Of a stretch of 40,184 bases of DNA, positions 1 to 40,184 are shown one piece after another (position 1 is the first letter of the stretch; every line of letters begins with the position of its first letter). The stretch is from assembly GCA_004796375.1 (NCBI GenBank), contig QZLA01000205.1, positions 1 through 40,184 of the forward strand, in the 5' to 3' direction. The translations under genes were made by a program, and so were the position numbers. The DNA comes from Desulfobacteraceae bacterium. Lineage in GTDB: Bacteria; Desulfobacterota; Desulfobacteria; Desulfobacterales; Desulfobacteraceae. Under the pieces are notes generated by a model. It saw only the letters and a list, made by a program, of their open reading frames with translations, did not search any database and was not told the DNA's origin.

Positions 1-605
1 CACGGAAGATCATATTTTTTGGTGTCTATGACTTTCATTCCATTGTTTTCCAGCAGACTGACCCATTCATTCCTCGTGGCAAACCGCTCAAAATCCTGCC
101 AGTCATCAGGCCCCTCTCCTGTCTTGTAGACCTTGTATATTGTTTCCAGGTCATGGCTATTGGGAAGGAGGATAACAGCCTTACCATCTTTTTTTAGGAC
201 CCTTGCCATCTCCCTGCATCCGGCTTCCGGGTTCATGTAGTGTTCCAGGATTCCAAGGTTGGTGATATAGTCAAATGAACTATCTTCCCAGGGAAGGGAC
301 TCGGCATCTCCACAGATAAATCGATCGTGCTGATCAGGATATCTGTCCTTTGCAAGACCAATTGCTTTTTCACTGATATCGATACCCACCGGGTCCAGGC
401 CGAATCTGAGTGCAAGGGTCACCAGCTTCCCAGTACCGCATGCCGCATCAAGCAGAGAGGCCCCGGGATGAGGGGATAAGAGCTTTAGCATGTATTCTGC
501 TTGTTGTGACGTATCGACATCTTTCATCCACCCTGAATACAAATTGTTGTATGACTGTTTGAGGTCTTCTGTGGTTTGAATGTTTTTTTTGTTGCGTAAC
601 AGCAT
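1..605 (-). CDS. Class I SAM-dependent methyltransferase; 3' end runs off the window start
   Basis: Reverse-strand translation from ATG at 605..603 gives MLLRNKKNIQTTEDL... with glycine-rich SAM motif I (LLDAACGTGKL) and an acidic residue at the end of strand 2 (VGIDIS). The reading frame continues open to position 1. Confidence 0.75.
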   Translation of the reverse strand, partial: MLLRNKKNIQTTEDLKQSYNNLYSGWMKDVDTSQQAEYMLKLLSPHPGASLLDAACGTGKLVTLALRFGLDPVGIDISEKAIGLAKDRYPDQHDRFICGDAESLPWEDSSFDYITNLGILEHYMNPEAGCREMARVLKKDGKAVILLPNSHDLETIYKVYKTGEGPDDWQDFERFATRNEWVSLLENNGMKVIDTKKYDLP

Positions 606-617
606 TGAATCTCCTGC

Positions 618-1643
618 CTATGCGTTCACTTCAGAATTTTGCTTTGCCTGCTTGTTTATAAAAACTGCTTTGATGCAGTCAGGCGATTGGAGTAATTCCT
701 CTTTAAGCCCGGGGGTATTGCTGAAACTGATTTGATGGGTGATGATTTGCCTTAAACTGTCTTTCCCTGACTTAAGCTGCTCAACAGCATCTTCAAAAAA
801 GAGGTTGGGGTATCCGAAGGCCCCTATGATTGATGCTCTTTTAAAGATCAAACTTTCAAAATTGAATGGAACCCAATGATCCCAATCACTGTCATTTAAG
901 CCGGCAATGACGATCAACCCGTCGTTCATCAGAAGTGTTACTGCGTCCTTTAAGGTTCCGGGAGGTGCGAATACCAGGATTTTGTTGGATATGGTTTCGT
1001 TTATTTCACCGGGTTTGAAGCATTTTTTAAATCCAAACTGTTCTGCCAGATCAAAGCACTTTGAACTCCTGGCACACCCATAAACTCCCGATGCCCCTTT
1101 TTGGATACACAGCCATCCTGCCATAAGCCCGATGGCACCCAGACCATAGATGGTGACACGGTCTTTTGGTCTTATTTGCGCTGCCTTTAGCACATCGTTT
1201 GCAACGCCAAGCGGCTCCACAAGGCCCAAAAGCGAGCCCTCCAGGCCCTCCGCATCAACCATAGATCTTTCGTGTGCCAGAAAAAACTGATTAAAGCCTG
1301 ATTTGTTAACGATGACATCTCCACAGTCCCGTGCTTTTCCAACCGTACAATGGTCACATACGCCGCAGGGCGCAGCATTCTTTACCGCCACCTGTTGTCC
1401 GGGTTGGAATTTGGAGGTGTTATCACCGCAATGCCTCACCTTGCCGCCAAATTCATGACCGATTTTTTCCCAGTCCTTTGATCGGTGTGCCATCCACAGC
1501 AGATCACTGTGACACAGCCCGCATGCCTCCAGTTCGATCAGATAATGTTCGGAGGGGATGGCTGAGATAGTTTCGATCTCCTCCTTGATCCGGTATGGTG
1601 CTTTAAAAAGAAAATTCTTTGACTGTACGGGTGTTATATCCAA
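618..1643 (-). CDS. Zn-dependent alcohol/sugar dehydrogenase of the MDR family (threonine/sorbitol dehydrogenase-like)
   Basis: 341 aa ORF. Catalytic-Zn motif GLCHSDL and the GHEFGGKV signature are present, as is the structural-Zn Cys cluster CGVCDHC. A Rossmann GxGxxG (GLGAIG) follows. Confidence 0.85.
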   Translation of the reverse strand: MDITPVQSKNFLFKAPYRIKEEIETISAIPSEHYLIELEACGLCHSDLLWMAHRSKDWEKIGHEFGGKVRHCGDNTSKFQPGQQVAVKNAAPCGVCDHCTVGKARDCGDVIVNKSGFNQFFLAHERSMVDAEGLEGSLLGLVEPLGVANDVLKAAQIRPKDRVTIYGLGAIGLMAGWLCIQKGASGVYGCARSSKCFDLAEQFGFKKCFKPGEINETISNKILVFAPPGTLKDAVTLLMNDGLIVIAGLNDSDWDHWVPFNFESLIFKRASIIGAFGYPNLFFEDAVEQLKSGKDSLRQIITHQISFSNTPGLKEELLQSPDCIKAVFINKQAKQNSEVNA

Positions 1644-1645
1644 TT

Positions 1646-2905
1646 TCAGGCTGCCCTTGGTTTACTTCTTTTATTCCAGATGGCGATTGATTTGTCATAC
1701 GCATTGAACAGATCTTTCATATACCGGTCTTTATTGTATAATCGGCACACTCTGTCGTAGCCTTTTTGTCCCATTTCACTTGCGCGCTTCTTGTCACTTA
1801 AAAGAAGATCAATTTTTTTTGCAAGGTCTTTAGGATTACCCATTTCAAAGTGATATCCTGTTTCGCCATTGGCCAGCCAGTCTTTGATCCCACCGGTATA
1901 TGACCCGATAACCGGTTTCATGTTTGCCATGGCTTCAAGCCCGACCAGGCAAAAGGTTTCCATCCACACAGATGGGATGATAATCGCATCTGCCATGGCA
2001 TACTTCAGCCTTGTTTTTTCGTATGACAGGATGCCTTCCAGGATGACTTGTTTAGAAAGCAGAGGATCGCTTTTAACCCTTTTTTCTATGGCCTCGTAGT
2101 GGGGAGGACCTCCGGTGACAAAATGAACCTTTACATCCCTGGTTTTCAAATATTTGACCGCATCCAGTGTGATATCAAACCCTTTTTCAGGAGACGCACG
2201 TCCCACCATCAGAATATGGTTTTCTTCTGGTTTATGAAGGGTGTCGATCAGCTCCTGTACTTCTTCTCTTGGCCTTATGGGTGTAAAGTTGGGAATCCAG
2301 TTGATCTGCTCATCTTTAAATCCGTTTTCCTTCATACACGCAATGGTCGCCCTGCTTTCCATGATAAATACCGGCATCTGTCTGTGTACATCAAAGTGTT
2401 TTCTGGTCCAGACGGCGATTTTTTCATGAAGGGTTTTTGGCTGATCCAGTGAGATGCACCCCTGATTGAGACATTCCCTGCCCATGGGGTATGGGCAGAT
2501 GGTTTTATTGTCGGGTAACAGTTTCCAATGGGTAAAGCAATAGAGCCTTGGGTCATGAATATTCCTGACACAGGGGATGGTTTTCATTAAAAACTTTACA
2601 ACATAGGGGTTCTGACAGCTGTGTATATGGCACACATCCGGTTTGTATTTTTTAATAATCCTGCCCAGTTCTCTGATACATTTATAGATTTTGAAATAGT
2701 AGAGGAAGGTAAATTGAGAAAAGGGCATCTCGATGTCAGGAACCTCGATTTCAACCCGTTGCCCTGTTTTTATCTGATTGGGATGAGCGTTCATAACCAT
2801 GATATTTTCGTGGCCAAGCTGCTCAACGGCATGCAGGACGTCAAACATCAACTTCTCTGCCCCGCCTATGGCAGTATACCAATCACAGATATGCATGATT
2901 TTCAT
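1646..2905 (-). CDS. Family GT4 (group 1) glycosyltransferase
   Basis: 419 aa. N-terminus MKIMHICDWYTAIGGAEK is typical of GT4. The C-terminal EX7E-type region reads EAMANMKPVIGSYTGGIKDWLANGETGYHFE. The stop is only 2 nt from the upstream gene, suggesting an operon. Confidence 0.85.
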   Translation of the reverse strand: MKIMHICDWYTAIGGAEKLMFDVLHAVEQLGHENIMVMNAHPNQIKTGQRVEIEVPDIEMPFSQFTFLYYFKIYKCIRELGRIIKKYKPDVCHIHSCQNPYVVKFLMKTIPCVRNIHDPRLYCFTHWKLLPDNKTICPYPMGRECLNQGCISLDQPKTLHEKIAVWTRKHFDVHRQMPVFIMESRATIACMKENGFKDEQINWIPNFTPIRPREEVQELIDTLHKPEENHILMVGRASPEKGFDITLDAVKYLKTRDVKVHFVTGGPPHYEAIEKRVKSDPLLSKQVILEGILSYEKTRLKYAMADAIIIPSVWMETFCLVGLEAMANMKPVIGSYTGGIKDWLANGETGYHFEMGNPKDLAKKIDLLLSDKKRASEMGQKGYDRVCRLYNKDRYMKDLFNAYDKSIAIWNKRSKPRAA

Positions 2906-3066
2906 CAGGTTTTCCTTAGTTTTCTCAATAACTTTTTGTACATCAATGACCTGTAAAGCTCTGAAGAAAGGACAAGCAAATCATTCCATTTTTTATATAT
3001 TTTCTCTTTCATGTGTTTCTCCTCTATCGAGAAAGAATGAACCGTAAAGTCGGCCTAAAAAGGGTT

Positions 3067-4023
3067 CTATAATGTTTCGTATGTATCCAGCAAAACCTGC
3101 AAGACGTGTTTTTCCGTCCAGTAGTTCTCCATGAATGCCCTGGACTGCTGCCCGATGGACTGACGAAGGTCACTGTCACCAATCAATGTGTTTAAAACAT
3201 CTGCTAATTCCTGTCTGTTTCTGGCAATCTGCCAGGGCAGCTGCTCCGCCCCTGTAAATTCCTTGATGCATTTGATGTTCCAGTCGTCAAGGCCGGCGAT
3301 GACCGGTTTGCCGTGGCTCAAGGATTCCAGGGATGCAATACCGAACCATCCCCTCATGTGATCAAAAATGATGTGACAGGCCTTTTTGATCCTGAGGCAT
3401 TCAAAATAGGGCGTTTTTTCAATGATAACCGTTTCAACGTTCGGATGAATTTTGGTCAACTCCGCCATGACCGATTTGAATACCTCGGTGTGCTTGTGAA
3501 ATTTCCTTGTGGGCGATTGACAGATTTTTATGCTTTCCCGGGTAAGGCTGAGTTCATACCTGGGCATGAACTGAACGTCGTGTATCGGAACAAGATTGGG
3601 CACCCATACGGCATCCCGGGCAACCTTCAAAAGATCCGGGGTACTTACAACGACTTGACGTTCAAGTTTTTTGTATTTCTCATTAAAAGCGTCTTTGTTG
3701 ATCAGAAAATCAGGATGACCGTGGTGATGGTGCAGTATTTTTTTCCCGCTGATATAGTCCCGGATAACCAGGGGGCCCAGATGGGAGTGCTCGTCTCTGA
3801 GCATGTGAAAGTGTACGATGTCTGAATCGGTGAGTAGCTGCTCGATCTCTCCAAAATCATCATCTTCAATGTCCGGAATATGGATATCGGATTCAAAATT
3901 GAACCCGTACCTTTCCTGGGTGGTGATCACCCGGCACGTGTGTTCTGAATACCGGTTGATGGCATTGCAAAACGCGATGGCCATTCCTGCCGGATCATTA
4001 TCCATGATCATTAATATTTGCAT
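3067..4023 (-). CDS. Glycosyltransferase-like protein (GT-B C-terminal domain)
   Basis: 318 aa. The C-terminal region ESLSHGKPVIAGLDDWNIKCIKEFTGAEQ resembles the nucleotide-sugar-binding half of group-1 glycosyltransferases. It lies in the same strand and cluster as the GT4 gene. Confidence 0.55.
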   Translation of the reverse strand: MQILMIMDNDPAGMAIAFCNAINRYSEHTCRVITTQERYGFNFESDIHIPDIEDDDFGEIEQLLTDSDIVHFHMLRDEHSHLGPLVIRDYISGKKILHHHHGHPDFLINKDAFNEKYKKLERQVVVSTPDLLKVARDAVWVPNLVPIHDVQFMPRYELSLTRESIKICQSPTRKFHKHTEVFKSVMAELTKIHPNVETVIIEKTPYFECLRIKKACHIIFDHMRGWFGIASLESLSHGKPVIAGLDDWNIKCIKEFTGAEQLPWQIARNRQELADVLNTLIGDSDLRQSIGQQSRAFMENYWTEKHVLQVLLDTYETL

Positions 4024-4130
4024 AGCTCCGCTCTGCTGGTTACAAGATTTTTATCCACAGTCTTGTCGTTCTATATCATTCATTATCGGCACAACTATTC
4101 AATCACTGAATAATTAGTTGGCCGACTCGA

Positions 4131-6011
4131 TCATAATTGATACTGACTCAGCCTTCTCAGCGCCGTTAAAAAACCCTGGCCATTATTCAGATGTCCCCTC
4201 CAGACTTCCGGCACCCAGGTATCCTGGTAACCGGAAAATAGCGGCATGATTTTGTCAAAGTCAATATCCCCTTCATGGATCTGCATCCCTTCTCCATCCA
4301 CACCATAGGCGTCTCCCATGTGGATATGGCGGATATAGGGATACACAATACGGACAAATTCGCCCAGGTCTTTTTCTTTTGCATTGCAGTAGAGTGCGGC
4401 ATGTGAAATATCAAATACAATATTGACATTGGTTTCTTTACAAAAACCTGCAATTTCATCAGGGTCCATAAAAAAATTGCCCTTCCAGGCACCTCCGAAA
4501 TACCAGGGATAGGGGGGGAGATTCTCCAATAACAGGTGACTGCCAACGGTATCAATCTCCTTAAGGGATTGAATCAGTTTTTCTCTTAACCTGTTTTTAT
4601 CTAATTTAGCTTTCAGGCTCATGGCGCCAGGATGGGCGATTAGTTTAGGGATTCCTTTGAAATGGGGTGCCAGTTTTGCCGTGAGGGCGGCAGTCGTGTT
4701 GACAAGGTCCACGGAGGCTTTCCGGATATCCTCGCTGGCACTGCACAGGTCCATGAGTTTGCCGTCCAGGTACTCGGCCACATGCACTACCAGTTCCTGA
4801 GAGTATTGGCGGGTTAAATCAAATTCAAGGTCAAGGTCCTTTTCCGCCAGATGGATTTCAATGGCTTTGGGGTTCAATTCGATGATGTCATGGAAGTCGG
4901 AAAATCTTGAGATAAGCCCCCATTTACTCTGAAATGATTTTTCAATGTCCCAATGACTGTCCTTGGCTGGATCAAGATCTCTTTCAAGGAAAACACCGTT
5001 TGCTTCAATATCCCTGTCCAGGGTCCGGCCGACCAGGTCATCCAGGTTGGACGGTGCAAGCCCTTTACCCGGTCCTTTTATTGAGACCATGTCACGGGTA
5101 ATCCGGGTGCCTTTTGACAGGAACCGGCTGGCGATGAGGCTTTTACCGAACACTTCGCGATTGAGCACTTCTCCCCGGAGCAGGAAACGATCCTCCTTGG
5201 CCATGGCAAGATCTGCAATCCGTATATCCCGAACCATTCGTTTAAATTCAAAGGGCTCAAGGCTGATTTTATGGTCTGGGCCATCCATCTTTTTATCCCA
5301 GGTGATGTGCTTCTCAATGATGGACGCTCCCATGGATGCGGCTACAAGCGGGATAACGATGCCGATGTCATGACCGGAATAACCAACAGGGACATTATAC
5401 TGCTTGAGCCAACCGATCATTTTCAGGTTCACTTCCCTGGGCCAGACCGGGTAGGCGCTTCTGCAGTGAAGAATAGCGAATTCGGCACCACAGTCCTTAA
5501 GCAGATCAATGGTTTTCCTTATCTCACCCCGGTAGGACATCCCGGTTGAAACTATCATGGGCAGGCCTTTGGAACCGACATGAGACAAAAGGTCCACGTT
5601 ATTCAGGTCAGCAGATGCAATTTTGTATGCATGGATATCCAATGTCTGGAGAAAATCGGCACTGGTCCTATCAAACGGCGTGCATATAAAGTCAAGGCCC
5701 TTTTCAATGCAGTAACCATTGAGCTGAGCCATCTCATTTTCTGACAGTTCGACCTGTTTCAGGATCGGGATCATGTATTGGAAATGCTGCTCATATCTTT
5801 CAGGGTGCTCCAATATTTCCCTCGGGTACAGGCTGGGCAGGTGGCGCTTCTGAAACTTTACGGCGTTTGCCCCAGCGCTCTGGGCTTCGTCAATCAACTG
5901 TTTGGCAAGATCTATATCACCGTTGTGATTAATGCCGATTTCCGCAATGATATAGGTCGGGCTTCCTTCCCCAACGGTTTTTCCATTGATATGGATCACA
6001 GAGGTGGGCAT
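4131..6011 (-). CDS. NeuB-family sialic/nonulosonic acid synthase with SAF domain, fused to a C-terminal xylose-isomerase-like TIM-barrel (sugar phosphate isomerase/epimerase) domain
   Basis: The ORF at 4131..6089 has its likely start at internal Met 6011..6009 (MPTSVIHINGKTVGEGSPTYIIAEIGINHNGD, the canonical NeuB N-terminus). A SAF domain follows (GEVLNREVFGKSLIASRFLSKGTRITRDMVSIKGPGKG). A further ~270 aa carry a TIM-barrel-like signature (LLLENLPPYPWYFGG...VNIVFDISHA...IRHIHMGD). Confidence 0.8.
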   Translation of the reverse strand: MPTSVIHINGKTVGEGSPTYIIAEIGINHNGDIDLAKQLIDEAQSAGANAVKFQKRHLPSLYPREILEHPERYEQHFQYMIPILKQVELSENEMAQLNGYCIEKGLDFICTPFDRTSADFLQTLDIHAYKIASADLNNVDLLSHVGSKGLPMIVSTGMSYRGEIRKTIDLLKDCGAEFAILHCRSAYPVWPREVNLKMIGWLKQYNVPVGYSGHDIGIVIPLVAASMGASIIEKHITWDKKMDGPDHKISLEPFEFKRMVRDIRIADLAMAKEDRFLLRGEVLNREVFGKSLIASRFLSKGTRITRDMVSIKGPGKGLAPSNLDDLVGRTLDRDIEANGVFLERDLDPAKDSHWDIEKSFQSKWGLISRFSDFHDIIELNPKAIEIHLAEKDLDLEFDLTRQYSQELVVHVAEYLDGKLMDLCSASEDIRKASVDLVNTTAALTAKLAPHFKGIPKLIAHPGAMSLKAKLDKNRLREKLIQSLKEIDTVGSHLLLENLPPYPWYFGGAWKGNFFMDPDEIAGFCKETNVNIVFDISHAALYCNAKEKDLGEFVRIVYPYIRHIHMGDAYGVDGEGMQIHEGDIDFDKIMPLFSGYQDTWVPEVWRGHLNNGQGFLTALRRLSQYQL

Positions 6012-6979
6012 TGGTTCTCCTCCACGGCCGTTTGCCAATAAATTAGAAGGTCTTTCAAGGTTTTGGTCAGCGGTATCATCGGTTCCCACCCGGTCAGTGT
6101 TCGGAAAAGGGTGTTATCACACACCATGATAGGGATGTCAGAAGGCCTCATGCGATCAGGGTTGGGTTCAATTTCAACCAAGACCCCGGAAATGTCCAAA
6201 AGCATCGAAAGAATGCTTTCAAGGCTGAGGGACTTACCTGATCCGATGTTATACGCCTGGCCGGGAAGGCCATGCTCAAGGGCGAGCCAGTAGGCTTTTA
6301 CCGCATCTCTGAAATCCGTGAAATCCCTGTGGGCCTCAAGGTTGCCCACCATGATGACGGGTTTGTTCCTGCCGGCCTTTATCTGGGCAATCTGCTTGGC
6401 AAAGTTGGATAGCGCGAAAATAGGACTTTGCCGTGGGCCGGTCAGGTTAAACACACGTACACGGATGATATCCATTCCGTAATTATGATGATACTGAAAG
6501 GCCAGCATATCCTGGGCGACTTTACTGACGCCGTAGGGACTTACCGGTTTGAACGGCACGGTTTCAGACACAGGCAGGTCACTTTCAGAAATCAGACCGT
6601 AGCTCTCCGAACTTCCTGTGACAAGGATTCGTGCATTAATGCTATTTTTCCGGACGGCTTCAAAGATATTTAGCTGGCAGGTGATGTTGTTTGAAATGGT
6701 TTGCACCGGATTTTTCCAGCTCTCTGCGACACTGGTTTGCGCGGCAAGATGGTAGATTTGATCCGGCCGCAGGTCCCTGATAAGGGTATTGACCGTTTCT
6801 GTGTTACACAGGTCACACTCATGCAGGTGGATCTGATTTTCAATTTGATGTAGAAACTTATGGCTGTCTCTGGGATGAGCAATGCCGTAAACCTCAATAT
6901 CCGGCATGGTCAATAGATATTCGGCAAGGTAACTGCCGGTCATCCCCGTAACCCCCGTGATTAGTGCCTTCATACCCAT
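5996..6979 (-). CDS. NAD(P)-dependent epimerase/dehydratase (SDR), GDP-mannose 4,6-dehydratase / GDP-4-keto-6-deoxymannose reductase-like
   Basis: 327 aa. N-terminus ALITGVTGMTGSYLAEYLL carries the GxxGxxG motif. The catalytic YxxxK appears in SPYGVSKVAQDML. The GNLEAHRDFTDFRD region resembles GMD/RMD family members. Confidence 0.8.
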   Translation of the reverse strand: MGMKALITGVTGMTGSYLAEYLLTMPDIEVYGIAHPRDSHKFLHQIENQIHLHECDLCNTETVNTLIRDLRPDQIYHLAAQTSVAESWKNPVQTISNNITCQLNIFEAVRKNSINARILVTGSSESYGLISESDLPVSETVPFKPVSPYGVSKVAQDMLAFQYHHNYGMDIIRVRVFNLTGPRQSPIFALSNFAKQIAQIKAGRNKPVIMVGNLEAHRDFTDFRDAVKAYWLALEHGLPGQAYNIGSGKSLSLESILSMLLDISGVLVEIEPNPDRMRPSDIPIMVCDNTLFRTLTGWEPMIPLTKTLKDLLIYWQTAVEENQCPPL

Positions 6980-7599
6980 AGCCTGGAGACCATCTTGATT
7001 TTGATTTGATCATCTATTTTACCTTCCAGCATTTCGAGAATCTCATTTTGTCTGGCAAAGGATGTGATCATCAACGCATCTGGCCGGATCTCGTTAATTT
7101 TTAAAGGGGGGTGTATCATGGTACCGAAGAACAGTTTACCGATCTTATTGGGATCATTATCCACCACACCTGTAAGTGTCAGCTCTGTCTTCTTGATCGC
7201 AGAATAAACAATTTCTGCCGTATCGGACGCGCCGTATAAAACAACGGTCCGGATCCCTTCAGCATAACTTTCTAGTAGGATTTCAACGATTTCACTGCGG
7301 ACTCCGGCATAAAACTGCACGATCTCTGCAGAAAAGGCCAGAAAATTGGTGGCAACGTACTCTTTGCCCTGATCCGTCAGGTGGTATGTCATGCTCCGGT
7401 TGGAGCTTCCTGAAGTGTAAATCAGGTTTTCACTGGAAAGCTCCTTGATGTAGTTATTGACCATTGAACTGCTGAGACTGGCTTGCTGCCCGAGAAATTT
7501 TTGTGTGATATCCGGATTCTTCTGTATTAATGAGAGGATGGAAAATTTGCGGTATTGTTTGCTGGGTTCCAGATAGTTTGACGAATATGGTTCAATCAT
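6970..7599 (-). CDS. Winged-helix transcriptional regulator with C-terminal Rossmann-like (CoA-binding/Rex-like) domain
   Basis: 209 aa. The N-terminal half is MarR/wHTH-like (SILSLIQKNPDITQKFLGQQASLSSSMVNNYIKEL). The C-terminal half is VVLYGASDTAEIVYSAIKK...GVVDNDPNK, like the nucleotide-binding domain of Rex/NeuD-type proteins. It is the first gene of the minus-strand glycan cluster. Confidence 0.55.
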   Translation of the reverse strand: MIEPYSSNYLEPSKQYRKFSILSLIQKNPDITQKFLGQQASLSSSMVNNYIKELSSENLIYTSGSSNRSMTYHLTDQGKEYVATNFLAFSAEIVQFYAGVRSEIVEILLESYAEGIRTVVLYGASDTAEIVYSAIKKTELTLTGVVDNDPNKIGKLFFGTMIHPPLKINEIRPDALMITSFARQNEILEMLEGKIDDQIKIKMVSRLWV

Positions 7600-7637
7600 T
7601 TTAGTTTACCCCACTTGACTGATCATTCAGTGACTGA

Positions 7638-7666
7638 ACAATATCAATGCTGGGATGCCAAGTCAA
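7638..7666 (-). promoter_or_regulatory. Putative sigma-70 promoter for the regulator/glycan operon (-35 TTGACT, 17-nt spacer, -10 TATTGT on the minus strand)
   Basis: On the minus strand, -35 TTGACT lies at 7666..7661 and -10 TATTGT at 7643..7638. It sits ~40 nt upstream of the regulator ATG at 7599 and overlaps the palindrome TTCAGTgACTGAA. Confidence 0.3.
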
Positions 7667-7753
7667 CTCAAACTTAACCTTCTTTATGGGGTATTCAGCT
7701 ATCCGTGGGGGTAAAAACTGTATCCCGTGAACCCTGTCATCGACTTGACTGAT

Positions 7754-8578
7754 TTACAACCCGACACGGTCATACGAGTGATAAAACGCGATCCGGTGGC
7801 TGATCTCCCCTCCCACCAGAATAATGGCGGCAAGAGATAAAGCGATCAGTTCAACCAGTGCTGCTTTGGCAAGGAGCAGGAAGATGACGCAAAGGATCAC
7901 CCCTGAGCCATGGAAGACCGGCCAATGTGAGCTTTTGGCCGGACGGCGTTTTTTTTTAAATCTCTGATACAACCCTAGGGTCATTTTGATCAGGCTCCCT
8001 GATACTGCAGCAATTATTGCCGCTTGAACGTAGATATCAGCAGTAACAGCGTCATGACCCGTGGAAGATGTCATGGCGCAGATGGTTTGCACGAGGGCAA
8101 ACTGAATGCCTCCCAGCACCAGTGCCGAGCCGACAAAGCTGAGCAGGGTGCCGGAATGGTTCCATGACGGAACGGTTTTCAATTGATACACCCGGGACAT
8201 GGAGTAAAGGAGTATGGCTCCGGCGAGGCTTGCGCCGGATAGAACGAAAACATCAAACTCTTTTGGCCTTATGGGAGTGGTAATGATCAGCAGCGCCAGG
8301 GCACCGGCATGGACATGGACAAAAAAAATCTCTCTGCTGAGCCAGGAGTGCCTGAGGTTGGCAATGGCAAAAAGACCGGCGCGGGGATTACTCAGGTGGG
8401 CAAGTGCAGCGGCCATTCCGGCAAAAGACAGGGCCAGGGCTGCGGTCAGGTGACTGATCACAGGCAGCCCCGTATTGGCGGTATTTATCATGAAATGTGC
8501 CGCCAGCAGGCACCAGATACTTCCGACAGACGCCTGGAAAAGCAGGGTGAAAGCCACCAGGCTCCAATGACTATGCAT
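7754..8578 (-). CDS. DmsC-family membrane anchor subunit of a DMSO-reductase-type molybdoenzyme
   Basis: A polytopic membrane protein of ~275 aa (282 aa if the start is at 8602). It lies immediately downstream of the DmsB/DmsA-like genes with overlapping boundaries. Hydrophobic helices run throughout the sequence. Confidence 0.65.
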   Translation of the reverse strand: MHSHWSLVAFTLLFQASVGSIWCLLAAHFMINTANTGLPVISHLTAALALSFAGMAAALAHLSNPRAGLFAIANLRHSWLSREIFFVHVHAGALALLIITTPIRPKEFDVFVLSGASLAGAILLYSMSRVYQLKTVPSWNHSGTLLSFVGSALVLGGIQFALVQTICAMTSSTGHDAVTADIYVQAAIIAAVSGSLIKMTLGLYQRFKKKRRPAKSSHWPVFHGSGVILCVIFLLLAKAALVELIALSLAAIILVGGEISHRIAFYHSYDRVGL

Positions 8579-9209
8579 CTTTATTCTCCTCAGGATTGGC
8601 AATGGTTCCCGTCACATCGTCTTGCGTACGGCTCATTCTGTGCGGTACCAGGACACTGCAGGGCGTTGTTATCTTGATGTCCGGCAGGGGGGCGATGTCC
8701 GGCTGGCTCCTGGCATCCTTTTCCAGTTCATCCCATGGACCGAAACCCAGTGCCCGGGTGGGACAGGCTGATACACAAGCTGGAGACCTGCCTTCAGACA
8801 GATAATCCTCGCAGAAATTGCATTTGGTCATCCGGCCGGCATCCGCATCAAACTGGGGAGCGCCATAGGGGCAGGCCCACTCGCAATACCTGCACCCCAT
8901 GCATTTGCCCTGATCCACTGTTACAATGCCGTTTTCATCCGGGTGCATGGCAGTGGTGGGGCAGACCTGGGTACAGATGGGATCCATGCAGTGGTTGCAG
9001 CTGACCGACACGTAGTAGGTAAACACATCCTGCATGAACGTACCGTCCGGCAGGGGCATCCACTGGCCGCCGCAATATTCAGCCACCCGCCGCCAACGCA
9101 GGCCCAGGGCCAGGTTGTTTTTATCCTTGCAGGCCACCATGCAGGTTTTACACCCGGTGCACTGTTGTGCATCCAGGGTAAAGGCCCATTTGTTCAGTTC
9201 CCGGGTCAT
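8571..9209 (-). CDS. DmsB-like 4Fe-4S ferredoxin-type electron-transfer subunit
   Basis: 212 aa with four Cys clusters: CTGCKTCMVACKDKN, CNHCMDPICTQVCP, CMGCRYCEWACP and CNFCEDY...CVSACP. It has no signal peptide. Its start overlaps the DmsA-like stop. Confidence 0.85.
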   Translation of the reverse strand: MTRELNKWAFTLDAQQCTGCKTCMVACKDKNNLALGLRWRRVAEYCGGQWMPLPDGTFMQDVFTYYVSVSCNHCMDPICTQVCPTTAMHPDENGIVTVDQGKCMGCRYCEWACPYGAPQFDADAGRMTKCNFCEDYLSEGRSPACVSACPTRALGFGPWDELEKDARSQPDIAPLPDIKITTPCSVLVPHRMSRTQDDVTGTIANPEENKDA

Positions 9210-11497
9210 GGGGATACCTTTCTCACCTCCACCAGGTTGGTGTGCTGGGGATTGCCTTTTGCCAGTGGTGACGGCCGCTGGCGGGTCAAAATATTAATGG
9301 ACCCGTTGGTATCGTTTCCCTGTTTGTCTGGCGTGTACCACGCTCCCTGGGGCAGGGAAAGCACTCCCGGCATGATTCGGGGCGTCACCTTGGCCGGGAC
9401 TTGTGTCTGTCCGCAATCGTTGAACACACACACAAGATCGTTGTGTGAAATGCCCCGGGCCTCGGCATCCAAGGGGTTGATCCACAAGGACTGTACGGCC
9501 GCCTCCTGAAGCCACGGATTGTTGCCGTAAGAGCTGTGGGTCCGCTGCTTATGATGGTGGCCTATCAGTTGAAGGGGATACCTGGCGGATTCAGGCGTAC
9601 CCGGCATCCCCCATGTCTGATGATATTCGGGAAGGGCACTGATCACATCACCATCCGGCAGTTGCCAGGCATGTGCAATATCCCACAAGCGTTTTGAAAA
9701 TATTTCGATCTTTCCGGATGGTGTTTTCAGCGGCGCCGCCTCGGGATTTTCCCGGAAATCCTTGAGCCCGACAATGGGCGGACCCTGTCTCTTCCACTTG
9801 AACAGGCCGGTTTGCATGGCCTGCTCGAAATTTTTCGGCAGGTCATCGCGTACCTGTCTGCACTGGTGGTACATGTATGTCACCCACTCATCCCGGGTGC
9901 GGTCTTCTGTGAATTCTCGTCCCACACCCAGGCGGTTTGCGATATCTGAACAGATTTCAAAAAGGGTCCGGCACTCTCCCAGCGGCTCTATGGCTTTTGG
10001 GCGAAGGATCAGTGCGGCCATCTCCACGCCGTATCCCTGGTAGGCAAGATCGCTCTCTTCAAAAACACTAACTCCGGGCAAGACAATATCCGCGTATGTT
10101 GCACTGCTAGTCATGACATTATCGATCAGTACAATCATTTCACAGGCCGTCTCATCCGACAGGATGTCATGGGTGTGACGGATATCCGAATGCTGGTTCA
10201 CCAAGGTGTTGCTGGCAAAACTCCAGATAAATTTAATGGGTGTTTCAAGGTGCTGCTTTCCCATCAGCCCGTGGGTGATGTCGGTAAACCCTTTGGGATC
10301 CTCGATGGCTTGGGTCCACAAAAAGCAGGGGATGGAGGTGCTGACCGGGTTGGATCCCGTGGGAATAGAGGGAAACGCAAAGCCGAAGGGTGCTTCCCGT
10401 CCGCCGCTGTTGCCGCCCTGGATGCCCACATTGCCGGTGAGGATGGGCAGCATGCAGATGGCGCGGGCGGTCTGTTCACCATTGGCATGCCGCTGAGGCC
10501 CCCACCCCTGGGCAATGTAGGCAGGCTTTGCCGTGCCGATCTCCCGGGCGAGCTGAATGATGCGCTCTGCTGGAATTCCTGTAATGCTCGATGCCCATTG
10601 AGGCGTCTTGGGGATACCGTCCGGCCCCGTACCCAGGATATACTCCTTGTAACTGTTTCCTGCTAAAAATCCTGGCGGCATGGTGGCGACATCATATCCC
10701 ACGCAATAGCGGTCCAGAAACGGTTGGTCCACCAGGTCCTCGGTGATCAGGACGTGGGCAAGGGCACAAACCAGGGCCGCATCCGTTCCCGGGCGAATGG
10801 GAATCCATTCATCTGCCGCAAGGACCGCGGTATCGGAATGCCGCGGATCGATGACAATAAGCCTGACATTGCTCTGTTTTTTGACCCGTGCAAGATCATA
10901 GGTGGAACCACCTCCGCTCATGCGGGTTTCGGCCGTGTTGTTGCCGAAAAAAACGGCAAGCTTGCTGTTGGCCATATCAGAGAGGTTATTGGCGCACTCG
11001 TGGACACCGTATGTATACTGAAGCCCATGGGTGATCTGGGCGGTGCTGTAGGAGTTGTAATGGTTGAGTTGGCCGCCCAGAAGATTCATCAGGCGGTCGA
11101 TCTGCTCGCGGCCGGAAACCACCCCTCCCAGGTTCCCGGTACCGTAAATGCGATGAACCGCCTCGTTACCGTGGGTTTTGATGACCTGGTCCAGTTTGGT
11201 GGCAATCTGTTCGATTGCTTCTTCCCAGGAGATGCGGGCAAATTGACCCTCACCTCTTTTCCCGGTCCGTTTGAGAGGATGAAGCAGCCGCTCGGGTGAA
11301 TAGATCCATTTTCGCAGGGCTCTTCCCCGAAGACAGGCCCGGATCTCGTGGGCACCAGGGGTGTCCTCCCCGGTGTTGTCGGTCTCGATTTTCACGACGG
11401 TCCCATCTTTCACATGCACGCGGAGGGCACAACGGCTGCCGCAGTTTACATTACAGACCGACCAGAGTATTTTATCAGGGCATGTGGTATCTGTCAC
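9206..11497 (-). CDS. Molybdopterin (bis-MGD) oxidoreductase catalytic subunit of the DMSO reductase (DmsA) family, lacking a Tat signal peptide
   Basis: 763 aa. The N-terminus ILWSVCNVNCGSRCALRVHVKDGTVVKIETDN aligns with mature E. coli DmsA (VIWSACTVNCGSRCPLRMHVVDGEIKYVETDN). The GTG start has GGAGG 7 nt upstream and an in-frame TGA immediately before it, so no twin-arginine leader is possible. Confidence 0.85.
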   Translation of the reverse strand: MTDTTCPDKILWSVCNVNCGSRCALRVHVKDGTVVKIETDNTGEDTPGAHEIRACLRGRALRKWIYSPERLLHPLKRTGKRGEGQFARISWEEAIEQIATKLDQVIKTHGNEAVHRIYGTGNLGGVVSGREQIDRLMNLLGGQLNHYNSYSTAQITHGLQYTYGVHECANNLSDMANSKLAVFFGNNTAETRMSGGGSTYDLARVKKQSNVRLIVIDPRHSDTAVLAADEWIPIRPGTDAALVCALAHVLITEDLVDQPFLDRYCVGYDVATMPPGFLAGNSYKEYILGTGPDGIPKTPQWASSITGIPAERIIQLAREIGTAKPAYIAQGWGPQRHANGEQTARAICMLPILTGNVGIQGGNSGGREAPFGFAFPSIPTGSNPVSTSIPCFLWTQAIEDPKGFTDITHGLMGKQHLETPIKFIWSFASNTLVNQHSDIRHTHDILSDETACEMIVLIDNVMTSSATYADIVLPGVSVFEESDLAYQGYGVEMAALILRPKAIEPLGECRTLFEICSDIANRLGVGREFTEDRTRDEWVTYMYHQCRQVRDDLPKNFEQAMQTGLFKWKRQGPPIVGLKDFRENPEAAPLKTPSGKIEIFSKRLWDIAHAWQLPDGDVISALPEYHQTWGMPGTPESARYPLQLIGHHHKQRTHSSYGNNPWLQEAAVQSLWINPLDAEARGISHNDLVCVFNDCGQTQVPAKVTPRIMPGVLSLPQGAWYTPDKQGNDTNGSINILTRQRPSPLAKGNPQHTNLVEVRKVSP

Positions 11498-11618
11498 TCA
11501 ACAACCTCCAAGGGTACGGATATGATTTGAGCGCCATGCTTTCTTCCTTTCTTGACCTTAGGTTATGCTTAACATATACCTCTTAGTTGAATTAACATAG
11601 GGTGAAGCCAAAAGGAAA

Positions 11619-12617
11619 TCAATACTCGTAGAACAGCTTTTGAACCTCCTCCCCGGTCCGGGGTTTTAACAGGGCCAGCATCAAGAGTATCCTGGCTTTT
11701 GCCGGATTTAACTCATCTGAAACAATAAACCCGTGGGCATCGTCATTGACCTCCACATTCCGGCCCACCGTGCCCGTGGGCACCCGGGAGGCCCGGACAA
11801 TGAAGATCCCCTTTTTCGCGAATTCTGCAGCCGCTTTGATAGATCCTTGGTTCATATTGCCATTTCCGTCTCCGGCAATCACAATCCCCCTGGCGCCTCT
11901 TGAAACCGAAGCGTCGATCAGGTCCGGCGGCATATCTGCACATGCATAGATGATATCCACCCGGGGAAGCGGCAGATCATAGTCGGTCGTGAATTCACTT
12001 TCACGGGTGTGTTTTCTGAAAGATCCCCTGAAAAATTTGACCTCTCCGTATATCACGGTGCCCATGAGCCCGGTCACCGGGGAGAGAAACGTTTCCACTG
12101 ACGTGGTGTTGGTCTTGGTCAGGGAGTGGGCACCGTGGATCCTGTCATTCATCACCACCATGACACCACGCGCCTTTGCTTCCGGGTCTGCAGCCACGGC
12201 CACGGCATTGAACAGGTTCAGGGGGCCGTCTGCACTGACAGCGGTTGACGGACGCATGGATCCGGTCATGATGACAGGTTTGGTGCAGTTGACCGTGAGA
12301 TTGAGAAAAAAGGCGGTCTCCTCGATGGTATCGGTGCCGTGGGTCACCACAATGCCGTCAATCTCCTGTTTTTCCAGGGTCTCATTGATTTTTCGGGCGA
12401 GCCGGGTCATAATCTCAAAAGACATGTCCTGGGAGCCGATATTGCAGACCTGCTCCCCATCAACGCGGGCAATCTGATCCAGATCCGGCACCGCCTTGAG
12501 CATCTCTTTGATATCAAGCTGCCCGGAGGTGTAGCCTGCCTTGGTGGAGGAACCTGCACGGCCGGCGATGGTGCCGCCGGTGGCCAGTACGTATATATCG
12601 GGTAGATTCTTTATCAT
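11619..12617 (-). CDS. L-asparaginase
   Basis: 332 aa. N-terminus IYVLATGGTIAG carries the TGGTIAG asparaginase signature. GTDT and other family motifs are present, and there is no signal peptide. Confidence 0.85.
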   Translation of the reverse strand: MIKNLPDIYVLATGGTIAGRAGSSTKAGYTSGQLDIKEMLKAVPDLDQIARVDGEQVCNIGSQDMSFEIMTRLARKINETLEKQEIDGIVVTHGTDTIEETAFFLNLTVNCTKPVIMTGSMRPSTAVSADGPLNLFNAVAVAADPEAKARGVMVVMNDRIHGAHSLTKTNTTSVETFLSPVTGLMGTVIYGEVKFFRGSFRKHTRESEFTTDYDLPLPRVDIIYACADMPPDLIDASVSRGARGIVIAGDGNGNMNQGSIKAAAEFAKKGIFIVRASRVPTGTVGRNVEVNDDAHGFIVSDELNPAKARILLMLALLKPRTGEEVQKLFYEY

Positions 12618-12633
12618 TTTTCTTTACTTTTCA

Positions 12634-14007
12634 TTAACAGTTGACATAGCACAGGGCCAGTCCGCCCAGGGAGGTTTCCTTATACCGGGTGTTCATATCT
12701 TTGCCCGTTTCCATCATGGTCTGAACCACTTCATCAAAGCTTACCTTCTGGCGGTCAGGATCTCCCGCATCCGCCAGGATATGGGCATTCACCGCCGTGA
12801 CCGCTCCCACGGCGTTCCGCTCAATGCAGGGAATTTGGACATAGCCGCCCACAGGGTCGCAGGTCATGCCCAGTTGATGTTCCAGAGCAATTTCAGCGGC
12901 ATTTTCCAGCCGCTTCATATCGCCACCCATGGCGTGGGTCATGAACGCTGCAGCCATGGAAGAGGCGACCCCGACCTCGCCCTGGCACCCCACTTCAGCA
13001 CCTGAGATACTGGCATTTTTTTTGGCAATGAATGCAACGACTGCCGCAGCCAAAAGTCCTTTTCTCAGTTGGTTGCGGTCAAGGCCGTGATGGTGTTTGA
13101 GCATGTATACCACACCGGGCAATACCCCTGAAGCACCCGATGTCGGCGCGGTGACGACACGCCGTCCGTCCGCGTTCTCCTCGGAGGCCGCCATGGCATA
13201 TGCATTGAGCAATCCTAAAAACCGGCCGCTCTCTTTGGACATTTTCAGGGCGTTTTCTCTCAAGACCTTTGCTTTTCGATGCAGGCCGATCGATCCGGGC
13301 AGCAGCCCGTCCTTTGAAAGCCCATTCGCCACGGAATCGTGCATGGCATCCAGAATGTGGTCCGTTTGTTTTTGGATATCCGCCTTGTCTTTACCGGTTA
13401 GCGCAGATTCATTTTCCAGCACCACCTGCTCCAGTGAGAGGCCGGTTTTCCGGATCAGTTCCTGTAAAGAGGTCATGTTCCAGTAAAGGTGTGGTGGCGA
13501 CAACGGCTTTTCAAGGACCTCTCCTTTGCACTGGATAAAGCCGCCGCCAATGGAATAATACTCTTTTTCAAGAATCAGGCGGTCCTTGTACCTCAAAATG
13601 AATCGCAGGGTATTGGCAAAGGGAAGGTTAGAACCTTCCTGGTTTTCAAAAATGATGTCACGGCCTGAAAACCGTATATATCCACTGCCCAAAGGAAGGT
13701 CATAAACGGTATCAAGGGATTTGAGCAGGCCATTGAGGGCATCACAGTCACAGGTTTCCGGCTCCCATCCCAGAAGGCCGCCCAGGATGGCTCTGTGGGT
13801 GCCATGTCCCATTCCGGTCAGGCTCAGGGAACCGAATAAATGCACCTTCAGGTCCAGGTCTTTCAAAGGCGGGTCAAGCGTTTCCATCTCCTCCCTGAAC
13901 AGGAGGGAGGCGCGCATGGGACCGATGGTATGGGAACTTGAAGGTCCGGGTCCGGCTTTGAAGATATCAAAAACAGATATGGAGATACAATCTTTCAGAG
14001 AGGACAT
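12634..14007 (-). CDS. sdaA: L-serine dehydratase (iron-sulfur-dependent L-serine ammonia-lyase, single-chain)
   Basis: 457 aa. The N-terminal motif SVFDIFKAGPGPSSSHTIGPM is the hallmark of Fe-S L-serine dehydratases. The length matches fused alpha/beta single-chain SdaA. Confidence 0.85.
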   Translation of the reverse strand: MSSLKDCISISVFDIFKAGPGPSSSHTIGPMRASLLFREEMETLDPPLKDLDLKVHLFGSLSLTGMGHGTHRAILGGLLGWEPETCDCDALNGLLKSLDTVYDLPLGSGYIRFSGRDIIFENQEGSNLPFANTLRFILRYKDRLILEKEYYSIGGGFIQCKGEVLEKPLSPPHLYWNMTSLQELIRKTGLSLEQVVLENESALTGKDKADIQKQTDHILDAMHDSVANGLSKDGLLPGSIGLHRKAKVLRENALKMSKESGRFLGLLNAYAMAASEENADGRRVVTAPTSGASGVLPGVVYMLKHHHGLDRNQLRKGLLAAAVVAFIAKKNASISGAEVGCQGEVGVASSMAAAFMTHAMGGDMKRLENAAEIALEHQLGMTCDPVGGYVQIPCIERNAVGAVTAVNAHILADAGDPDRQKVSFDEVVQTMMETGKDMNTRYKETSLGGLALCYVNC

Positions 14008-14034
14008 CGCGTATCCTTGTACCGATAGCTGGTC

Positions 14035-14664
14035 TTAGGGTTTATACTGTCTGAGCGCATCTGCCATGTCACGGCACAACGACTCGAGATTCCGGCTCTG
14101 GGCGGCGGCAAAAGCTTCAGGGCTGTCGATCCCGGATTCCTGGGTATACCGGCTGGTACGGATCAGCACTAACGCTTTGTCCGGGTTTCGGATGACTTCC
14201 CACCGGGCTGCCAGCAGGGCATCCTTGCCGGGTGTGTTGTCCAAACGGATCACTTCGATCGGTACCTGGTAATCCAGGCGGGCACGGCTGTCCCATGACA
14301 ATACAATCACCCCATCCCTGTTCAGCAGGGTGGATAGCCGCTCCAAGGTGAGGCGGGAGATAGTATCCTTCAAAGGTTCTGCCCAGTTGTCAAACTCCAT
14401 GAGCTTGAGCCGGTTGGGCGCCGTCCGGGTGACCATCTGGGGCCGGTCCAGGTAGGGAGGGATTTTAAAGGGGCCCAGTCCGACCTTGATCACATGGTTT
14501 TGGTCCGCCAGCATATCCACGGATACCGTATGCGAATCAGGGTCCTGGGGTGTTGATTCCAGCAGGTAAAAACGGGTGGGTGCACTTTTACCGGTGCATC
14601 CGCCCAGAAAGATCAGTATTAAAACAAGCGCTGTCAGTCCATACACCCTATACGTTTTTTCCAT
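14035..14664 (-). CDS. ABC-type transport auxiliary lipoprotein (PqiC/DUF330-like) of the Mla/Mce system
   Basis: 209 aa. It has a signal peptide with a lipobox (LILIFLGGC). It lies immediately downstream of the MCE gene with a 3-nt gap. Confidence 0.65.
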   Translation of the reverse strand: MEKTYRVYGLTALVLILIFLGGCTGKSAPTRFYLLESTPQDPDSHTVSVDMLADQNHVIKVGLGPFKIPPYLDRPQMVTRTAPNRLKLMEFDNWAEPLKDTISRLTLERLSTLLNRDGVIVLSWDSRARLDYQVPIEVIRLDNTPGKDALLAARWEVIRNPDKALVLIRTSRYTQESGIDSPEAFAAAQSRNLESLCRDMADALRQYKP

Positions 14665-14667
14665 ATT

Positions 14668-15750
14668 TTACCTCCTGTATGCGCCTTTTCCCTGGAGCAG
14701 TGCTTCCGGATGCCGTTCCAGATATTCGGCCCAGACCCTTATGGAGCGCGCTGCTGCAGAAAGCTCTTTTAAGGTTTGCATCATTTCCAATACCACGGGA
14801 GAATCATGGGCAATAAATCTTGAAGCATTTTCCAACGCGGGTTCCGCGGTTTCAATGCCGCCCTGTATGGATTTTGCCGTACCCCGGATATCTTCAAGCA
14901 GCGGCTCGACCTGATCATCCAGATTCCTTGCCAGCTGCTGAAAATCTTTAACCAGAGGATCCACCCGGGTATTGGCATTTTGGGCAAACGCCTCAAATTC
15001 GGCAAGGGTCCTGCCGATCCTTTCCTCCAAGGCGGCGGTCCGTGTATTCACATTGCGGACAAGTGTCCTCAGGTCCGTACCAAACTGAGTCACCTGGTTA
15101 TCTGCCTGGTTCACGAATTCCCTCACATCCTCTACGGTTTGGTGGACTGCCGGCAGCAGGGACTGGGCTTCGGGGGAACTGATGATGGCATCCACACCGG
15201 CCACCATGGAGGTCAGCCGGTCAACCAGTTCCTGGAAGTTCATCTCATCGAGTTTCTGGGACCATTTGGACAATCCGGTCTTGATGGTGGGGACCTCAGT
15301 GTACCGCTTTTCCTTTCCCTGAAGGCGGATCGGGGTATCAGGATGGAAATCCAGATGAATAATGAATTTGCCCGTGACAATACTCTGGATTTCAAGGCTG
15401 GCCCGCAGGCCTTTATCTATAAGTGATTGCATGCTTTGTGCGGGCCCGAGGTCATTGTGGCCGACCACCTCGAACCGGGTGGGTTCTATCTCGATATACA
15501 CCGGGATATGAATGGTCCCATCGGTCATGTTGGCCTTGATGGAGATATCCGTGACCATGCCGATAGGAACCCCTTTAAAGAGAACCGGGGCACCGACATT
15601 CAAGCCTTTTACCGATCCTTCAAAGAACAGCACATACTGATACCCTTTTTTCAGGACATCTCCGGAGCCAAATACCAGGATGCCTGCAATACCCAGGGTA
15701 AGTGCTCCCACCACAAACCCGCCGATCAGTGTTTTCCGGGTTTCTTTCAT
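14668..15750 (-). CDS. MCE/MlaD-family substrate-binding protein with C-terminal coiled-coil extension
   Basis: 360 aa. An N-terminal TM helix is followed by an MCE domain (VLFFEGSVKGLNVGAPVLFKGVPIGMV). It overlaps the ATPase gene by 4 nt. Confidence 0.8.
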   Translation of the reverse strand: MKETRKTLIGGFVVGALTLGIAGILVFGSGDVLKKGYQYVLFFEGSVKGLNVGAPVLFKGVPIGMVTDISIKANMTDGTIHIPVYIEIEPTRFEVVGHNDLGPAQSMQSLIDKGLRASLEIQSIVTGKFIIHLDFHPDTPIRLQGKEKRYTEVPTIKTGLSKWSQKLDEMNFQELVDRLTSMVAGVDAIISSPEAQSLLPAVHQTVEDVREFVNQADNQVTQFGTDLRTLVRNVNTRTAALEERIGRTLAEFEAFAQNANTRVDPLVKDFQQLARNLDDQVEPLLEDIRGTAKSIQGGIETAEPALENASRFIAHDSPVVLEMMQTLKELSAAARSIRVWAEYLERHPEALLQGKGAYRR

Positions 15751-16532
15751 CTGTGTCTACTCTCCTTGGTTTCCCCCCGTCTTAAAAATAGCCTCACGTC
15801 ATCATATTCGCTGTCCTGCCTGAGCATTCTGGGGTGCCCCATGGCGCTCATGGTTTTGGTACCGGCATCCAGAAAAACGGAATTATTTCCAATCATGAAT
15901 ATGCTGTCCAGATCATGGGTGACCACGACAATGGTGGCACCCAGGCTTTCCCTGAGTTCCAGAATCAGTTCGTCAAGGCGGCGGGCACTCAGGGGGTCGA
16001 GACCTGCGGACGGTTCGTCGAAAAACAGGAACTTGGGGTCCATGGCAATGGCCCGGGCCAACCCGGCCCGCTTTCGCATGCCCCCGCTGATTTCGGACGG
16101 ATAAAAATCCTCAAACCCGGCCAACCCGACCAGCGAAAGTTTGAAGGCAACCAGTTCCCGGATCTCTTTTTGTTTCAGGTTTGTATACTGCTCCAAGGGA
16201 AGGGCGACATTCTGCCCAAGGGTCATGGAGCTCCAGAGCGCACCGCTTTGATAGAGGATCCCGGCCTGTTTCATAATCCGGTCCCGCTCTGCTGGCAAGA
16301 CGTTCCAGAAGCTGGTATTTCCGTAAAATATCTCTCCTTTGAAGGGGGCCTTCAGCCCGATGAGGTGTCGCAGCAGCGTACTCTTCCCGCACCCGCTGCC
16401 CCCCATGATGATAAATACATCGCCCGGGTTGACCGAAAAATTCAGATTCTGCATGATTACATAGTTGTCATAGGCCATGGTCAGGTTCTTCACGACGATT
16501 TGGGCGACGGATGAATGGTCAGTTGTTTTCAA
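15747..16532 (-). CDS. MlaF-like ABC transporter ATP-binding protein
   Basis: 261 aa. Walker A is GGSGCGKST, the signature is LSGGMRKR, and Walker B with D-loop is LFFDEPSAGLD. Confidence 0.85.
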   Translation of the reverse strand: MKTTDHSSVAQIVVKNLTMAYDNYVIMQNLNFSVNPGDVFIIMGGSGCGKSTLLRHLIGLKAPFKGEIFYGNTSFWNVLPAERDRIMKQAGILYQSGALWSSMTLGQNVALPLEQYTNLKQKEIRELVAFKLSLVGLAGFEDFYPSEISGGMRKRAGLARAIAMDPKFLFFDEPSAGLDPLSARRLDELILELRESLGATIVVVTHDLDSIFMIGNNSVFLDAGTKTMSAMGHPRMLRQDSEYDDVRLFLRRGETKESRHR

Positions 16533-16548
16533 TGTATCCCTGCCTTGC

Positions 16549-17754
16549 TTATACCCCTATAACACTGCAGATAATGGTCACCAGTGCCGTGGTGACCACG
16601 ATGGCCACGATTCCCGTAACAACAGCGGATGTGGAGGCATTTCCCACGGCTGCCGCACTCCTGCCGCACTGCATGCCGCGCAGACATCCTGTCAATGCCA
16701 CCAGGATACCAAACAGCACCCCCTGGATGATCCCGATGACCAAATCATTGATGCCGACGGCATTCCGGGTCTGCAGATAATATTGAACCAGGTTCACATC
16801 AAGCATGGTCACCCCCACGATCAAACCGCCCAGGATTCCCATGAGGTTGGCATACAGGCAGAGCATGGGCATCATGATCGTCATACCCAGCATCCGGGGC
16901 AGCACCAGGAATTCCACCGGGCTGATTCCCAGGGTCTTGAGGGCGTCAATCTCCTCATTCACCTCCATGGTCCCGATCTGGGCCGCAAAGGCGGCACCGG
17001 TGCGCCCGGCCATGATGACACCGGTCATTACCGATCCCATCACCCGCACCATGGCAATTCCCACCAGGTCCGCCACATAGATTTCAGCGCCGAACATCTC
17101 AAGCTGGATCGCCCCGATAAAGGCCAGGATTAAACCGACCAGAAGACTGATCAGGGATACGATGGGAAGTGCCTCTACCCCGCACTCCTGGATAGTGAGT
17201 GTCAGATCAGACGACCGGTAGCGGGCCTTGCCCGTGAAAAGTTTCATCACGGCAATGGTGGATTCTCCTAAAAACGAGATGATTTCTCCTGCCGATTTAA
17301 GAAAATCAAGGGTTTCTTCACCCACATGGGCCAGGAATGTCGGGCGTCTTCGTTTTTCACGGGTCCCCTTTTTTTCCGGGACTGCAGAGGCGAGCATCAA
17401 CAGGCGCTTTACCCCCTGGGGCAGACCGGATCGATCGACAAAAACACCTTTTTGTTCACATGTTTCAATCAGGCGGGTCAGGGTGATCAGCAGTATGCTG
17501 TCCCAGGATTTCAGACTGCTGCTGTCAAAACTGATCTTTTCGAGTCTTGGAAATTGGGTCAGGCCCGAAATGATATCCCCGGTGTCCGGAAGTGTTGAAC
17601 CCTGCCGCCATTTACCAAGCAATTGCAACGATACGTGGGAATCGCTGACCGGGCTGAGGCGTAGAAGATCATTTGCGGGTGTTATCATATAGTATCCTTG
17701 CAGGCCGTTTCCAACCGTTGGTTTTCTAGGGTTCGGCAAAGCTGTTATATACAA
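16549..17754 (-). CDS. MlaE-like ABC permease with N-terminal STAS (MlaB-like) domain fusion
   Basis: 401 aa. The C-terminal ~260 aa form a polytopic MlaE-type permease. The N-terminal ~130 aa are soluble with STAS-like features (LSPVSDSHVSLQLLGKW...ISFDSSSLKSWDSILLITL). Confidence 0.7.
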   Translation of the reverse strand: MYITALPNPRKPTVGNGLQGYYMITPANDLLRLSPVSDSHVSLQLLGKWRQGSTLPDTGDIISGLTQFPRLEKISFDSSSLKSWDSILLITLTRLIETCEQKGVFVDRSGLPQGVKRLLMLASAVPEKKGTREKRRRPTFLAHVGEETLDFLKSAGEIISFLGESTIAVMKLFTGKARYRSSDLTLTIQECGVEALPIVSLISLLVGLILAFIGAIQLEMFGAEIYVADLVGIAMVRVMGSVMTGVIMAGRTGAAFAAQIGTMEVNEEIDALKTLGISPVEFLVLPRMLGMTIMMPMLCLYANLMGILGGLIVGVTMLDVNLVQYYLQTRNAVGINDLVIGIIQGVLFGILVALTGCLRGMQCGRSAAAVGNASTSAVVTGIVAIVVTTALVTIICSVIGV

Positions 17755-18014
17755 CGGATGGTCACAGAATCCAAGGCGGAATTTGCATCACTGGCACCTG
17801 AAGAAACCGTCAATCCGCGCTGCGGGACATTATACCGCACTGTTGGCAAACAGGATCTGAAAGCGGCCCCTAAAAGGTTTATTTGAAATTTAAGTGATAT
17901 TTCCTAAAATTTTATTTACACCGTTAGCGAAATAATGCAGACTGATCTGAATCCACGGGTATAACTTTGTAACATGAATCGCATTCAAACCAACTCATAG
18001 ACAGGAGAATTCAC

Positions 18015-18773
18015 ATGATTACAGAGCACAAAGGCCAGCATATCATTCTAATCGTCATGCTTATCCTTGCTTTGACTCTTTCCTATTGTGCAGTTCCTAC
18101 AAAGACGGCAAAAACATCCCATCAGGATAAAAGTCAGTCCAGATGGATTCTTCGACCCTGGCTGGCCAATCTCATCGGCGCAGGATCCGGGCAACAGTCT
18201 GCAGCCGGGACGGAAATGGCAGCACAGGGTACAGGGGATGAACACATCGAGGCCGTGGAGCCGGATCACTCAATGGCAGCGCCCGAACCGGAAACCCTGG
18301 CCAAGGCACCGGAACCCGAACCTGAAACCGCGACCCAGGCAGATGCCACAGCCGTGTCTGAAACGGTTCATGAAGCAGACACCGAAAAACGCGACGAACC
18401 CCTGGAGGAGGGTGTTATTCTGATGAATAACCCCCAGTATGCTAAACATACCAAACCGATTGCCCGGTTCACCCACCAAAAACACATTGACGAATATTCG
18501 ATATCCTGCGGGGATTGTCATCATGATGAGGCGGGAAAACCCCTCGACCTTAAACCGGGTGACCCGGTTCAAAGCTGCATAGCGTGTCACAAGGAAACCA
18601 AGATGAAGAAAGGGGAAAAGCTCAGCAAGCCGGAAAAAATCATGAAATACCACAAGGAAGCACTTCATGCCAATTGCATTGGCTGCCACAAGGCATATAA
18701 CATTGAAAATGGCGATCCCAAGGGCAAAAAACCTGCGCCTGCTTCATGCAAGGCATGTCACAAGGAAAGCTAA
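18015..18773 (+). CDS. Tetraheme cytochrome c3 (class III) with N-terminal signal/anchor and acidic Pro/Glu-rich linker
   Basis: 252 aa. There are four CxxCH motifs (CGDCH, CIACH, CIGCH, CKACH) within ~110 aa. An N-terminal hydrophobic segment is present. The linker reads APEPETLAKAPEPEPETATQADATAV. An AGGAG RBS lies 8 nt upstream. Confidence 0.8.
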   Translation: MITEHKGQHIILIVMLILALTLSYCAVPTKTAKTSHQDKSQSRWILRPWLANLIGAGSGQQSAAGTEMAAQGTGDEHIEAVEPDHSMAAPEPETLAKAPEPEPETATQADATAVSETVHEADTEKRDEPLEEGVILMNNPQYAKHTKPIARFTHQKHIDEYSISCGDCHHDEAGKPLDLKPGDPVQSCIACHKETKMKKGEKLSKPEKIMKYHKEALHANCIGCHKAYNIENGDPKGKKPAPASCKACHKES

Positions 18774-18785
18774 AGGCAGAAAAAG

Positions 18786-19515
18786 ATGATCAGCAAATCA
18801 TATCCCGAATCTGTTCAAGAGTCGGAAAAATATCTGAGAATGGCGTTGCAGAATATCTCTAAAAACAGTCTTCCTTACAATCCCATTGCCTATGCCTTGT
18901 GGTATGAGTATTTTATCGGGCGAATTGATCTTTTGAACAGTGATATCGAGTTGGTTTCTGAGAGTGAAAAGCCAATCAGCAATACAACCGTTGAGAAACT
19001 TTTTAGAAAGCACATTGCAGATCGTCAATTTCACCGGTCTGCTGAACCGCCGCGGACTGGATGACCGAACCGCAGAAATGGTATCGGTCGTTGAAAAATA
19101 TGACCCGATCTCTGCGGTGATGATTGATATCGACCATTTTAAAAAGATCAACGACGCCCACGGTCACCTGATCGGTGACAGCGTCCTGAAAAAGCTGGGT
19201 GAACTTTTAAAGGAATCTGTAAAAGGAAAGGATGTCGCTGCCCGGTATGGCGGGGAGGAGTTTATCCTGGTTCTTCCCCAGACAGGCCTGAGCGGTGCGC
19301 TTGCATTGACAGAGCAGATTCGAACCGCTGTGGAAAATATGAACTTTAAAATCAAAGAATCCGGTCAATCCATCGGCCGGATTACGATTTCCTCGGGTGT
19401 TGCATCCCTAAAAAAAGGGCAGTCGTTTGATAAACTGATTGAACAGACAGACCACCTGCTGTATCACGCAAAGAAAACCGGAAGAAATAAAACAGTTACA
19501 GAGCGTGATGCGTGA
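18786..19515 (+). pseudogene. GGDEF-domain diguanylate cyclase split by a frameshift near 19030 (or a standalone GGDEF ORF at 18940..19515 plus a small upstream ORF)
   Basis: ORF 18786..19064 (frame 0) and ORF 18940..19515 (frame +1) overlap. The second holds a complete GGDEF core (LLNRRGLDD...DIDHFKKINDAHGH...RYGGEEFILVLP). A one-nucleotide shift around 19030-19040 would join them into one ~240 aa protein, analogous to the paralog at 20167. Confidence 0.45.
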
Positions 19516-19574
19516 GACCCCCAGCATCAATGCAACATAAACTTACTATCGTTGTAACGGGCACCTTACCTGGA

Positions 19575-19976
19575 CTATCTGTACAATCCCAATGATCCGG
19601 TCAGCCGGGTAATCTCTTTTTTGGGGCCCCAAAGACAGAGTCCTGAAAAATCAAGGCGGTGATTCTCAGTGTTTGACAGCGTTGACGAATATTGCTCGTA
19701 ATCCCTGCACGACTGGGCGATCCGGTTGAAATCAATCATATCAATATGCGCCTTATCCATGCATGCCTGATAAATCTGCTTTAACGCATCGCCATCCGCA
19801 GCGAGTATGGGAATATTTTTTTCGGTAATGCCTTTATGGGTAATATTTGAACCGTCCAGACAATCCGGGCCGACGATATCGTTTCTAAAACGACCCAGCG
19901 TGATTCCCAGGACGGCAGCGGTATTGGCCACCAGACCGGCTGGAAGTTCTTGATTGACAATCATGACAATTTTCAT
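19575..19976 (-). CDS. DUF2000-family protein
   Basis: 133 aa. N-terminus MKIVMIVNQELPAGLVANTAAVLGITLG matches my recollection of the DUF2000 consensus. This assignment is unverified. Confidence 0.5.
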   Translation of the reverse strand: MKIVMIVNQELPAGLVANTAAVLGITLGRFRNDIVGPDCLDGSNITHKGITEKNIPILAADGDALKQIYQACMDKAHIDMIDFNRIAQSCRDYEQYSSTLSNTENHRLDFSGLCLWGPKKEITRLTGSLGLYR

Positions 19977-20166
19977 ATGAACGATCTCCTCCTAAATAGG
20001 GATCTGTATACCGGGTCTTTGACGGGATGAATTGTAAAAAATTGCAGCAAGGCCTCAGATGCTTTTTTATTGACAAGAGAGGCCCTGATATTTTATCCAT
20101 TACTAATACCATGCGATATGGTGTGATGACTTCAATCATAATCCGTCTTTGTGAACTGGACCCCAT

Positions 20167-21240
20167 ATGAGTAAAACCTATGCAACGCTTGAAAACCTTT
20201 TTTATCATCAGGAAGATATGCCTTCAGAGGATATCCTGTTACTGTTGAATGATATCGGTGTGCCCGAGGAGGTCTGCTGGCGGACCATCTACCGGATTAT
20301 ATTTGATCCCGGGGTAAACTTGAATGCCAACATGGACCAGGCCATCACCAGGCGTCAGCTGGAACCGGTGATGAAAAAGGCGCTCGATAATTCCCGGAAG
20401 AACGTGTACACGGATAAAGCCCTGGTCGCTTTGATTGCCGATTATCACAAAGCGACATTTTCCGTTTGTCACCAGCAGCTCTCGGACGTTCTGTCAGACC
20501 TGGACAACCTGCTCAGTGAATTCAAGTCCATGAGCCTGAGTAAGAAAGAAAAGGTTGAGGCCCTTGAGTCTGATACGATTTCAACCATCCAGTCCGATCT
20601 GTCTATCGAGGAGAAAACCCGGCTGATCAAATCCAGGTTTAAAGAAACCATTGACATGTTTCAAAAGGACATGGAAGTCCTTGACCAGAAAACCCATACG
20701 GATCACATGACCGGGCTGTATAATCGCCGCTTTTTCGATGAACAGCTTGAGATGGAAGCGATTCAGGCCTTAAAGGAGAAAACCTGGCTGAACCTGCTCA
20801 TGATTGATATCGATGATTTTAAGCGTTTCAATGATAAATTCGGACATGTGATTGGTGATCAGGCACTCAAGATCATTGCCAAACATATCCAGGGGGTGTG
20901 CAGCGATGAAACCCGTAAAACCGGTATGTTTTTTTATCCAACCCGGTACGGGGGAGAGGAATTTGCCGTCATCGTTCCTGCTGTGGACCAGAAAGATGCA
21001 TTTCATGTGGCAGAGTCTATCCGGGAAAAGGTGGCGGATTACACCTTTGTGATCCGCAATAAGGAAGGCAAGATCATGCATAAGAATCTGAATCTGACCA
21101 TCAGCGTAGGGGTGGCTGCTCTTAATCATGTGCTGGCAGATGAACTGGTCATGGAGCAGCTGGTAGAAGATGCGGACAGTGCCATGTATGAAGCTAAGAA
21201 AGCAGGAAAAAACCGGGTGAGGATCAAAGAGTTGCCGTAA
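20167..21240 (+). CDS. GGDEF-domain diguanylate cyclase with an N-terminal domain of unknown function
   Basis: 357 aa. The C-terminal GGDEF domain reads MTGLYNRRFFDEQ...IDIDDFKRFNDKFGH...RYGGEEFAVIVP (intact GGEEF A-site). An RxxD I-site-like motif is absent. Confidence 0.85.
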   Translation: MSKTYATLENLFYHQEDMPSEDILLLLNDIGVPEEVCWRTIYRIIFDPGVNLNANMDQAITRRQLEPVMKKALDNSRKNVYTDKALVALIADYHKATFSVCHQQLSDVLSDLDNLLSEFKSMSLSKKEKVEALESDTISTIQSDLSIEEKTRLIKSRFKETIDMFQKDMEVLDQKTHTDHMTGLYNRRFFDEQLEMEAIQALKEKTWLNLLMIDIDDFKRFNDKFGHVIGDQALKIIAKHIQGVCSDETRKTGMFFYPTRYGGEEFAVIVPAVDQKDAFHVAESIREKVADYTFVIRNKEGKIMHKNLNLTISVGVAALNHVLADELVMEQLVEDADSAMYEAKKAGKNRVRIKELP

Positions 21241-21268
21241 AGATCTTTGATCAATTCAAGCGTTCTTT

Positions 21269-22204
21269 TTAGAAATATTTCAATCTCAGTTCGGTTTTCC
21301 GTTGTTGGTCATTAAAGGCATAGTCCACAACGGTTCCCTGTTTGTAGATTTTGTCCCGGCCGGTAGGCAGAAGTCTGGCCTGATCCCGTACCTTCAGCAT
21401 CGCAAATCCGAAATCATCCCGGTTGATTTTGTACGGATAGGGAAAATCGCTTCGATTGATATCCCCTTTGTACTGGATCACCTGAACAGCTTTGTTTTTA
21501 TAAAAGCCGCCATTAAGCCGTTTTTGTGCCTCTTTGTCGAGGTTCAGCCTGATTTTCGAGCCGCCGTTTGAATAATCCGCAATGTTTCCGGTTACTGCAT
21601 ACTGTTTATTCAGCGTCACAATGACATGATCATGGTTGTCATCCCTTCGTTCATATCGGCGTTCAAAAAACAGCAGCAGCTCTGTGGTCAATCCGCACTT
21701 GTCATGCCAGTAGGACAGTTGTCTTGAACAGCCCTCTTCAACGGTAAACGAGACGGTATCCCCGCACATGCATTGGTATTCCCCCTGCTTGATCCCAAGG
21801 ATGTTGCTGATGGATACCCAGGTTTCAAGAGGATTGGTTTTGTGTGCGCCTGGGATGATTTTGGTGTTAAATTTAATGATCGTGGGCTGACAGGGGGAGC
21901 GGCCTTTTCGCCGGTGCTTGATGGCAAAAAATCCCGTGGGGATTTTGCCTTTTTTTAGTGAGAAAGTCGGCCTGATTTCCTGTCTGCAATCTTCGCAAAC
22001 CGCTCTGAATCTGCATTTCCCATCCTTGAGATTGATCCTGCTCTGGGTGAGGTCTATGCTCTGTATATCCTCATCCAGGAACAGGAATCGCAGGGTTTCC
22101 CTGCGTGTGGCCAGGGATGGGGGCCTTGGGGCATCTGGATCTAATTTCTTTCTTTTTGGTGCCATAAGCGATCCATTACCCGGTGATACCACGTAAATTT
22201 TCAA
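21269..22204 (-). CDS. PilZ-domain c-di-GMP receptor with Cys-rich (zinc-ribbon-like) N-terminal region
   Basis: 311 aa. PilZ motifs RRYERR ... DYSNGG (RxxxR and DxSxxG spaced ~25 aa apart) lie in the C-terminal half. The N-terminal half holds CxxC pairs (CEDCRQ, CMCGD...C). Confidence 0.55.
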   Translation of the reverse strand: MKIYVVSPGNGSLMAPKRKKLDPDAPRPPSLATRRETLRFLFLDEDIQSIDLTQSRINLKDGKCRFRAVCEDCRQEIRPTFSLKKGKIPTGFFAIKHRRKGRSPCQPTIIKFNTKIIPGAHKTNPLETWVSISNILGIKQGEYQCMCGDTVSFTVEEGCSRQLSYWHDKCGLTTELLLFFERRYERRDDNHDHVIVTLNKQYAVTGNIADYSNGGSKIRLNLDKEAQKRLNGGFYKNKAVQVIQYKGDINRSDFPYPYKINRDDFGFAMLKVRDQARLLPTGRDKIYKQGTVVDYAFNDQQRKTELRLKYF

Positions 22205-22488
22205 GGGCCGACGGAAACTGAAACCAAAGCAGGATTTCGCCCAGAACGCAGATTAGCACATCAGATCTTCGAGGTAGCTTTACGTGTCTTCCGGTAAATT
22301 GTGGGTGTTATTCTTTATATATATCCAACTTGGATGTAAATGTAAAATAAAAATCTAACAAAAAATGCAGAAAATATTTTTGTCTGTGAGGCCTGAGTTT
22401 TTGTTTTACAACCTGCGCAGAGATTGCTAAACATATTGAAAGTATTATCAGATTCTCAGGATTCTTGAATTTCACAGCACCAGTTTTT

Positions 22489-22505
22489 CCGGTCACCGTG
22501 ACCGG
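22489..22505. promoter_or_regulatory. Perfect 8-1-8 inverted repeat CCGGTCAC-c-GTGACCGG upstream of the peroxiredoxin gene (putative operator)
   Basis: Read directly from the sequence. It lies 37 nt upstream of the ATG at 22542 and ~145 nt upstream of the ATG at 22650. Confidence 0.4.
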
Positions 22506-22649
22506 ACCTGTCAAAAAAACACAACATGTAAAGGAGGGGCAATGGCAGAAGAGATCAATGCCGGTTGTACCCGGCCCACAGGCGGACCTGTGGCAGATGA
22601 AGTCGTGGAAGACACATCGGTAGACATCGTAAAAAAGGAGGCAGTGAGT

Positions 22650-23258
22650 ATGATCCAAGTGGGAAAAAAGGCGCCGGATTTCTCCGCGGCCGGTTATAAG
22701 CAGGGCGGTTTCGTGAATGTAACACTTTCAGATTATCTCGGGAAATGGGTGGTTCTGTGCTTTTATCCCGGAGATTTCACCTTTGTCTGAGCAACTGAGA
22801 TTTCAGCAGTTGCTGAAAAATATCCCGAGTTCCAGAAACTTGGCGTTGAGGTGCTGTCCATGAGTATTGACAGCATGTTTGTTCACAAGATGTGGGATGA
22901 CCATGAGCTGTCAAAAATGGTGGATGGCGGGGTGCCGTTTCCCATGCTGTCCGATGCCGGCGGTACCATCGGCACCATGTATGGTGTATATGATGCGGAG
23001 GCAGGCGTTGAGAACCGGGGGCGCTTTCTGATTGACCCGGATGGCGTTGTTCAAGGGTTTGAGGTACTGACCCCGCCCGTGGGAAGGAATGTGGGTGAGA
23101 CCCTGCGGCAGATCCAGGCATATCAGCTGGTCAGGGAATCTGAGGGCAGCCAGGCCACGCCATCGGGCTGGAGGCCCGGTAAACAGACATTGTCACCCGG
23201 CCCTGACCTGGTGGGCAATGTCTGGAAAGAGTGGAAAACATCCATGGCCTTTGATTAA
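22650..23258 (+). CDS. Selenocysteine-containing peroxiredoxin (AhpC/Prx family); in-frame TGA at 22788..22790 decoded as Sec
   Basis: ORFs 22542..22790 and 22851..23258 share a reading frame and are separated only by TGA. The TGA sits exactly at the peroxidatic-Cys position of the Prx motif (PGDFTFV-U-ATEI, versus canonical FTFVCPTEI). A 7-bp stem GCAACUG/CAGUUGC hairpin starts 1 nt after the UGA. The ATG at 22650 has the strong SD AAGGAGG; an alternative start at 22542 also has an SD. Confidence 0.75.
22791..22813 (+). promoter_or_regulatory. Bacterial SECIS-like hairpin immediately 3' of the in-frame UGA
   Basis: gcaactg (22791-22797) pairs perfectly with cagttgc (22807-22813) around a 9-nt loop, agatttcag. 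Its position right after the UGA is as expected for a SelB-binding element. Confidence 0.6.
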
Positions 23259-23803
23259 TCTTGATATTTCCTTGATACGGCTCGGTTGATCCGGTATTTT
23301 TGCCGGATCAACTGTTCAAACCCCTGGGCCAGCTCCGCCATGATCATGTTGTGATTTTCAATGAAAACAGGCCGGGCAAAAGGCGAACTCATCTTAATCC
23401 ACAGCTTTGTGGGCGCCACATCCCATATGAAGTTGATCCGGGTCCTGTTCTGAAGCCTGTAGAAGTTACAGATGCCGCTCCCCTCAAGATCTCCGGTAAC
23501 ATCAAATGCAAGAAATGAATAGGGATCAAAATCCCTGATGGTTGAGTCAAAGGTAAGGGTATAGGGCAGGTTGCCTTTCCAGGCGGTCCGGATGAGATTG
23601 CCCTGTTTCAGGTCAGGTCTGTTGCAAGACCGGTCCCTGTGGATCAGGGGCTCGACCTTTTCAAGGCTGCCGCACCAGGAGGGCCACTTCCTGTAGTCCA
23701 TCAACTCGTTCCATACTTGCTGAACCGGTGCATGGAACTGCCACCAGTTATTGAAATGATAGTGGTTGGTCTTTGAAAACAGATCATCAATACGCTCAAT
23801 CAT
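23255..23803 (-). CDS. SRPBCC-superfamily protein (polyketide cyclase/dehydrase-like lipid-binding fold)
   Basis: 182 aa. It is co-oriented with the downstream MMPL transporter and overlaps it by 4 nt. Its size and hydrophobic-pocket residues fit the family. Confidence 0.5.
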   Translation of the reverse strand: MIERIDDLFSKTNHYHFNNWWQFHAPVQQVWNELMDYRKWPSWCGSLEKVEPLIHRDRSCNRPDLKQGNLIRTAWKGNLPYTLTFDSTIRDFDPYSFLAFDVTGDLEGSGICNFYRLQNRTRINFIWDVAPTKLWIKMSSPFARPVFIENHNMIMAELAQGFEQLIRQKYRINRAVSRKYQD

Positions 23804-26121
23804 GGCTCATTTGTCTCCGGAATGGAAAGAAGCAGGTGTTTATGCAAAAGACCGGACAGCGGTCTGACGGTCAATACGATGGCAGGCAAAAAGACCAGGT
23901 CACTGACCAGGGCCACCAGGGATGCAGATGCAATGAGAATACCCAGCGCAGATACATGCTGAAATGTTGAGAACATCAGGCCGCATGCCGCCCCGAACAG
24001 CACAGCTGTCGTGGAAATCAATGCGCGGGATGTATGCCGATAGGCCTGGAATATGCAGTAATCAAGAGATTCATTGCCGGCGGACCGGGCGATTTCCCGC
24101 CTGAGCCGGAAGAGGAAGTGAATTGAATCATCCACGGACAGGCCAAATGAGATGACCGCTGCAAAAATAGTCAAAGGATCCAGCGGGATATTGAACCAGC
24201 CCATGATACCGAAAATTGCCGCCAGGGGAAACAGGTTGGGGATGAGACTTAACAGTCCCAGCCACATTGAGCGAAGGTTCAGGATCATCAAAAGGGTAAT
24301 GGCGAAACAGGCCAGGAACAGACTTTTCAATTGTGATGATACCAGATCCCGGGTCTGGGACTTGAGCAGGAGCAGCCGGCCGGCCGGAAAAGCGGAAACA
24401 GGTGGGTCAAATGACTGGGAAGCCAGCTGCATGGTCCGGGTTAAAATCTGTTCAATCTGGTCCGAGGATTCCGGGTTGATGTGGACAACCATACGGTATG
24501 TACTCAGTTGCGGGGCATAGTATGTAAGGTAGAGAGCATCCTTGCTGATCCTGGAAATCATATTCTGAAAAACAAGTTCAGGCATCATCCCTGCGGGTGT
24601 CATGGTTTTGGCCAGCTGGAAAACCAATGGGGTAAGGGAATCTATGTGCTCAATTCCGTTAACGGATGCCAGCTGTTTTTCAAATCGATACATATCATAC
24701 CAGAACTGACGCTGATTCACACGGGTCTCATCAAGCGCCAGAACAAGGGAAAAGGTGTAGGCGCCTGTCAGGCGCCGGGTGACAATTTCAAGGTCCCGTG
24801 CCTCAGGGGTGTTTTTGATCATGGGGCTGCTCAAATGCTTGACTGACATGATCCCGGGGATACCCCAGATCAGGCCTGTCAGAAACACGAATGCCATGAT
24901 GCATGACAGGAGGGGAAATTTAAATCCAAAAGAGAATACCTTTTCAACCATCAGATCCAGACCGTCCCTTCTTTTGGCGCAGATTGGATTGCCCCTGCCG
25001 CTTGAAAACAGGAGGGGAAGGAAAAAAATCTGGATAACCAGGGTGCTAAAAAAGGAGAGGCACACCCCGAGACATATGATCAATCCGGCCTGGCGAACCA
25101 TGGGTACAGGGCTGACGGCCAGGCACAGGAAACCGGCTGCTGTGGTCAGTGCACACATCAAACCGGGCTGCAAAACATCTTCAAGGGTATGTCTCATGGC
25201 CGTTAGCGGGGGGGAGGGGCCGGCGTGATGAAGATACTTTGAGGTCAGGTGAAAGGAAGTGGTGGTGGTTGCCACCAGGATAAAGCCGAAACTCATACCT
25301 GTTGCCAGGTTGATATCTGCCCCAAACAGGGCCATGACCGCCAGTGTCCAGACCAGTGATATGATACTGCTGATCAATACGAGAAGTCCGGCTTTGAATG
25401 TTTTAAAGATATAAAAGGCGGTGAGCATCCCAAAACCCAGCCCCAGAAGCCCAAAGGTCAGTGCACTGTGAAGGTTGTAGCGCTCGAATGCTGCACGCAG
25501 CACCGGCAGGCCAGCAGCCTGGCATGGGCGTTGAAAAACGTTGGAAACCACCTGCTTCATCTGTGACAGGCGGTGTTCAAACTCAAAACCGGTCAACGTG
25601 TTTTGATTCTGGTGTATGATAAATCCAAGGGTGGACAGATCTTTGGATATTAAGGTGCTCATGCCTGGGATCAGTTCTCTTGCGTGCAGAAGGGTCTGAG
25701 CAGGGTTCATGGATGAGCGGTTCAGCAGTTTGATCAATTCCTGGATACCGGAGGAACCCAGGGTGGTCACATCCCTGACACCATCAAGTGATAGCAGTGT
25801 TTGCCGCACCCTTGAGATCCGGTGCTCAATCGTCCCGGGTTCAAAGTCGGAAACAGGGCGGTCGAGGGATACTGCTAAAAGGGTGGCATCGTCGGGCTTG
25901 AATGCCTGAACAAAACGTTGATACTGCTGCAATGCGTTGAGGGGGGCGGACTCAAACGAAACACCGGTCGAATCAATATGAATCCGGCTGGCAGGGAATA
26001 TCCATACCAGGGTGAGCAGCGCCAGTAGGATCATGTGGTGCGTTCTGTATCTGATCATGTGATCAAGGATAGGCTGGCTATCCTTGAGTGATTTATTTGC
26101 AGCCGTAAACATTGTCCTCAC
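23800..26121 (-). CDS. MMPL/RND-superfamily lipid exporter (HpnN-like)
   Basis: 773 aa with two blocks of ~6 TM helices each, flanked by periplasmic loops. The sequence is typical of the MMPL family (SVDDSIHFL... region). Confidence 0.75.
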   Translation of the reverse strand: MRTMFTAANKSLKDSQPILDHMIRYRTHHMILLALLTLVWIFPASRIHIDSTGVSFESAPLNALQQYQRFVQAFKPDDATLLAVSLDRPVSDFEPGTIEHRISRVRQTLLSLDGVRDVTTLGSSGIQELIKLLNRSSMNPAQTLLHARELIPGMSTLISKDLSTLGFIIHQNQNTLTGFEFEHRLSQMKQVVSNVFQRPCQAAGLPVLRAAFERYNLHSALTFGLLGLGFGMLTAFYIFKTFKAGLLVLISSIISLVWTLAVMALFGADINLATGMSFGFILVATTTTSFHLTSKYLHHAGPSPPLTAMRHTLEDVLQPGLMCALTTAAGFLCLAVSPVPMVRQAGLIICLGVCLSFFSTLVIQIFFLPLLFSSGRGNPICAKRRDGLDLMVEKVFSFGFKFPLLSCIMAFVFLTGLIWGIPGIMSVKHLSSPMIKNTPEARDLEIVTRRLTGAYTFSLVLALDETRVNQRQFWYDMYRFEKQLASVNGIEHIDSLTPLVFQLAKTMTPAGMMPELVFQNMISRISKDALYLTYYAPQLSTYRMVVHINPESSDQIEQILTRTMQLASQSFDPPVSAFPAGRLLLLKSQTRDLVSSQLKSLFLACFAITLLMILNLRSMWLGLLSLIPNLFPLAAIFGIMGWFNIPLDPLTIFAAVISFGLSVDDSIHFLFRLRREIARSAGNESLDYCIFQAYRHTSRALISTTAVLFGAACGLMFSTFQHVSALGILIASASLVALVSDLVFLPAIVLTVRPLSGLLHKHLLLSIPETNEP

Positions 26122-26354
26122 ATTTTAAAAACAGGTGTCATCTCTGCCCGGTTCCATATTTTTCTGACCCCTTCTATCGTGTCTATTCCAACAAATCAAT
26201 TGAAACCAGGGTGTTGGAAAATTTAATCGGTTGCAAAAATTCATAAATTCGTGTAAATATAACATCTTTTTGCCTGATCCCTGATGTCTGGCTCCCGGCC
26301 GTTCTCATATCACCGTATTCAATAATAATAAGGAACTAAATTTTAAGGAAAACG

Positions 26355-28037
26355 ATGCGAAATCCTTTATCCTCTGATTGCCGATTCGGTCAAATGGGAC
26401 TGGATCCCCATGTTTTGAGCGGCATAGAAAAAGCCGGGTACGACACCCCGACCCCGATCCAGCAACTGGCGGTCCCGCCACTGATGGAAGGTACCGATGT
26501 GCTGGGGCAGGCACGGACCGGGACCGGTAAAACTGCCGCGTTTGCCCTTCCGCTGCTGTCACGTATCGATCTTGACAATAACCGCCCGCAGGTGCTGGTG
26601 CTCACCCCGACCCGCGAGCTGGCCATACAGGTGGCCCAGGCTTTTAAAACCCTGGGTGTGGACATGAAAAAGCTCAATGTCGCCACGATCTATGGTGGTC
26701 AGGGTTACGGCACCCAATTGAATCAGCTCAAGCGCGGTGCGCATATTGTGGTCGGAACCCCGGGGCGGCTCATGGATCATATGAGAAAGAAGACGCTTAG
26801 CCTGGCCGATTTATTCTGTGCCGTACTGGATGAGGCCGATGAGATGCTCCACATGGGGTTTATTGACGATGTGGAATGGATCCTTGAAAAGGCACCTGAG
26901 AACGCACAGAAAGCCTTGTTCTCGGCTACCATGCCGGGGCCTGTCAGGAACATATCAAAAAAATACCTCACCCGTCCCAAGGAACTCACGATCACGCCTG
27001 AAAACCATGAACTCGGGGCAATTACGCAACGATACTGGATTGTAAAGGGTGCCAGAAAAGTTGATGCACTCTCAAGGATATTGGAGGCGGCCTCGTCGGA
27101 CGGGGTCATGGTGTTTGTCAACACCCGGCAGGCAACCCTGGATGTGGCCAGGGAACTTGAGATAAAAGGGTTCAAGGTAGAAGCACTGAACGGAGATATT
27201 GCCCAGAATGCCAGGGAAAGGACCATCGCCCGGCTCAAGTCTGGAAATATCGATATCCTGGTGGCGACGGATGTGGCGGCCCGGGGCCTGGATGTCGACC
27301 GGATCACCCATGTGGTGAATTATGACATGCCGCCTAAAACGGAACCCTATATCCACCGGATCGGCAGGACCGGCCGGGCCGGCAGGCAGGGCGAGGCGAT
27401 CTTGTTTCTCAGACCCAAGGAGCGCTGGATGCTCAAGCATATTGAGCGGGCAACCCGGCAGAAGATCGTGAAAATGGAACTGCCTACCAATCAGGCCATT
27501 AACCAACAACGCATTGCCCGTTTCAAGGATCGCCTTTCAGCCGTAATGGCATCAGGTGGTCTGGAATCCATCAGCTCTGTTTTGGTTGAATATGCCGAAG
27601 AGAATCATCTGTCCCTGGAAACGGTTGCTGCGGCCTGTGCAAAGCTGGCCCATGGTGACACCCCCTTTCCGGTGGAAAGAACGAATCCGGCCAAAAAGTT
27701 TGATACACACCGGCAAGGGGATCAGATCCGGAAAGCGGAGGGCAAAACAATTAAGCAGGCAAAACCCCCAGAGCAAAGCGCTGAACCTGATGTTGAAAAA
27801 GGCATGGAACGGTACCGGATCGAGGTGGGCAAAAACCACGGTCTCAGGCCCGGGGATATCGTGGGGGCGATTGCCAATGAAGCCGGCCTTGCATCAAAAT
27901 ATATCGGTCATATTTCCATCAATCCCGAGTTTTCCCTGGTGGATCTGCCCTTTGGCATGCCCAAGAGCATCTTTAAATTGCTCAGGAAAACCTGGCTCAG
28001 GTCTCGACGGATGGATATTTCAAAATGTTCGGTGTAA
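26355..28037 (+). CDS. deaD: DEAD-box ATP-dependent RNA helicase (DeaD/CsdA type) with C-terminal DbpA-like RNA-binding domain
   Basis: 560 aa. The Q-motif reads TPTPIQ, Walker A is ARTGTGKT, the DEAD box is DEAD, the SAT motif is present, and HRIGRTGRAG follows. The C-terminal RYRIEVGKNHGLRPGDIVGAIANEAGL is DbpA-like. Confidence 0.9.
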   Translation: MRNPLSSDCRFGQMGLDPHVLSGIEKAGYDTPTPIQQLAVPPLMEGTDVLGQARTGTGKTAAFALPLLSRIDLDNNRPQVLVLTPTRELAIQVAQAFKTLGVDMKKLNVATIYGGQGYGTQLNQLKRGAHIVVGTPGRLMDHMRKKTLSLADLFCAVLDEADEMLHMGFIDDVEWILEKAPENAQKALFSATMPGPVRNISKKYLTRPKELTITPENHELGAITQRYWIVKGARKVDALSRILEAASSDGVMVFVNTRQATLDVARELEIKGFKVEALNGDIAQNARERTIARLKSGNIDILVATDVAARGLDVDRITHVVNYDMPPKTEPYIHRIGRTGRAGRQGEAILFLRPKERWMLKHIERATRQKIVKMELPTNQAINQQRIARFKDRLSAVMASGGLESISSVLVEYAEENHLSLETVAAACAKLAHGDTPFPVERTNPAKKFDTHRQGDQIRKAEGKTIKQAKPPEQSAEPDVEKGMERYRIEVGKNHGLRPGDIVGAIANEAGLASKYIGHISINPEFSLVDLPFGMPKSIFKLLRKTWLRSRRMDISKCSV

Positions 28038-28195
28038 CTGCTGATTCATAGAGTTGTGCCTGCCACACATAAGGATGGTGAGAAACAACACCAATTGGTT
28101 GTTTTTACCATTGTTTGAAAACGATAGGGGGTATCTGGCTGCCGGATTTCGGGCTAACCGATTGAAATTAGATGATATTTCGCTTTATCGGAAAG

Positions 28196-28210
28196 TGGCA
28201 CGCAACTTGC
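28196..28210 (+). promoter_or_regulatory. Sigma-54 (RpoN) promoter: TGGCACG-N4-TTGCT
   Basis: Exact match to the -24 GG / -12 GC consensus. TGGCAC lies at 28196-28201 and TTGC at 28207-28210. The site is ~135 nt upstream of the acyltransferase-3 gene start at 28344. Confidence 0.55.
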
Positions 28211-28343
28211 TCAGCACCTGCCTTGAATGATCCCTGCACCGATGACTTGACCATTCAGTTGTCCGACCCATGGGATCTTTAGGACACGTCTTGACTTTAA
28301 AGACGCAACCATTGAATCACAATGGACGCATAGGAGAAGGCAG

Positions 28344-30116
28344 ATGCATTCGGATGGCACCGGCAGGCGGTTTGAGTTGGATTGGATCCGGGTCATGGCG
28401 ACCCTGGCCGTGTTTCTATACCACAGCACCCGGTTTTTCAACCTGGGCGATTGGCACATTAAAGACAGCACCACCTTTGTATGGGTGGAGATATGGAACC
28501 GGTTTGCCACCATTTGGATCATGCCCCTGTTTTTCGTCATTTCCGGGGCAGGTCTCTTTTTCACACTGAAGCATGCCAACGGTTTCAAACGGTTTTACAC
28601 GGGTAAGTTTTCACGATTAATGGTTCCTGTCCTGCTGGCAACCGTGACACACAGTGCCCTGCAGATTTATCTTGAACGGGTCACCCATGGACAGTTTACC
28701 GGATCGTTTTTTTCATTTCTGCCGACCTACTTTTCCGGCCTGTATCTGTTTATCGGCAGTGCCGGGAATTATGCTTTTCACGGCATGCACCTGTGGTTTC
28801 TTCTTTTCTTATTCCTCTACAGCCTCTTGTGCTATCCGTTATTCAAATGGATGCAGGGAGGCGGTCAAGGCATTGTACAGCGAATCACCGGAATAACGGC
28901 CCATCCCGGATGGATCATTCCGTGGTTTGCCATTCCCCTTCTGGTGGTAAAATGGGGTGTTCCCCCGGGGGTGGCCGGTATCGGTAGCGGCGGCTGGGGA
29001 TTTGTGTACTATATCTGGTTTCTGGTTGCAGGGTTTATCATTGTATCCAGCCATAGAATGCTACACTGCATCAAGCAAAGCATGATGCTCTCCATGGTCC
29101 TGGCAATCCTTTTGTCCACGATGTATCTTTACGGGCAGTTCATCCCTGTCGGGGTTTCATTGCCGGTACCCGGTCCCTGGGGGCTTTCGCTGCTGCGCTG
29201 TCTAAGTGTCTGGGCCTGGATATTCACCTTCCTGGGGGCAGGTATGAGATACCTGTCTTTTGATCATCCAGTCCTGGGGCAGCTCAATGAGGGGGTCCTG
29301 CCGTTTTATATTCTTCACCAGACCATCCTGCTTATGATCGGGTATCTTGTTATTCCTCTTGAAATTCATACCCTCTTGAAATGGAGCGTGATTACCCTGG
29401 GATCTTTCCTGGTGATCGTTGGTGTGTACTGGGCAGTGATAAGGCCGGTGAATATGCTGCGTTTTTTCTTTGGGATGAAAACCGCTCACCCGTTTTACAA
29501 TCTGTTCAAGAGACCTGTGGTGTCGCTGCTACCATTGCTGGTGTATATCGGAATGATCATGTTTGCAGCAATGAATCCATCCGCAGGATTCGCGGCAAAC
29601 CGCTCACCCAAACCCATTGTCTTTGATAAAAACAATGATATTGTCCTGAATAGCCGTGCCATCACCCACGACTCCGGCACAGGGGTTGCCGTGATCAATG
29701 ACAGCAGCGCCTCGACCGGACAGGCCATTGAGTTCGATAGCGGAGCGAGTCCGACGGCCATGGCAGACCCCGAGGTTTTTGTCGACCTGGGATTCGGGGC
29801 ACCCGCAGGCAGGTATCTGCTCTGGGTCAGGGGCAGGTGTGATACCGGCAGTGTTTACTCTGATTCCGTTTGGGTGCAGGCGGATCACCAGATCGGGACC
29901 TCCCACGGCAGGGTGCTGGGAAACTGGCAGGATATCCATCCGGCCGGCAGCTATGCCTGGGCCGGCAACAGTATGAATCCGGTGGCCATCCTGCTCAGGT
30001 ATTCAGGCAGTCATATCCTCCGGATCCAGCCACGGCAGACGCCCCACAGGATCGATCAGATCTGGTTGAGCCGCAGCCAGCAGCATATGCCGGATACATC
30101 AGACCCGATCAGGTAA
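28344..30116 (+). CDS. Acyltransferase family 3 (OafA/YrhL-type) membrane protein with C-terminal ~180 aa soluble beta-sandwich-like domain (not SGNH)
   Basis: 590 aa. N-terminus FELDWIRVMATLAVFLYH matches the AT3 signature (RxxxLDxxR...H). About 10 TM helices follow. The C-terminal region VFDKNNDIVLNSRAITHDSG...YLLWVRGRCDTGSVYSDSVWVQAD is hydrophilic. Confidence 0.75.
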   Translation: MHSDGTGRRFELDWIRVMATLAVFLYHSTRFFNLGDWHIKDSTTFVWVEIWNRFATIWIMPLFFVISGAGLFFTLKHANGFKRFYTGKFSRLMVPVLLATVTHSALQIYLERVTHGQFTGSFFSFLPTYFSGLYLFIGSAGNYAFHGMHLWFLLFLFLYSLLCYPLFKWMQGGGQGIVQRITGITAHPGWIIPWFAIPLLVVKWGVPPGVAGIGSGGWGFVYYIWFLVAGFIIVSSHRMLHCIKQSMMLSMVLAILLSTMYLYGQFIPVGVSLPVPGPWGLSLLRCLSVWAWIFTFLGAGMRYLSFDHPVLGQLNEGVLPFYILHQTILLMIGYLVIPLEIHTLLKWSVITLGSFLVIVGVYWAVIRPVNMLRFFFGMKTAHPFYNLFKRPVVSLLPLLVYIGMIMFAAMNPSAGFAANRSPKPIVFDKNNDIVLNSRAITHDSGTGVAVINDSSASTGQAIEFDSGASPTAMADPEVFVDLGFGAPAGRYLLWVRGRCDTGSVYSDSVWVQADHQIGTSHGRVLGNWQDIHPAGSYAWAGNSMNPVAILLRYSGSHILRIQPRQTPHRIDQIWLSRSQQHMPDTSDPIR

Positions 30117-30144
30117 TCCTGGCAGGGCATGTGGAATGTCGGGA

Positions 30145-30654
30145 TCATGTTTTATAGGTATCAATCAGCTTGAGCTGAAGTGTTTTCCGATTGACCTTCA
30201 AAAGTTTGAAGGTTGAATTGCCGACGCGAATGCCCTTTTGGGCATCTGCCTTTGAAATAAAACGGGGATAGGCGGATTCCGGGTCAAGTTCAAGCAGGAA
30301 AACATCGAGATGGATCATCTTTTTTTCCAGTCCCTTGAAAACCAGCCGGGTTTTATTAACCGTGATGCTTTTGTCTTTCCTTAACACAATCCTAGTGCCG
30401 AAAATCTTTGAGTCTTCCTGGAATTCAGGGATGGCTCTTCTCTGGCTGGTGTCCTGTAAAAAACTGTTGTTGCGCCAGTCAACAAAAAAATAAATATAAG
30501 AACCGATTGCGGTAATCAGGCCGGTGATGATCAGCATTGAAAAAATGCCGGCTTTATCGATATTGGGTTTCATGGTCGTTCCAAGTTTCCTTTTTTTTAA
30601 AACAAAGTAGCCTTTATACATTAAAAAAACCAAAAGGGTCAAGGTGTAACCCAA
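30145..30654 (-). CDS. Hypothetical small membrane-anchored protein
   Basis: 169 aa ORF (or 143 aa from the Met at 30573). It has an N-terminal TM helix and a ~110 aa soluble domain. It resembles no family I recognise. Confidence 0.35.
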   Translation of the reverse strand: MGYTLTLLVFLMYKGYFVLKKRKLGTTMKPNIDKAGIFSMLIITGLITAIGSYIYFFVDWRNNSFLQDTSQRRAIPEFQEDSKIFGTRIVLRKDKSITVNKTRLVFKGLEKKMIHLDVFLLELDPESAYPRFISKADAQKGIRVGNSTFKLLKVNRKTLQLKLIDTYKT

Positions 30655-30915
30655 TGATTTTTTAGTGTTTTACCCCACAATAGCAGGCCGGAGTTAACAG
30701 GGGCTTAATCTGCAACTAAATATTGCCTAATTTGTACGTTTTTGAGTTTCTTATCGGAATTTTGCCGGATCGCCCATCGATTCTCGGATGATTTTTCAAA
30801 GGTCTTTTATGAATCATATTGATCACAGGGCAGGTTTAGGGTAAAAATGGCGTTGACTGGAGAGATTTGATCCGGATAAACGATTGGATGATGCTCATAT
30901 TAAGCGTGGTTACAT

Positions 30916-32370
30916 TTGAATTATAAGTCTATCACAAATGTTTTTGGAAAACTGATGATCATTACCGGTGTGTCAATGGTCTTCCCTTTGATCTGTTCGC
31001 TGTATTACAAACAGGACGACCTGTATTCCATTGCCGTTACCGGTGTGTTAACTGTTGCGATTGGATATCCGCTATGGTGGTTCTTTCGAAGGCATGATGA
31101 ATTGAACATCAAGGATGGTTTTTTCATTGCGGTTTTCGGATGGGTCCTGATCTCAGCCGTGTCAGCCGTACCGTATGTGATACACGGTTCTATCCCCTCG
31201 TTTACCGATGCATTTTTTGAAATGATGTCCGGCTATACCACCAGCGGGGCCACCATTCTGGAAGATATCGAAATCGTTCCAAAAGGTCTGATTTTCTGGC
31301 GCAGCCAGACCCATTTTCTGGGTGGGATGGGCTTTTTAACCCTGACTGTTATATTTTTACCCCATGGCATGGGCGGGCTGCGGATCTTCCGGGCAGAATC
31401 CAGCCCCGGACAGGTCATTACCAAGGAAAAATTTGTTCCCCGTAACCGGGATACCATGATCTGGCTATGGGGAATCTATATTGCCCTGAACCTTGCTCAA
31501 ACCCTGATGTTATGTCTGGGGGGGATGTCGGTGTTTGATTCCCTGTGCCATGCCTTCGGGACCGTGTCAACTTCGGGTTACTCACCCTATAATGCCAGCA
31601 TCGGGCACTATAACAATGCATACTTTGACTGGGTCATCACTGTTTTCATGTTCCTGGGCGGCATGACATTCATGTTGTTTTACTTCATGGTGATGAGGAA
31701 CTGGCGTGCCATAAGAATCAATACCGAATTCTGGTGGTATTTGGGGTTCATGCTCTTTTTCTGCGGATCCGTCTCGTTGATCCTCTGGAGTTCCAATACA
31801 TACGACCTGATCGATTCACTCCGCTATGCCTGTTTTCAGGTGACCTCCATTTTGACCACCACCGGGTTCACAACAGCCGATTATGAGCTGTGGCCCAATT
31901 CCGCCCAGATGTTTCTTTATATGGTCTGTTTTATCGGTGCCTGCGCTGGTTCAACCACCAGCGGCATTAAGGTGGTCCACTACGTGGTCATCTGCAAATT
32001 CGGTGCAGCTGCCATCAAGCGTATCTTTTTCAGCCCCATGTCAGTGGTATCGATCCGGTTGAATCAGCGGCCGGTGGACAATTCGATCATCTATCTGTCT
32101 GTCTGTTATTTCATTGTCAACATATTCCTGCTGCTCGGCGGGGGGTGTGTCATGTCACTCACCGACAATATGGACCCGACCACGGCCATGAGTTCGGTCA
32201 TTGCCACATTGATGAACATCGGCCCCGGGTTTGGCGGGGTGGGGCCGACAAAGAATTATGCCTTTATTTCAGATGCAGGCAAGTGGTTCCTCTCCTGGAA
32301 CATGCTGGTGGGCCGTTTGGAAATGTTTTCCGCACTGGTGGTCTTTTATCCGTCTTTTTGGAAAAAATAG
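30916..32370 (+). CDS. trkH: TrkH/KtrB-family potassium transporter membrane subunit (TTG start)
   Basis: 484 aa. N-terminus NYKSITNVFGKLMIITGVSMVFPLICSLYY is collinear with the E. coli TrkH N-terminus. It has a four-fold MPM architecture with GG-containing selectivity loops. Confidence 0.85.
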   Translation: MNYKSITNVFGKLMIITGVSMVFPLICSLYYKQDDLYSIAVTGVLTVAIGYPLWWFFRRHDELNIKDGFFIAVFGWVLISAVSAVPYVIHGSIPSFTDAFFEMMSGYTTSGATILEDIEIVPKGLIFWRSQTHFLGGMGFLTLTVIFLPHGMGGLRIFRAESSPGQVITKEKFVPRNRDTMIWLWGIYIALNLAQTLMLCLGGMSVFDSLCHAFGTVSTSGYSPYNASIGHYNNAYFDWVITVFMFLGGMTFMLFYFMVMRNWRAIRINTEFWWYLGFMLFFCGSVSLILWSSNTYDLIDSLRYACFQVTSILTTTGFTTADYELWPNSAQMFLYMVCFIGACAGSTTSGIKVVHYVVICKFGAAAIKRIFFSPMSVVSIRLNQRPVDNSIIYLSVCYFIVNIFLLLGGGCVMSLTDNMDPTTAMSSVIATLMNIGPGFGGVGPTKNYAFISDAGKWFLSWNMLVGRLEMFSALVVFYPSFWKK

Positions 32371-32372
32371 GG

Positions 32373-33785
32373 TCAGGCCAGGAACAATTTCTGGACATCC
32401 TTCAGGTGCTGTGACATGCAGATCACTATAACGGCTTCATTGCTCCGAACATGTGTGTCACCTACGGCCACCTGCCATGCACCATCCCGGAAGATCCCTC
32501 CGATCATGATCTTTTTATTGTAATAGGACCCCAGCTTGGAGAGCGGTTTAAGGGTAATGGGAGATTCAGGCGCAGCAACAATTTCAACCATTTCCGTGTC
32601 AAATCCATGGAGATGGGCAACACTGATCAGTTCCCCTCTGCGAATGAACTGAAGGATCTTGTTGCTGGCCAGAATTTTTTTATTCAACGCCAGGTCCGAT
32701 CCCATGGTTGTTGCCAGCACCACATAGTCTTCCTTGTTAACCAGTGCGATGGACTTGCTCTGTATGCCGCCTTTTTTTCCCTTGCCCTGGGATGTCATCA
32801 AGTGCTTGGCAAGCACACAGCTCATGATGTTGGTTTCGTTTTCCCCGGTGGCAGTGATAAAGGTATCCATGTCCAGCAACCCGGCGGATACCAGCACGTC
32901 CGAATCTGAACCGTCACCATGCAGTATCTCGGTGTTTTTCAGCGAAAATGACAGCTCCTGGGCGGTCTGTTCATCTTTCTCGATCAGCCTGACTTCAACG
33001 GATTTGCCCAGTAAATCGGCTACACGGCTTCCCACAAGCCCGCCGCCGATAATCATGACCCGGTGTTGCTGCTGCTGCTGGACGCCGGTCAGGCCCATCA
33101 GCCGGCTCAAGTTTTCTGTGCTGGCCATGAAGAAGGCCTGATCCTGGGGTAACAGCTCATCATCTCCCCCTGGAATCAGGGTTTTGATCCCCCGTGCAAT
33201 CGCCACCACCCGGAACGGAAATTCATTGTATTCCATGGAGATATCCTTGAGCTTGCGGTAAGCCAGTGGTGATTCCTCGTGAATACGGGTGGCCATGGCC
33301 TGAATACGTCCCTTGGCCGCAGCGATGATATCATTTCCCGCGCGAAGCTTGATCAATCGAAAGACCTCCTGGGCAGCCAGCTCTTCCGGATGGATGATCA
33401 GATCAATTTTAAGATCACTGGCACTCATGAGGGAATCCTTACCCTCAAAGAAATCCATTGTCCGTACACGGGCGATCTTGCGCGGAATGCCAAAACGGTC
33501 ACCGATCATACAGCTCATCATGTTCACCGCATCGTTGTTGGTGACCGAGATTAGATAGTCCATTTTCTCAGCATCCGCTTCGCGCCAGCATTTGATATCC
33601 ATGGCATTGCCATGGATCAGCCGGGCGTCCAGGTTGCCGTCGGCATAGCTGATCAATGCCCTGTCCGGTTCGATGGCGGTAATGGCATATCCTTCATGAA
33701 CCAGGCGTTTGGCAAGGTAAAATCCCACGCCGCCCAGTCCGAGGATCAAAATATTCGTTGCTTTTGTCGGTTTCTTTCCAATCAT
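32373..33785 (-). CDS. trkA: Trk system potassium uptake protein TrkA (tandem RCK/NAD-binding domains)
   Basis: 470 aa. Two Rossmann GxGxxG motifs are present (ILGLGGVGFYLAKRL and IIGGGLVGSRVADLL), each followed by an RCK_C-like segment. It is convergent with trkH with a 2-nt gap. Confidence 0.9.
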   Translation of the reverse strand: MIGKKPTKATNILILGLGGVGFYLAKRLVHEGYAITAIEPDRALISYADGNLDARLIHGNAMDIKCWREADAEKMDYLISVTNNDAVNMMSCMIGDRFGIPRKIARVRTMDFFEGKDSLMSASDLKIDLIIHPEELAAQEVFRLIKLRAGNDIIAAAKGRIQAMATRIHEESPLAYRKLKDISMEYNEFPFRVVAIARGIKTLIPGGDDELLPQDQAFFMASTENLSRLMGLTGVQQQQQHRVMIIGGGLVGSRVADLLGKSVEVRLIEKDEQTAQELSFSLKNTEILHGDGSDSDVLVSAGLLDMDTFITATGENETNIMSCVLAKHLMTSQGKGKKGGIQSKSIALVNKEDYVVLATTMGSDLALNKKILASNKILQFIRRGELISVAHLHGFDTEMVEIVAAPESPITLKPLSKLGSYYNKKIMIGGIFRDGAWQVAVGDTHVRSNEAVIVICMSQHLKDVQKLFLA

Positions 33786-34000
33786 ATGTCAAACTGTCTT
33801 TTAGGGTTGTCCCACCTGATGTCAGTAATGGTAATCCAATACTAGATACCCCGGGTATTGTCAACTTTACCGGTACCCAGGATGTTTTTCATCCACGCGT
33901 CTACAGTGAAACGCATCATAGCTTGAATCCCCCTGAACTCGAAATGAATGGCGGCAAAGGGAGGATATTAATTATTTGTAATTTAAACAAAAAGAAACCA

Positions 34001-34030
34001 TTGACAACACCATGTAAAGTTTTTTATAAT
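34001..34030 (+). promoter_or_regulatory. Near-consensus sigma-70 promoter (TTGACA, 18-nt spacer, TATAAT)
   Basis: -35 TTGACA lies at 34001-34006 and -10 TATAAT at 34025-34030. It drives a ~180 nt leader ahead of the ATG at 34219. Confidence 0.5.
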
Positions 34031-34218
34031 CGTCTGTGACTGAGCGCTCGCTCGGTGGATTTGGTTAGGTAAGACGTACTCATAAAAGTTGACTATGATT
34101 AAAAAAGGACAGAAAACCTCGATCTTTTTAATTGTCAATCTTCAGTCGAGAATGTTCAGCAGCTCACCAATGGTACCCGCAGATTCGATCTGAAAGATGG
34201 CAGGAAAGGAAAGGAACC

Positions 34219-35394
34219 ATGACAAACCTCTATCTTGCAAAAAATCAATTGGCAGGGAAAAAAGTGGAACTCAGCGACATCACCATCAGGGATGGTCTGC
34301 AGTCGCTGGAGACCGTTATTGACACCGATACCAAGGTCAAATATCTGGAAGGTTTGATCCTGGCTGGATTCAAACGCATGGAGGCCACCAATTACGGCCA
34401 CCCGAAATTTGTCCCCTTTTTTCCTGACGCGACTGAAGTGTTAAAGCGCCTGCTGAACAGTGAAACCAAGGGACCGGACGGAAAAACCGTTGGTGAAATG
34501 ATGAAGCAGAACGGCGGTGATGTGGAACTGACGGCAGTGGCCATACATGAAAGCGGCGCTGCAAGGGCGTTTAAAGATTTTGATGCCGGGCATGGCCCTG
34601 ACCGTATCCTGCAGATGACCTCTACCTGCCCTGAACATCAAAGGGCCAATTCAGGCAAGACCCATGACCAGTATTTTGAAATGACCGAGCAGGTCATTAA
34701 AGAGGCTCATAGCCGCGGGATGGTGGTCAACGGCACGGTCAGCACCATCTGGGGCAGCCCCTTTGAAAAGTTCAATAAGCAATACAGTATGGACGAGAAA
34801 CTGGATATTGCCATCTCTTTTGTGAAGCGGTATTTGAATTGCGGGGCAGATGATATCGAGCTTGCTGATCATGACGGTTCGGTGACGGACTATCACAAGT
34901 CCTTTGAATTTTTCAGCCGTGTCCTTGATCCCCAGGAGATGGGGACCGGACCGGACGGCCGGAACTATGCCGATCCCGAACTTTACATTGCCCACTTTCA
35001 TACCATGAATATGGCCTCGGCCCTGAGGAATGCAGCGGCTGCGCTCAAGGCCGGGATTATCCGTTTTGAATCCTGTCTTTCCGGTATCGGCGGACAGCCG
35101 GCCAACGCCGTGGACGGCGTGACCATTGAAGGACGGGAAGGGGATTATTACAGCGATCATTTCAACCACGGGTTGATCTCAACCGAAGACATGGTGACCA
35201 TGTTTCACCAGATCGGGGTGGATACCGGCATTGATCAAGACATGCTCATCAGCCTTGGAACAGATTTCAGGAAAGACGTTGTGGATACCTTTGAGGCCCA
35301 GCAGAAAAAATTGGGTCGTGAATACATGAAGTGCCGTTCCTATATGCTGACCACCGGAAAACTGCCGGAAAGCGTCACCCAGCTATACCAGTAG
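34219..35394 (+). CDS. DRE-TIM metallolyase family protein, HMG-CoA lyase-like (HMGL-like / pyruvate carboxyltransferase domain)
   Basis: Start at the internal Met of the 34132 ORF, which has an RBS. ITIRDGLQS corresponds to the PRDGLQN motif. HFHTMNMASALRNAAAALKAGIIRFESCLSGIGGQPA aligns with HMG-CoA lyase HCHDTYGQALAN...VAGLGGCPYA. Confidence 0.65.
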   Translation: MTNLYLAKNQLAGKKVELSDITIRDGLQSLETVIDTDTKVKYLEGLILAGFKRMEATNYGHPKFVPFFPDATEVLKRLLNSETKGPDGKTVGEMMKQNGGDVELTAVAIHESGAARAFKDFDAGHGPDRILQMTSTCPEHQRANSGKTHDQYFEMTEQVIKEAHSRGMVVNGTVSTIWGSPFEKFNKQYSMDEKLDIAISFVKRYLNCGADDIELADHDGSVTDYHKSFEFFSRVLDPQEMGTGPDGRNYADPELYIAHFHTMNMASALRNAAAALKAGIIRFESCLSGIGGQPANAVDGVTIEGREGDYYSDHFNHGLISTEDMVTMFHQIGVDTGIDQDMLISLGTDFRKDVVDTFEAQQKKLGREYMKCRSYMLTTGKLPESVTQLYQ

Positions 35395-35499
35395 AATAAC
35401 GTTCTTATCTCTTGCCGCCGGCAGGGTCTGAAAGCGGATCGCACGCACCCGATTGGTTTTCGGTCCTGCCGGCCGGCTTTTACCCCCTGCTCCGTTTCC

Positions 35500-37425
35500 C
35501 TAAACCGCGGTCTTTATGGTAAAGCCCTTTGCAATGTGGTTGCGCACAAAATAGATCATTAAAACACCGGGAATGATAGAAAGAACGGTCATCGCCATTA
35601 CCAGGCCAATATCCGTCCTGAAGGTAAAGAGGGTTGAAATTGCCATACTAATGGGTTTGCCGCTCGTTACGGTCAATATGCGTGCAAAGACAATCTCCAC
35701 CCAGGAAAACATAAAGCAGAAAAACGCAGTCACAGCAATACCTGGTCCCATCAGGGGAATGAGTATCCTGGTAAAAAATTGAAAAAAAGAATGACCGTCA
35801 ATAAAGGCGATTTCATCGATTTCCCTTGGGATCGCAGCAAGAAAGCTTTCCAGTACCCAGATCGAAATGGGAAGATTAAATGCACAATGTGCCAATGCGA
35901 TACCGAGCGGCCTGTTGACCAGGTCTATTTGCAAAAATATCAGGAAAACAGGGAGAACCATGACCACCGGCGGCATCATTCGCAGCGCCAGGGTACAAAA
36001 AAACAGATATTTATCTCCTGAAAATGTATAGCGGGAAAATCCATAGGCAGCCAAAAACGCCACAGGCAGGGTAATGAGAATGTTTAATGTGACATAGGCG
36101 ATTGAGTTCAGGATTGAACCGGTCAAAACGGGATTTTGAAACACATGGATGTAATTGGACAGGGTAAATTCTCCAAAGGGAACCATCTCCCCCCTGAGTG
36201 TTGAGTGAAGACTGACAGATACAAGGGGGATCAGGGGCAGGAACAGGAAAACAATATAGGCAGTTGTCGGAAGCCATCTGAAGTGCAGGGGGGATTTTAA
36301 AAGCAGTCCTGTTAATTTGGGTTTACCAACGAGTTGAGGGGCAAGCCTATTGAACAGAAAGACAAAAGGCATACACAGGGCAAGGCTCACAAGGGTAACC
36401 ATACAACTGAGGTAAAATACAGGCAGACCCGAACTTGCGACGTTATCCAGAATCCAGCCGGCCAGCCCGGGGTTGATGTAATGGTAGAAAATGCCGTTCA
36501 AAAACATAAGGAGCATGGTATTCTGCCCCAGCCACAAGATTGTTTTCCGGGCAGGGGTCATTCCGGAGATAAAGAGAACACACGCGCAGCCGGCAATGGC
36601 GGTCAGTGGAAAGAGCAGGAAGTGGCCGTATGAGGCAAACATGATCACCACATGGTTGTAAACGTGGAAATTGAAGGGCCCGTTGTTTAATTGATAGGTA
36701 AAAAAGACCATGAAAAAGGCGGCAACAGCCGCAGGCACTAAAATTTTTGTGGACACTTTTTGAATCAGAAAATGCCGGCGCCTCAGAAAAATGCCCAAAA
36801 GATAAAATGAGTAAAGGGTAATTGCCCCGTGGATAAAAAAATAGTTCCAACCGATAACTCGTTCCTTTAACGGGTTAAATATATCGAATTCCAAATTCAG
36901 CCAGTATCCGGCGACATAAAAACCAACGGCAGCGGCAAGGATCTTTGCATTGGAATTTTTCAAAAAACGAAACACCGTGTAATGAACAAGTTCCAGGCCA
37001 ATAATCAGCAGCAGGAACCAGGAGGGTACGCAAAAGGAAGGCAGGCCAAAAACGGTTAAAACCGTCCCTCTAAAATATCCAACCAGAGACGGCAGCGGCA
37101 GACCATAGAATTTTCCTGAAAAAAACAGGGGCGGAATCATCATGACCAGCGTTAGAAAAATAAACGGCAGCAGCCGGGTTGAAAAACAATGGGTGATGAA
37201 TCGGCCCACACGCCAGTTGGCAAGGTCTTCTTTGGCAACATAGCCTGCAATGACAACAAAAAGGACCATGTGAAACGAGTAGGTGAATTTATACAGGCTT
37301 ATTCCGGCCGGGTTTTTCAGTATCATGAACTCTTCGACAAAATGGCCGAAAAAGACCAGGGCGATGGCATAAAACCGTGCAATATCAATGGTAAGAAATC
37401 TGTTTGTTTTTGACCCGGCATCCAT
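35500..37425 (-). CDS. Fusion protein: N-terminal acyltransferase family 3 domain + C-terminal ABC transporter permease (MalG/UgpE-like TMD with EAA loop)
   Basis: A single 641 aa ORF. Residues 1-~370 carry the AT3 signature (RFLTIDIARFYAIALVFFGH followed by multiple TM helices). The C-terminal ~270 aa form a 6-TM binding-protein-dependent permease with the EAA motif IDEIAFIDGHSFFQFFTRILIPL. Confidence 0.75.
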   Translation of the reverse strand: MDAGSKTNRFLTIDIARFYAIALVFFGHFVEEFMILKNPAGISLYKFTYSFHMVLFVVIAGYVAKEDLANWRVGRFITHCFSTRLLPFIFLTLVMMIPPLFFSGKFYGLPLPSLVGYFRGTVLTVFGLPSFCVPSWFLLLIIGLELVHYTVFRFLKNSNAKILAAAVGFYVAGYWLNLEFDIFNPLKERVIGWNYFFIHGAITLYSFYLLGIFLRRRHFLIQKVSTKILVPAAVAAFFMVFFTYQLNNGPFNFHVYNHVVIMFASYGHFLLFPLTAIAGCACVLFISGMTPARKTILWLGQNTMLLMFLNGIFYHYINPGLAGWILDNVASSGLPVFYLSCMVTLVSLALCMPFVFLFNRLAPQLVGKPKLTGLLLKSPLHFRWLPTTAYIVFLFLPLIPLVSVSLHSTLRGEMVPFGEFTLSNYIHVFQNPVLTGSILNSIAYVTLNILITLPVAFLAAYGFSRYTFSGDKYLFFCTLALRMMPPVVMVLPVFLIFLQIDLVNRPLGIALAHCAFNLPISIWVLESFLAAIPREIDEIAFIDGHSFFQFFTRILIPLMGPGIAVTAFFCFMFSWVEIVFARILTVTSGKPISMAISTLFTFRTDIGLVMAMTVLSIIPGVLMIYFVRNHIAKGFTIKTAV

Positions 37426-37435
37426 GAGCGCCTCT

Positions 37436-38272
37436 CTAACCTTCCTTTAATTCCCGGACGGCAATCACTTTTTTAAAGATCCACGATATAATGATTATGA
37501 TAAAAAAATAGATGACTGCCCTGGCAGACGCAGGGCCGTAATCCTGTGAAATAATCTCCTGACCCAGTTCCATTGCCAGAAACGTGGTCGTACTGCGGGG
37601 CCCCCCGGCATTCAGGCGGAAGGGCTCGATAAACACCATGAAGCTGTCGATAAACCGAAGCAATAGCGCCATAATCAATACCATTTTCATCTTCGGCAGT
37701 TCTATATATCGGAACACATCCCATCGGGATGCCCCATCAATGGCAGCGGCTTGATAGAAGGCCGGGCTGATGGTGGTTAAGCTCGAATAGCAAAGGAATA
37801 CCACAAGGCTCGTCCAGTGCCAGACATCCATCAACACAATGGCAGCCCATGTCGGAAACGCCTTTAATTCCCAACCGGACCCAAATGCAATTGCCAGAAA
37901 TACATGCCAGATCATGGCAATCATATTCCAGGGCACCAGTAACGGCAGTGCCATGCAGACCAGGCATACCGAACTGAACACCCCTTGTTTGGGGATGTGC
38001 AACGCAATTGCGATACCCAGGGGGATTTCGATCGCCAAGACAAGGGTTGAAAATAAAAGGCTGCGGCCAAAGGTTTCCCAGAACCGTAGAGAGCCCAGTA
38101 CGTCATGATACCATTCAAGCCCGACCCAAACCTTCGAATTGATGTGGAAGATATCATAGAACGAATAATTCACAATCATGATTAACGGCAGAACCGCTAC
38201 AAACAAAAGCAATACAACCGCAGGGACAGCAAAAACCCAAGCCTTGTTATTTTTTATTTTTTTCATGACCAC
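37436..38272 (-). CDS. ABC transporter permease (MalF/UgpA-like TMD)
   Basis: 278 aa, 6 TM helices. The EAA motif reads AAAIDGASRWDVFRYIELP. It lies 10 nt upstream of the fusion permease gene on the same strand. Confidence 0.8.
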   Translation of the reverse strand: MVMKKIKNNKAWVFAVPAVVLLLFVAVLPLIMIVNYSFYDIFHINSKVWVGLEWYHDVLGSLRFWETFGRSLLFSTLVLAIEIPLGIAIALHIPKQGVFSSVCLVCMALPLLVPWNMIAMIWHVFLAIAFGSGWELKAFPTWAAIVLMDVWHWTSLVVFLCYSSLTTISPAFYQAAAIDGASRWDVFRYIELPKMKMVLIMALLLRFIDSFMVFIEPFRLNAGGPRSTTTFLAMELGQEIISQDYGPASARAVIYFFIIIIISWIFKKVIAVRELKEG

Positions 38273-38483
38273 TCACGCGAAGCCCAATTTATCCTGTCTG
38301 TCTGATCTGACCTTTATCCACATAACATGAAAACGTGATAATTTCTCGTATAAACCGTCTTTTTTGACTTGTACTATCAAGAATTAACATCAATAAAATC
38401 GCTGGTTGCTATTTTTGTTATTTTCTTTTATATCCCGAAAAGTGTTCTTTAACCCAGGCTTTTATGAAAGGAGTCCTTTGAAG

Positions 38484-39992
38484 ATGGAGACGGTAAGTTC
38501 TATATTGGCAGCTGTTTTTGCAGGAACATGGATCACGAACATACTGATTGCTGCAGTGGCGATTGGAGCAGGATTTTTCAACTGGAAAATTGTCAAACAG
38601 ATTCTTGGGTGGCGAATTGTTGTTCCAACCAATGAGGTGCATATTAACCAGAGCGGGGCAGGTACCCAGGCGTATGGTCGCGGACTGGATAATGGCAATG
38701 TATATTACAAGTGGCCCATTTGGATTCCAAAACTCGGTCTGACCACCATTATACTCCCCACCTCAATCTTTGATATCGATTTGGACGGATATGATGCCTA
38801 TGATAAGGGCCGTCTGCCGTTTACAGTGGATGTTAAAGCATTTTTCAAGGTTGAAGATGCTGAAGAAGCCGCGCAGCGCGTTGAGAATTTTGGTGAGCTC
38901 AAAGAGCAGCTCAGGGATATTCTTAGAGGCTCTGTCCGTACGATTCTTGCAACATCTGATATTGAAACCATTCTCAGTGACCGAAGCAAGTTTGGGGATG
39001 AGTTCACCAAAGAGGTGACTGAACAGTTGAAATCCTGGGGTGTTAATCCCGTTAAAAATATAGAATTTATGGACATTCGTGACAGTCATGATTCCCATGT
39101 TATTGCCAATATCATGGCCAAAAAGAAATCAGAGATCGAAAAAGACAGCCGCATAGAGGTCGCCAACAACCAGAAAGAAGCCAAGATGGCGGAAATTGAT
39201 GCGGCCCGGGAAGCACAGCTTAGGGATGAGGATGCAAAAAGAGAGGTTGGTGAGAAACAGGCGGAAAGAGAAAGATTGGTCGGTAAGGCAAATGAGAGCT
39301 CCCAGCAGGAAATCAAGGAAGCCGCTAAACTGACGGCTGAAAAGGAGATGGCCGTTAAAAAAGTCGAAGAAGAAAAACGTGCTGAAATAGACCGCAATGT
39401 CGCAAAGATCAAGGCCGATCAGGAGCGGGAGGTTAAAGTGGTCCAGGCGGAAGCTGCGGCACAGGCAGCCGAAAAGCAGAAACAGGAGCTTGCCCATAAA
39501 GCCGAAGCCGATCTTATCCAGGAGCAAAAGAAAGCCCAGGGTATTAAAGCTGTGGGTGAAGCTGAAGCGGATTCCCTCAGGGCCAAGGAACTTGCGCCCA
39601 TCCAGGCACAAATTGAGCTTGCCAAAGAGATCGGTGAAAATGAGGGATACCAGAAATACCTTCTCGGGTTGGAAGAGGTTCAGGCGTCCATTGAAGTCGG
39701 TAAGGAAAAGGCAAAAGCACTCGTTGCAAGTGATGTCAAAATCATTGTCACTGCCGGTTCCACAGAGAGCGGTTTTGATTCTGTTATGGATGTCTTCAGT
39801 GCAAATGGCGGTACAAAACTCGGCGGGATGATCGAAGGATTTAAAAACACACCAATGGGCCAGGAAATTCTGGGCAAGATGGGCCTTGATATCATTAAAA
39901 CACCCGAGTCTAAAGAGAGGCCTTCTGTTGCAAAAAATGAAATCAAGGACAGTACAGTTGATGCGGGGTACGCCGATACCAAGGCTGAGTAA
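38484..39992 (+). CDS. Flotillin / SPFH (band-7) domain protein (YqiK/FloT-like)
   Basis: Start at METVSS, with an AAAGGAG RBS ~10 nt upstream (the ORF-track start is 38406). An N-terminal TM helix precedes the SPFH domain. A long Glu/Ala/Lys-rich coiled-coil flotillin domain follows (EAAREAQLRDEDAKREVGEKQAERERL...). Confidence 0.85.
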   Translation: METVSSILAAVFAGTWITNILIAAVAIGAGFFNWKIVKQILGWRIVVPTNEVHINQSGAGTQAYGRGLDNGNVYYKWPIWIPKLGLTTIILPTSIFDIDLDGYDAYDKGRLPFTVDVKAFFKVEDAEEAAQRVENFGELKEQLRDILRGSVRTILATSDIETILSDRSKFGDEFTKEVTEQLKSWGVNPVKNIEFMDIRDSHDSHVIANIMAKKKSEIEKDSRIEVANNQKEAKMAEIDAAREAQLRDEDAKREVGEKQAERERLVGKANESSQQEIKEAAKLTAEKEMAVKKVEEEKRAEIDRNVAKIKADQEREVKVVQAEAAAQAAEKQKQELAHKAEADLIQEQKKAQGIKAVGEAEADSLRAKELAPIQAQIELAKEIGENEGYQKYLLGLEEVQASIEVGKEKAKALVASDVKIIVTAGSTESGFDSVMDVFSANGGTKLGGMIEGFKNTPMGQEILGKMGLDIIKTPESKERPSVAKNEIKDSTVDAGYADTKAE

Positions 39993-40038
39993 TTTAAGGT
40001 ATAGAAAAGTGGCACTTTTAGTGCCAAAAAAAACAAAA

Positions 40039-40072
40039 GGGGTGCCGAATACACGGCACCCCTCTTATTTTG
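40039..40072 (+). terminator. Rho-independent terminator downstream of the flotillin gene
   Basis: The 9-bp GC-rich stem GGGGTGCCG (40039-40047) pairs with CGGCACCCC (40054-40062) around a 6-nt loop and is followed by TCTTATTTTG. It is preceded by a second small hairpin TGGCAC-ttta-GTGCCA (40010-40026) and an A8 tract, so the structure may act in both directions. Confidence 0.7.
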
Positions 40073-40184
40073 AAATGCTTTGTTATTAAAGTTCTTGACC
40101 GCTTGAGTCAACGACTTTGATGTCAATAACCTTACCGCCGTCCAGGCGGTGGGTGGCGCAGGAAATTCAGGGGTCATAGGCGCG

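Follow-up and report, generated by a model that had tools for sequence, protein, structure and literature searches.

Nonulosonic acids, among them sialic, legionaminic and pseudaminic acids as well as KDN, are found on capsules, flagella and S-layers, where they influence motility, immune evasion and recognition by phages. In known bacterial pathways the sugar is freed by the NDP-sugar hydrolases NeuC, LegG and PseG, and the KDN pathway of Bacteroides thetaiotaomicron comprises a KDN-9-P synthase and a KDN-9-P phosphatase of the HAD type. The canonical condensing enzymes, N. meningitidis NeuB (NmeNeuB) and C. jejuni PseI (structures 1xuu and 8h2c), consist of a catalytic barrel and a SAF domain, after which they end at ∼350 aa. 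A NeuB with more than these two parts has been described in Serratia marcescens, where the protein of the KL1 and KL2 capsule loci carries, besides pfam03102, an additional COG1082 sugar phosphate isomerase/epimerase domain (PMC9000132). In these bloodstream isolates neuA and neuB are the only dedicated genes and are required for KDN (the major sugar) and Neu5Ac (the minor one), as genetics and sugar analysis established, and neuB is needed for the capsule; the role of the extra COG1082 domain was outside the scope of that study (Anderson et al., 2022, PLoS Pathog; PMC9000132). Our literature searches for a NeuB, or any nonulosonic or sialic acid synthase, fused to such a TIM barrel found no report beyond the Serratia paper (PMC9000132). 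The LegI of Halorubrum, considered as a possible fused enzyme, turned out to be of normal size.

We analysed a stretch of 40,184 nucleotides from a Desulfobacteraceae bacterium (hereafter, the window), in which one gene encodes a protein of this longer kind (Table 1). A first reading made from the sequence only had taken the combination of domains to be undescribed, a view that is contradicted both by thousands of database entries and by the explicit remark on the Serratia marcescens NeuB (PMC9000132). In JGI annotations such proteins are labelled 'sialic acid synthase SpsE/sugar phosphate isomerase/epimerase' or '.../endonuclease IV', and the database entry that is 100% identical to the window protein carries the name 'acetylneuraminic acid synthetase'. 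The window protein is therefore to be regarded as another member of an already known, biochemically uncharacterised fusion family.

Table 1. Coordinates of the fusion gene, its domains and the neighbouring genes in the window.
Feature	Position	Strand	Remarks
NeuB-SAF-TIM fusion gene	4131..6011	minus	626 aa; ATG at 6011, stop 4131-4133
NeuB catalytic barrel, PEP-dependent aldose condensation domain (aa 1-272)	5196..6011	minus	Pfam NeuB
SAF (antifreeze-like) domain, aa 291-344	4980..5141	minus	Pfam SAF
C-terminal AP_endonuc_2/xylose-isomerase-like TIM barrel, aa 363-626	4134..4925	minus	
RMD-like GDP-sugar short-chain dehydrogenase/reductase, upstream	5996..6979	minus	Pfam GDP_Man_Dehyd/Epimerase
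Winged-helix (MarR-like) + sugar C-methyltransferase C-terminal-like domain	6970..7599	minus	Pfam HTH_24/MarR, Methyltransf_14
Conserved downstream gene, 318 aa, HHHHGHPD motif, GT4-like C-terminal third	3067..4023	minus	
GT4 glycosyltransferase	1646..2905	minus	Pfam Glycos_transf_1 E 2.4e-31, Glyco_transf_4
Zn-dependent medium-chain alcohol/polyol dehydrogenase	618..1643	minus	Pfam ADH_N, ADH_zinc_N
SAM-dependent methyltransferase-like ORF, cut by contig end	3..605	minus	motif LDAACGTGKL

Reading of 4131-6011 on the plus strand meets many stops, which places the gene on the minus strand. A GTG at 6089, the start of the mechanically derived ORF of 652 aa, was rejected, as it would entail an overlap of ∼90 nt with the upstream gene and as the alignments of homologues begin at the ATG at 6011, which is preceded by a GGAGGAG Shine-Dalgarno sequence located 5 nt 5' of it. 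The earlier reading gave no strand, and its residue numbers 380-652 follow the ORF from the GTG. The tri-domain architecture that it had put forward was confirmed by Pfam, with matches to NeuB at aa 39-272 (E 2.5e-75, 253.5 bits versus a cut-off of 22.1), to SAF at aa 291-344 (E 3.5e-7, 31.1 bits versus 21) and, for the C-terminal part, a significant match to AP_endonuc_2 at aa 400-622 (E 2.5e-20, 73.7 bits versus 31.1) that lies far beyond chance. By its Pfam match and its (alpha/beta)8 fold, the C-terminal domain belongs to the AP_endonuc_2/xylose-isomerase-like superfamily (PF01261). The motifs quoted for this domain were all located (LLLENLPPYPWYFGG at aa 493-507, IVFDISHA at 531-538 and IRHIHMGD at 560-567), its metal-ligand positions are present as claimed, and the continuation past the SAF domain amounts to an extra barrel of ∼265 aa in comparison with NmeNeuB and PseI.

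The NeuB-SAF half has the same barrel and SAF domain as the two canonical enzymes, at ∼30% identity and E of about 1e-46 to 1e-44 (6e-46 for 1xuu). Foldseek with a model of the full-length protein also recovered 1xuu (E 9e-27) but matched no barrels other than those of NeuB, DAHP synthase and KDO8P synthase and was uninformative on the C-terminal domain, of which a separate model was made afterwards. Eight catalytic positions, comprising two metal-binding His and the Glu, Lys, Gln, Ser and Asp that bind PEP or the aldehyde, are intact: E24, K52, Q54, K130, S133, H214, H235 and D246 align to E25, K53, Q55, K129, S132, H215, H236 and D247 of NmeNeuB, with none of these positions conserved in fewer than 141 of the 143 fusion proteins compared. 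The metal-binding His and the PEP-binding Lys and Ser are shared with PseI as well. The window protein nevertheless missed the NCBIfam equivalog cut-offs for NeuB (TIGR03569, 319.2 versus 399.65) and PseI (TIGR03586, 230.1 versus 340.25). The position of NmeNeuB Arg314, which we take to bind the N-acetyl group of ManNAc, is occupied by Gly313, 'VKRPGNG' of wild-type 1xuu aligning with 'IKGPGKG', and the residues listed for this column in the 143 fusion proteins are 77 Ser, 53 Gly, 5 Thr and 2 Cys, with no Arg among them. As the Arg314 equivalent is Gly or Ser in nearly all fusion proteins, a non-acetamido substrate would fit, and the loss of Arg314 together with the GDP-mannose-type neighbour described below suggests a KDN-like product for the window protein. 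With the N-acetyl-recognising residue missing, the name N-acetylneuraminate synthase is unsuitable for the fusion proteins and should not be borne by them in annotations.

The fusion is real, old and widespread in bacteria and archaea. At least 120 full-length homologues of the window protein were retrieved (59-73% identity, 618-660 aa, some on contigs of 6-7 Mb), and the NeuB-SAF-TIM order is shared by all of the best 120. The two parts form one ORF in all but three of 86 independently assembled loci, the exceptions being two genuine splits (L005 and L044), in which the TIM gene lies directly downstream of the NeuB-SAF gene, with a 4-nt overlap in L005, and one apparent frameshift (L015). At least 294 species of many phyla carry the fusion, complete genomes included, and its hosts include sulfate reducers and Chloroflexota as well as CPR bacteria, DPANN and haloarchaea. 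The TIM subfamily itself is small, with 627 representatives among 1.84 billion proteins, and is almost always found C-terminal to NeuB-SAF. Its subtype-specific residues are H460, E496 and N497, the plain subtype having H-E-N and the CBS-type N-Q-T; the CBS-type alone comprises more than 7,000 90%-identity clusters at E ≤ 1e-30.

Eleven polar residues of the TIM domain are invariant in the family (E385, H387, D392, H410, D534, H537, H564, D567, E574, E602 and H607). Searched against solved structures, the family profile matched MJ1311 at 7.8e-20, eight endonuclease IV (Endo IV) sequences at 5e-12 to 1.5e-4 and the best sugar isomerase/epimerase at 5.6e-4; judged by these scores, the domain is closest to MJ1311 and Endo IV among solved structures. 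HMM alignments, for which the E. coli Nfo sequence was verified, indicated that seven of the nine Endo IV metal ligands are kept (H410, H460, E496, D534, H537, H564 and E602). The remaining two, the Zn3 ligands D229 and H231, are absent together with their insertion loop and are replaced by an invariant G573-E574-G575, which speaks against a hydrolase. In the CBS-type sister subfamily the H109 equivalent is Asn or Ser and the E145 equivalent Gln, and the classical trinuclear Zn site is thus not a family-wide property, which weighs in the same direction. The set E496, D534, H564 and E602 is present in the window protein and its subtype (83/96), the first Glu being Gln in 50 of 51 CBS-type relatives. 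None of the curated NCBIfam cut-offs of characterised enzyme families was reached by the TIM domain: IolO scored 21 bits versus 300, FrlC ∼17-19 bits versus 305 and CbiR 17.6-21 bits versus 105 (E 2e-4), and the Nfo models were matched by some members only, at E ∼1e-5 and far below their cut-offs. That Nfo and CbiR scored no better than FrlC, Hyi and IolO, all of them far below the cut-offs, is a further point against a hydrolase.

The gene context of the fusion in the window is one of glycan biosynthesis and not of cobamide. The RMD-like gene overlaps the start of the fusion gene by 16 nt, and its product matches 2pk3 (GDP-6-deoxy-D-lyxo-4-hexulose reductase) at E 3.3e-81 and GDP-mannose 4,6-dehydratases at ∼1e-38; in 18 loci the gene directly upstream of the fusion is an extended SDR belonging to the BLAST cluster of this one (cluster 2), and the closely RMD-like form present in the window occurs in 12 loci besides this one. 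The winged-helix gene, the first of the conserved module, is found at position -1 or -2 in 25 loci; its product is without a SAM-binding domain, and C2185-like_N is annotated in its homologues. The 318-aa protein has no match to a Pfam family and only weak GT4 matches in NCBIfam, its family profile reaching PglA at E 0.004; PseG was considered as its identity, and only these weak GT4-like matches came up. Its gene occurs in 25 loci, nearly all of Desulfobacterota type, and takes the +1 position in 16 of them. For the polyol dehydrogenase, the best NCBIfam match was scyllo-inosose 3-dehydrogenase-like, below the cut-off.

Across 87 loci the commonest neighbour of the fusion is CTP_transf_3 (CMP-sugar cytidylyltransferase), present in 54 and usually located directly upstream. 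No neuA-like cytidylyltransferase was found anywhere in the window, whose glycan island is truncated at position 1 by the end of the contig. Epimerase_2 (NeuC/LegG), GT28 (PseG) and HAD phosphatases were not among the 25 top Pfam families of 148 neighbours in 26 diverse loci, which leaves no other recurring candidate for the sugar-freeing step. manC, manB and GMD were all looked for around the fusion in these 87 loci and not found, and for manC and manB this counts against the hydrolase proposed below; two extra loci have the order manC-manB-MTase-neuA-fusion in one row (Aeromonas) and manC-neuA-fusion (Ensifer), and these, together with the RMD-like neighbour, point to a link with GDP-mannose.

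From these data we propose that the fusion is a bifunctional enzyme that would make a nine-carbon 2-keto-3-deoxy sugar acid (KDN-type, 'sialic-acid-like') for a surface glycan. The SAF-capped NeuB barrel would condense PEP with a manno-configured hexose that lacks an N-acetyl group and is in its open-chain aldehyde form, a step supported by homology and by the intact catalytic residues. The TIM barrel, probably a metal-dependent enzyme of the MJ1311/Endo IV branch of the xylose-isomerase-like superfamily, may act as a phosphoester hydrolase and take GDP or phosphate off the sugar for the synthase, a reading to which we assign a probability of roughly 0.4; that a phosphate-containing handle is taken off at all is a step that we infer. 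DNA is not the expected substrate, given that the barrel is fused to a sugar-acid synthase within a glycan locus. In the favoured version, on which about two thirds of our confidence in a hydrolase rests, the barrel would act before condensation, cleaving GDP from a GDP-mannose-derived sugar and passing the free reducing sugar directly to the NeuB site; in the window this sugar could be GDP-D-rhamnose supplied by the RMD-like enzyme encoded immediately upstream. Alternatively, the barrel might dephosphorylate a 9-phospho product, as do KDN-9-P phosphatase or KdsC. A CMP-transferase, adjacent in most relatives and in the window presumably lost beyond the end of the contig, would afterwards convert the sugar acid into its activated, transferable form, and by analogy with known pathways the hypothesis implies that the fusion and the cytidylyltransferase would supply three activities from two genes. 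Two features of the window's own neighbourhood weigh against the hydrolase, since the GT-B-like 318-aa protein of its clade could itself be a GDP-sugar hydrolase and the RMD-like gene may merely supply D-rhamnose as a separate glycan component. We tentatively entertain the wider idea of an unrecognised phosphoesterase class on the Endo IV/MJ1311 scaffold (GDP-sugar hydrolase or ulosonate-phosphate phosphatase), which might replace NeuC, LegG, PseG or HAD enzymes non-orthologously and might provide at least 294 species with a two-gene route to sugars of the CMP-KDN type, with 9-deoxy-KDN made from GDP-D-rhamnose in the Desulfobacteraceae clade; on balance we would rather doubt than assert it in this full form.

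The sequence-only reading had instead coupled the condensation to an isomerisation or epimerisation. As stated this finds no support, as no cut-off of an epimerase or isomerase was reached and the domain is nearer to MJ1311 and Endo IV, and a TIM barrel that isomerises, epimerises or dehydrates sugars with the help of a metal is, in our view, somewhat less likely than the hydrolase. The barrel could in that case be an aldose 2-epimerase or ketose-aldose isomerase making the manno-aldose from a gluco- or keto-sugar, its unfavourable equilibrium being pulled by the irreversible PEP condensation, or could work on the 2-keto-3-deoxy product, with elimination at C4 followed by rehydration as one example. 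Isomerases, epimerases or dehydratases make up most of the superfamily's characterised small-molecule enzymes, and this chemistry would agree with the membership in Pfam AP_endonuc_2, with the weak NCBIfam matches to IolO (best 1.2e-7), FrlC and Hyi, and with the presence of the E-D-H-E metal set and of the D-x-x-H His of ketose 3-epimerases (E496, D534, H537, H564 and E602). To our knowledge, C2 has to be in the manno or altro configuration in every nonulosonic acid pathway, and the loci contain no recurring 2-epimerase. On the other hand, the curated epimerase and isomerase models were not reached, and Endo IV sequences rank several orders of magnitude above the sugar enzymes in the profile search against solved structures. 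H410 and H460, the equivalents of Endo IV Zn1 ligands, are conserved, and we know of no sugar epimerase that uses these positions. In the ketose 3-epimerases (DTE/DPE, UlaE, FrlC and IolO) both Glu of the E-D-H-E site are also catalytic bases, yet one of them is Gln in the CBS-type subfamily. Free glucose, fructose and GlcNAc are, as far as we know, not normal intracellular pools, so that, beside an isomerase, the phosphate or nucleotide would still have to be removed in a separate step. Epimerisation would, moreover, be unnecessary if mannose derivatives are the feedstock, as suggested for Serratia (PMC9000132) and by the GDP-mannose-linked loci.

Some other chemistry, such as the multinuclear-iron oxidation of MNIO/DUF692-like proteins, or a non-catalytic role, structural or regulatory, in the NeuB dimer, seems distinctly improbable. 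Single family members match MNIO models weakly, and much more weakly than MJ1311 and Endo IV, and an O2-dependent reaction is unlikely in a member of the Desulfobacteraceae, which are expected to be strictly anaerobic. The His- and carboxylate-rich invariant sites would be compatible with a di- or tri-iron centre, and the related CbiR is oxygen-sensitive (PMC7733943); the eleven invariant polar residues at the catalytic face of the barrel, however, argue for catalysis and against a purely structural role. That adjacent neuB and TIM-barrel genes were joined by a sequencing or assembly error can be dismissed, for even though the contig stems from a metagenome-assembled genome and rare split versions exist, the same fusion in many independent assemblies excludes a merger by frameshift or mis-assembly, with a continuous ORF of equal length in more than 80 independent loci, complete chromosomes and the cultured isolates Desulfamplus magnetovallimortis, Desulfatiferula olefinivorans and Desulfofustis glycolicus among them, and with a linker region that is conserved in the alignment.

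The large fusion family extends into lineages in which nonulosonic acids have barely been studied. If the TIM barrel indeed unmasks the sugar, this would explain how KDN-type sugars can arise from only two genes in many organisms and would bring a new small-molecule chemistry to the Endo IV branch of the TIM-barrel superfamily.

Compared with known systems, the barrel differs from its closest match among solved structures, MJ1311 of Methanocaldococcus jannaschii (3wqo, 'D-tagatose 3-epimerase-like protein'), in being fused and not stand-alone and in having G-E-G where MJ1311, which reportedly keeps all nine Endo IV ligands, has D-E-H. Endo IV (Nfo; 1qtw, 5zhz and 2x7v) likewise possesses D229, H231 and their loop, without which the window domain has to do. 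The same phosphate- or nucleotide-removing steps surround the NeuB-type condensation in the B. thetaiotaomicron KDN pathway and in pathways with NeuC, LegG or PseG, but the HAD fold of KDN-9-P phosphatase and the GT-B fold of the latter three are unrelated to the TIM barrel, to which an equivalent function is ascribed here as a hypothesis. Within the superfamily, the phosphodiesterase CbiR acts on a small molecule, its leaving group being a sugar hydroxyl (PMC7733943), and offers a precedent for the proposed phosphodiesterase chemistry, although its substrate and context differ and the window domain is not a member of its family. The Serratia NeuB, as far as its published description goes, is like the window protein in combining NeuB with a COG1082-type barrel (PMC9000132), whereas the window gene belongs to a Desulfobacteraceae metagenome-assembled genome and shares its module with genes for an RMD-like SDR, a winged-helix protein and a GT-B-like protein. 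The pairing of neuB with neuA in Serratia is in turn matched by that of the fusion with CTP_transf_3 in 54 of the 87 loci.

An open frame spans 4131-6011 on the minus strand upon translation; the position assigned to the gene by the sequence-only reading stood, and the strand is minus, the plus strand of the same span being full of stops. The mechanically called ORF begins with a GTG at 6089 and encodes 652 aa. This start was dropped in favour of the ATG at 6011, as the latter is preceded at 5 nt by a Shine-Dalgarno-like GGAGGAG and homologues of 621-630 aa align from it with a coverage of 99-100%, giving a protein of 626 aa. Pfam matches bore out the proposed identity of the protein as a NeuB domain, a SAF domain and an AP_endonuc_2 (TIM) barrel, and all three motifs that had been quoted from it were located (aa 493-507, 531-538 and 560-567). 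The tri-domain observation is correct, far beyond chance. The identical protein is named 'acetylneuraminic acid synthetase [Desulfobacteraceae bacterium]' at NCBI. In a full-length AlphaFold model (pTM 0.51) the relative placement of the two barrels was not predicted and the invariant loops PPYPWYFGG (aa 501-513) and DGEG (aa 568-575) had a pLDDT <50, the stretches aa 185-191 and 269-288 being flagged alongside them; both loops were confident in a domain-only model.

Domains of the fusion protein (aa, counted from the ATG at 6011) and genes of the surrounding row (nucleotide positions)
Feature	Position	Strand	Remarks
NeuB domain	aa 39-272	-	Pfam E 2.5e-75
SAF domain	aa 291-344	-	Pfam E 3.5e-7
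AP_endonuc_2 domain	aa 400-622	-	Pfam E 2.5e-20, 73.7 bits (gathering score 31.1)
Winged-helix protein	6970-7599	-	209 aa; also a domain resembling the C-terminal one of sugar C-methyltransferases
SDR	5996-6979	-	stop overlaps fusion start by 16 nt
NeuB-SAF-TIM fusion	4131-6011	-	
318-aa protein	3067-4023	-	no Pfam match
GT4 glycosyltransferase	1646-2905	-	
Zn-dependent dehydrogenase	618-1643	-	
Methyltransferase-like ORF	3-605	-	truncated

NeuB and AP_endonuc_2 were found together in all 120 best homologues (59-73% identity, 618-663 aa), some on contigs of 6-7 Mb and some from species in culture, Desulfamplus magnetovallimortis and Desulfatiferula olefinivorans among them. When each species was represented by one genome, at least 294 species had a relative of the TIM domain, and the best 80 loci were kept. 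These taxa included Desulfobacterota, Anaerolineales, an anammox planctomycete, Saccharibacteria and other CPR lineages, Bacillota, SAR11, cyanobacteria, Roseibium, Leptospiraceae and Gemmatimonadota, and, among the archaea, Woesearchaeota, Nanoarchaeia and haloarchaea (Natronococcus, Halogeometricum). When ORFs were called on the loci, NeuB-SAF and TIM shared one frame in every locus except L015, with an apparent frameshift, and the woesearchaeal L044, where a 348-aa NeuB-SAF gene is followed by a 318-aa TIM gene (8930-10963). On the metagenomic contig L005, a 349-aa NeuB-SAF gene overlaps a stand-alone 278-aa TIM gene by 4 nt. An assembly artefact, such as a missed stop or frameshift between the domains, was excluded, as the same fusion is continuous in nearly all loci and recurs across many species, large contigs and cultured isolates. 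The fusion is genuine, ancient and widely distributed.

A search with only the TIM domain as query, covering 1.84 billion representative proteins, yielded 627 matches at E <= 1e-3; the full-length ones were fusions of 600-660 aa, fusions of about 750 aa or stand-alone proteins of about 270 aa. The fusions of about 750 aa proved to be CBS-NeuB-SAF-TIM proteins (hereafter CBS-type), which are very abundant (>7,400 clusters at 90% identity). The TIM subfamily is linked to NeuB in function. Among the variants, a nanoarchaeal locus (L054) carries an extra 271-aa NeuB-like gene (8062-8877) directly upstream of a complete fusion, the fusions of Gemmatimonadota (L055, L057, L061, L080) and Kiritimatiellia (L049) extend about 130-150 aa beyond TIM to 765-870 aa, and that of L084 is lengthened at its N-terminus by about 300 aa to a total of 940 aa.

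The NeuB half aligned with Neisseria meningitidis NeuB (NmeNeuB; 1xuu, E 6e-46), as well as with Leptospira NeuB, Campylobacter jejuni PseI and Bacillus subtilis SpsE. As the metal-, PEP- and aldehyde-binding residues of NmeNeuB are kept in at least 141 of 143 fusion proteins, its condensation chemistry is expected to be intact. Neither for Neu5Ac synthase nor for PseI did the protein reach the NCBIfam equivalog cut-off. Arg314 in the SAF domain of NmeNeuB, which binds the acetamido group of ManNAc, aligns with Gly313 of the window fusion; nearly all of the 143 fusion proteins carry Gly or Ser at this position, and Arg was absent among the residues listed for them. Furthermore, of the residues found family-wide in the fusion NeuB domains (R56, D114, D135 and H247), R56 and H247 have no match in NmeNeuB. 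The substrate is therefore probably one other than ManNAc.

The barrel fold by itself does not discriminate between candidate chemistries. A profile built from 19 diverse TIM family members and searched against all PDB sequences had MJ1311 as its top match (7.8e-20), followed by eight endonuclease IV (Endo IV)/APN1 sequences (5e-12 to 1.5e-4), the first sugar enzymes appearing at 5.6e-4, which places the barrel on the Endo IV/MJ1311 side of the superfamily. In NCBIfam, members gave weak matches, far below the cut-offs, across FrlC, Hyi, CbiR, Nfo, IolO and UlaE; the domain reaches, and belongs to, none of the characterised families. The nine Zn ligands of Escherichia coli Nfo, whose sequence was verified against 1qtw, were mapped via HMM alignments, and seven of these positions are present in the window fusion (H69=H410, H109=H460, E145=E496, D179=D534, H182=H537, H216=H564 and E261=E602). 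The other two, D229 and H231, are part of an insertion specific to Endo IV, where the fusion family has an invariant G-E574-G. The four-ligand set of ketose 3-epimerases is also present. Polar residues invariant among 118 diverse members are E385, H387, D392, H410, D534, H537, H564, D567, E574, E602 and H607. Positions 460/496/497 split the family cleanly, being H-E-N in 83 of 96 fusions without CBS, the window protein included, and N/S-Q-T in 50 of 51 CBS-type proteins, which thus lose two ligands of the Endo IV Zn1 site and are without the Glu that serves ketose 3-epimerases as a catalytic base. Metal content or chemistry may differ between the two subtypes.

Clustering of the neighbours in 87 fusion loci revealed a CTP_transf_3 cytidylyltransferase as the only widely shared partner (54 loci, directly upstream in 30). 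An extended SDR occurred in 28 loci, and the winged-helix and 318-aa proteins in 25 each, nearly all of Desulfobacterota type. The variable neighbours, serving tailoring and transfer, included methyltransferases, DegT aminotransferases, radical SAM enzymes, Maf/MptE-like proteins and GT2/GT4, with KpsC/S-like genes, PAPS synthesis and sulfotransferases in Anaerolineales. In the latter (L028-L048) a fixed row of ATP-sulfurylase/APS-kinase, adh_short SDR, CTP_transf_3, fusion and a KpsC/KpsS-like Capsule_synth gene lies near several sulfotransferases and a GFO/IDH/MocA oxidoreductase, which hints at Chloroflexota glycans with a sulfated ulosonic acid. A Pfam census of 148 immediate neighbours at 26 diverse loci contained CTP_transf_3, Epimerase/GDP_Man_Dehyd, methyltransferases, GT2, adh_short and MptE-like families, and neither Epimerase_2 (NeuC/LegG), GT28 (PseG) nor HAD was among its 25 most frequent families. 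The gene order is manC-manB-methyltransferase-CTP_transf_3-fusion in Aeromonas and manC-CTP_transf_3-fusion-GT4 in Ensifer canadensis; beyond these two, neither manC nor manB lay near the fusion in the 87 loci surveyed.

In the window, the fusion is the third gene of a co-directional, tightly packed row. The SDR is, by its sequence, a close relative of RMD (GDP-6-deoxy-D-lyxo-4-hexulose reductase, 2pk3; E 3.3e-81), matching GDP-mannose 4,6-dehydratases far more poorly (about 1e-38). The winged-helix protein, conserved in its 25 loci as the first or second gene upstream of the fusion, combines a MarR-like winged helix with a Methyltransf_14/C2185-like_N domain resembling an NDP-sugar-binding C-terminal domain, had no SAM-binding domain, and may be a regulator sensing a nucleotide sugar. 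The 318-aa protein, directly downstream of the fusion in 16 of its 25 loci, carries a His-rich stretch that hardly varies (consensus ILHHHHGHPD), resembles GT4 in its C-terminal third, and could be a glycosyltransferase or a GDP-sugar hydrolase. The G+C content is 0.45-0.47 over the row (1-8000) versus 0.53-0.56 at 8000-18000, the row runs off the contig at position 1, and neither a cytidylyltransferase nor a Maf gene was found in the window, suggesting a horizontally mobile glycosylation island that was partly captured. The higher-G+C region holds DMSO-reductase, asparaginase and Mla-like genes. The rest of the window is ordinary-looking Desulfobacterota housekeeping (7754-11497, 18015-18773, 18940-21240): an operon encodes the catalytic, 4Fe-4S and DmsC-like anchor subunits of a molybdoenzyme of the DMSO-reductase family, and further genes encode a multihaem protein of the cytochrome c3 family and two GGDEF diguanylate cyclases.

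The fusion is a dedicated two-enzyme protein, partnered in most genomes by a CMP-transferase gene. Every known CMP-ulosonic acid route has one step that strips phosphate or nucleotide from the sugar, for example KdsC, the Neu5Ac-9-P and KDN-9-P phosphatases, NeuC, LegG or PseG. The hexoses available in the cell carry phosphate or a nucleotide, whereas NeuB requires the C1 aldehyde to be free and cytidylyltransferases act on the unphosphorylated acid. The TIM barrel is the only always-present catalytic domain without an assigned role, and no removal enzyme recurs beside the fusion in the Pfam census of neighbours. CbiR, of the same superfamily, is a small-molecule phosphodiesterase with a sugar hydroxyl as leaving group (PMC7733943). 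A mannose-derived feedstock is indicated by the KDN of Serratia, by manC/manB in the gene rows of Aeromonas and Ensifer, and by the window's RMD-like gene. From the missing removal step, the Endo IV/MJ1311 side, the CbiR precedent and this feedstock, we favour a phosphoester hydrolase as the likely identity of the barrel, with a probability of about 0.4. It would hydrolyse a GDP-sugar just before NeuB condensation, or else act after condensation as a 9-phosphate phosphatase; the former is more likely, since the product of an RMD-type enzyme is a 6-deoxy sugar, on which no 6-phosphate can sit. Against a hydrolase, the third Endo IV metal site is remodelled, two further Endo IV ligands are lost in the CBS-type, and the weak family matches are evenly spread over hydrolases and epimerases alike. 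The GT-B-like 318-aa neighbour could itself be the hydrolase in the window's clade, and the RMD-like gene may do no more than provide the same glycan with D-rhamnose. An isomerase or epimerase, as the sequence-only reading had it in coupling PEP condensation to isomerisation or epimerisation, is a somewhat less probable alternative, epimerisation not being required with a mannose-derived feedstock; that reading is partly right, as its domain identities hold, whereas its novelty does not and its specific chemistry is not borne out. What the barrel does is a directly testable question with a plausible new answer.

The window protein, from a Desulfobacteraceae MAG, belongs to a large, previously noticed fusion family. 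The sequence-only reading did not recognise the combination as described; its architecture has already been noticed, with a genetic link to KDN (PMC9000132); no other papers on it were found in the open-access literature. The variable region of the Serratia marcescens KL1/KL2 capsule loci begins with neuA and neuB, and neuB is required for a thiobarbituric-acid-reactive sugar and for capsule, the sugars being KDN and Neu5Ac, at about 20:1 (Anderson et al. 2022, PMC9000132). By its published description, as a NeuB with an additional COG1082 domain, Serratia NeuB shares the architecture of the window fusion, and KDN production needs Serratia neuB (PMC9000132).

Follow-up and report, generated by a model that had tools for sequence, protein, structure and literature searches.

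The window, that is, the whole stretch of 40,184 nucleotides (nt) analysed here (contig QZLA01000205.1 of a Desulfobacteraceae bacterium, assembly GCA_004796375.1), contains on its forward strand a reading frame that runs from an ATG at 22542 to a TAA at 23256-23258 and is broken only once, by a TGA at 22788-22790. In the list of open reading frames (ORFs) this frame is represented by two AhpC/TSA half-ORFs, 22542..22790 and 22851..23258, which are in the same frame and can be joined across the TGA. Translation of 22542-23258 thus confirms the earlier suggestion that the two fragments form one frame with the TGA as its sole interruption. The further expectation, that gene callers would split such a gene, is seen to hold in public assemblies: three ENA metagenome contigs of independent assembly (L104-L106) contain the same locus, called there as AhpC-TSA fragments of 82 and 132 amino acids (aa). 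The gene, prxU, and its features are as follows.

22542..23258, forward strand: prxU, long form; 238 codons including the predicted selenocysteine (Sec) at position 83; stop codon TAA at 23256-23258
22532..22537, forward strand: AGGAGG, Shine-Dalgarno (SD) sequence of the long-form start, preceding ATG 22542
22563..22598, forward strand: N-terminal motif, consensus GCARPTGGPVGE, also GC(A/T)RPTGGPVGE; the invariant Cys9 is encoded at 22566-22568
22636..22641, forward strand: internal SD-like AGGAGG, 8 nt upstream of ATG 22650
22650..22652, forward strand: internal ATG (Met37), candidate second start for a 202-aa short form with Sec47
22758..22760, forward strand: codon for Cys73 (within LCFYPGDF), ten residues before Sec; nearly invariant in the homologue alignment A1 and invariant in alignment A3
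22788..22790, forward strand: UGA, predicted Sec codon at the peroxidatic position (Sec83 of the long form, Sec47 of the short form); TGA in 81/81 sequences
22791..22813, forward strand: hairpin of GCAACUG (22791-22797) with CAGUUGC (22807-22813); present, not conserved, and mutually exclusive with the next hairpin
22801..22818, forward strand: predicted SECIS hairpin; stem 22801-22807/22812-22818 (UUUCAGC/GCUGAAA), apical loop AGUU at 22808-22811
23157..23159, forward strand: codon for Thr206, at the canonical resolving-Cys position (VCP motif) in the alignment to 4fh8 and 7kj1

For profile searches the residue at position 83 was replaced by Cys. The long form scores 414.7 bits against the NCBIfam equivalog model NF040737 ('peroxi_PrxU'), with residues 7-235 aligned to profile positions 2-233 of 233, and the short form, beginning at Met37, scores 397.3 bits over profile positions 35-233; the curated cut-off of the model is 270 bits. 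The next-best NCBIfam model, AhpC TIGR03137, reaches 188 bits, which is under its own cut-off of 272. The Cys-substituted protein also matches Pfam AhpC-TSA (4.5e-38), and the closest solved structures are typical 2-Cys peroxiredoxins (Prx)/AhpC, with E values down to 2.9e-46. The predicted Sec lies in the motif P76-G-D-F-T80-F-V-U83 (PxxxTxxU), followed by ATE, and U83 aligns with the peroxidatic Cys of FTFVCPTE in solved 2-Cys peroxiredoxins, which upholds the original placement of the UGA at the peroxidatic position of the Prx motif. Relative to typical 2-Cys peroxiredoxins (4fh8, 1qmv, 1yep), the protein is similar over residues 36-227 (E values of 1e-40 to 3e-46) and shares the active-site motif and a conserved Arg. 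It differs in having a peroxidatic Sec rather than Cys, Thr206 at the position of the VCP Cys, ATE rather than PTE, and an extra N-terminal arm.

We consider it highly probable (about 0.93) that 22542-23258 of the forward strand encodes a PrxU-type selenocysteine peroxiredoxin with an AhpC/Prx1 fold, in which the UGA would be read as Sec. This identity had been proposed in the preliminary description; it is borne out by the PrxU score above the cut-off, by a TGA in each of the best 80 related loci, and by a covarying hairpin 17 nt past the UGA. The gene is thus an ordinary member of a catalogued family, Sec-peroxiredoxins being already known.

Relatives were collected by a scan of one genome per species, which found 597, and the best 80 of these (L001-L080) were compared with the window. 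They are 70-80% identical to the window protein, most of them matched over residues 1-238, and they come from Desulfobacterales, Syntrophales, Desulfobulbales, Spirochaetota, Caldithrix-labelled metagenome-assembled genomes (MAGs), and others. In 80/80 of these orthologous loci the Sec codon is TGA (81/81 with the window). This bears directly on whether the TGA might be a nonsense mutation or a sequencing error that has made a pseudogene out of the gene for a Cys-peroxiredoxin, as could be supposed from the two fragments reported by gene callers and from the existence of Cys-containing homologues. However, the TGA occupies the same codon throughout the best 80 loci, across many lineages; the split is identical in the three independent ENA contigs; both halves remain 70-80% identical among the loci, without frameshifts; and the TGA is followed by a covarying hairpin. 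The preliminary description had named orthologs with a Cys codon and no conserved hairpin downstream as the sign of a pseudogene; instead, the best loci have TGA and a conserved hairpin. From these comparisons a pseudogene or sequencing error appears effectively refuted, with a residual chance that we regard as negligible. A second alternative, in which the organism uses genetic code 4 or 25 and inserts Trp or Gly rather than Sec at the UGA, would find its support in the large protein database, where most full-length homologues show W at the Sec column, one shows G, and a minority show Cys. However, these W and G entries arise because metagenome gene callers applied genetic codes 4 or 25 to the TGA. 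In the window, 11 of the 32 long ORFs terminate normally at TGA, most of them having Pfam or NCBIfam matches, and therefore codon reassignment is not the explanation; moreover, an enzyme with Trp or Gly as its peroxidatic residue would be inactive, and the orthologs come from Desulfobacterota and other lineages that use the standard code. Reassignment is accordingly given next to no weight, and the UGA is taken to specify Sec in what follows.

Reading of a UGA as Sec in bacteria depends on a SECIS element in the mRNA. In the consensus model for bacterial elements (bSECIS; Zhang and Gladyshev 2005, summary in PMC13188914), an upper stem of 4-16 bp carries an apical loop of 3-9 nt, which is separated from the UGA by 16-37 nt; a G occupies loop position 1 or 2, as a rule with a G or U after it, and the minimum free energy is -7.5 kcal/mol or lower. 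Conservation of structure was assessed with an alignment (A2) in which the window and the 80 loci are each represented by the 72 nt surrounding the TGA. The hairpin at 22801-22818 (A2 columns 23-29/34-40) is paired in 99.8% of cells across 80 distinct sequences, compared with 43-68% for controls in which the stem was slid along the alignment. Compensatory change affects four of the seven pairs, with 59 cells in which both sides differ, and 0/500 shuffles reach the observed values. For example, the pair at columns 27/36 occurs as GC (39), AU (34), UA (6), CG (1), and GU (1), and that at 24/39 as UA (64) and CG (15). RNAalifold predicts this hairpin and no other structure. The apical loop has the form RGUY, being GGUC in 43 of the 81 sequences, AGUU in 37 (including the window), and GGUU in one. 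The codons that span the loop are GCR in 81/81 and GUY in 81/81, although elsewhere in the same genes only ~40% of Ala codons end in a purine and ~54% of Val codons in a pyrimidine. Since this choice of loop codons is atypical for these genes, selection on the RNA rather than the protein is indicated.

The hairpin agrees with the bSECIS model in its 4-nt loop, 7-bp stem, G within the first two loop positions, and 17-nt spacing from UGA to loop (22791-22807). Folded in isolation, the window hairpin has an energy of -7.2 to -7.3 kcal/mol, marginally short of the model's threshold of -7.5, which may apply to a longer segment; across the family the values average -8.4 and range from -6.3 to -12.7. 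Covariation thus singles out 22801-22818 as the predicted functional SECIS. The earlier claim of a SECIS-like hairpin just downstream of the UGA is upheld in this form, with the element ten bases downstream of the one originally picked. The SECIS of E. coli fdhF likewise has GGUC as its apical loop, whose G and U contact SelB. Like fdhF-type and other bSECIS elements, the prxU hairpin is a stem-loop within the coding sequence directly 3' of the UGA, with a small G-U apical loop, a 7-bp stem, and a spacing inside the 16-37 nt range. Unlike them, it has no evident bulged U or extended lower stem, the loop in the window is AGUU, the energy of -7.2 is marginally weaker than -7.5, and there is no match to an Rfam model. 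A search of the whole window at the Rfam gathering thresholds gave no match, and a search of 22740-22880 at E values up to 10 gave no SECIS family, only noise from snoRNA and miRNA models.

Homologues with Cys at the Sec position provide a control. Among four close Cys forms the hairpin is lost in three (L109, -3.8 kcal/mol; L111, -5.6; L112, -2.2). The fourth, L108, retains a perfect stem with a GGUC loop (-11.4 kcal/mol) and looks like a recent change from TGA to TGC. In 23 Cys forms from metagenomes (L081-L103) there is no G-U in the loop and 79% of cells are paired, an imperfect control in that these sequences are more distant and their amino acids differ across the hairpin. Some of them keep a stable stem because codons for Ser-Ala-x-Ala-Glu are inherently self-complementary.

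Both potential start codons of prxU are preceded by recognizable ribosome binding sites. Upstream of ATG 22542, the AGGAGG box is matched at 6/6 positions in 52/81 loci and at 5/6 in 25/81, and in 76/81 the GC motif follows the long-form ATG at a distance of 7 codons. In 81/81 sequences the open frame extends upstream of Met37. Within the arm, the amino acids of the motif GCARPTGGPVGE are conserved while synonymous sites are free: Arg is encoded by all six of its codons, and Cys by TGT in 41 sequences and TGC in 40. Cys9 is invariant in 103 aligned homologues. The internal site is conserved as well, in its case at the level of the nucleotides. Its AGGAGG is matched at 6/6 positions in 64/81 loci, GGAG is found in 78/81, most often with an 8-nt spacer, and the start codon is ATG in 79/81 loci, the other two having GTG and ATT. 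The codons that form the internal box also favor the SD sequence: codon -5 is AAG in 49 and AAA in 4, and codon -4 is GAG in 65 and GAA in 2, whereas elsewhere in the same genes the preference is reversed (AAA 466, AAG 381; GAA 465, GAG 349).

Two further alternatives concern which hairpin and which start are used. The first is the hairpin picked in the preliminary description, at 22791-22813, which begins directly after the UGA. Its perfect 7-bp stem is indeed present, it has a G at loop position 2, and in the window it is slightly more stable than the hairpin at 22801-22818 (-7.7 kcal/mol and ~52% of the ensemble, compared with -7.2 and ~47%). Folding of the single sequence could not decide between the two because they are mutually exclusive and nearly isoenergetic; indeed, the fold of the region is only marginally better than that of shuffled sequences (z = -1.95, 11/200). 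As a SECIS, however, the earlier candidate fails on conservation and position. In the alignment (A2 columns 13-19/29-35) 85.5% of its cells are paired, compared with 83.4% in shuffles; of its two variable pairs, which fall at third codon positions, one cannot form in 38/80 orthologs and the other cannot in 40/80, and the five pairs that hardly vary are dictated by the Ala-Thr-Glu and Ala-Val-Ala codons. With 7 nt between the UGA and its loop, it falls short of the 16-37 nt of the model; it is absent from the RNAalifold prediction, and in 58/81 sequences the hairpin at 22801-22818 is the more stable of the two. That 22791-22813 is the functional SECIS is therefore highly unlikely. The remaining alternative is that translation is confined to the short form, beginning at ATG 22650, with the 36 codons upstream as a non-coding leader. 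The conserved and strong SD and ATG at 22636-22652 would fit such a scheme, as would the canonical Prx N-terminal residues of the short form and the existence of a truly short Cys form (L109). It would also fit the founding PrxU, from Eubacterium acidaminophilum, a protein of ~203 aa with Sec47 that corresponds to the short form. That protein resembles the window protein in having Sec at PxxxTxxU and no C-terminal resolving Cys, and the window short form, at 202 aa with Sec47 counted from Met37, is nearly its match; it differs in that the window protein and the 80 nearest orthologs bear a 36-residue N-terminal extension with an invariant Cys. Against a non-coding leader are the open frame in 81/81 loci, the conservation of GCARPTGGPVGE as amino acids despite free synonymous change, the upstream ATG at its fixed distance of 7 codons with an SD of its own, and the curated PrxU profile, whose positions 2-34 cover the extension and which scores the long form 17 bits above the short. 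Exclusive use of ATG 22650 is thus very improbable. The earlier observation that both ATGs have an AGGAGG (22532-22537 and 22636-22641) stands, but its preference for ATG 22650 does not, given that the extension is conserved and part of the PrxU profile.

The reading favored here is thus that the long form from ATG 22542 is translated, because all 80 loci conserve the 36-codon extension at the protein level and the PrxU profile includes it; the pattern of substitutions points to protein-level selection on the arm. In addition, the internal SD and ATG 22650 probably yield a 202-aa form that lacks the arm, so that two isoforms are plausible.

A plausible sequence of events can be outlined from these features. 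Translation would start at ATG 22542, and the internal SD (22636-22641) and ATG 22650 would probably also give the 202-aa, arm-less form. In the mRNA the hairpin at 22801-22818, with its RGUY loop, would form 17 nt downstream of the UGA. By analogy with the E. coli fdhF SECIS, the G and U of the loop would be presented to SelB, which would deliver Sec-tRNA(Sec) to the ribosome, and the UGA at 22788-22790 would be read as selenocysteine. As in other members of the family, the selenolate at PxxxTxxU would be expected to reduce peroxides, becoming a selenenic acid, and recycling would be carried out by thioredoxin, which the NCBIfam family name specifies.

How the selenenic acid might be resolved is less straightforward. 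In the translated protein there is no Cys after residue 83, and thus the resolving Cys of the VCP motif is absent; its place is taken by Thr206, which is nearly invariant in the homologue alignment A1. To this extent the preliminary description, which had noted the lack of a following resolving Cys and had taken it to fit a 1-Sec mechanism, is correct. However, a 1-Sec mechanism is one possibility rather than a conclusion, because the invariant Cys9 and the nearly invariant Cys73 lie upstream. With Thr at the canonical resolving position, recycling may proceed either by direct attack of the reductant or through a conserved upstream Cys, and, of the upstream cysteines, the invariant Cys9 on a flexible N-terminal arm would be the more likely resolver. 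An AlphaFold2 model of the monomer of a long, Cys-form homologue (P0039; 103-sequence alignment) has a Prx core with pLDDT >90 and an N-terminal arm that is disordered (37-63). The disordered arm in this monomer model neither supports nor excludes docking of Cys9. We offer only as a tentative proposal, one that may well be wrong, that there are two nested isoforms, in which Cys9 of the long form (in GCARPTGGPVGE) could act as an N-terminal resolver through a selenenylsulfide with Sec83 and the short form could be a 1-Sec enzyme. If this is true, Cys9 would replace the lost C-terminal resolving Cys. A narrow search of the literature found no description of a function for the Cys9 arm or of the internal start; as leads, the arm with its invariant Cys and the internal start, also conserved, are only mildly new.

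The surroundings of prxU are uninformative as to mechanism. The gene stands alone and is convergent with, and overlaps by 4 nt, an uncharacterised ORF of 182 aa. The five neighbouring window proteins have no tblastn match in the flanks of L001-L080, and the neighbourhood is therefore not conserved, with no reductase gene alongside that could hint at the mechanism. A scan for promoters and terminators around prxU gave nothing above the expectation from shuffles. ARAGORN detected no tRNA genes, including tRNA-Sec, in the 40-kb window. As for selA, selB, and selD, no sel-related Pfam domain is present in 30 window ORFs, and none of the three genes was recognized among five window ORFs scanned with NCBIfam, including 38406-39992 (NCBIfam only). 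Other pairs of ORFs in the window that could be joined by a single TGA were also considered; judged by coordinates, these candidates overlap better-supported genes in other frames.

The Sec-peroxiredoxin family was founded experimentally by Söhling et al. 2001 (Biol Chem 382:979, as cited in PMC8533274 and PMC9312934), and Sec-peroxiredoxin, with its TxxU motif, is listed among the experimentally verified bacterial selenoproteins (PMC9312934, PMC13188914). A count published in 2006 arrived at twelve Sec-peroxiredoxins, those of Syntrophus, Syntrophobacter, Geobacter, and Anaeromyxobacter being notable among them (Zhang et al. 2006; PMC1794560). In the related Desulfococcus multivorans a Sec-peroxiredoxin is annotated as dmul_C20060/70, and selA, selB, and selD are present in the genome (PMC5109826). 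The window gene resembles these Desulfobacteraceae and Syntrophales examples in the kind of gene, in broad lineage, and in being split over two locus tags; the genomes of those examples carry selA/B/D (PMC5109826; PMC1794560). Orthology to the Sec-peroxiredoxins of D. multivorans, Syntrophus, and Syntrophobacter is probable by membership of the same family.

With Sec-peroxiredoxins described as early as 2001 and covered by a curated NCBI model, prxU of the window adds nothing to selenoprotein biology as such. Its consequences are mainly for annotation. The fragments at 22542-22790 and 22851-23258 are to be merged as a single Sec-containing gene, and users of public databases should be warned that many entries of the PrxU family carry a W or G at the Sec position, the TGA having been read under another code. 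As a by-product, the analysis provides for the PrxU family a corrected SECIS supported by covariation, with an RGUY loop 17 nt after the UGA. Finally, the organism can be flagged as a probable user of selenocysteine.

Near its N terminus, the product of the selenocysteine peroxiredoxin gene prxU carries the motif GC(A/T)RPTGGPVGE (window 22563-22598), which includes an invariant Cys and sits on a variable acidic linker. The motif is conserved at the protein level in every long-form PrxU homologue (those beginning at the upstream ATG), and its region is disordered in the AF2 monomer. The invariant Cys is a candidate N-terminal resolving Cys. Farther downstream within the coding region, an AGGAGG together with an ATG (22636-22652) is conserved at the nucleotide level among the 81 loci compared, and across these loci the preference for Lys and Glu codons at this box is the reverse of that in the remainder of the gene. 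Since the internal AGGAGG/ATG is conserved as nucleotides and its Lys/Glu codon choice is inverted, the sequence suggests a second translation start, which would yield a 202-aa PrxU isoform.

Shortly 3' of the prxU stop lies a strong hairpin (23279-23330; -26.3 kcal/mol, z = -3.9) with a 13-bp core, GGUUGAUCCGGUA/UGCCGGAUCAACU. The hairpin, possibly a bidirectional terminator, has no U-tract and falls within the 3' end of a convergent 182-aa ORF (23255-23803, -) with a 4-nt overlap at the prxU stop. Neither this ORF nor those of 311 aa (21269-22204, -) and 169 aa (30145-30654, -) has a Pfam or NCBIfam match. Where publicly available metagenome assemblies cover this locus, the 182-aa call is identical, the 311-aa ORF has a shorter start (298 aa), and a 142-aa product is called where the 169-aa ORF lies.

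Elsewhere in the window are two apparent domain fusions and a three-gene molybdopterin oxidoreductase operon.

Apparent fusions and operon genes in the window
4131-6089, -: NeuB sialic-acid-synthase-like, SAF and xylose-isomerase-like TIM barrel, 652 aa, apparent fusion
35500-37425, -: Acyl_transf_3 and ABC permease BPD_transp_1 domain, 641 aa, apparent fusion
within 7754-11497, -: catalytic subunit, 763 aa, with Fe4S4 domain
within 7754-11497, -: 4Fe-4S dicluster subunit
within 7754-11497, -: DmsC-like membrane anchor

Because the first ORF overlaps the next gene (5996-6979) by 94 nt, its GTG start may have been called too far upstream. The operon is of the polysulfide/thiosulfate/DMSO-reductase type, and its catalytic subunit contains no in-frame TGA.

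A close homologue in Cys form (TGC; L108:1501-2112) retains a perfect SECIS-type hairpin (GGUC loop, -11.4 kcal/mol) as well as the N-terminal extension, which is left out of its gene call; this locus looks like a recent Sec-to-Cys conversion. Among the protein-database homologues (P0001-P0120), the column of the Sec (window residue 83) holds Trp in most public "full-length" entries and Gly in one. These residues are TGA translated with code 4 or 25 by metagenome gene callers, a database artefact that conceals selenoproteins.

Follow-up and report, generated by a model that had tools for sequence, protein, structure and literature searches.

The locus described here raises the question of whether a membrane acyltransferase can genuinely be part of an ABC transporter and, if so, what it might do there. 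A 40,184-nucleotide stretch of DNA from a Desulfobacteraceae bacterium (the whole stretch analyzed, referred to below as the window) encodes, in a bacterium of the sulfate-reducer type, a single protein composed of a membrane AT3 acyltransferase and an ABC permease from the family of glycerol-type importers. Gene fusion is strong evidence of two proteins acting together, and the acceptors and mechanism of AT3 proteins are still debated. This fusion ties an AT3 transmembrane acyltransferase to a membrane subunit of an ABC importer, that is, acyl transfer to a small-molecule transporter. The combination of an AT3 domain with an ABC permease domain is not described in the literature searched, in agreement with the earlier note on this DNA, which knew of no characterized example; the reviews consulted give soluble domains as the only fusion partners of AT3 domains.

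Architecture and conservation of the fusion

The fusion ORF lies at positions 35500 to 37425 on the minus strand and encodes 641 aa. Pfam domains mapped onto this product place a complete AT3 (TmAT-fold) acyltransferase domain at its N-terminus (aa 1 to 361; 36343 to 37425, minus strand), followed in the same ORF by a GlpQ′-like ABC permease domain of the MalG/SugB type (Q′; aa 384 to 641; 35500 to 36276, minus strand), an arrangement that the earlier note had read correctly. The Acyl_transf_3 match scored 65.4 bits against a Pfam cut-off of 31 and extended over aa 13 to 351, or profile positions 4 to 321 of 326; the Q′ half gave a BPD_transp_1 HMM match above threshold and has the six-helix core fold. 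The transmembrane (TM) helices were placed from an AF2 model, used instead of a crude Kyte-Doolittle scan whose overlapping segments turned out to be uninterpretable. Ten helices were counted in the AT3 domain and six in the permease, giving the total of 16 estimated before. Among the NCBIfam models, none for a subfamily matched the AT3 half, and the permease matches fell far under the equivalog cut-offs.

The two halves are joined by a linker of 22 residues (aa 362 to 383; 36277 to 36342, minus strand) that contains APQLVGKPKLTGLLLKSPLHFR, is basic (K+R, 4; D+E, 0), and is predicted to be cytoplasmic. It is conserved among the fusions, its sequence being the same as that of the C-terminal tail of stand-alone AT3 proteins. 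The fusion gave no match to the SGNH domain and has no 11th TM helix, TM1 of the permease following directly after the basic linker.

Such an ORF could result from faulty assembly or sequencing, or be a pseudogene in decay, left over from a glp operon, and some loci do show decay: the linker of L022 carries an in-frame stop (TAA), and L007 and L014 retain only an 84-aa remnant of the partner permease, P′. Against this reading, a search for homologous fusions and their neighborhoods found the same continuous ORF in nine other, independently assembled loci; with the window, this makes 10 independent loci with no frameshift or stop between the domains, a flaw that, according to the earlier note, would refute its claim. 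The fusion ORF also spans about 36 protein clusters, and a protein identical to that of the window is present in two other assemblies. Judged from codon substitutions, the AT3 half (dN/dS, 0.085 to 0.14), the Q′ half (0.05 to 0.085), and the linker were shown to be under strong purifying selection. ORF continuity, purifying selection, and the identical protein in two other assemblies refute an artefact or remnant for the window, leaving it a negligible probability, and the fusion is confirmed as real and conserved. In an exhaustive search of representative proteins, the best 150 matches were single-domain proteins only, with no second, distant fusion family among them; the representative set holds no full-length member of the fusion clade and therefore gives no count of it.

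The permease pair and the glycerol importer family

The gene of the partner transmembrane domain (TMD), a GlpP′-like ABC permease (P′), lies upstream of the fusion ORF at positions 37436 to 38272 on the minus strand. Read from the GTG at 38272 it encodes 278 aa; the ATG at 38266 is the more likely start and gives 276 aa, the length called for P′ in loci L145 and L146. A BPD_transp_1 match covers aa 83 to 267 (E, 2.6e-15). The intergenic spacer (37426 to 37435, minus strand) is 10 nt long and holds a GAGAGG Shine-Dalgarno sequence; the two genes probably share one transcript and are coupled in translation. Between positions 35200 and 38600, promoter and terminator consensus matches were no more numerous than in shuffles.

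The two permeases had been taken in the earlier note for MalF/UgpA-like and MalG/UgpE-like subunits of the sugar or oligosaccharide type, an assignment that is not supported in this generic form. The window permeases are 47% identical to GlpQ and 45% identical to GlpP (that of L004), and 57 to 78% identical to members of a separate paralogous clade, P′Q′; in the tree, the Q′ clade stands apart from that of canonical GlpQ. The JGI name of these proteins is "glycerol transport system permease." By these comparisons, P′Q′ is shown to be a distinct paralogous clade of GlpPQ within the glycerol ABC importer family GlpSTPQUV.

The EAA loops claimed for both permeases are indeed present, with the signature of the Glp family, and are conserved throughout the clade. 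In the coupling loop of P′ (aa 173 to 193, YQAAAIDGASRWDVFRYIELP; 37694 to 37756, minus strand), none of A176, D179, A181, F187, and P193 varies among 28 P′ sequences that span several phyla, and G180 is retained in 25 of the 28. That of Q′ (aa 535 to 558, EIDEIAFIDGHSFFQFFTRILIPL; 35752 to 35823, minus strand) sits between TM4 and TM5 and is nearly identical to the canonical GlpQ loop. All 28 fusions and all 50 unfused relatives share its residues D537, E538, G544, and P557; E535 and D543 are found in every fusion and in 48 of the 50 unfused relatives.

Among the closest known systems is GlpSTPQUV of Rhizobium leguminosarum VF39, with homologous glp clusters in Cupriavidus and Ralstonia; the likeness consists of the 45 to 47% permease identity and the same family-specific EAA loops. 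Elsewhere, relatives of the window pair adjoin glpR/DeoR, glpS, glpT, DUF2160 (glpU), and glpV, with GlpD (glpD) identified at one checked locus, L077. The window differs in that its permeases belong to the P′Q′ clade, that glpS, glpT, glpU, glpV, and glpR are absent from its 40 kb, and that an AT3 domain is attached to Q′. In 11 loci, P′-Q′ lies within 2 to 4 kb of a complete glpS-glpT-glpP-glpQ-DUF2160-glpV operon, and in at least 7 of these a DeoR gene is directly upstream of P′. In Proteobacteria, the usual arrangement is DeoR-P′-Q′ with a complete canonical glp operon alongside, and P′Q′ occurs there without AT3. Three P′Q′ loci (L010, L064, and L070) have no glp operon in the 9 to 10 kb of flank on each side.

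The pair had been described as an orphan, and locally this holds: the 40-kb window has no cognate ATPase or binding protein for P′Q′ (an unrelated Mla ATPase is the only one), and DeoR, DUF2160, ATPase, and binding protein are likewise missing from the window and from the 10 kb around each fused locus. The absence is, however, not peculiar to the fusion, since P′Q′ pairs in general lack ATPase and binding-protein genes of their own. As such pairs adjoin a complete glp operon in 11 loci, borrowing of components in trans is the simplest reading; P′Q′ has the look of a satellite module in the membrane that relies on borrowed ATPases, and its being an orphan would be explained in this way. That many bacteria have P′Q′, without own ATPases, next to the glycerol ABC operon suggests that one ATPase set serves two membrane modules, canonical GlpPQ and P′Q′. 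In the literature searched, we found no mention of such a paralogous GlpP′Q′ pair alongside that operon. The window gave no matches in Rfam or tRNA scans.

Residues and gene neighborhoods of the AT3 subfamily

The R17-X10-H28 motif in TM helix 1 (37342 to 37377, minus strand) is the one for which a role in acyl-CoA binding and catalysis has been proposed in AT3 proteins (PMC7448272). Both residues are invariant in 28/28 fusions; among 30 stand-alone AT3 relatives, H28 is present in all and R17 in 29, the remaining one having an alignment gap. E31, E32, H52, H199, and H315 are likewise invariant in the 28 fusions, and R84 is invariant in these and in the 30 stand-alone relatives. The RXXR motif at the cytoplasmic end of TM helix 3 is highly, not absolutely, conserved in AT3 proteins. 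Its upstream Arg corresponds in this subfamily, where the spacing is X3, to R80, which is found in 28/30 stand-alone relatives, is variable among the fusions, and is C in the window.

The subclade of the window has C80, G200, and Y266 at positions where 28 to 30 of the 30 stand-alone relatives have R, E, and H, and by these changes the activity or specificity of its AT3 half may have been altered. E200G and H266Y co-vary perfectly, with G/Y in 10 of the 28 fusions (the window among them) and E/H in 30/30 stand-alone relatives, and both positions map to the predicted periplasmic face. Together with the change of R80 to C, this could mean that the AT3 half of the subclade is no longer an acyltransferase and now serves as a solute channel or an accessory transmembrane domain, as had at one time been suggested for the AT3 part of VanT. 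We consider such a loss unlikely: R17, H28, R84, and the five other residues named above are all retained, and the dN/dS of the AT3 half between the window and its nearest relatives (0.085 to 0.12) is similar to that in the E/H-type fusions.

The neighborhoods of this AT3 subfamily were compared across 50 species-level loci. Eight of them, from eight species of Desulfobacterota, adjoin a canonical glp operon, about 11 have P′Q′, three have a P′ remnant, and about half have no transporter nearby. Where AT3 occurs with P′Q′, it does so in three unfused gene orders or as the Q′ fusion; the unfused orders include AT3>P′>Q′ and P′>Q′>AT3, the AT3 of the latter being 39% identical. Transporter parts were the only recurrent neighbors, none of the glycan-synthesis genes recurring in the 50 loci, and by gene neighborhood the subfamily is shown to be repeatedly linked to Glp-type transporters. 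A tie to acyl-CoA metabolism was rejected; such genes (HMGL-like in the window; ECH, AMP-binding, and carboxyltransferase at other fusions) occur at only 4 to 5 of the 50 loci, which we estimate to be about chance in genomes rich in such paralogues. Polysaccharide genes are present in the window, as is another AT3 protein (28344 to 30116), which was rejected as a paralogous partner, there being no BLAST-level similarity to the AT3 half of the fusion.

Proposed mechanism and its alternatives

We hold it to be about an even chance that the pair is the membrane module of a glycerol-family ABC importer with ATPases supplied in trans, and that its AT3 domain acylates the glycerol-like solute of that importer or a related molecule. 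The two genes would code for the membrane part of a GlpSTPQUV-family importer that depends on a binding protein, this part consisting of the GlpP′ and GlpQ′ permeases with the AT3 acyltransferase joined at the cytoplasmic N-terminus of GlpQ′. P′Q′ would dock ATPases of the GlpS/GlpT type whose genes lie elsewhere in the genome, which would account for the retention of the EAA loops, and might also use a GlpV-type binding protein. With acyl-CoA in the cytoplasm as donor, AT3 would pass the acyl group through its pore to the periplasmic side and acylate there a hydroxyl of the solute, or of a related molecule, handled by the transporter, acyl transfer and transport being parts of one pathway; mechanistic background is given in PMC7448272, PMC9833829, and PMC12423673. 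Acylation coupled to transport, as suggested in the earlier note, is a possibility. Counting against this explanation are the lack of ATPase, binding protein, DeoR, and DUF2160 within 10 kb of the fused loci and of a glp operon at L010, L064, and L070, the observation that neither AT3 nor P′Q′ strictly needs the other, the residue changes at positions 80, 200, and 266 in the subclade of the window, and the fact that no characterized AT3 is known to act on glycerol or an imported solute. A stricter version, in which AT3::Q′-P′ and trans GlpS/GlpT form a supercomplex where acyl-CoA-dependent O-acylation of a glycerol-like solute takes place at, or is obligatorily coupled to, its passage through the importer, seems to us rather doubtful. 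If true, such "vectorial acylation" would be a new form of group translocation and the enzyme the first AT3 whose acceptor is a small imported solute, with the corollary that P′Q′ would be a widespread, unrecognized second translocation module sharing the ATPases of the canonical glycerol importer.

The AT3 half might instead be a classical O-acyltransferase of an envelope glycan (LPS, EPS, or periplasmic glucan), with P′Q′ as a scaffold, localization device, or regulatory partner whose solute is not the acceptor. All characterized AT3 enzymes acylate glycans or glycosylated molecules, the bacterial ones modifying a glycan or glycoconjugate outside the cytoplasm, and the loci of the family that have no transporter nearby, like the polysaccharide genes and second AT3 protein of the window, fit this alternative. 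The recurrence, in at least five arrangements, of Glp-type transporter parts and not of glycan genes across the 50 loci speaks against it, as does the strong constraint on both EAA loops, which a passive scaffold would not need, and we regard it as improbable. It is very unlikely, in our view, that P′Q′, with or without AT3, needs neither an ATPase nor a binding protein and works as a facilitator or an acyl-CoA-driven translocator. Neither component is encoded within 10 kb at any fused locus, nor at L010, L064, or L070, as such a device would have it; yet in both TMDs the coupling helices are conserved, some of their residues being invariant, and resemble those of canonical GlpPQ, and the pair adjoins glpS and glpT in 11 loci. 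We know of no natural type I importer TMD pair that works without nucleotide-binding domains.

Seen beside other known proteins, the fusion shares with the AT3-SGNH O-acyltransferases (OafA, OafB, OatA, and PglI) the N-terminal 10-helix AT3 domain, the R/K-X10-H motif, and a second domain at the C-terminus. Their 11th helix puts a soluble SGNH domain in the periplasm and their acceptors are envelope glycans, whereas the window fusion lacks this helix, has a linker predicted to be cytoplasmic, and has a six-helix transporter subunit as partner. VanT, an AT3 domain with a cytoplasmic serine/alanine racemase, resembles it in the cytoplasmic C-terminal join to a partner from small-molecule metabolism, that partner being a soluble enzyme and not a membrane transporter domain. 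The permeases of the type I importers LpqY-SugABC (SugB) and MalFGK2 (MalG) are stand-alone and encoded with ATPase and binding protein. HGSNAT, of the TmAT superfamily, has about 12% sequence identity, belongs to another Pfam family, and acts on lysosomal glycosaminoglycan. For work on AT3 proteins, the fusion offers a natural two-domain construct whose acceptor-presenting partner is a transporter, and for work on ABC proteins, a case in which the coupling of chemistry to transport can be tested. Two cultured relatives, Desulfosarcina widdelii PP31, with an AT3 gene near the canonical operon, and Desulforhopalus sp. 52FAK, with a P′-Q′-AT3 cassette, could make the question experimentally tractable.

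An AT3 domain and an ABC permease in one reading frame

The earlier note had described two permease genes, the second of which carries an N-terminal acyltransferase-3 (AT3) domain in the same ORF, and this arrangement was confirmed by ORF calling and by mapping of both Pfam domains. The fusion gene (35500..37425, minus strand) encodes 641 aa, with Acyl_transf_3 at aa 13 to 351 (65.4 bits, cut-off of 31), which establishes the AT3 identity of the N-terminal half, and BPD_transp_1 at aa 453 to 634 (45.1 bits, cut-off of 26.4). The partner permease, P′ (37436..38272, minus strand), has BPD_transp_1 at aa 83 to 267 and is 278 aa long as called; its start is probably the ATG at 38266, giving 276 aa. 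The two genes are separated by 10 nt, and a GAGAGG ribosome-binding site precedes the ATG of the fusion. An AlphaFold2 model of the fusion based on 108 aligned homologues (mean pLDDT, 79.9; pTM, 0.69) contains 10 helices (aa 11 to 361), a 22-residue linker, and 6 helices (aa 384 to 634), that is, the 16 that had been anticipated. The linker has four K/R and no D/E residues, consistent with a cytoplasmic location and an N-in topology of both domains. The protein matches AT3 proteins in fold and in the R-X10-H motif, and type I ABC transmembrane domains in fold and in the EAA loop.

The ORF is uninterrupted by a frameshift or stop between the domains in the window and at nine other, independently assembled loci, among them one from an Olavius symbiont (Delta 1) and others from several Desulfosarcinaceae MAGs, and an identical protein with the same flanking genes is present in two other metagenome assemblies. 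The search for homologous fusions showed the architecture to be common to about 36 protein clusters (66 to 99% identity), the closest named homologue being from Desulfosarcinaceae. The linker sequence is also conserved, and dN/dS was 0.085 to 0.14 for the AT3 half and 0.05 to 0.085 for the permease half. The identical protein, the independent continuous ORFs, and the low dN/dS rule out an artefact or a pseudogene. One comparison locus, L022, has an in-frame TAA (11129-11131) exactly in the linker (…KYFA*HGLHFRWLPTT…), a downstream permease part without a good start codon, and P′ on the opposite strand; this is either a fusion that broke recently, the state that preceded fusion, or a stop codon that is read through. 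An exhaustive search of representatives gave, among the best 150 matches listed, no sign of another, more remote family of AT3-permease fusions.

The AT3 literature consulted (reviews and structural surveys) distinguishes four architectures (AT3 alone, AT3-SGNH, AT3-racemase [VanT], and eukaryotic NRF-AT3), and the partner in every fusion so described is a soluble domain. The window fusion lacks what defines the AT3-SGNH class. An ABC permease is not mentioned as a partner in those sources, and nothing relevant came from searching full texts for the two domains together, so that the literature searched agrees with the initial impression that no such fusion has been characterized. As a genuine and conserved "Rosetta stone" fusion, the protein connects acyl transfer in the membrane with an ABC importer for small molecules.

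Permeases related to the glycerol importer

The two permeases, initially assumed to be generic MalF/MalG-type sugar permeases, turned out to belong instead to the Glp family, in a paralogous clade of their own. GlpSTPQUV is an experimentally studied glycerol uptake importer of Rhizobium leguminosarum, and homologous clusters of Cupriavidus and Ralstonia are glycerol induced. The permease half of the fusion (Q′) has the permease fold and is a member of the Glp superfamily: it shares 57 to 78% identity with unfused permeases about 270 aa long, named "glycerol transport system permease protein" by JGI, and 47% with the GlpQ-type permease of one complete glp-type operon, to whose GlpP the partner P′ is 45% identical. 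The EAA regions of the window pair and of canonical GlpP/GlpQ are nearly alike. In the tree, however, canonical GlpQ (members about 70% identical to one another across phyla) and Q′ form separate clades, the latter comprising the fusions, unfused cassette forms, and orphan pairs from Reinekea, Vannielia, and other bacteria, with 59 to 61% identity to the window protein. Judging from these sequence comparisons, the permease half is probably a paralogue of GlpQ, not an orthologue.

As the earlier note had stated, neither a solute-binding protein nor an ATPase is encoded near the pair: the 40-kb window contains no solute-binding protein, and its sole ABC ATPase is that of the Mla operon, about 20 kb away. 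The contexts of P′Q′ were surveyed by a metagenome scan and individual look-ups. In 11 loci (L063, L071, L072, L074, L076, L077, L083, L085, L087, L090, and L091), P′-Q′ lies 2 to 4 kb from a complete glpS-glpT-glpP-glpQ-DUF2160-glpV operon and has no ATPase or binding-protein genes of its own; a DeoR regulator gene is directly upstream of P′ in at least 7 of them, and in L077 a GlpD-type dehydrogenase gene lies between the pair and the operon. No glp operon was found within the approximately 10 kb covered on each side of P′Q′ in L010, L064, and L070. The lack of a dedicated ATPase and binding protein is a trait of the whole clade, not of the fusion alone. The EAA loops recognized at the outset in both permeases are conserved clade-wide, with several residues invariant and the Glp-family signature kept. 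On the simplest reading, P′Q′ would be a second membrane module using the GlpS/GlpT ATPases, and perhaps also GlpV, of the canonical system. P′Q′ pairs appear to serve the glycerol ABC system as satellite membrane modules. No description of a second permease pair of this system was found in the literature searched.

Two further observations concern neighbouring transporter genes. On the Olavius Delta 1 symbiont contig (L015, 10123-11325), a full-length MalK-type ATPase (ABC_tran plus OB_MalK; 34% identical to GlpS) is encoded at the limit of the stretch examined, 7.5 kb downstream of the fusion; it is a possible orphan energizer. In L077, a Znu-type zinc ABC operon (10781-14306) directly follows Q′. 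Cupriavidus becomes more zinc resistant when its glp ABC transporter is derepressed (PMC7912956); chance probably accounts for the adjacency in L077.

The AT3 subfamily and its possible role

Scanning species-representative genomes for the AT3 subfamily yielded 50 loci, mostly from Desulfobacterota, onto which transporter parts were mapped; the subfamily is recurrently coupled to P′Q′ and to canonical Glp operons. AT3 is fused to Q′ or adjoins P′Q′ in about 11 species, and in 8 species lies directly by a complete canonical glp operon (three different arrangements); one of these 8 is Desulfosarcina widdelii, where the distance is within 5 kb. In three loci (L007, 11071-11325; L008, 3322-3576; L014, 11128-11370; the AT3 protein is the same in L007 and L008), the stand-alone AT3 gene overlaps an 84-aa ORF downstream of it that matches the last 80 or so residues of P′ (60% identity); this ORF is either what remains of a decaying P′ or a mini-protein that has been kept. 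In the remaining loci, AT3 stands alone. Unbiased clustering of all neighbours returned transporter components as the only strongly recurrent ones. The unfused orders AT3-P′-Q′ and, in Desulforhopalus (AT3 39% identical), P′-Q′-AT3 also exist, and the C-terminal tail of stand-alone AT3, PQLVGKPKL, has the same sequence as the fusion linker. Fused forms are interspersed in the AT3 tree with stand-alone, remnant-bearing, and canonical-operon-adjacent forms, which points to repeated fission, loss, and relocation.

The R-X10-H motif, essential in OafA (PMC7448272), is present as R17-X10-H28. These two residues and R84, E31, E32, H52, H199, and H315 are invariant in 28 of 28 fusions and kept in essentially all 30 stand-alone relatives, R17 being absent only at one alignment gap. 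The window subclade departs at three positions that are invariant or nearly so in stand-alone AT3: R80C, at the cytoplasmic end of TM3, and E200G and H266Y (codons 36826-36828 and 36628-36630, minus strand), both on the predicted periplasmic face. Positions 200 and 266 covary perfectly among the 28 fusions (G/Y in 10, including the window, and E/H in 18) and are E/H in all 30 stand-alone relatives. Together with their predicted periplasmic position, this suggests that a Glu-His pair on the acceptor side was lost or altered.

We propose that P′ and AT3::Q′ would form a heterodimeric translocation module energized by trans-encoded GlpS/GlpT-type ATPases, and that, in the manner suggested for AT3/TmAT proteins (PMC9833829, PMC12423673), acyl-CoA in the cytoplasm would donate an acyl group that reaches the periplasmic face through the AT3 pore; the putative acceptor would be either a solute resembling glycerol or some related substrate of the transporter. 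Alternatively, the P′Q′ module could function without an ATPase, or AT3 could be a classical glycan acyltransferase for which the permeases are a mere scaffold. The AT3 domain could also be non-catalytic: the three substitutions are in line with reduced activity, but strong purifying selection counts against simple decay of this half, and the same substitutions may instead reflect an acceptor site altered after fusion.

The gene content of the window resembles that of a Desulfobacterota chromosome: a class III (c3-type) cytochrome, a DMSO-reductase-type molybdoenzyme, polysaccharide genes, TrkAH, and an Mla operon. The genes flanking the pair encode an HMGL-like protein and a flotillin; neither gene is conserved beside it in other species. 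A second AT3 protein (28344-30116, plus strand; 590 aa; Acyl_transf_3 at aa 11 to 363) extends C-terminally for another 230 aa or so without a Pfam match and has no BLAST-level similarity to the AT3 half of the fusion. Within the polysaccharide cluster (about 600 to 7600; GT4, GDP-mannose-dehydratase-like), a 652-aa ORF (4131-6089, minus strand) combines NeuB (sialic-acid-synthase-like), SAF, and a xylose-isomerase-like TIM barrel (AP_endonuc_2).
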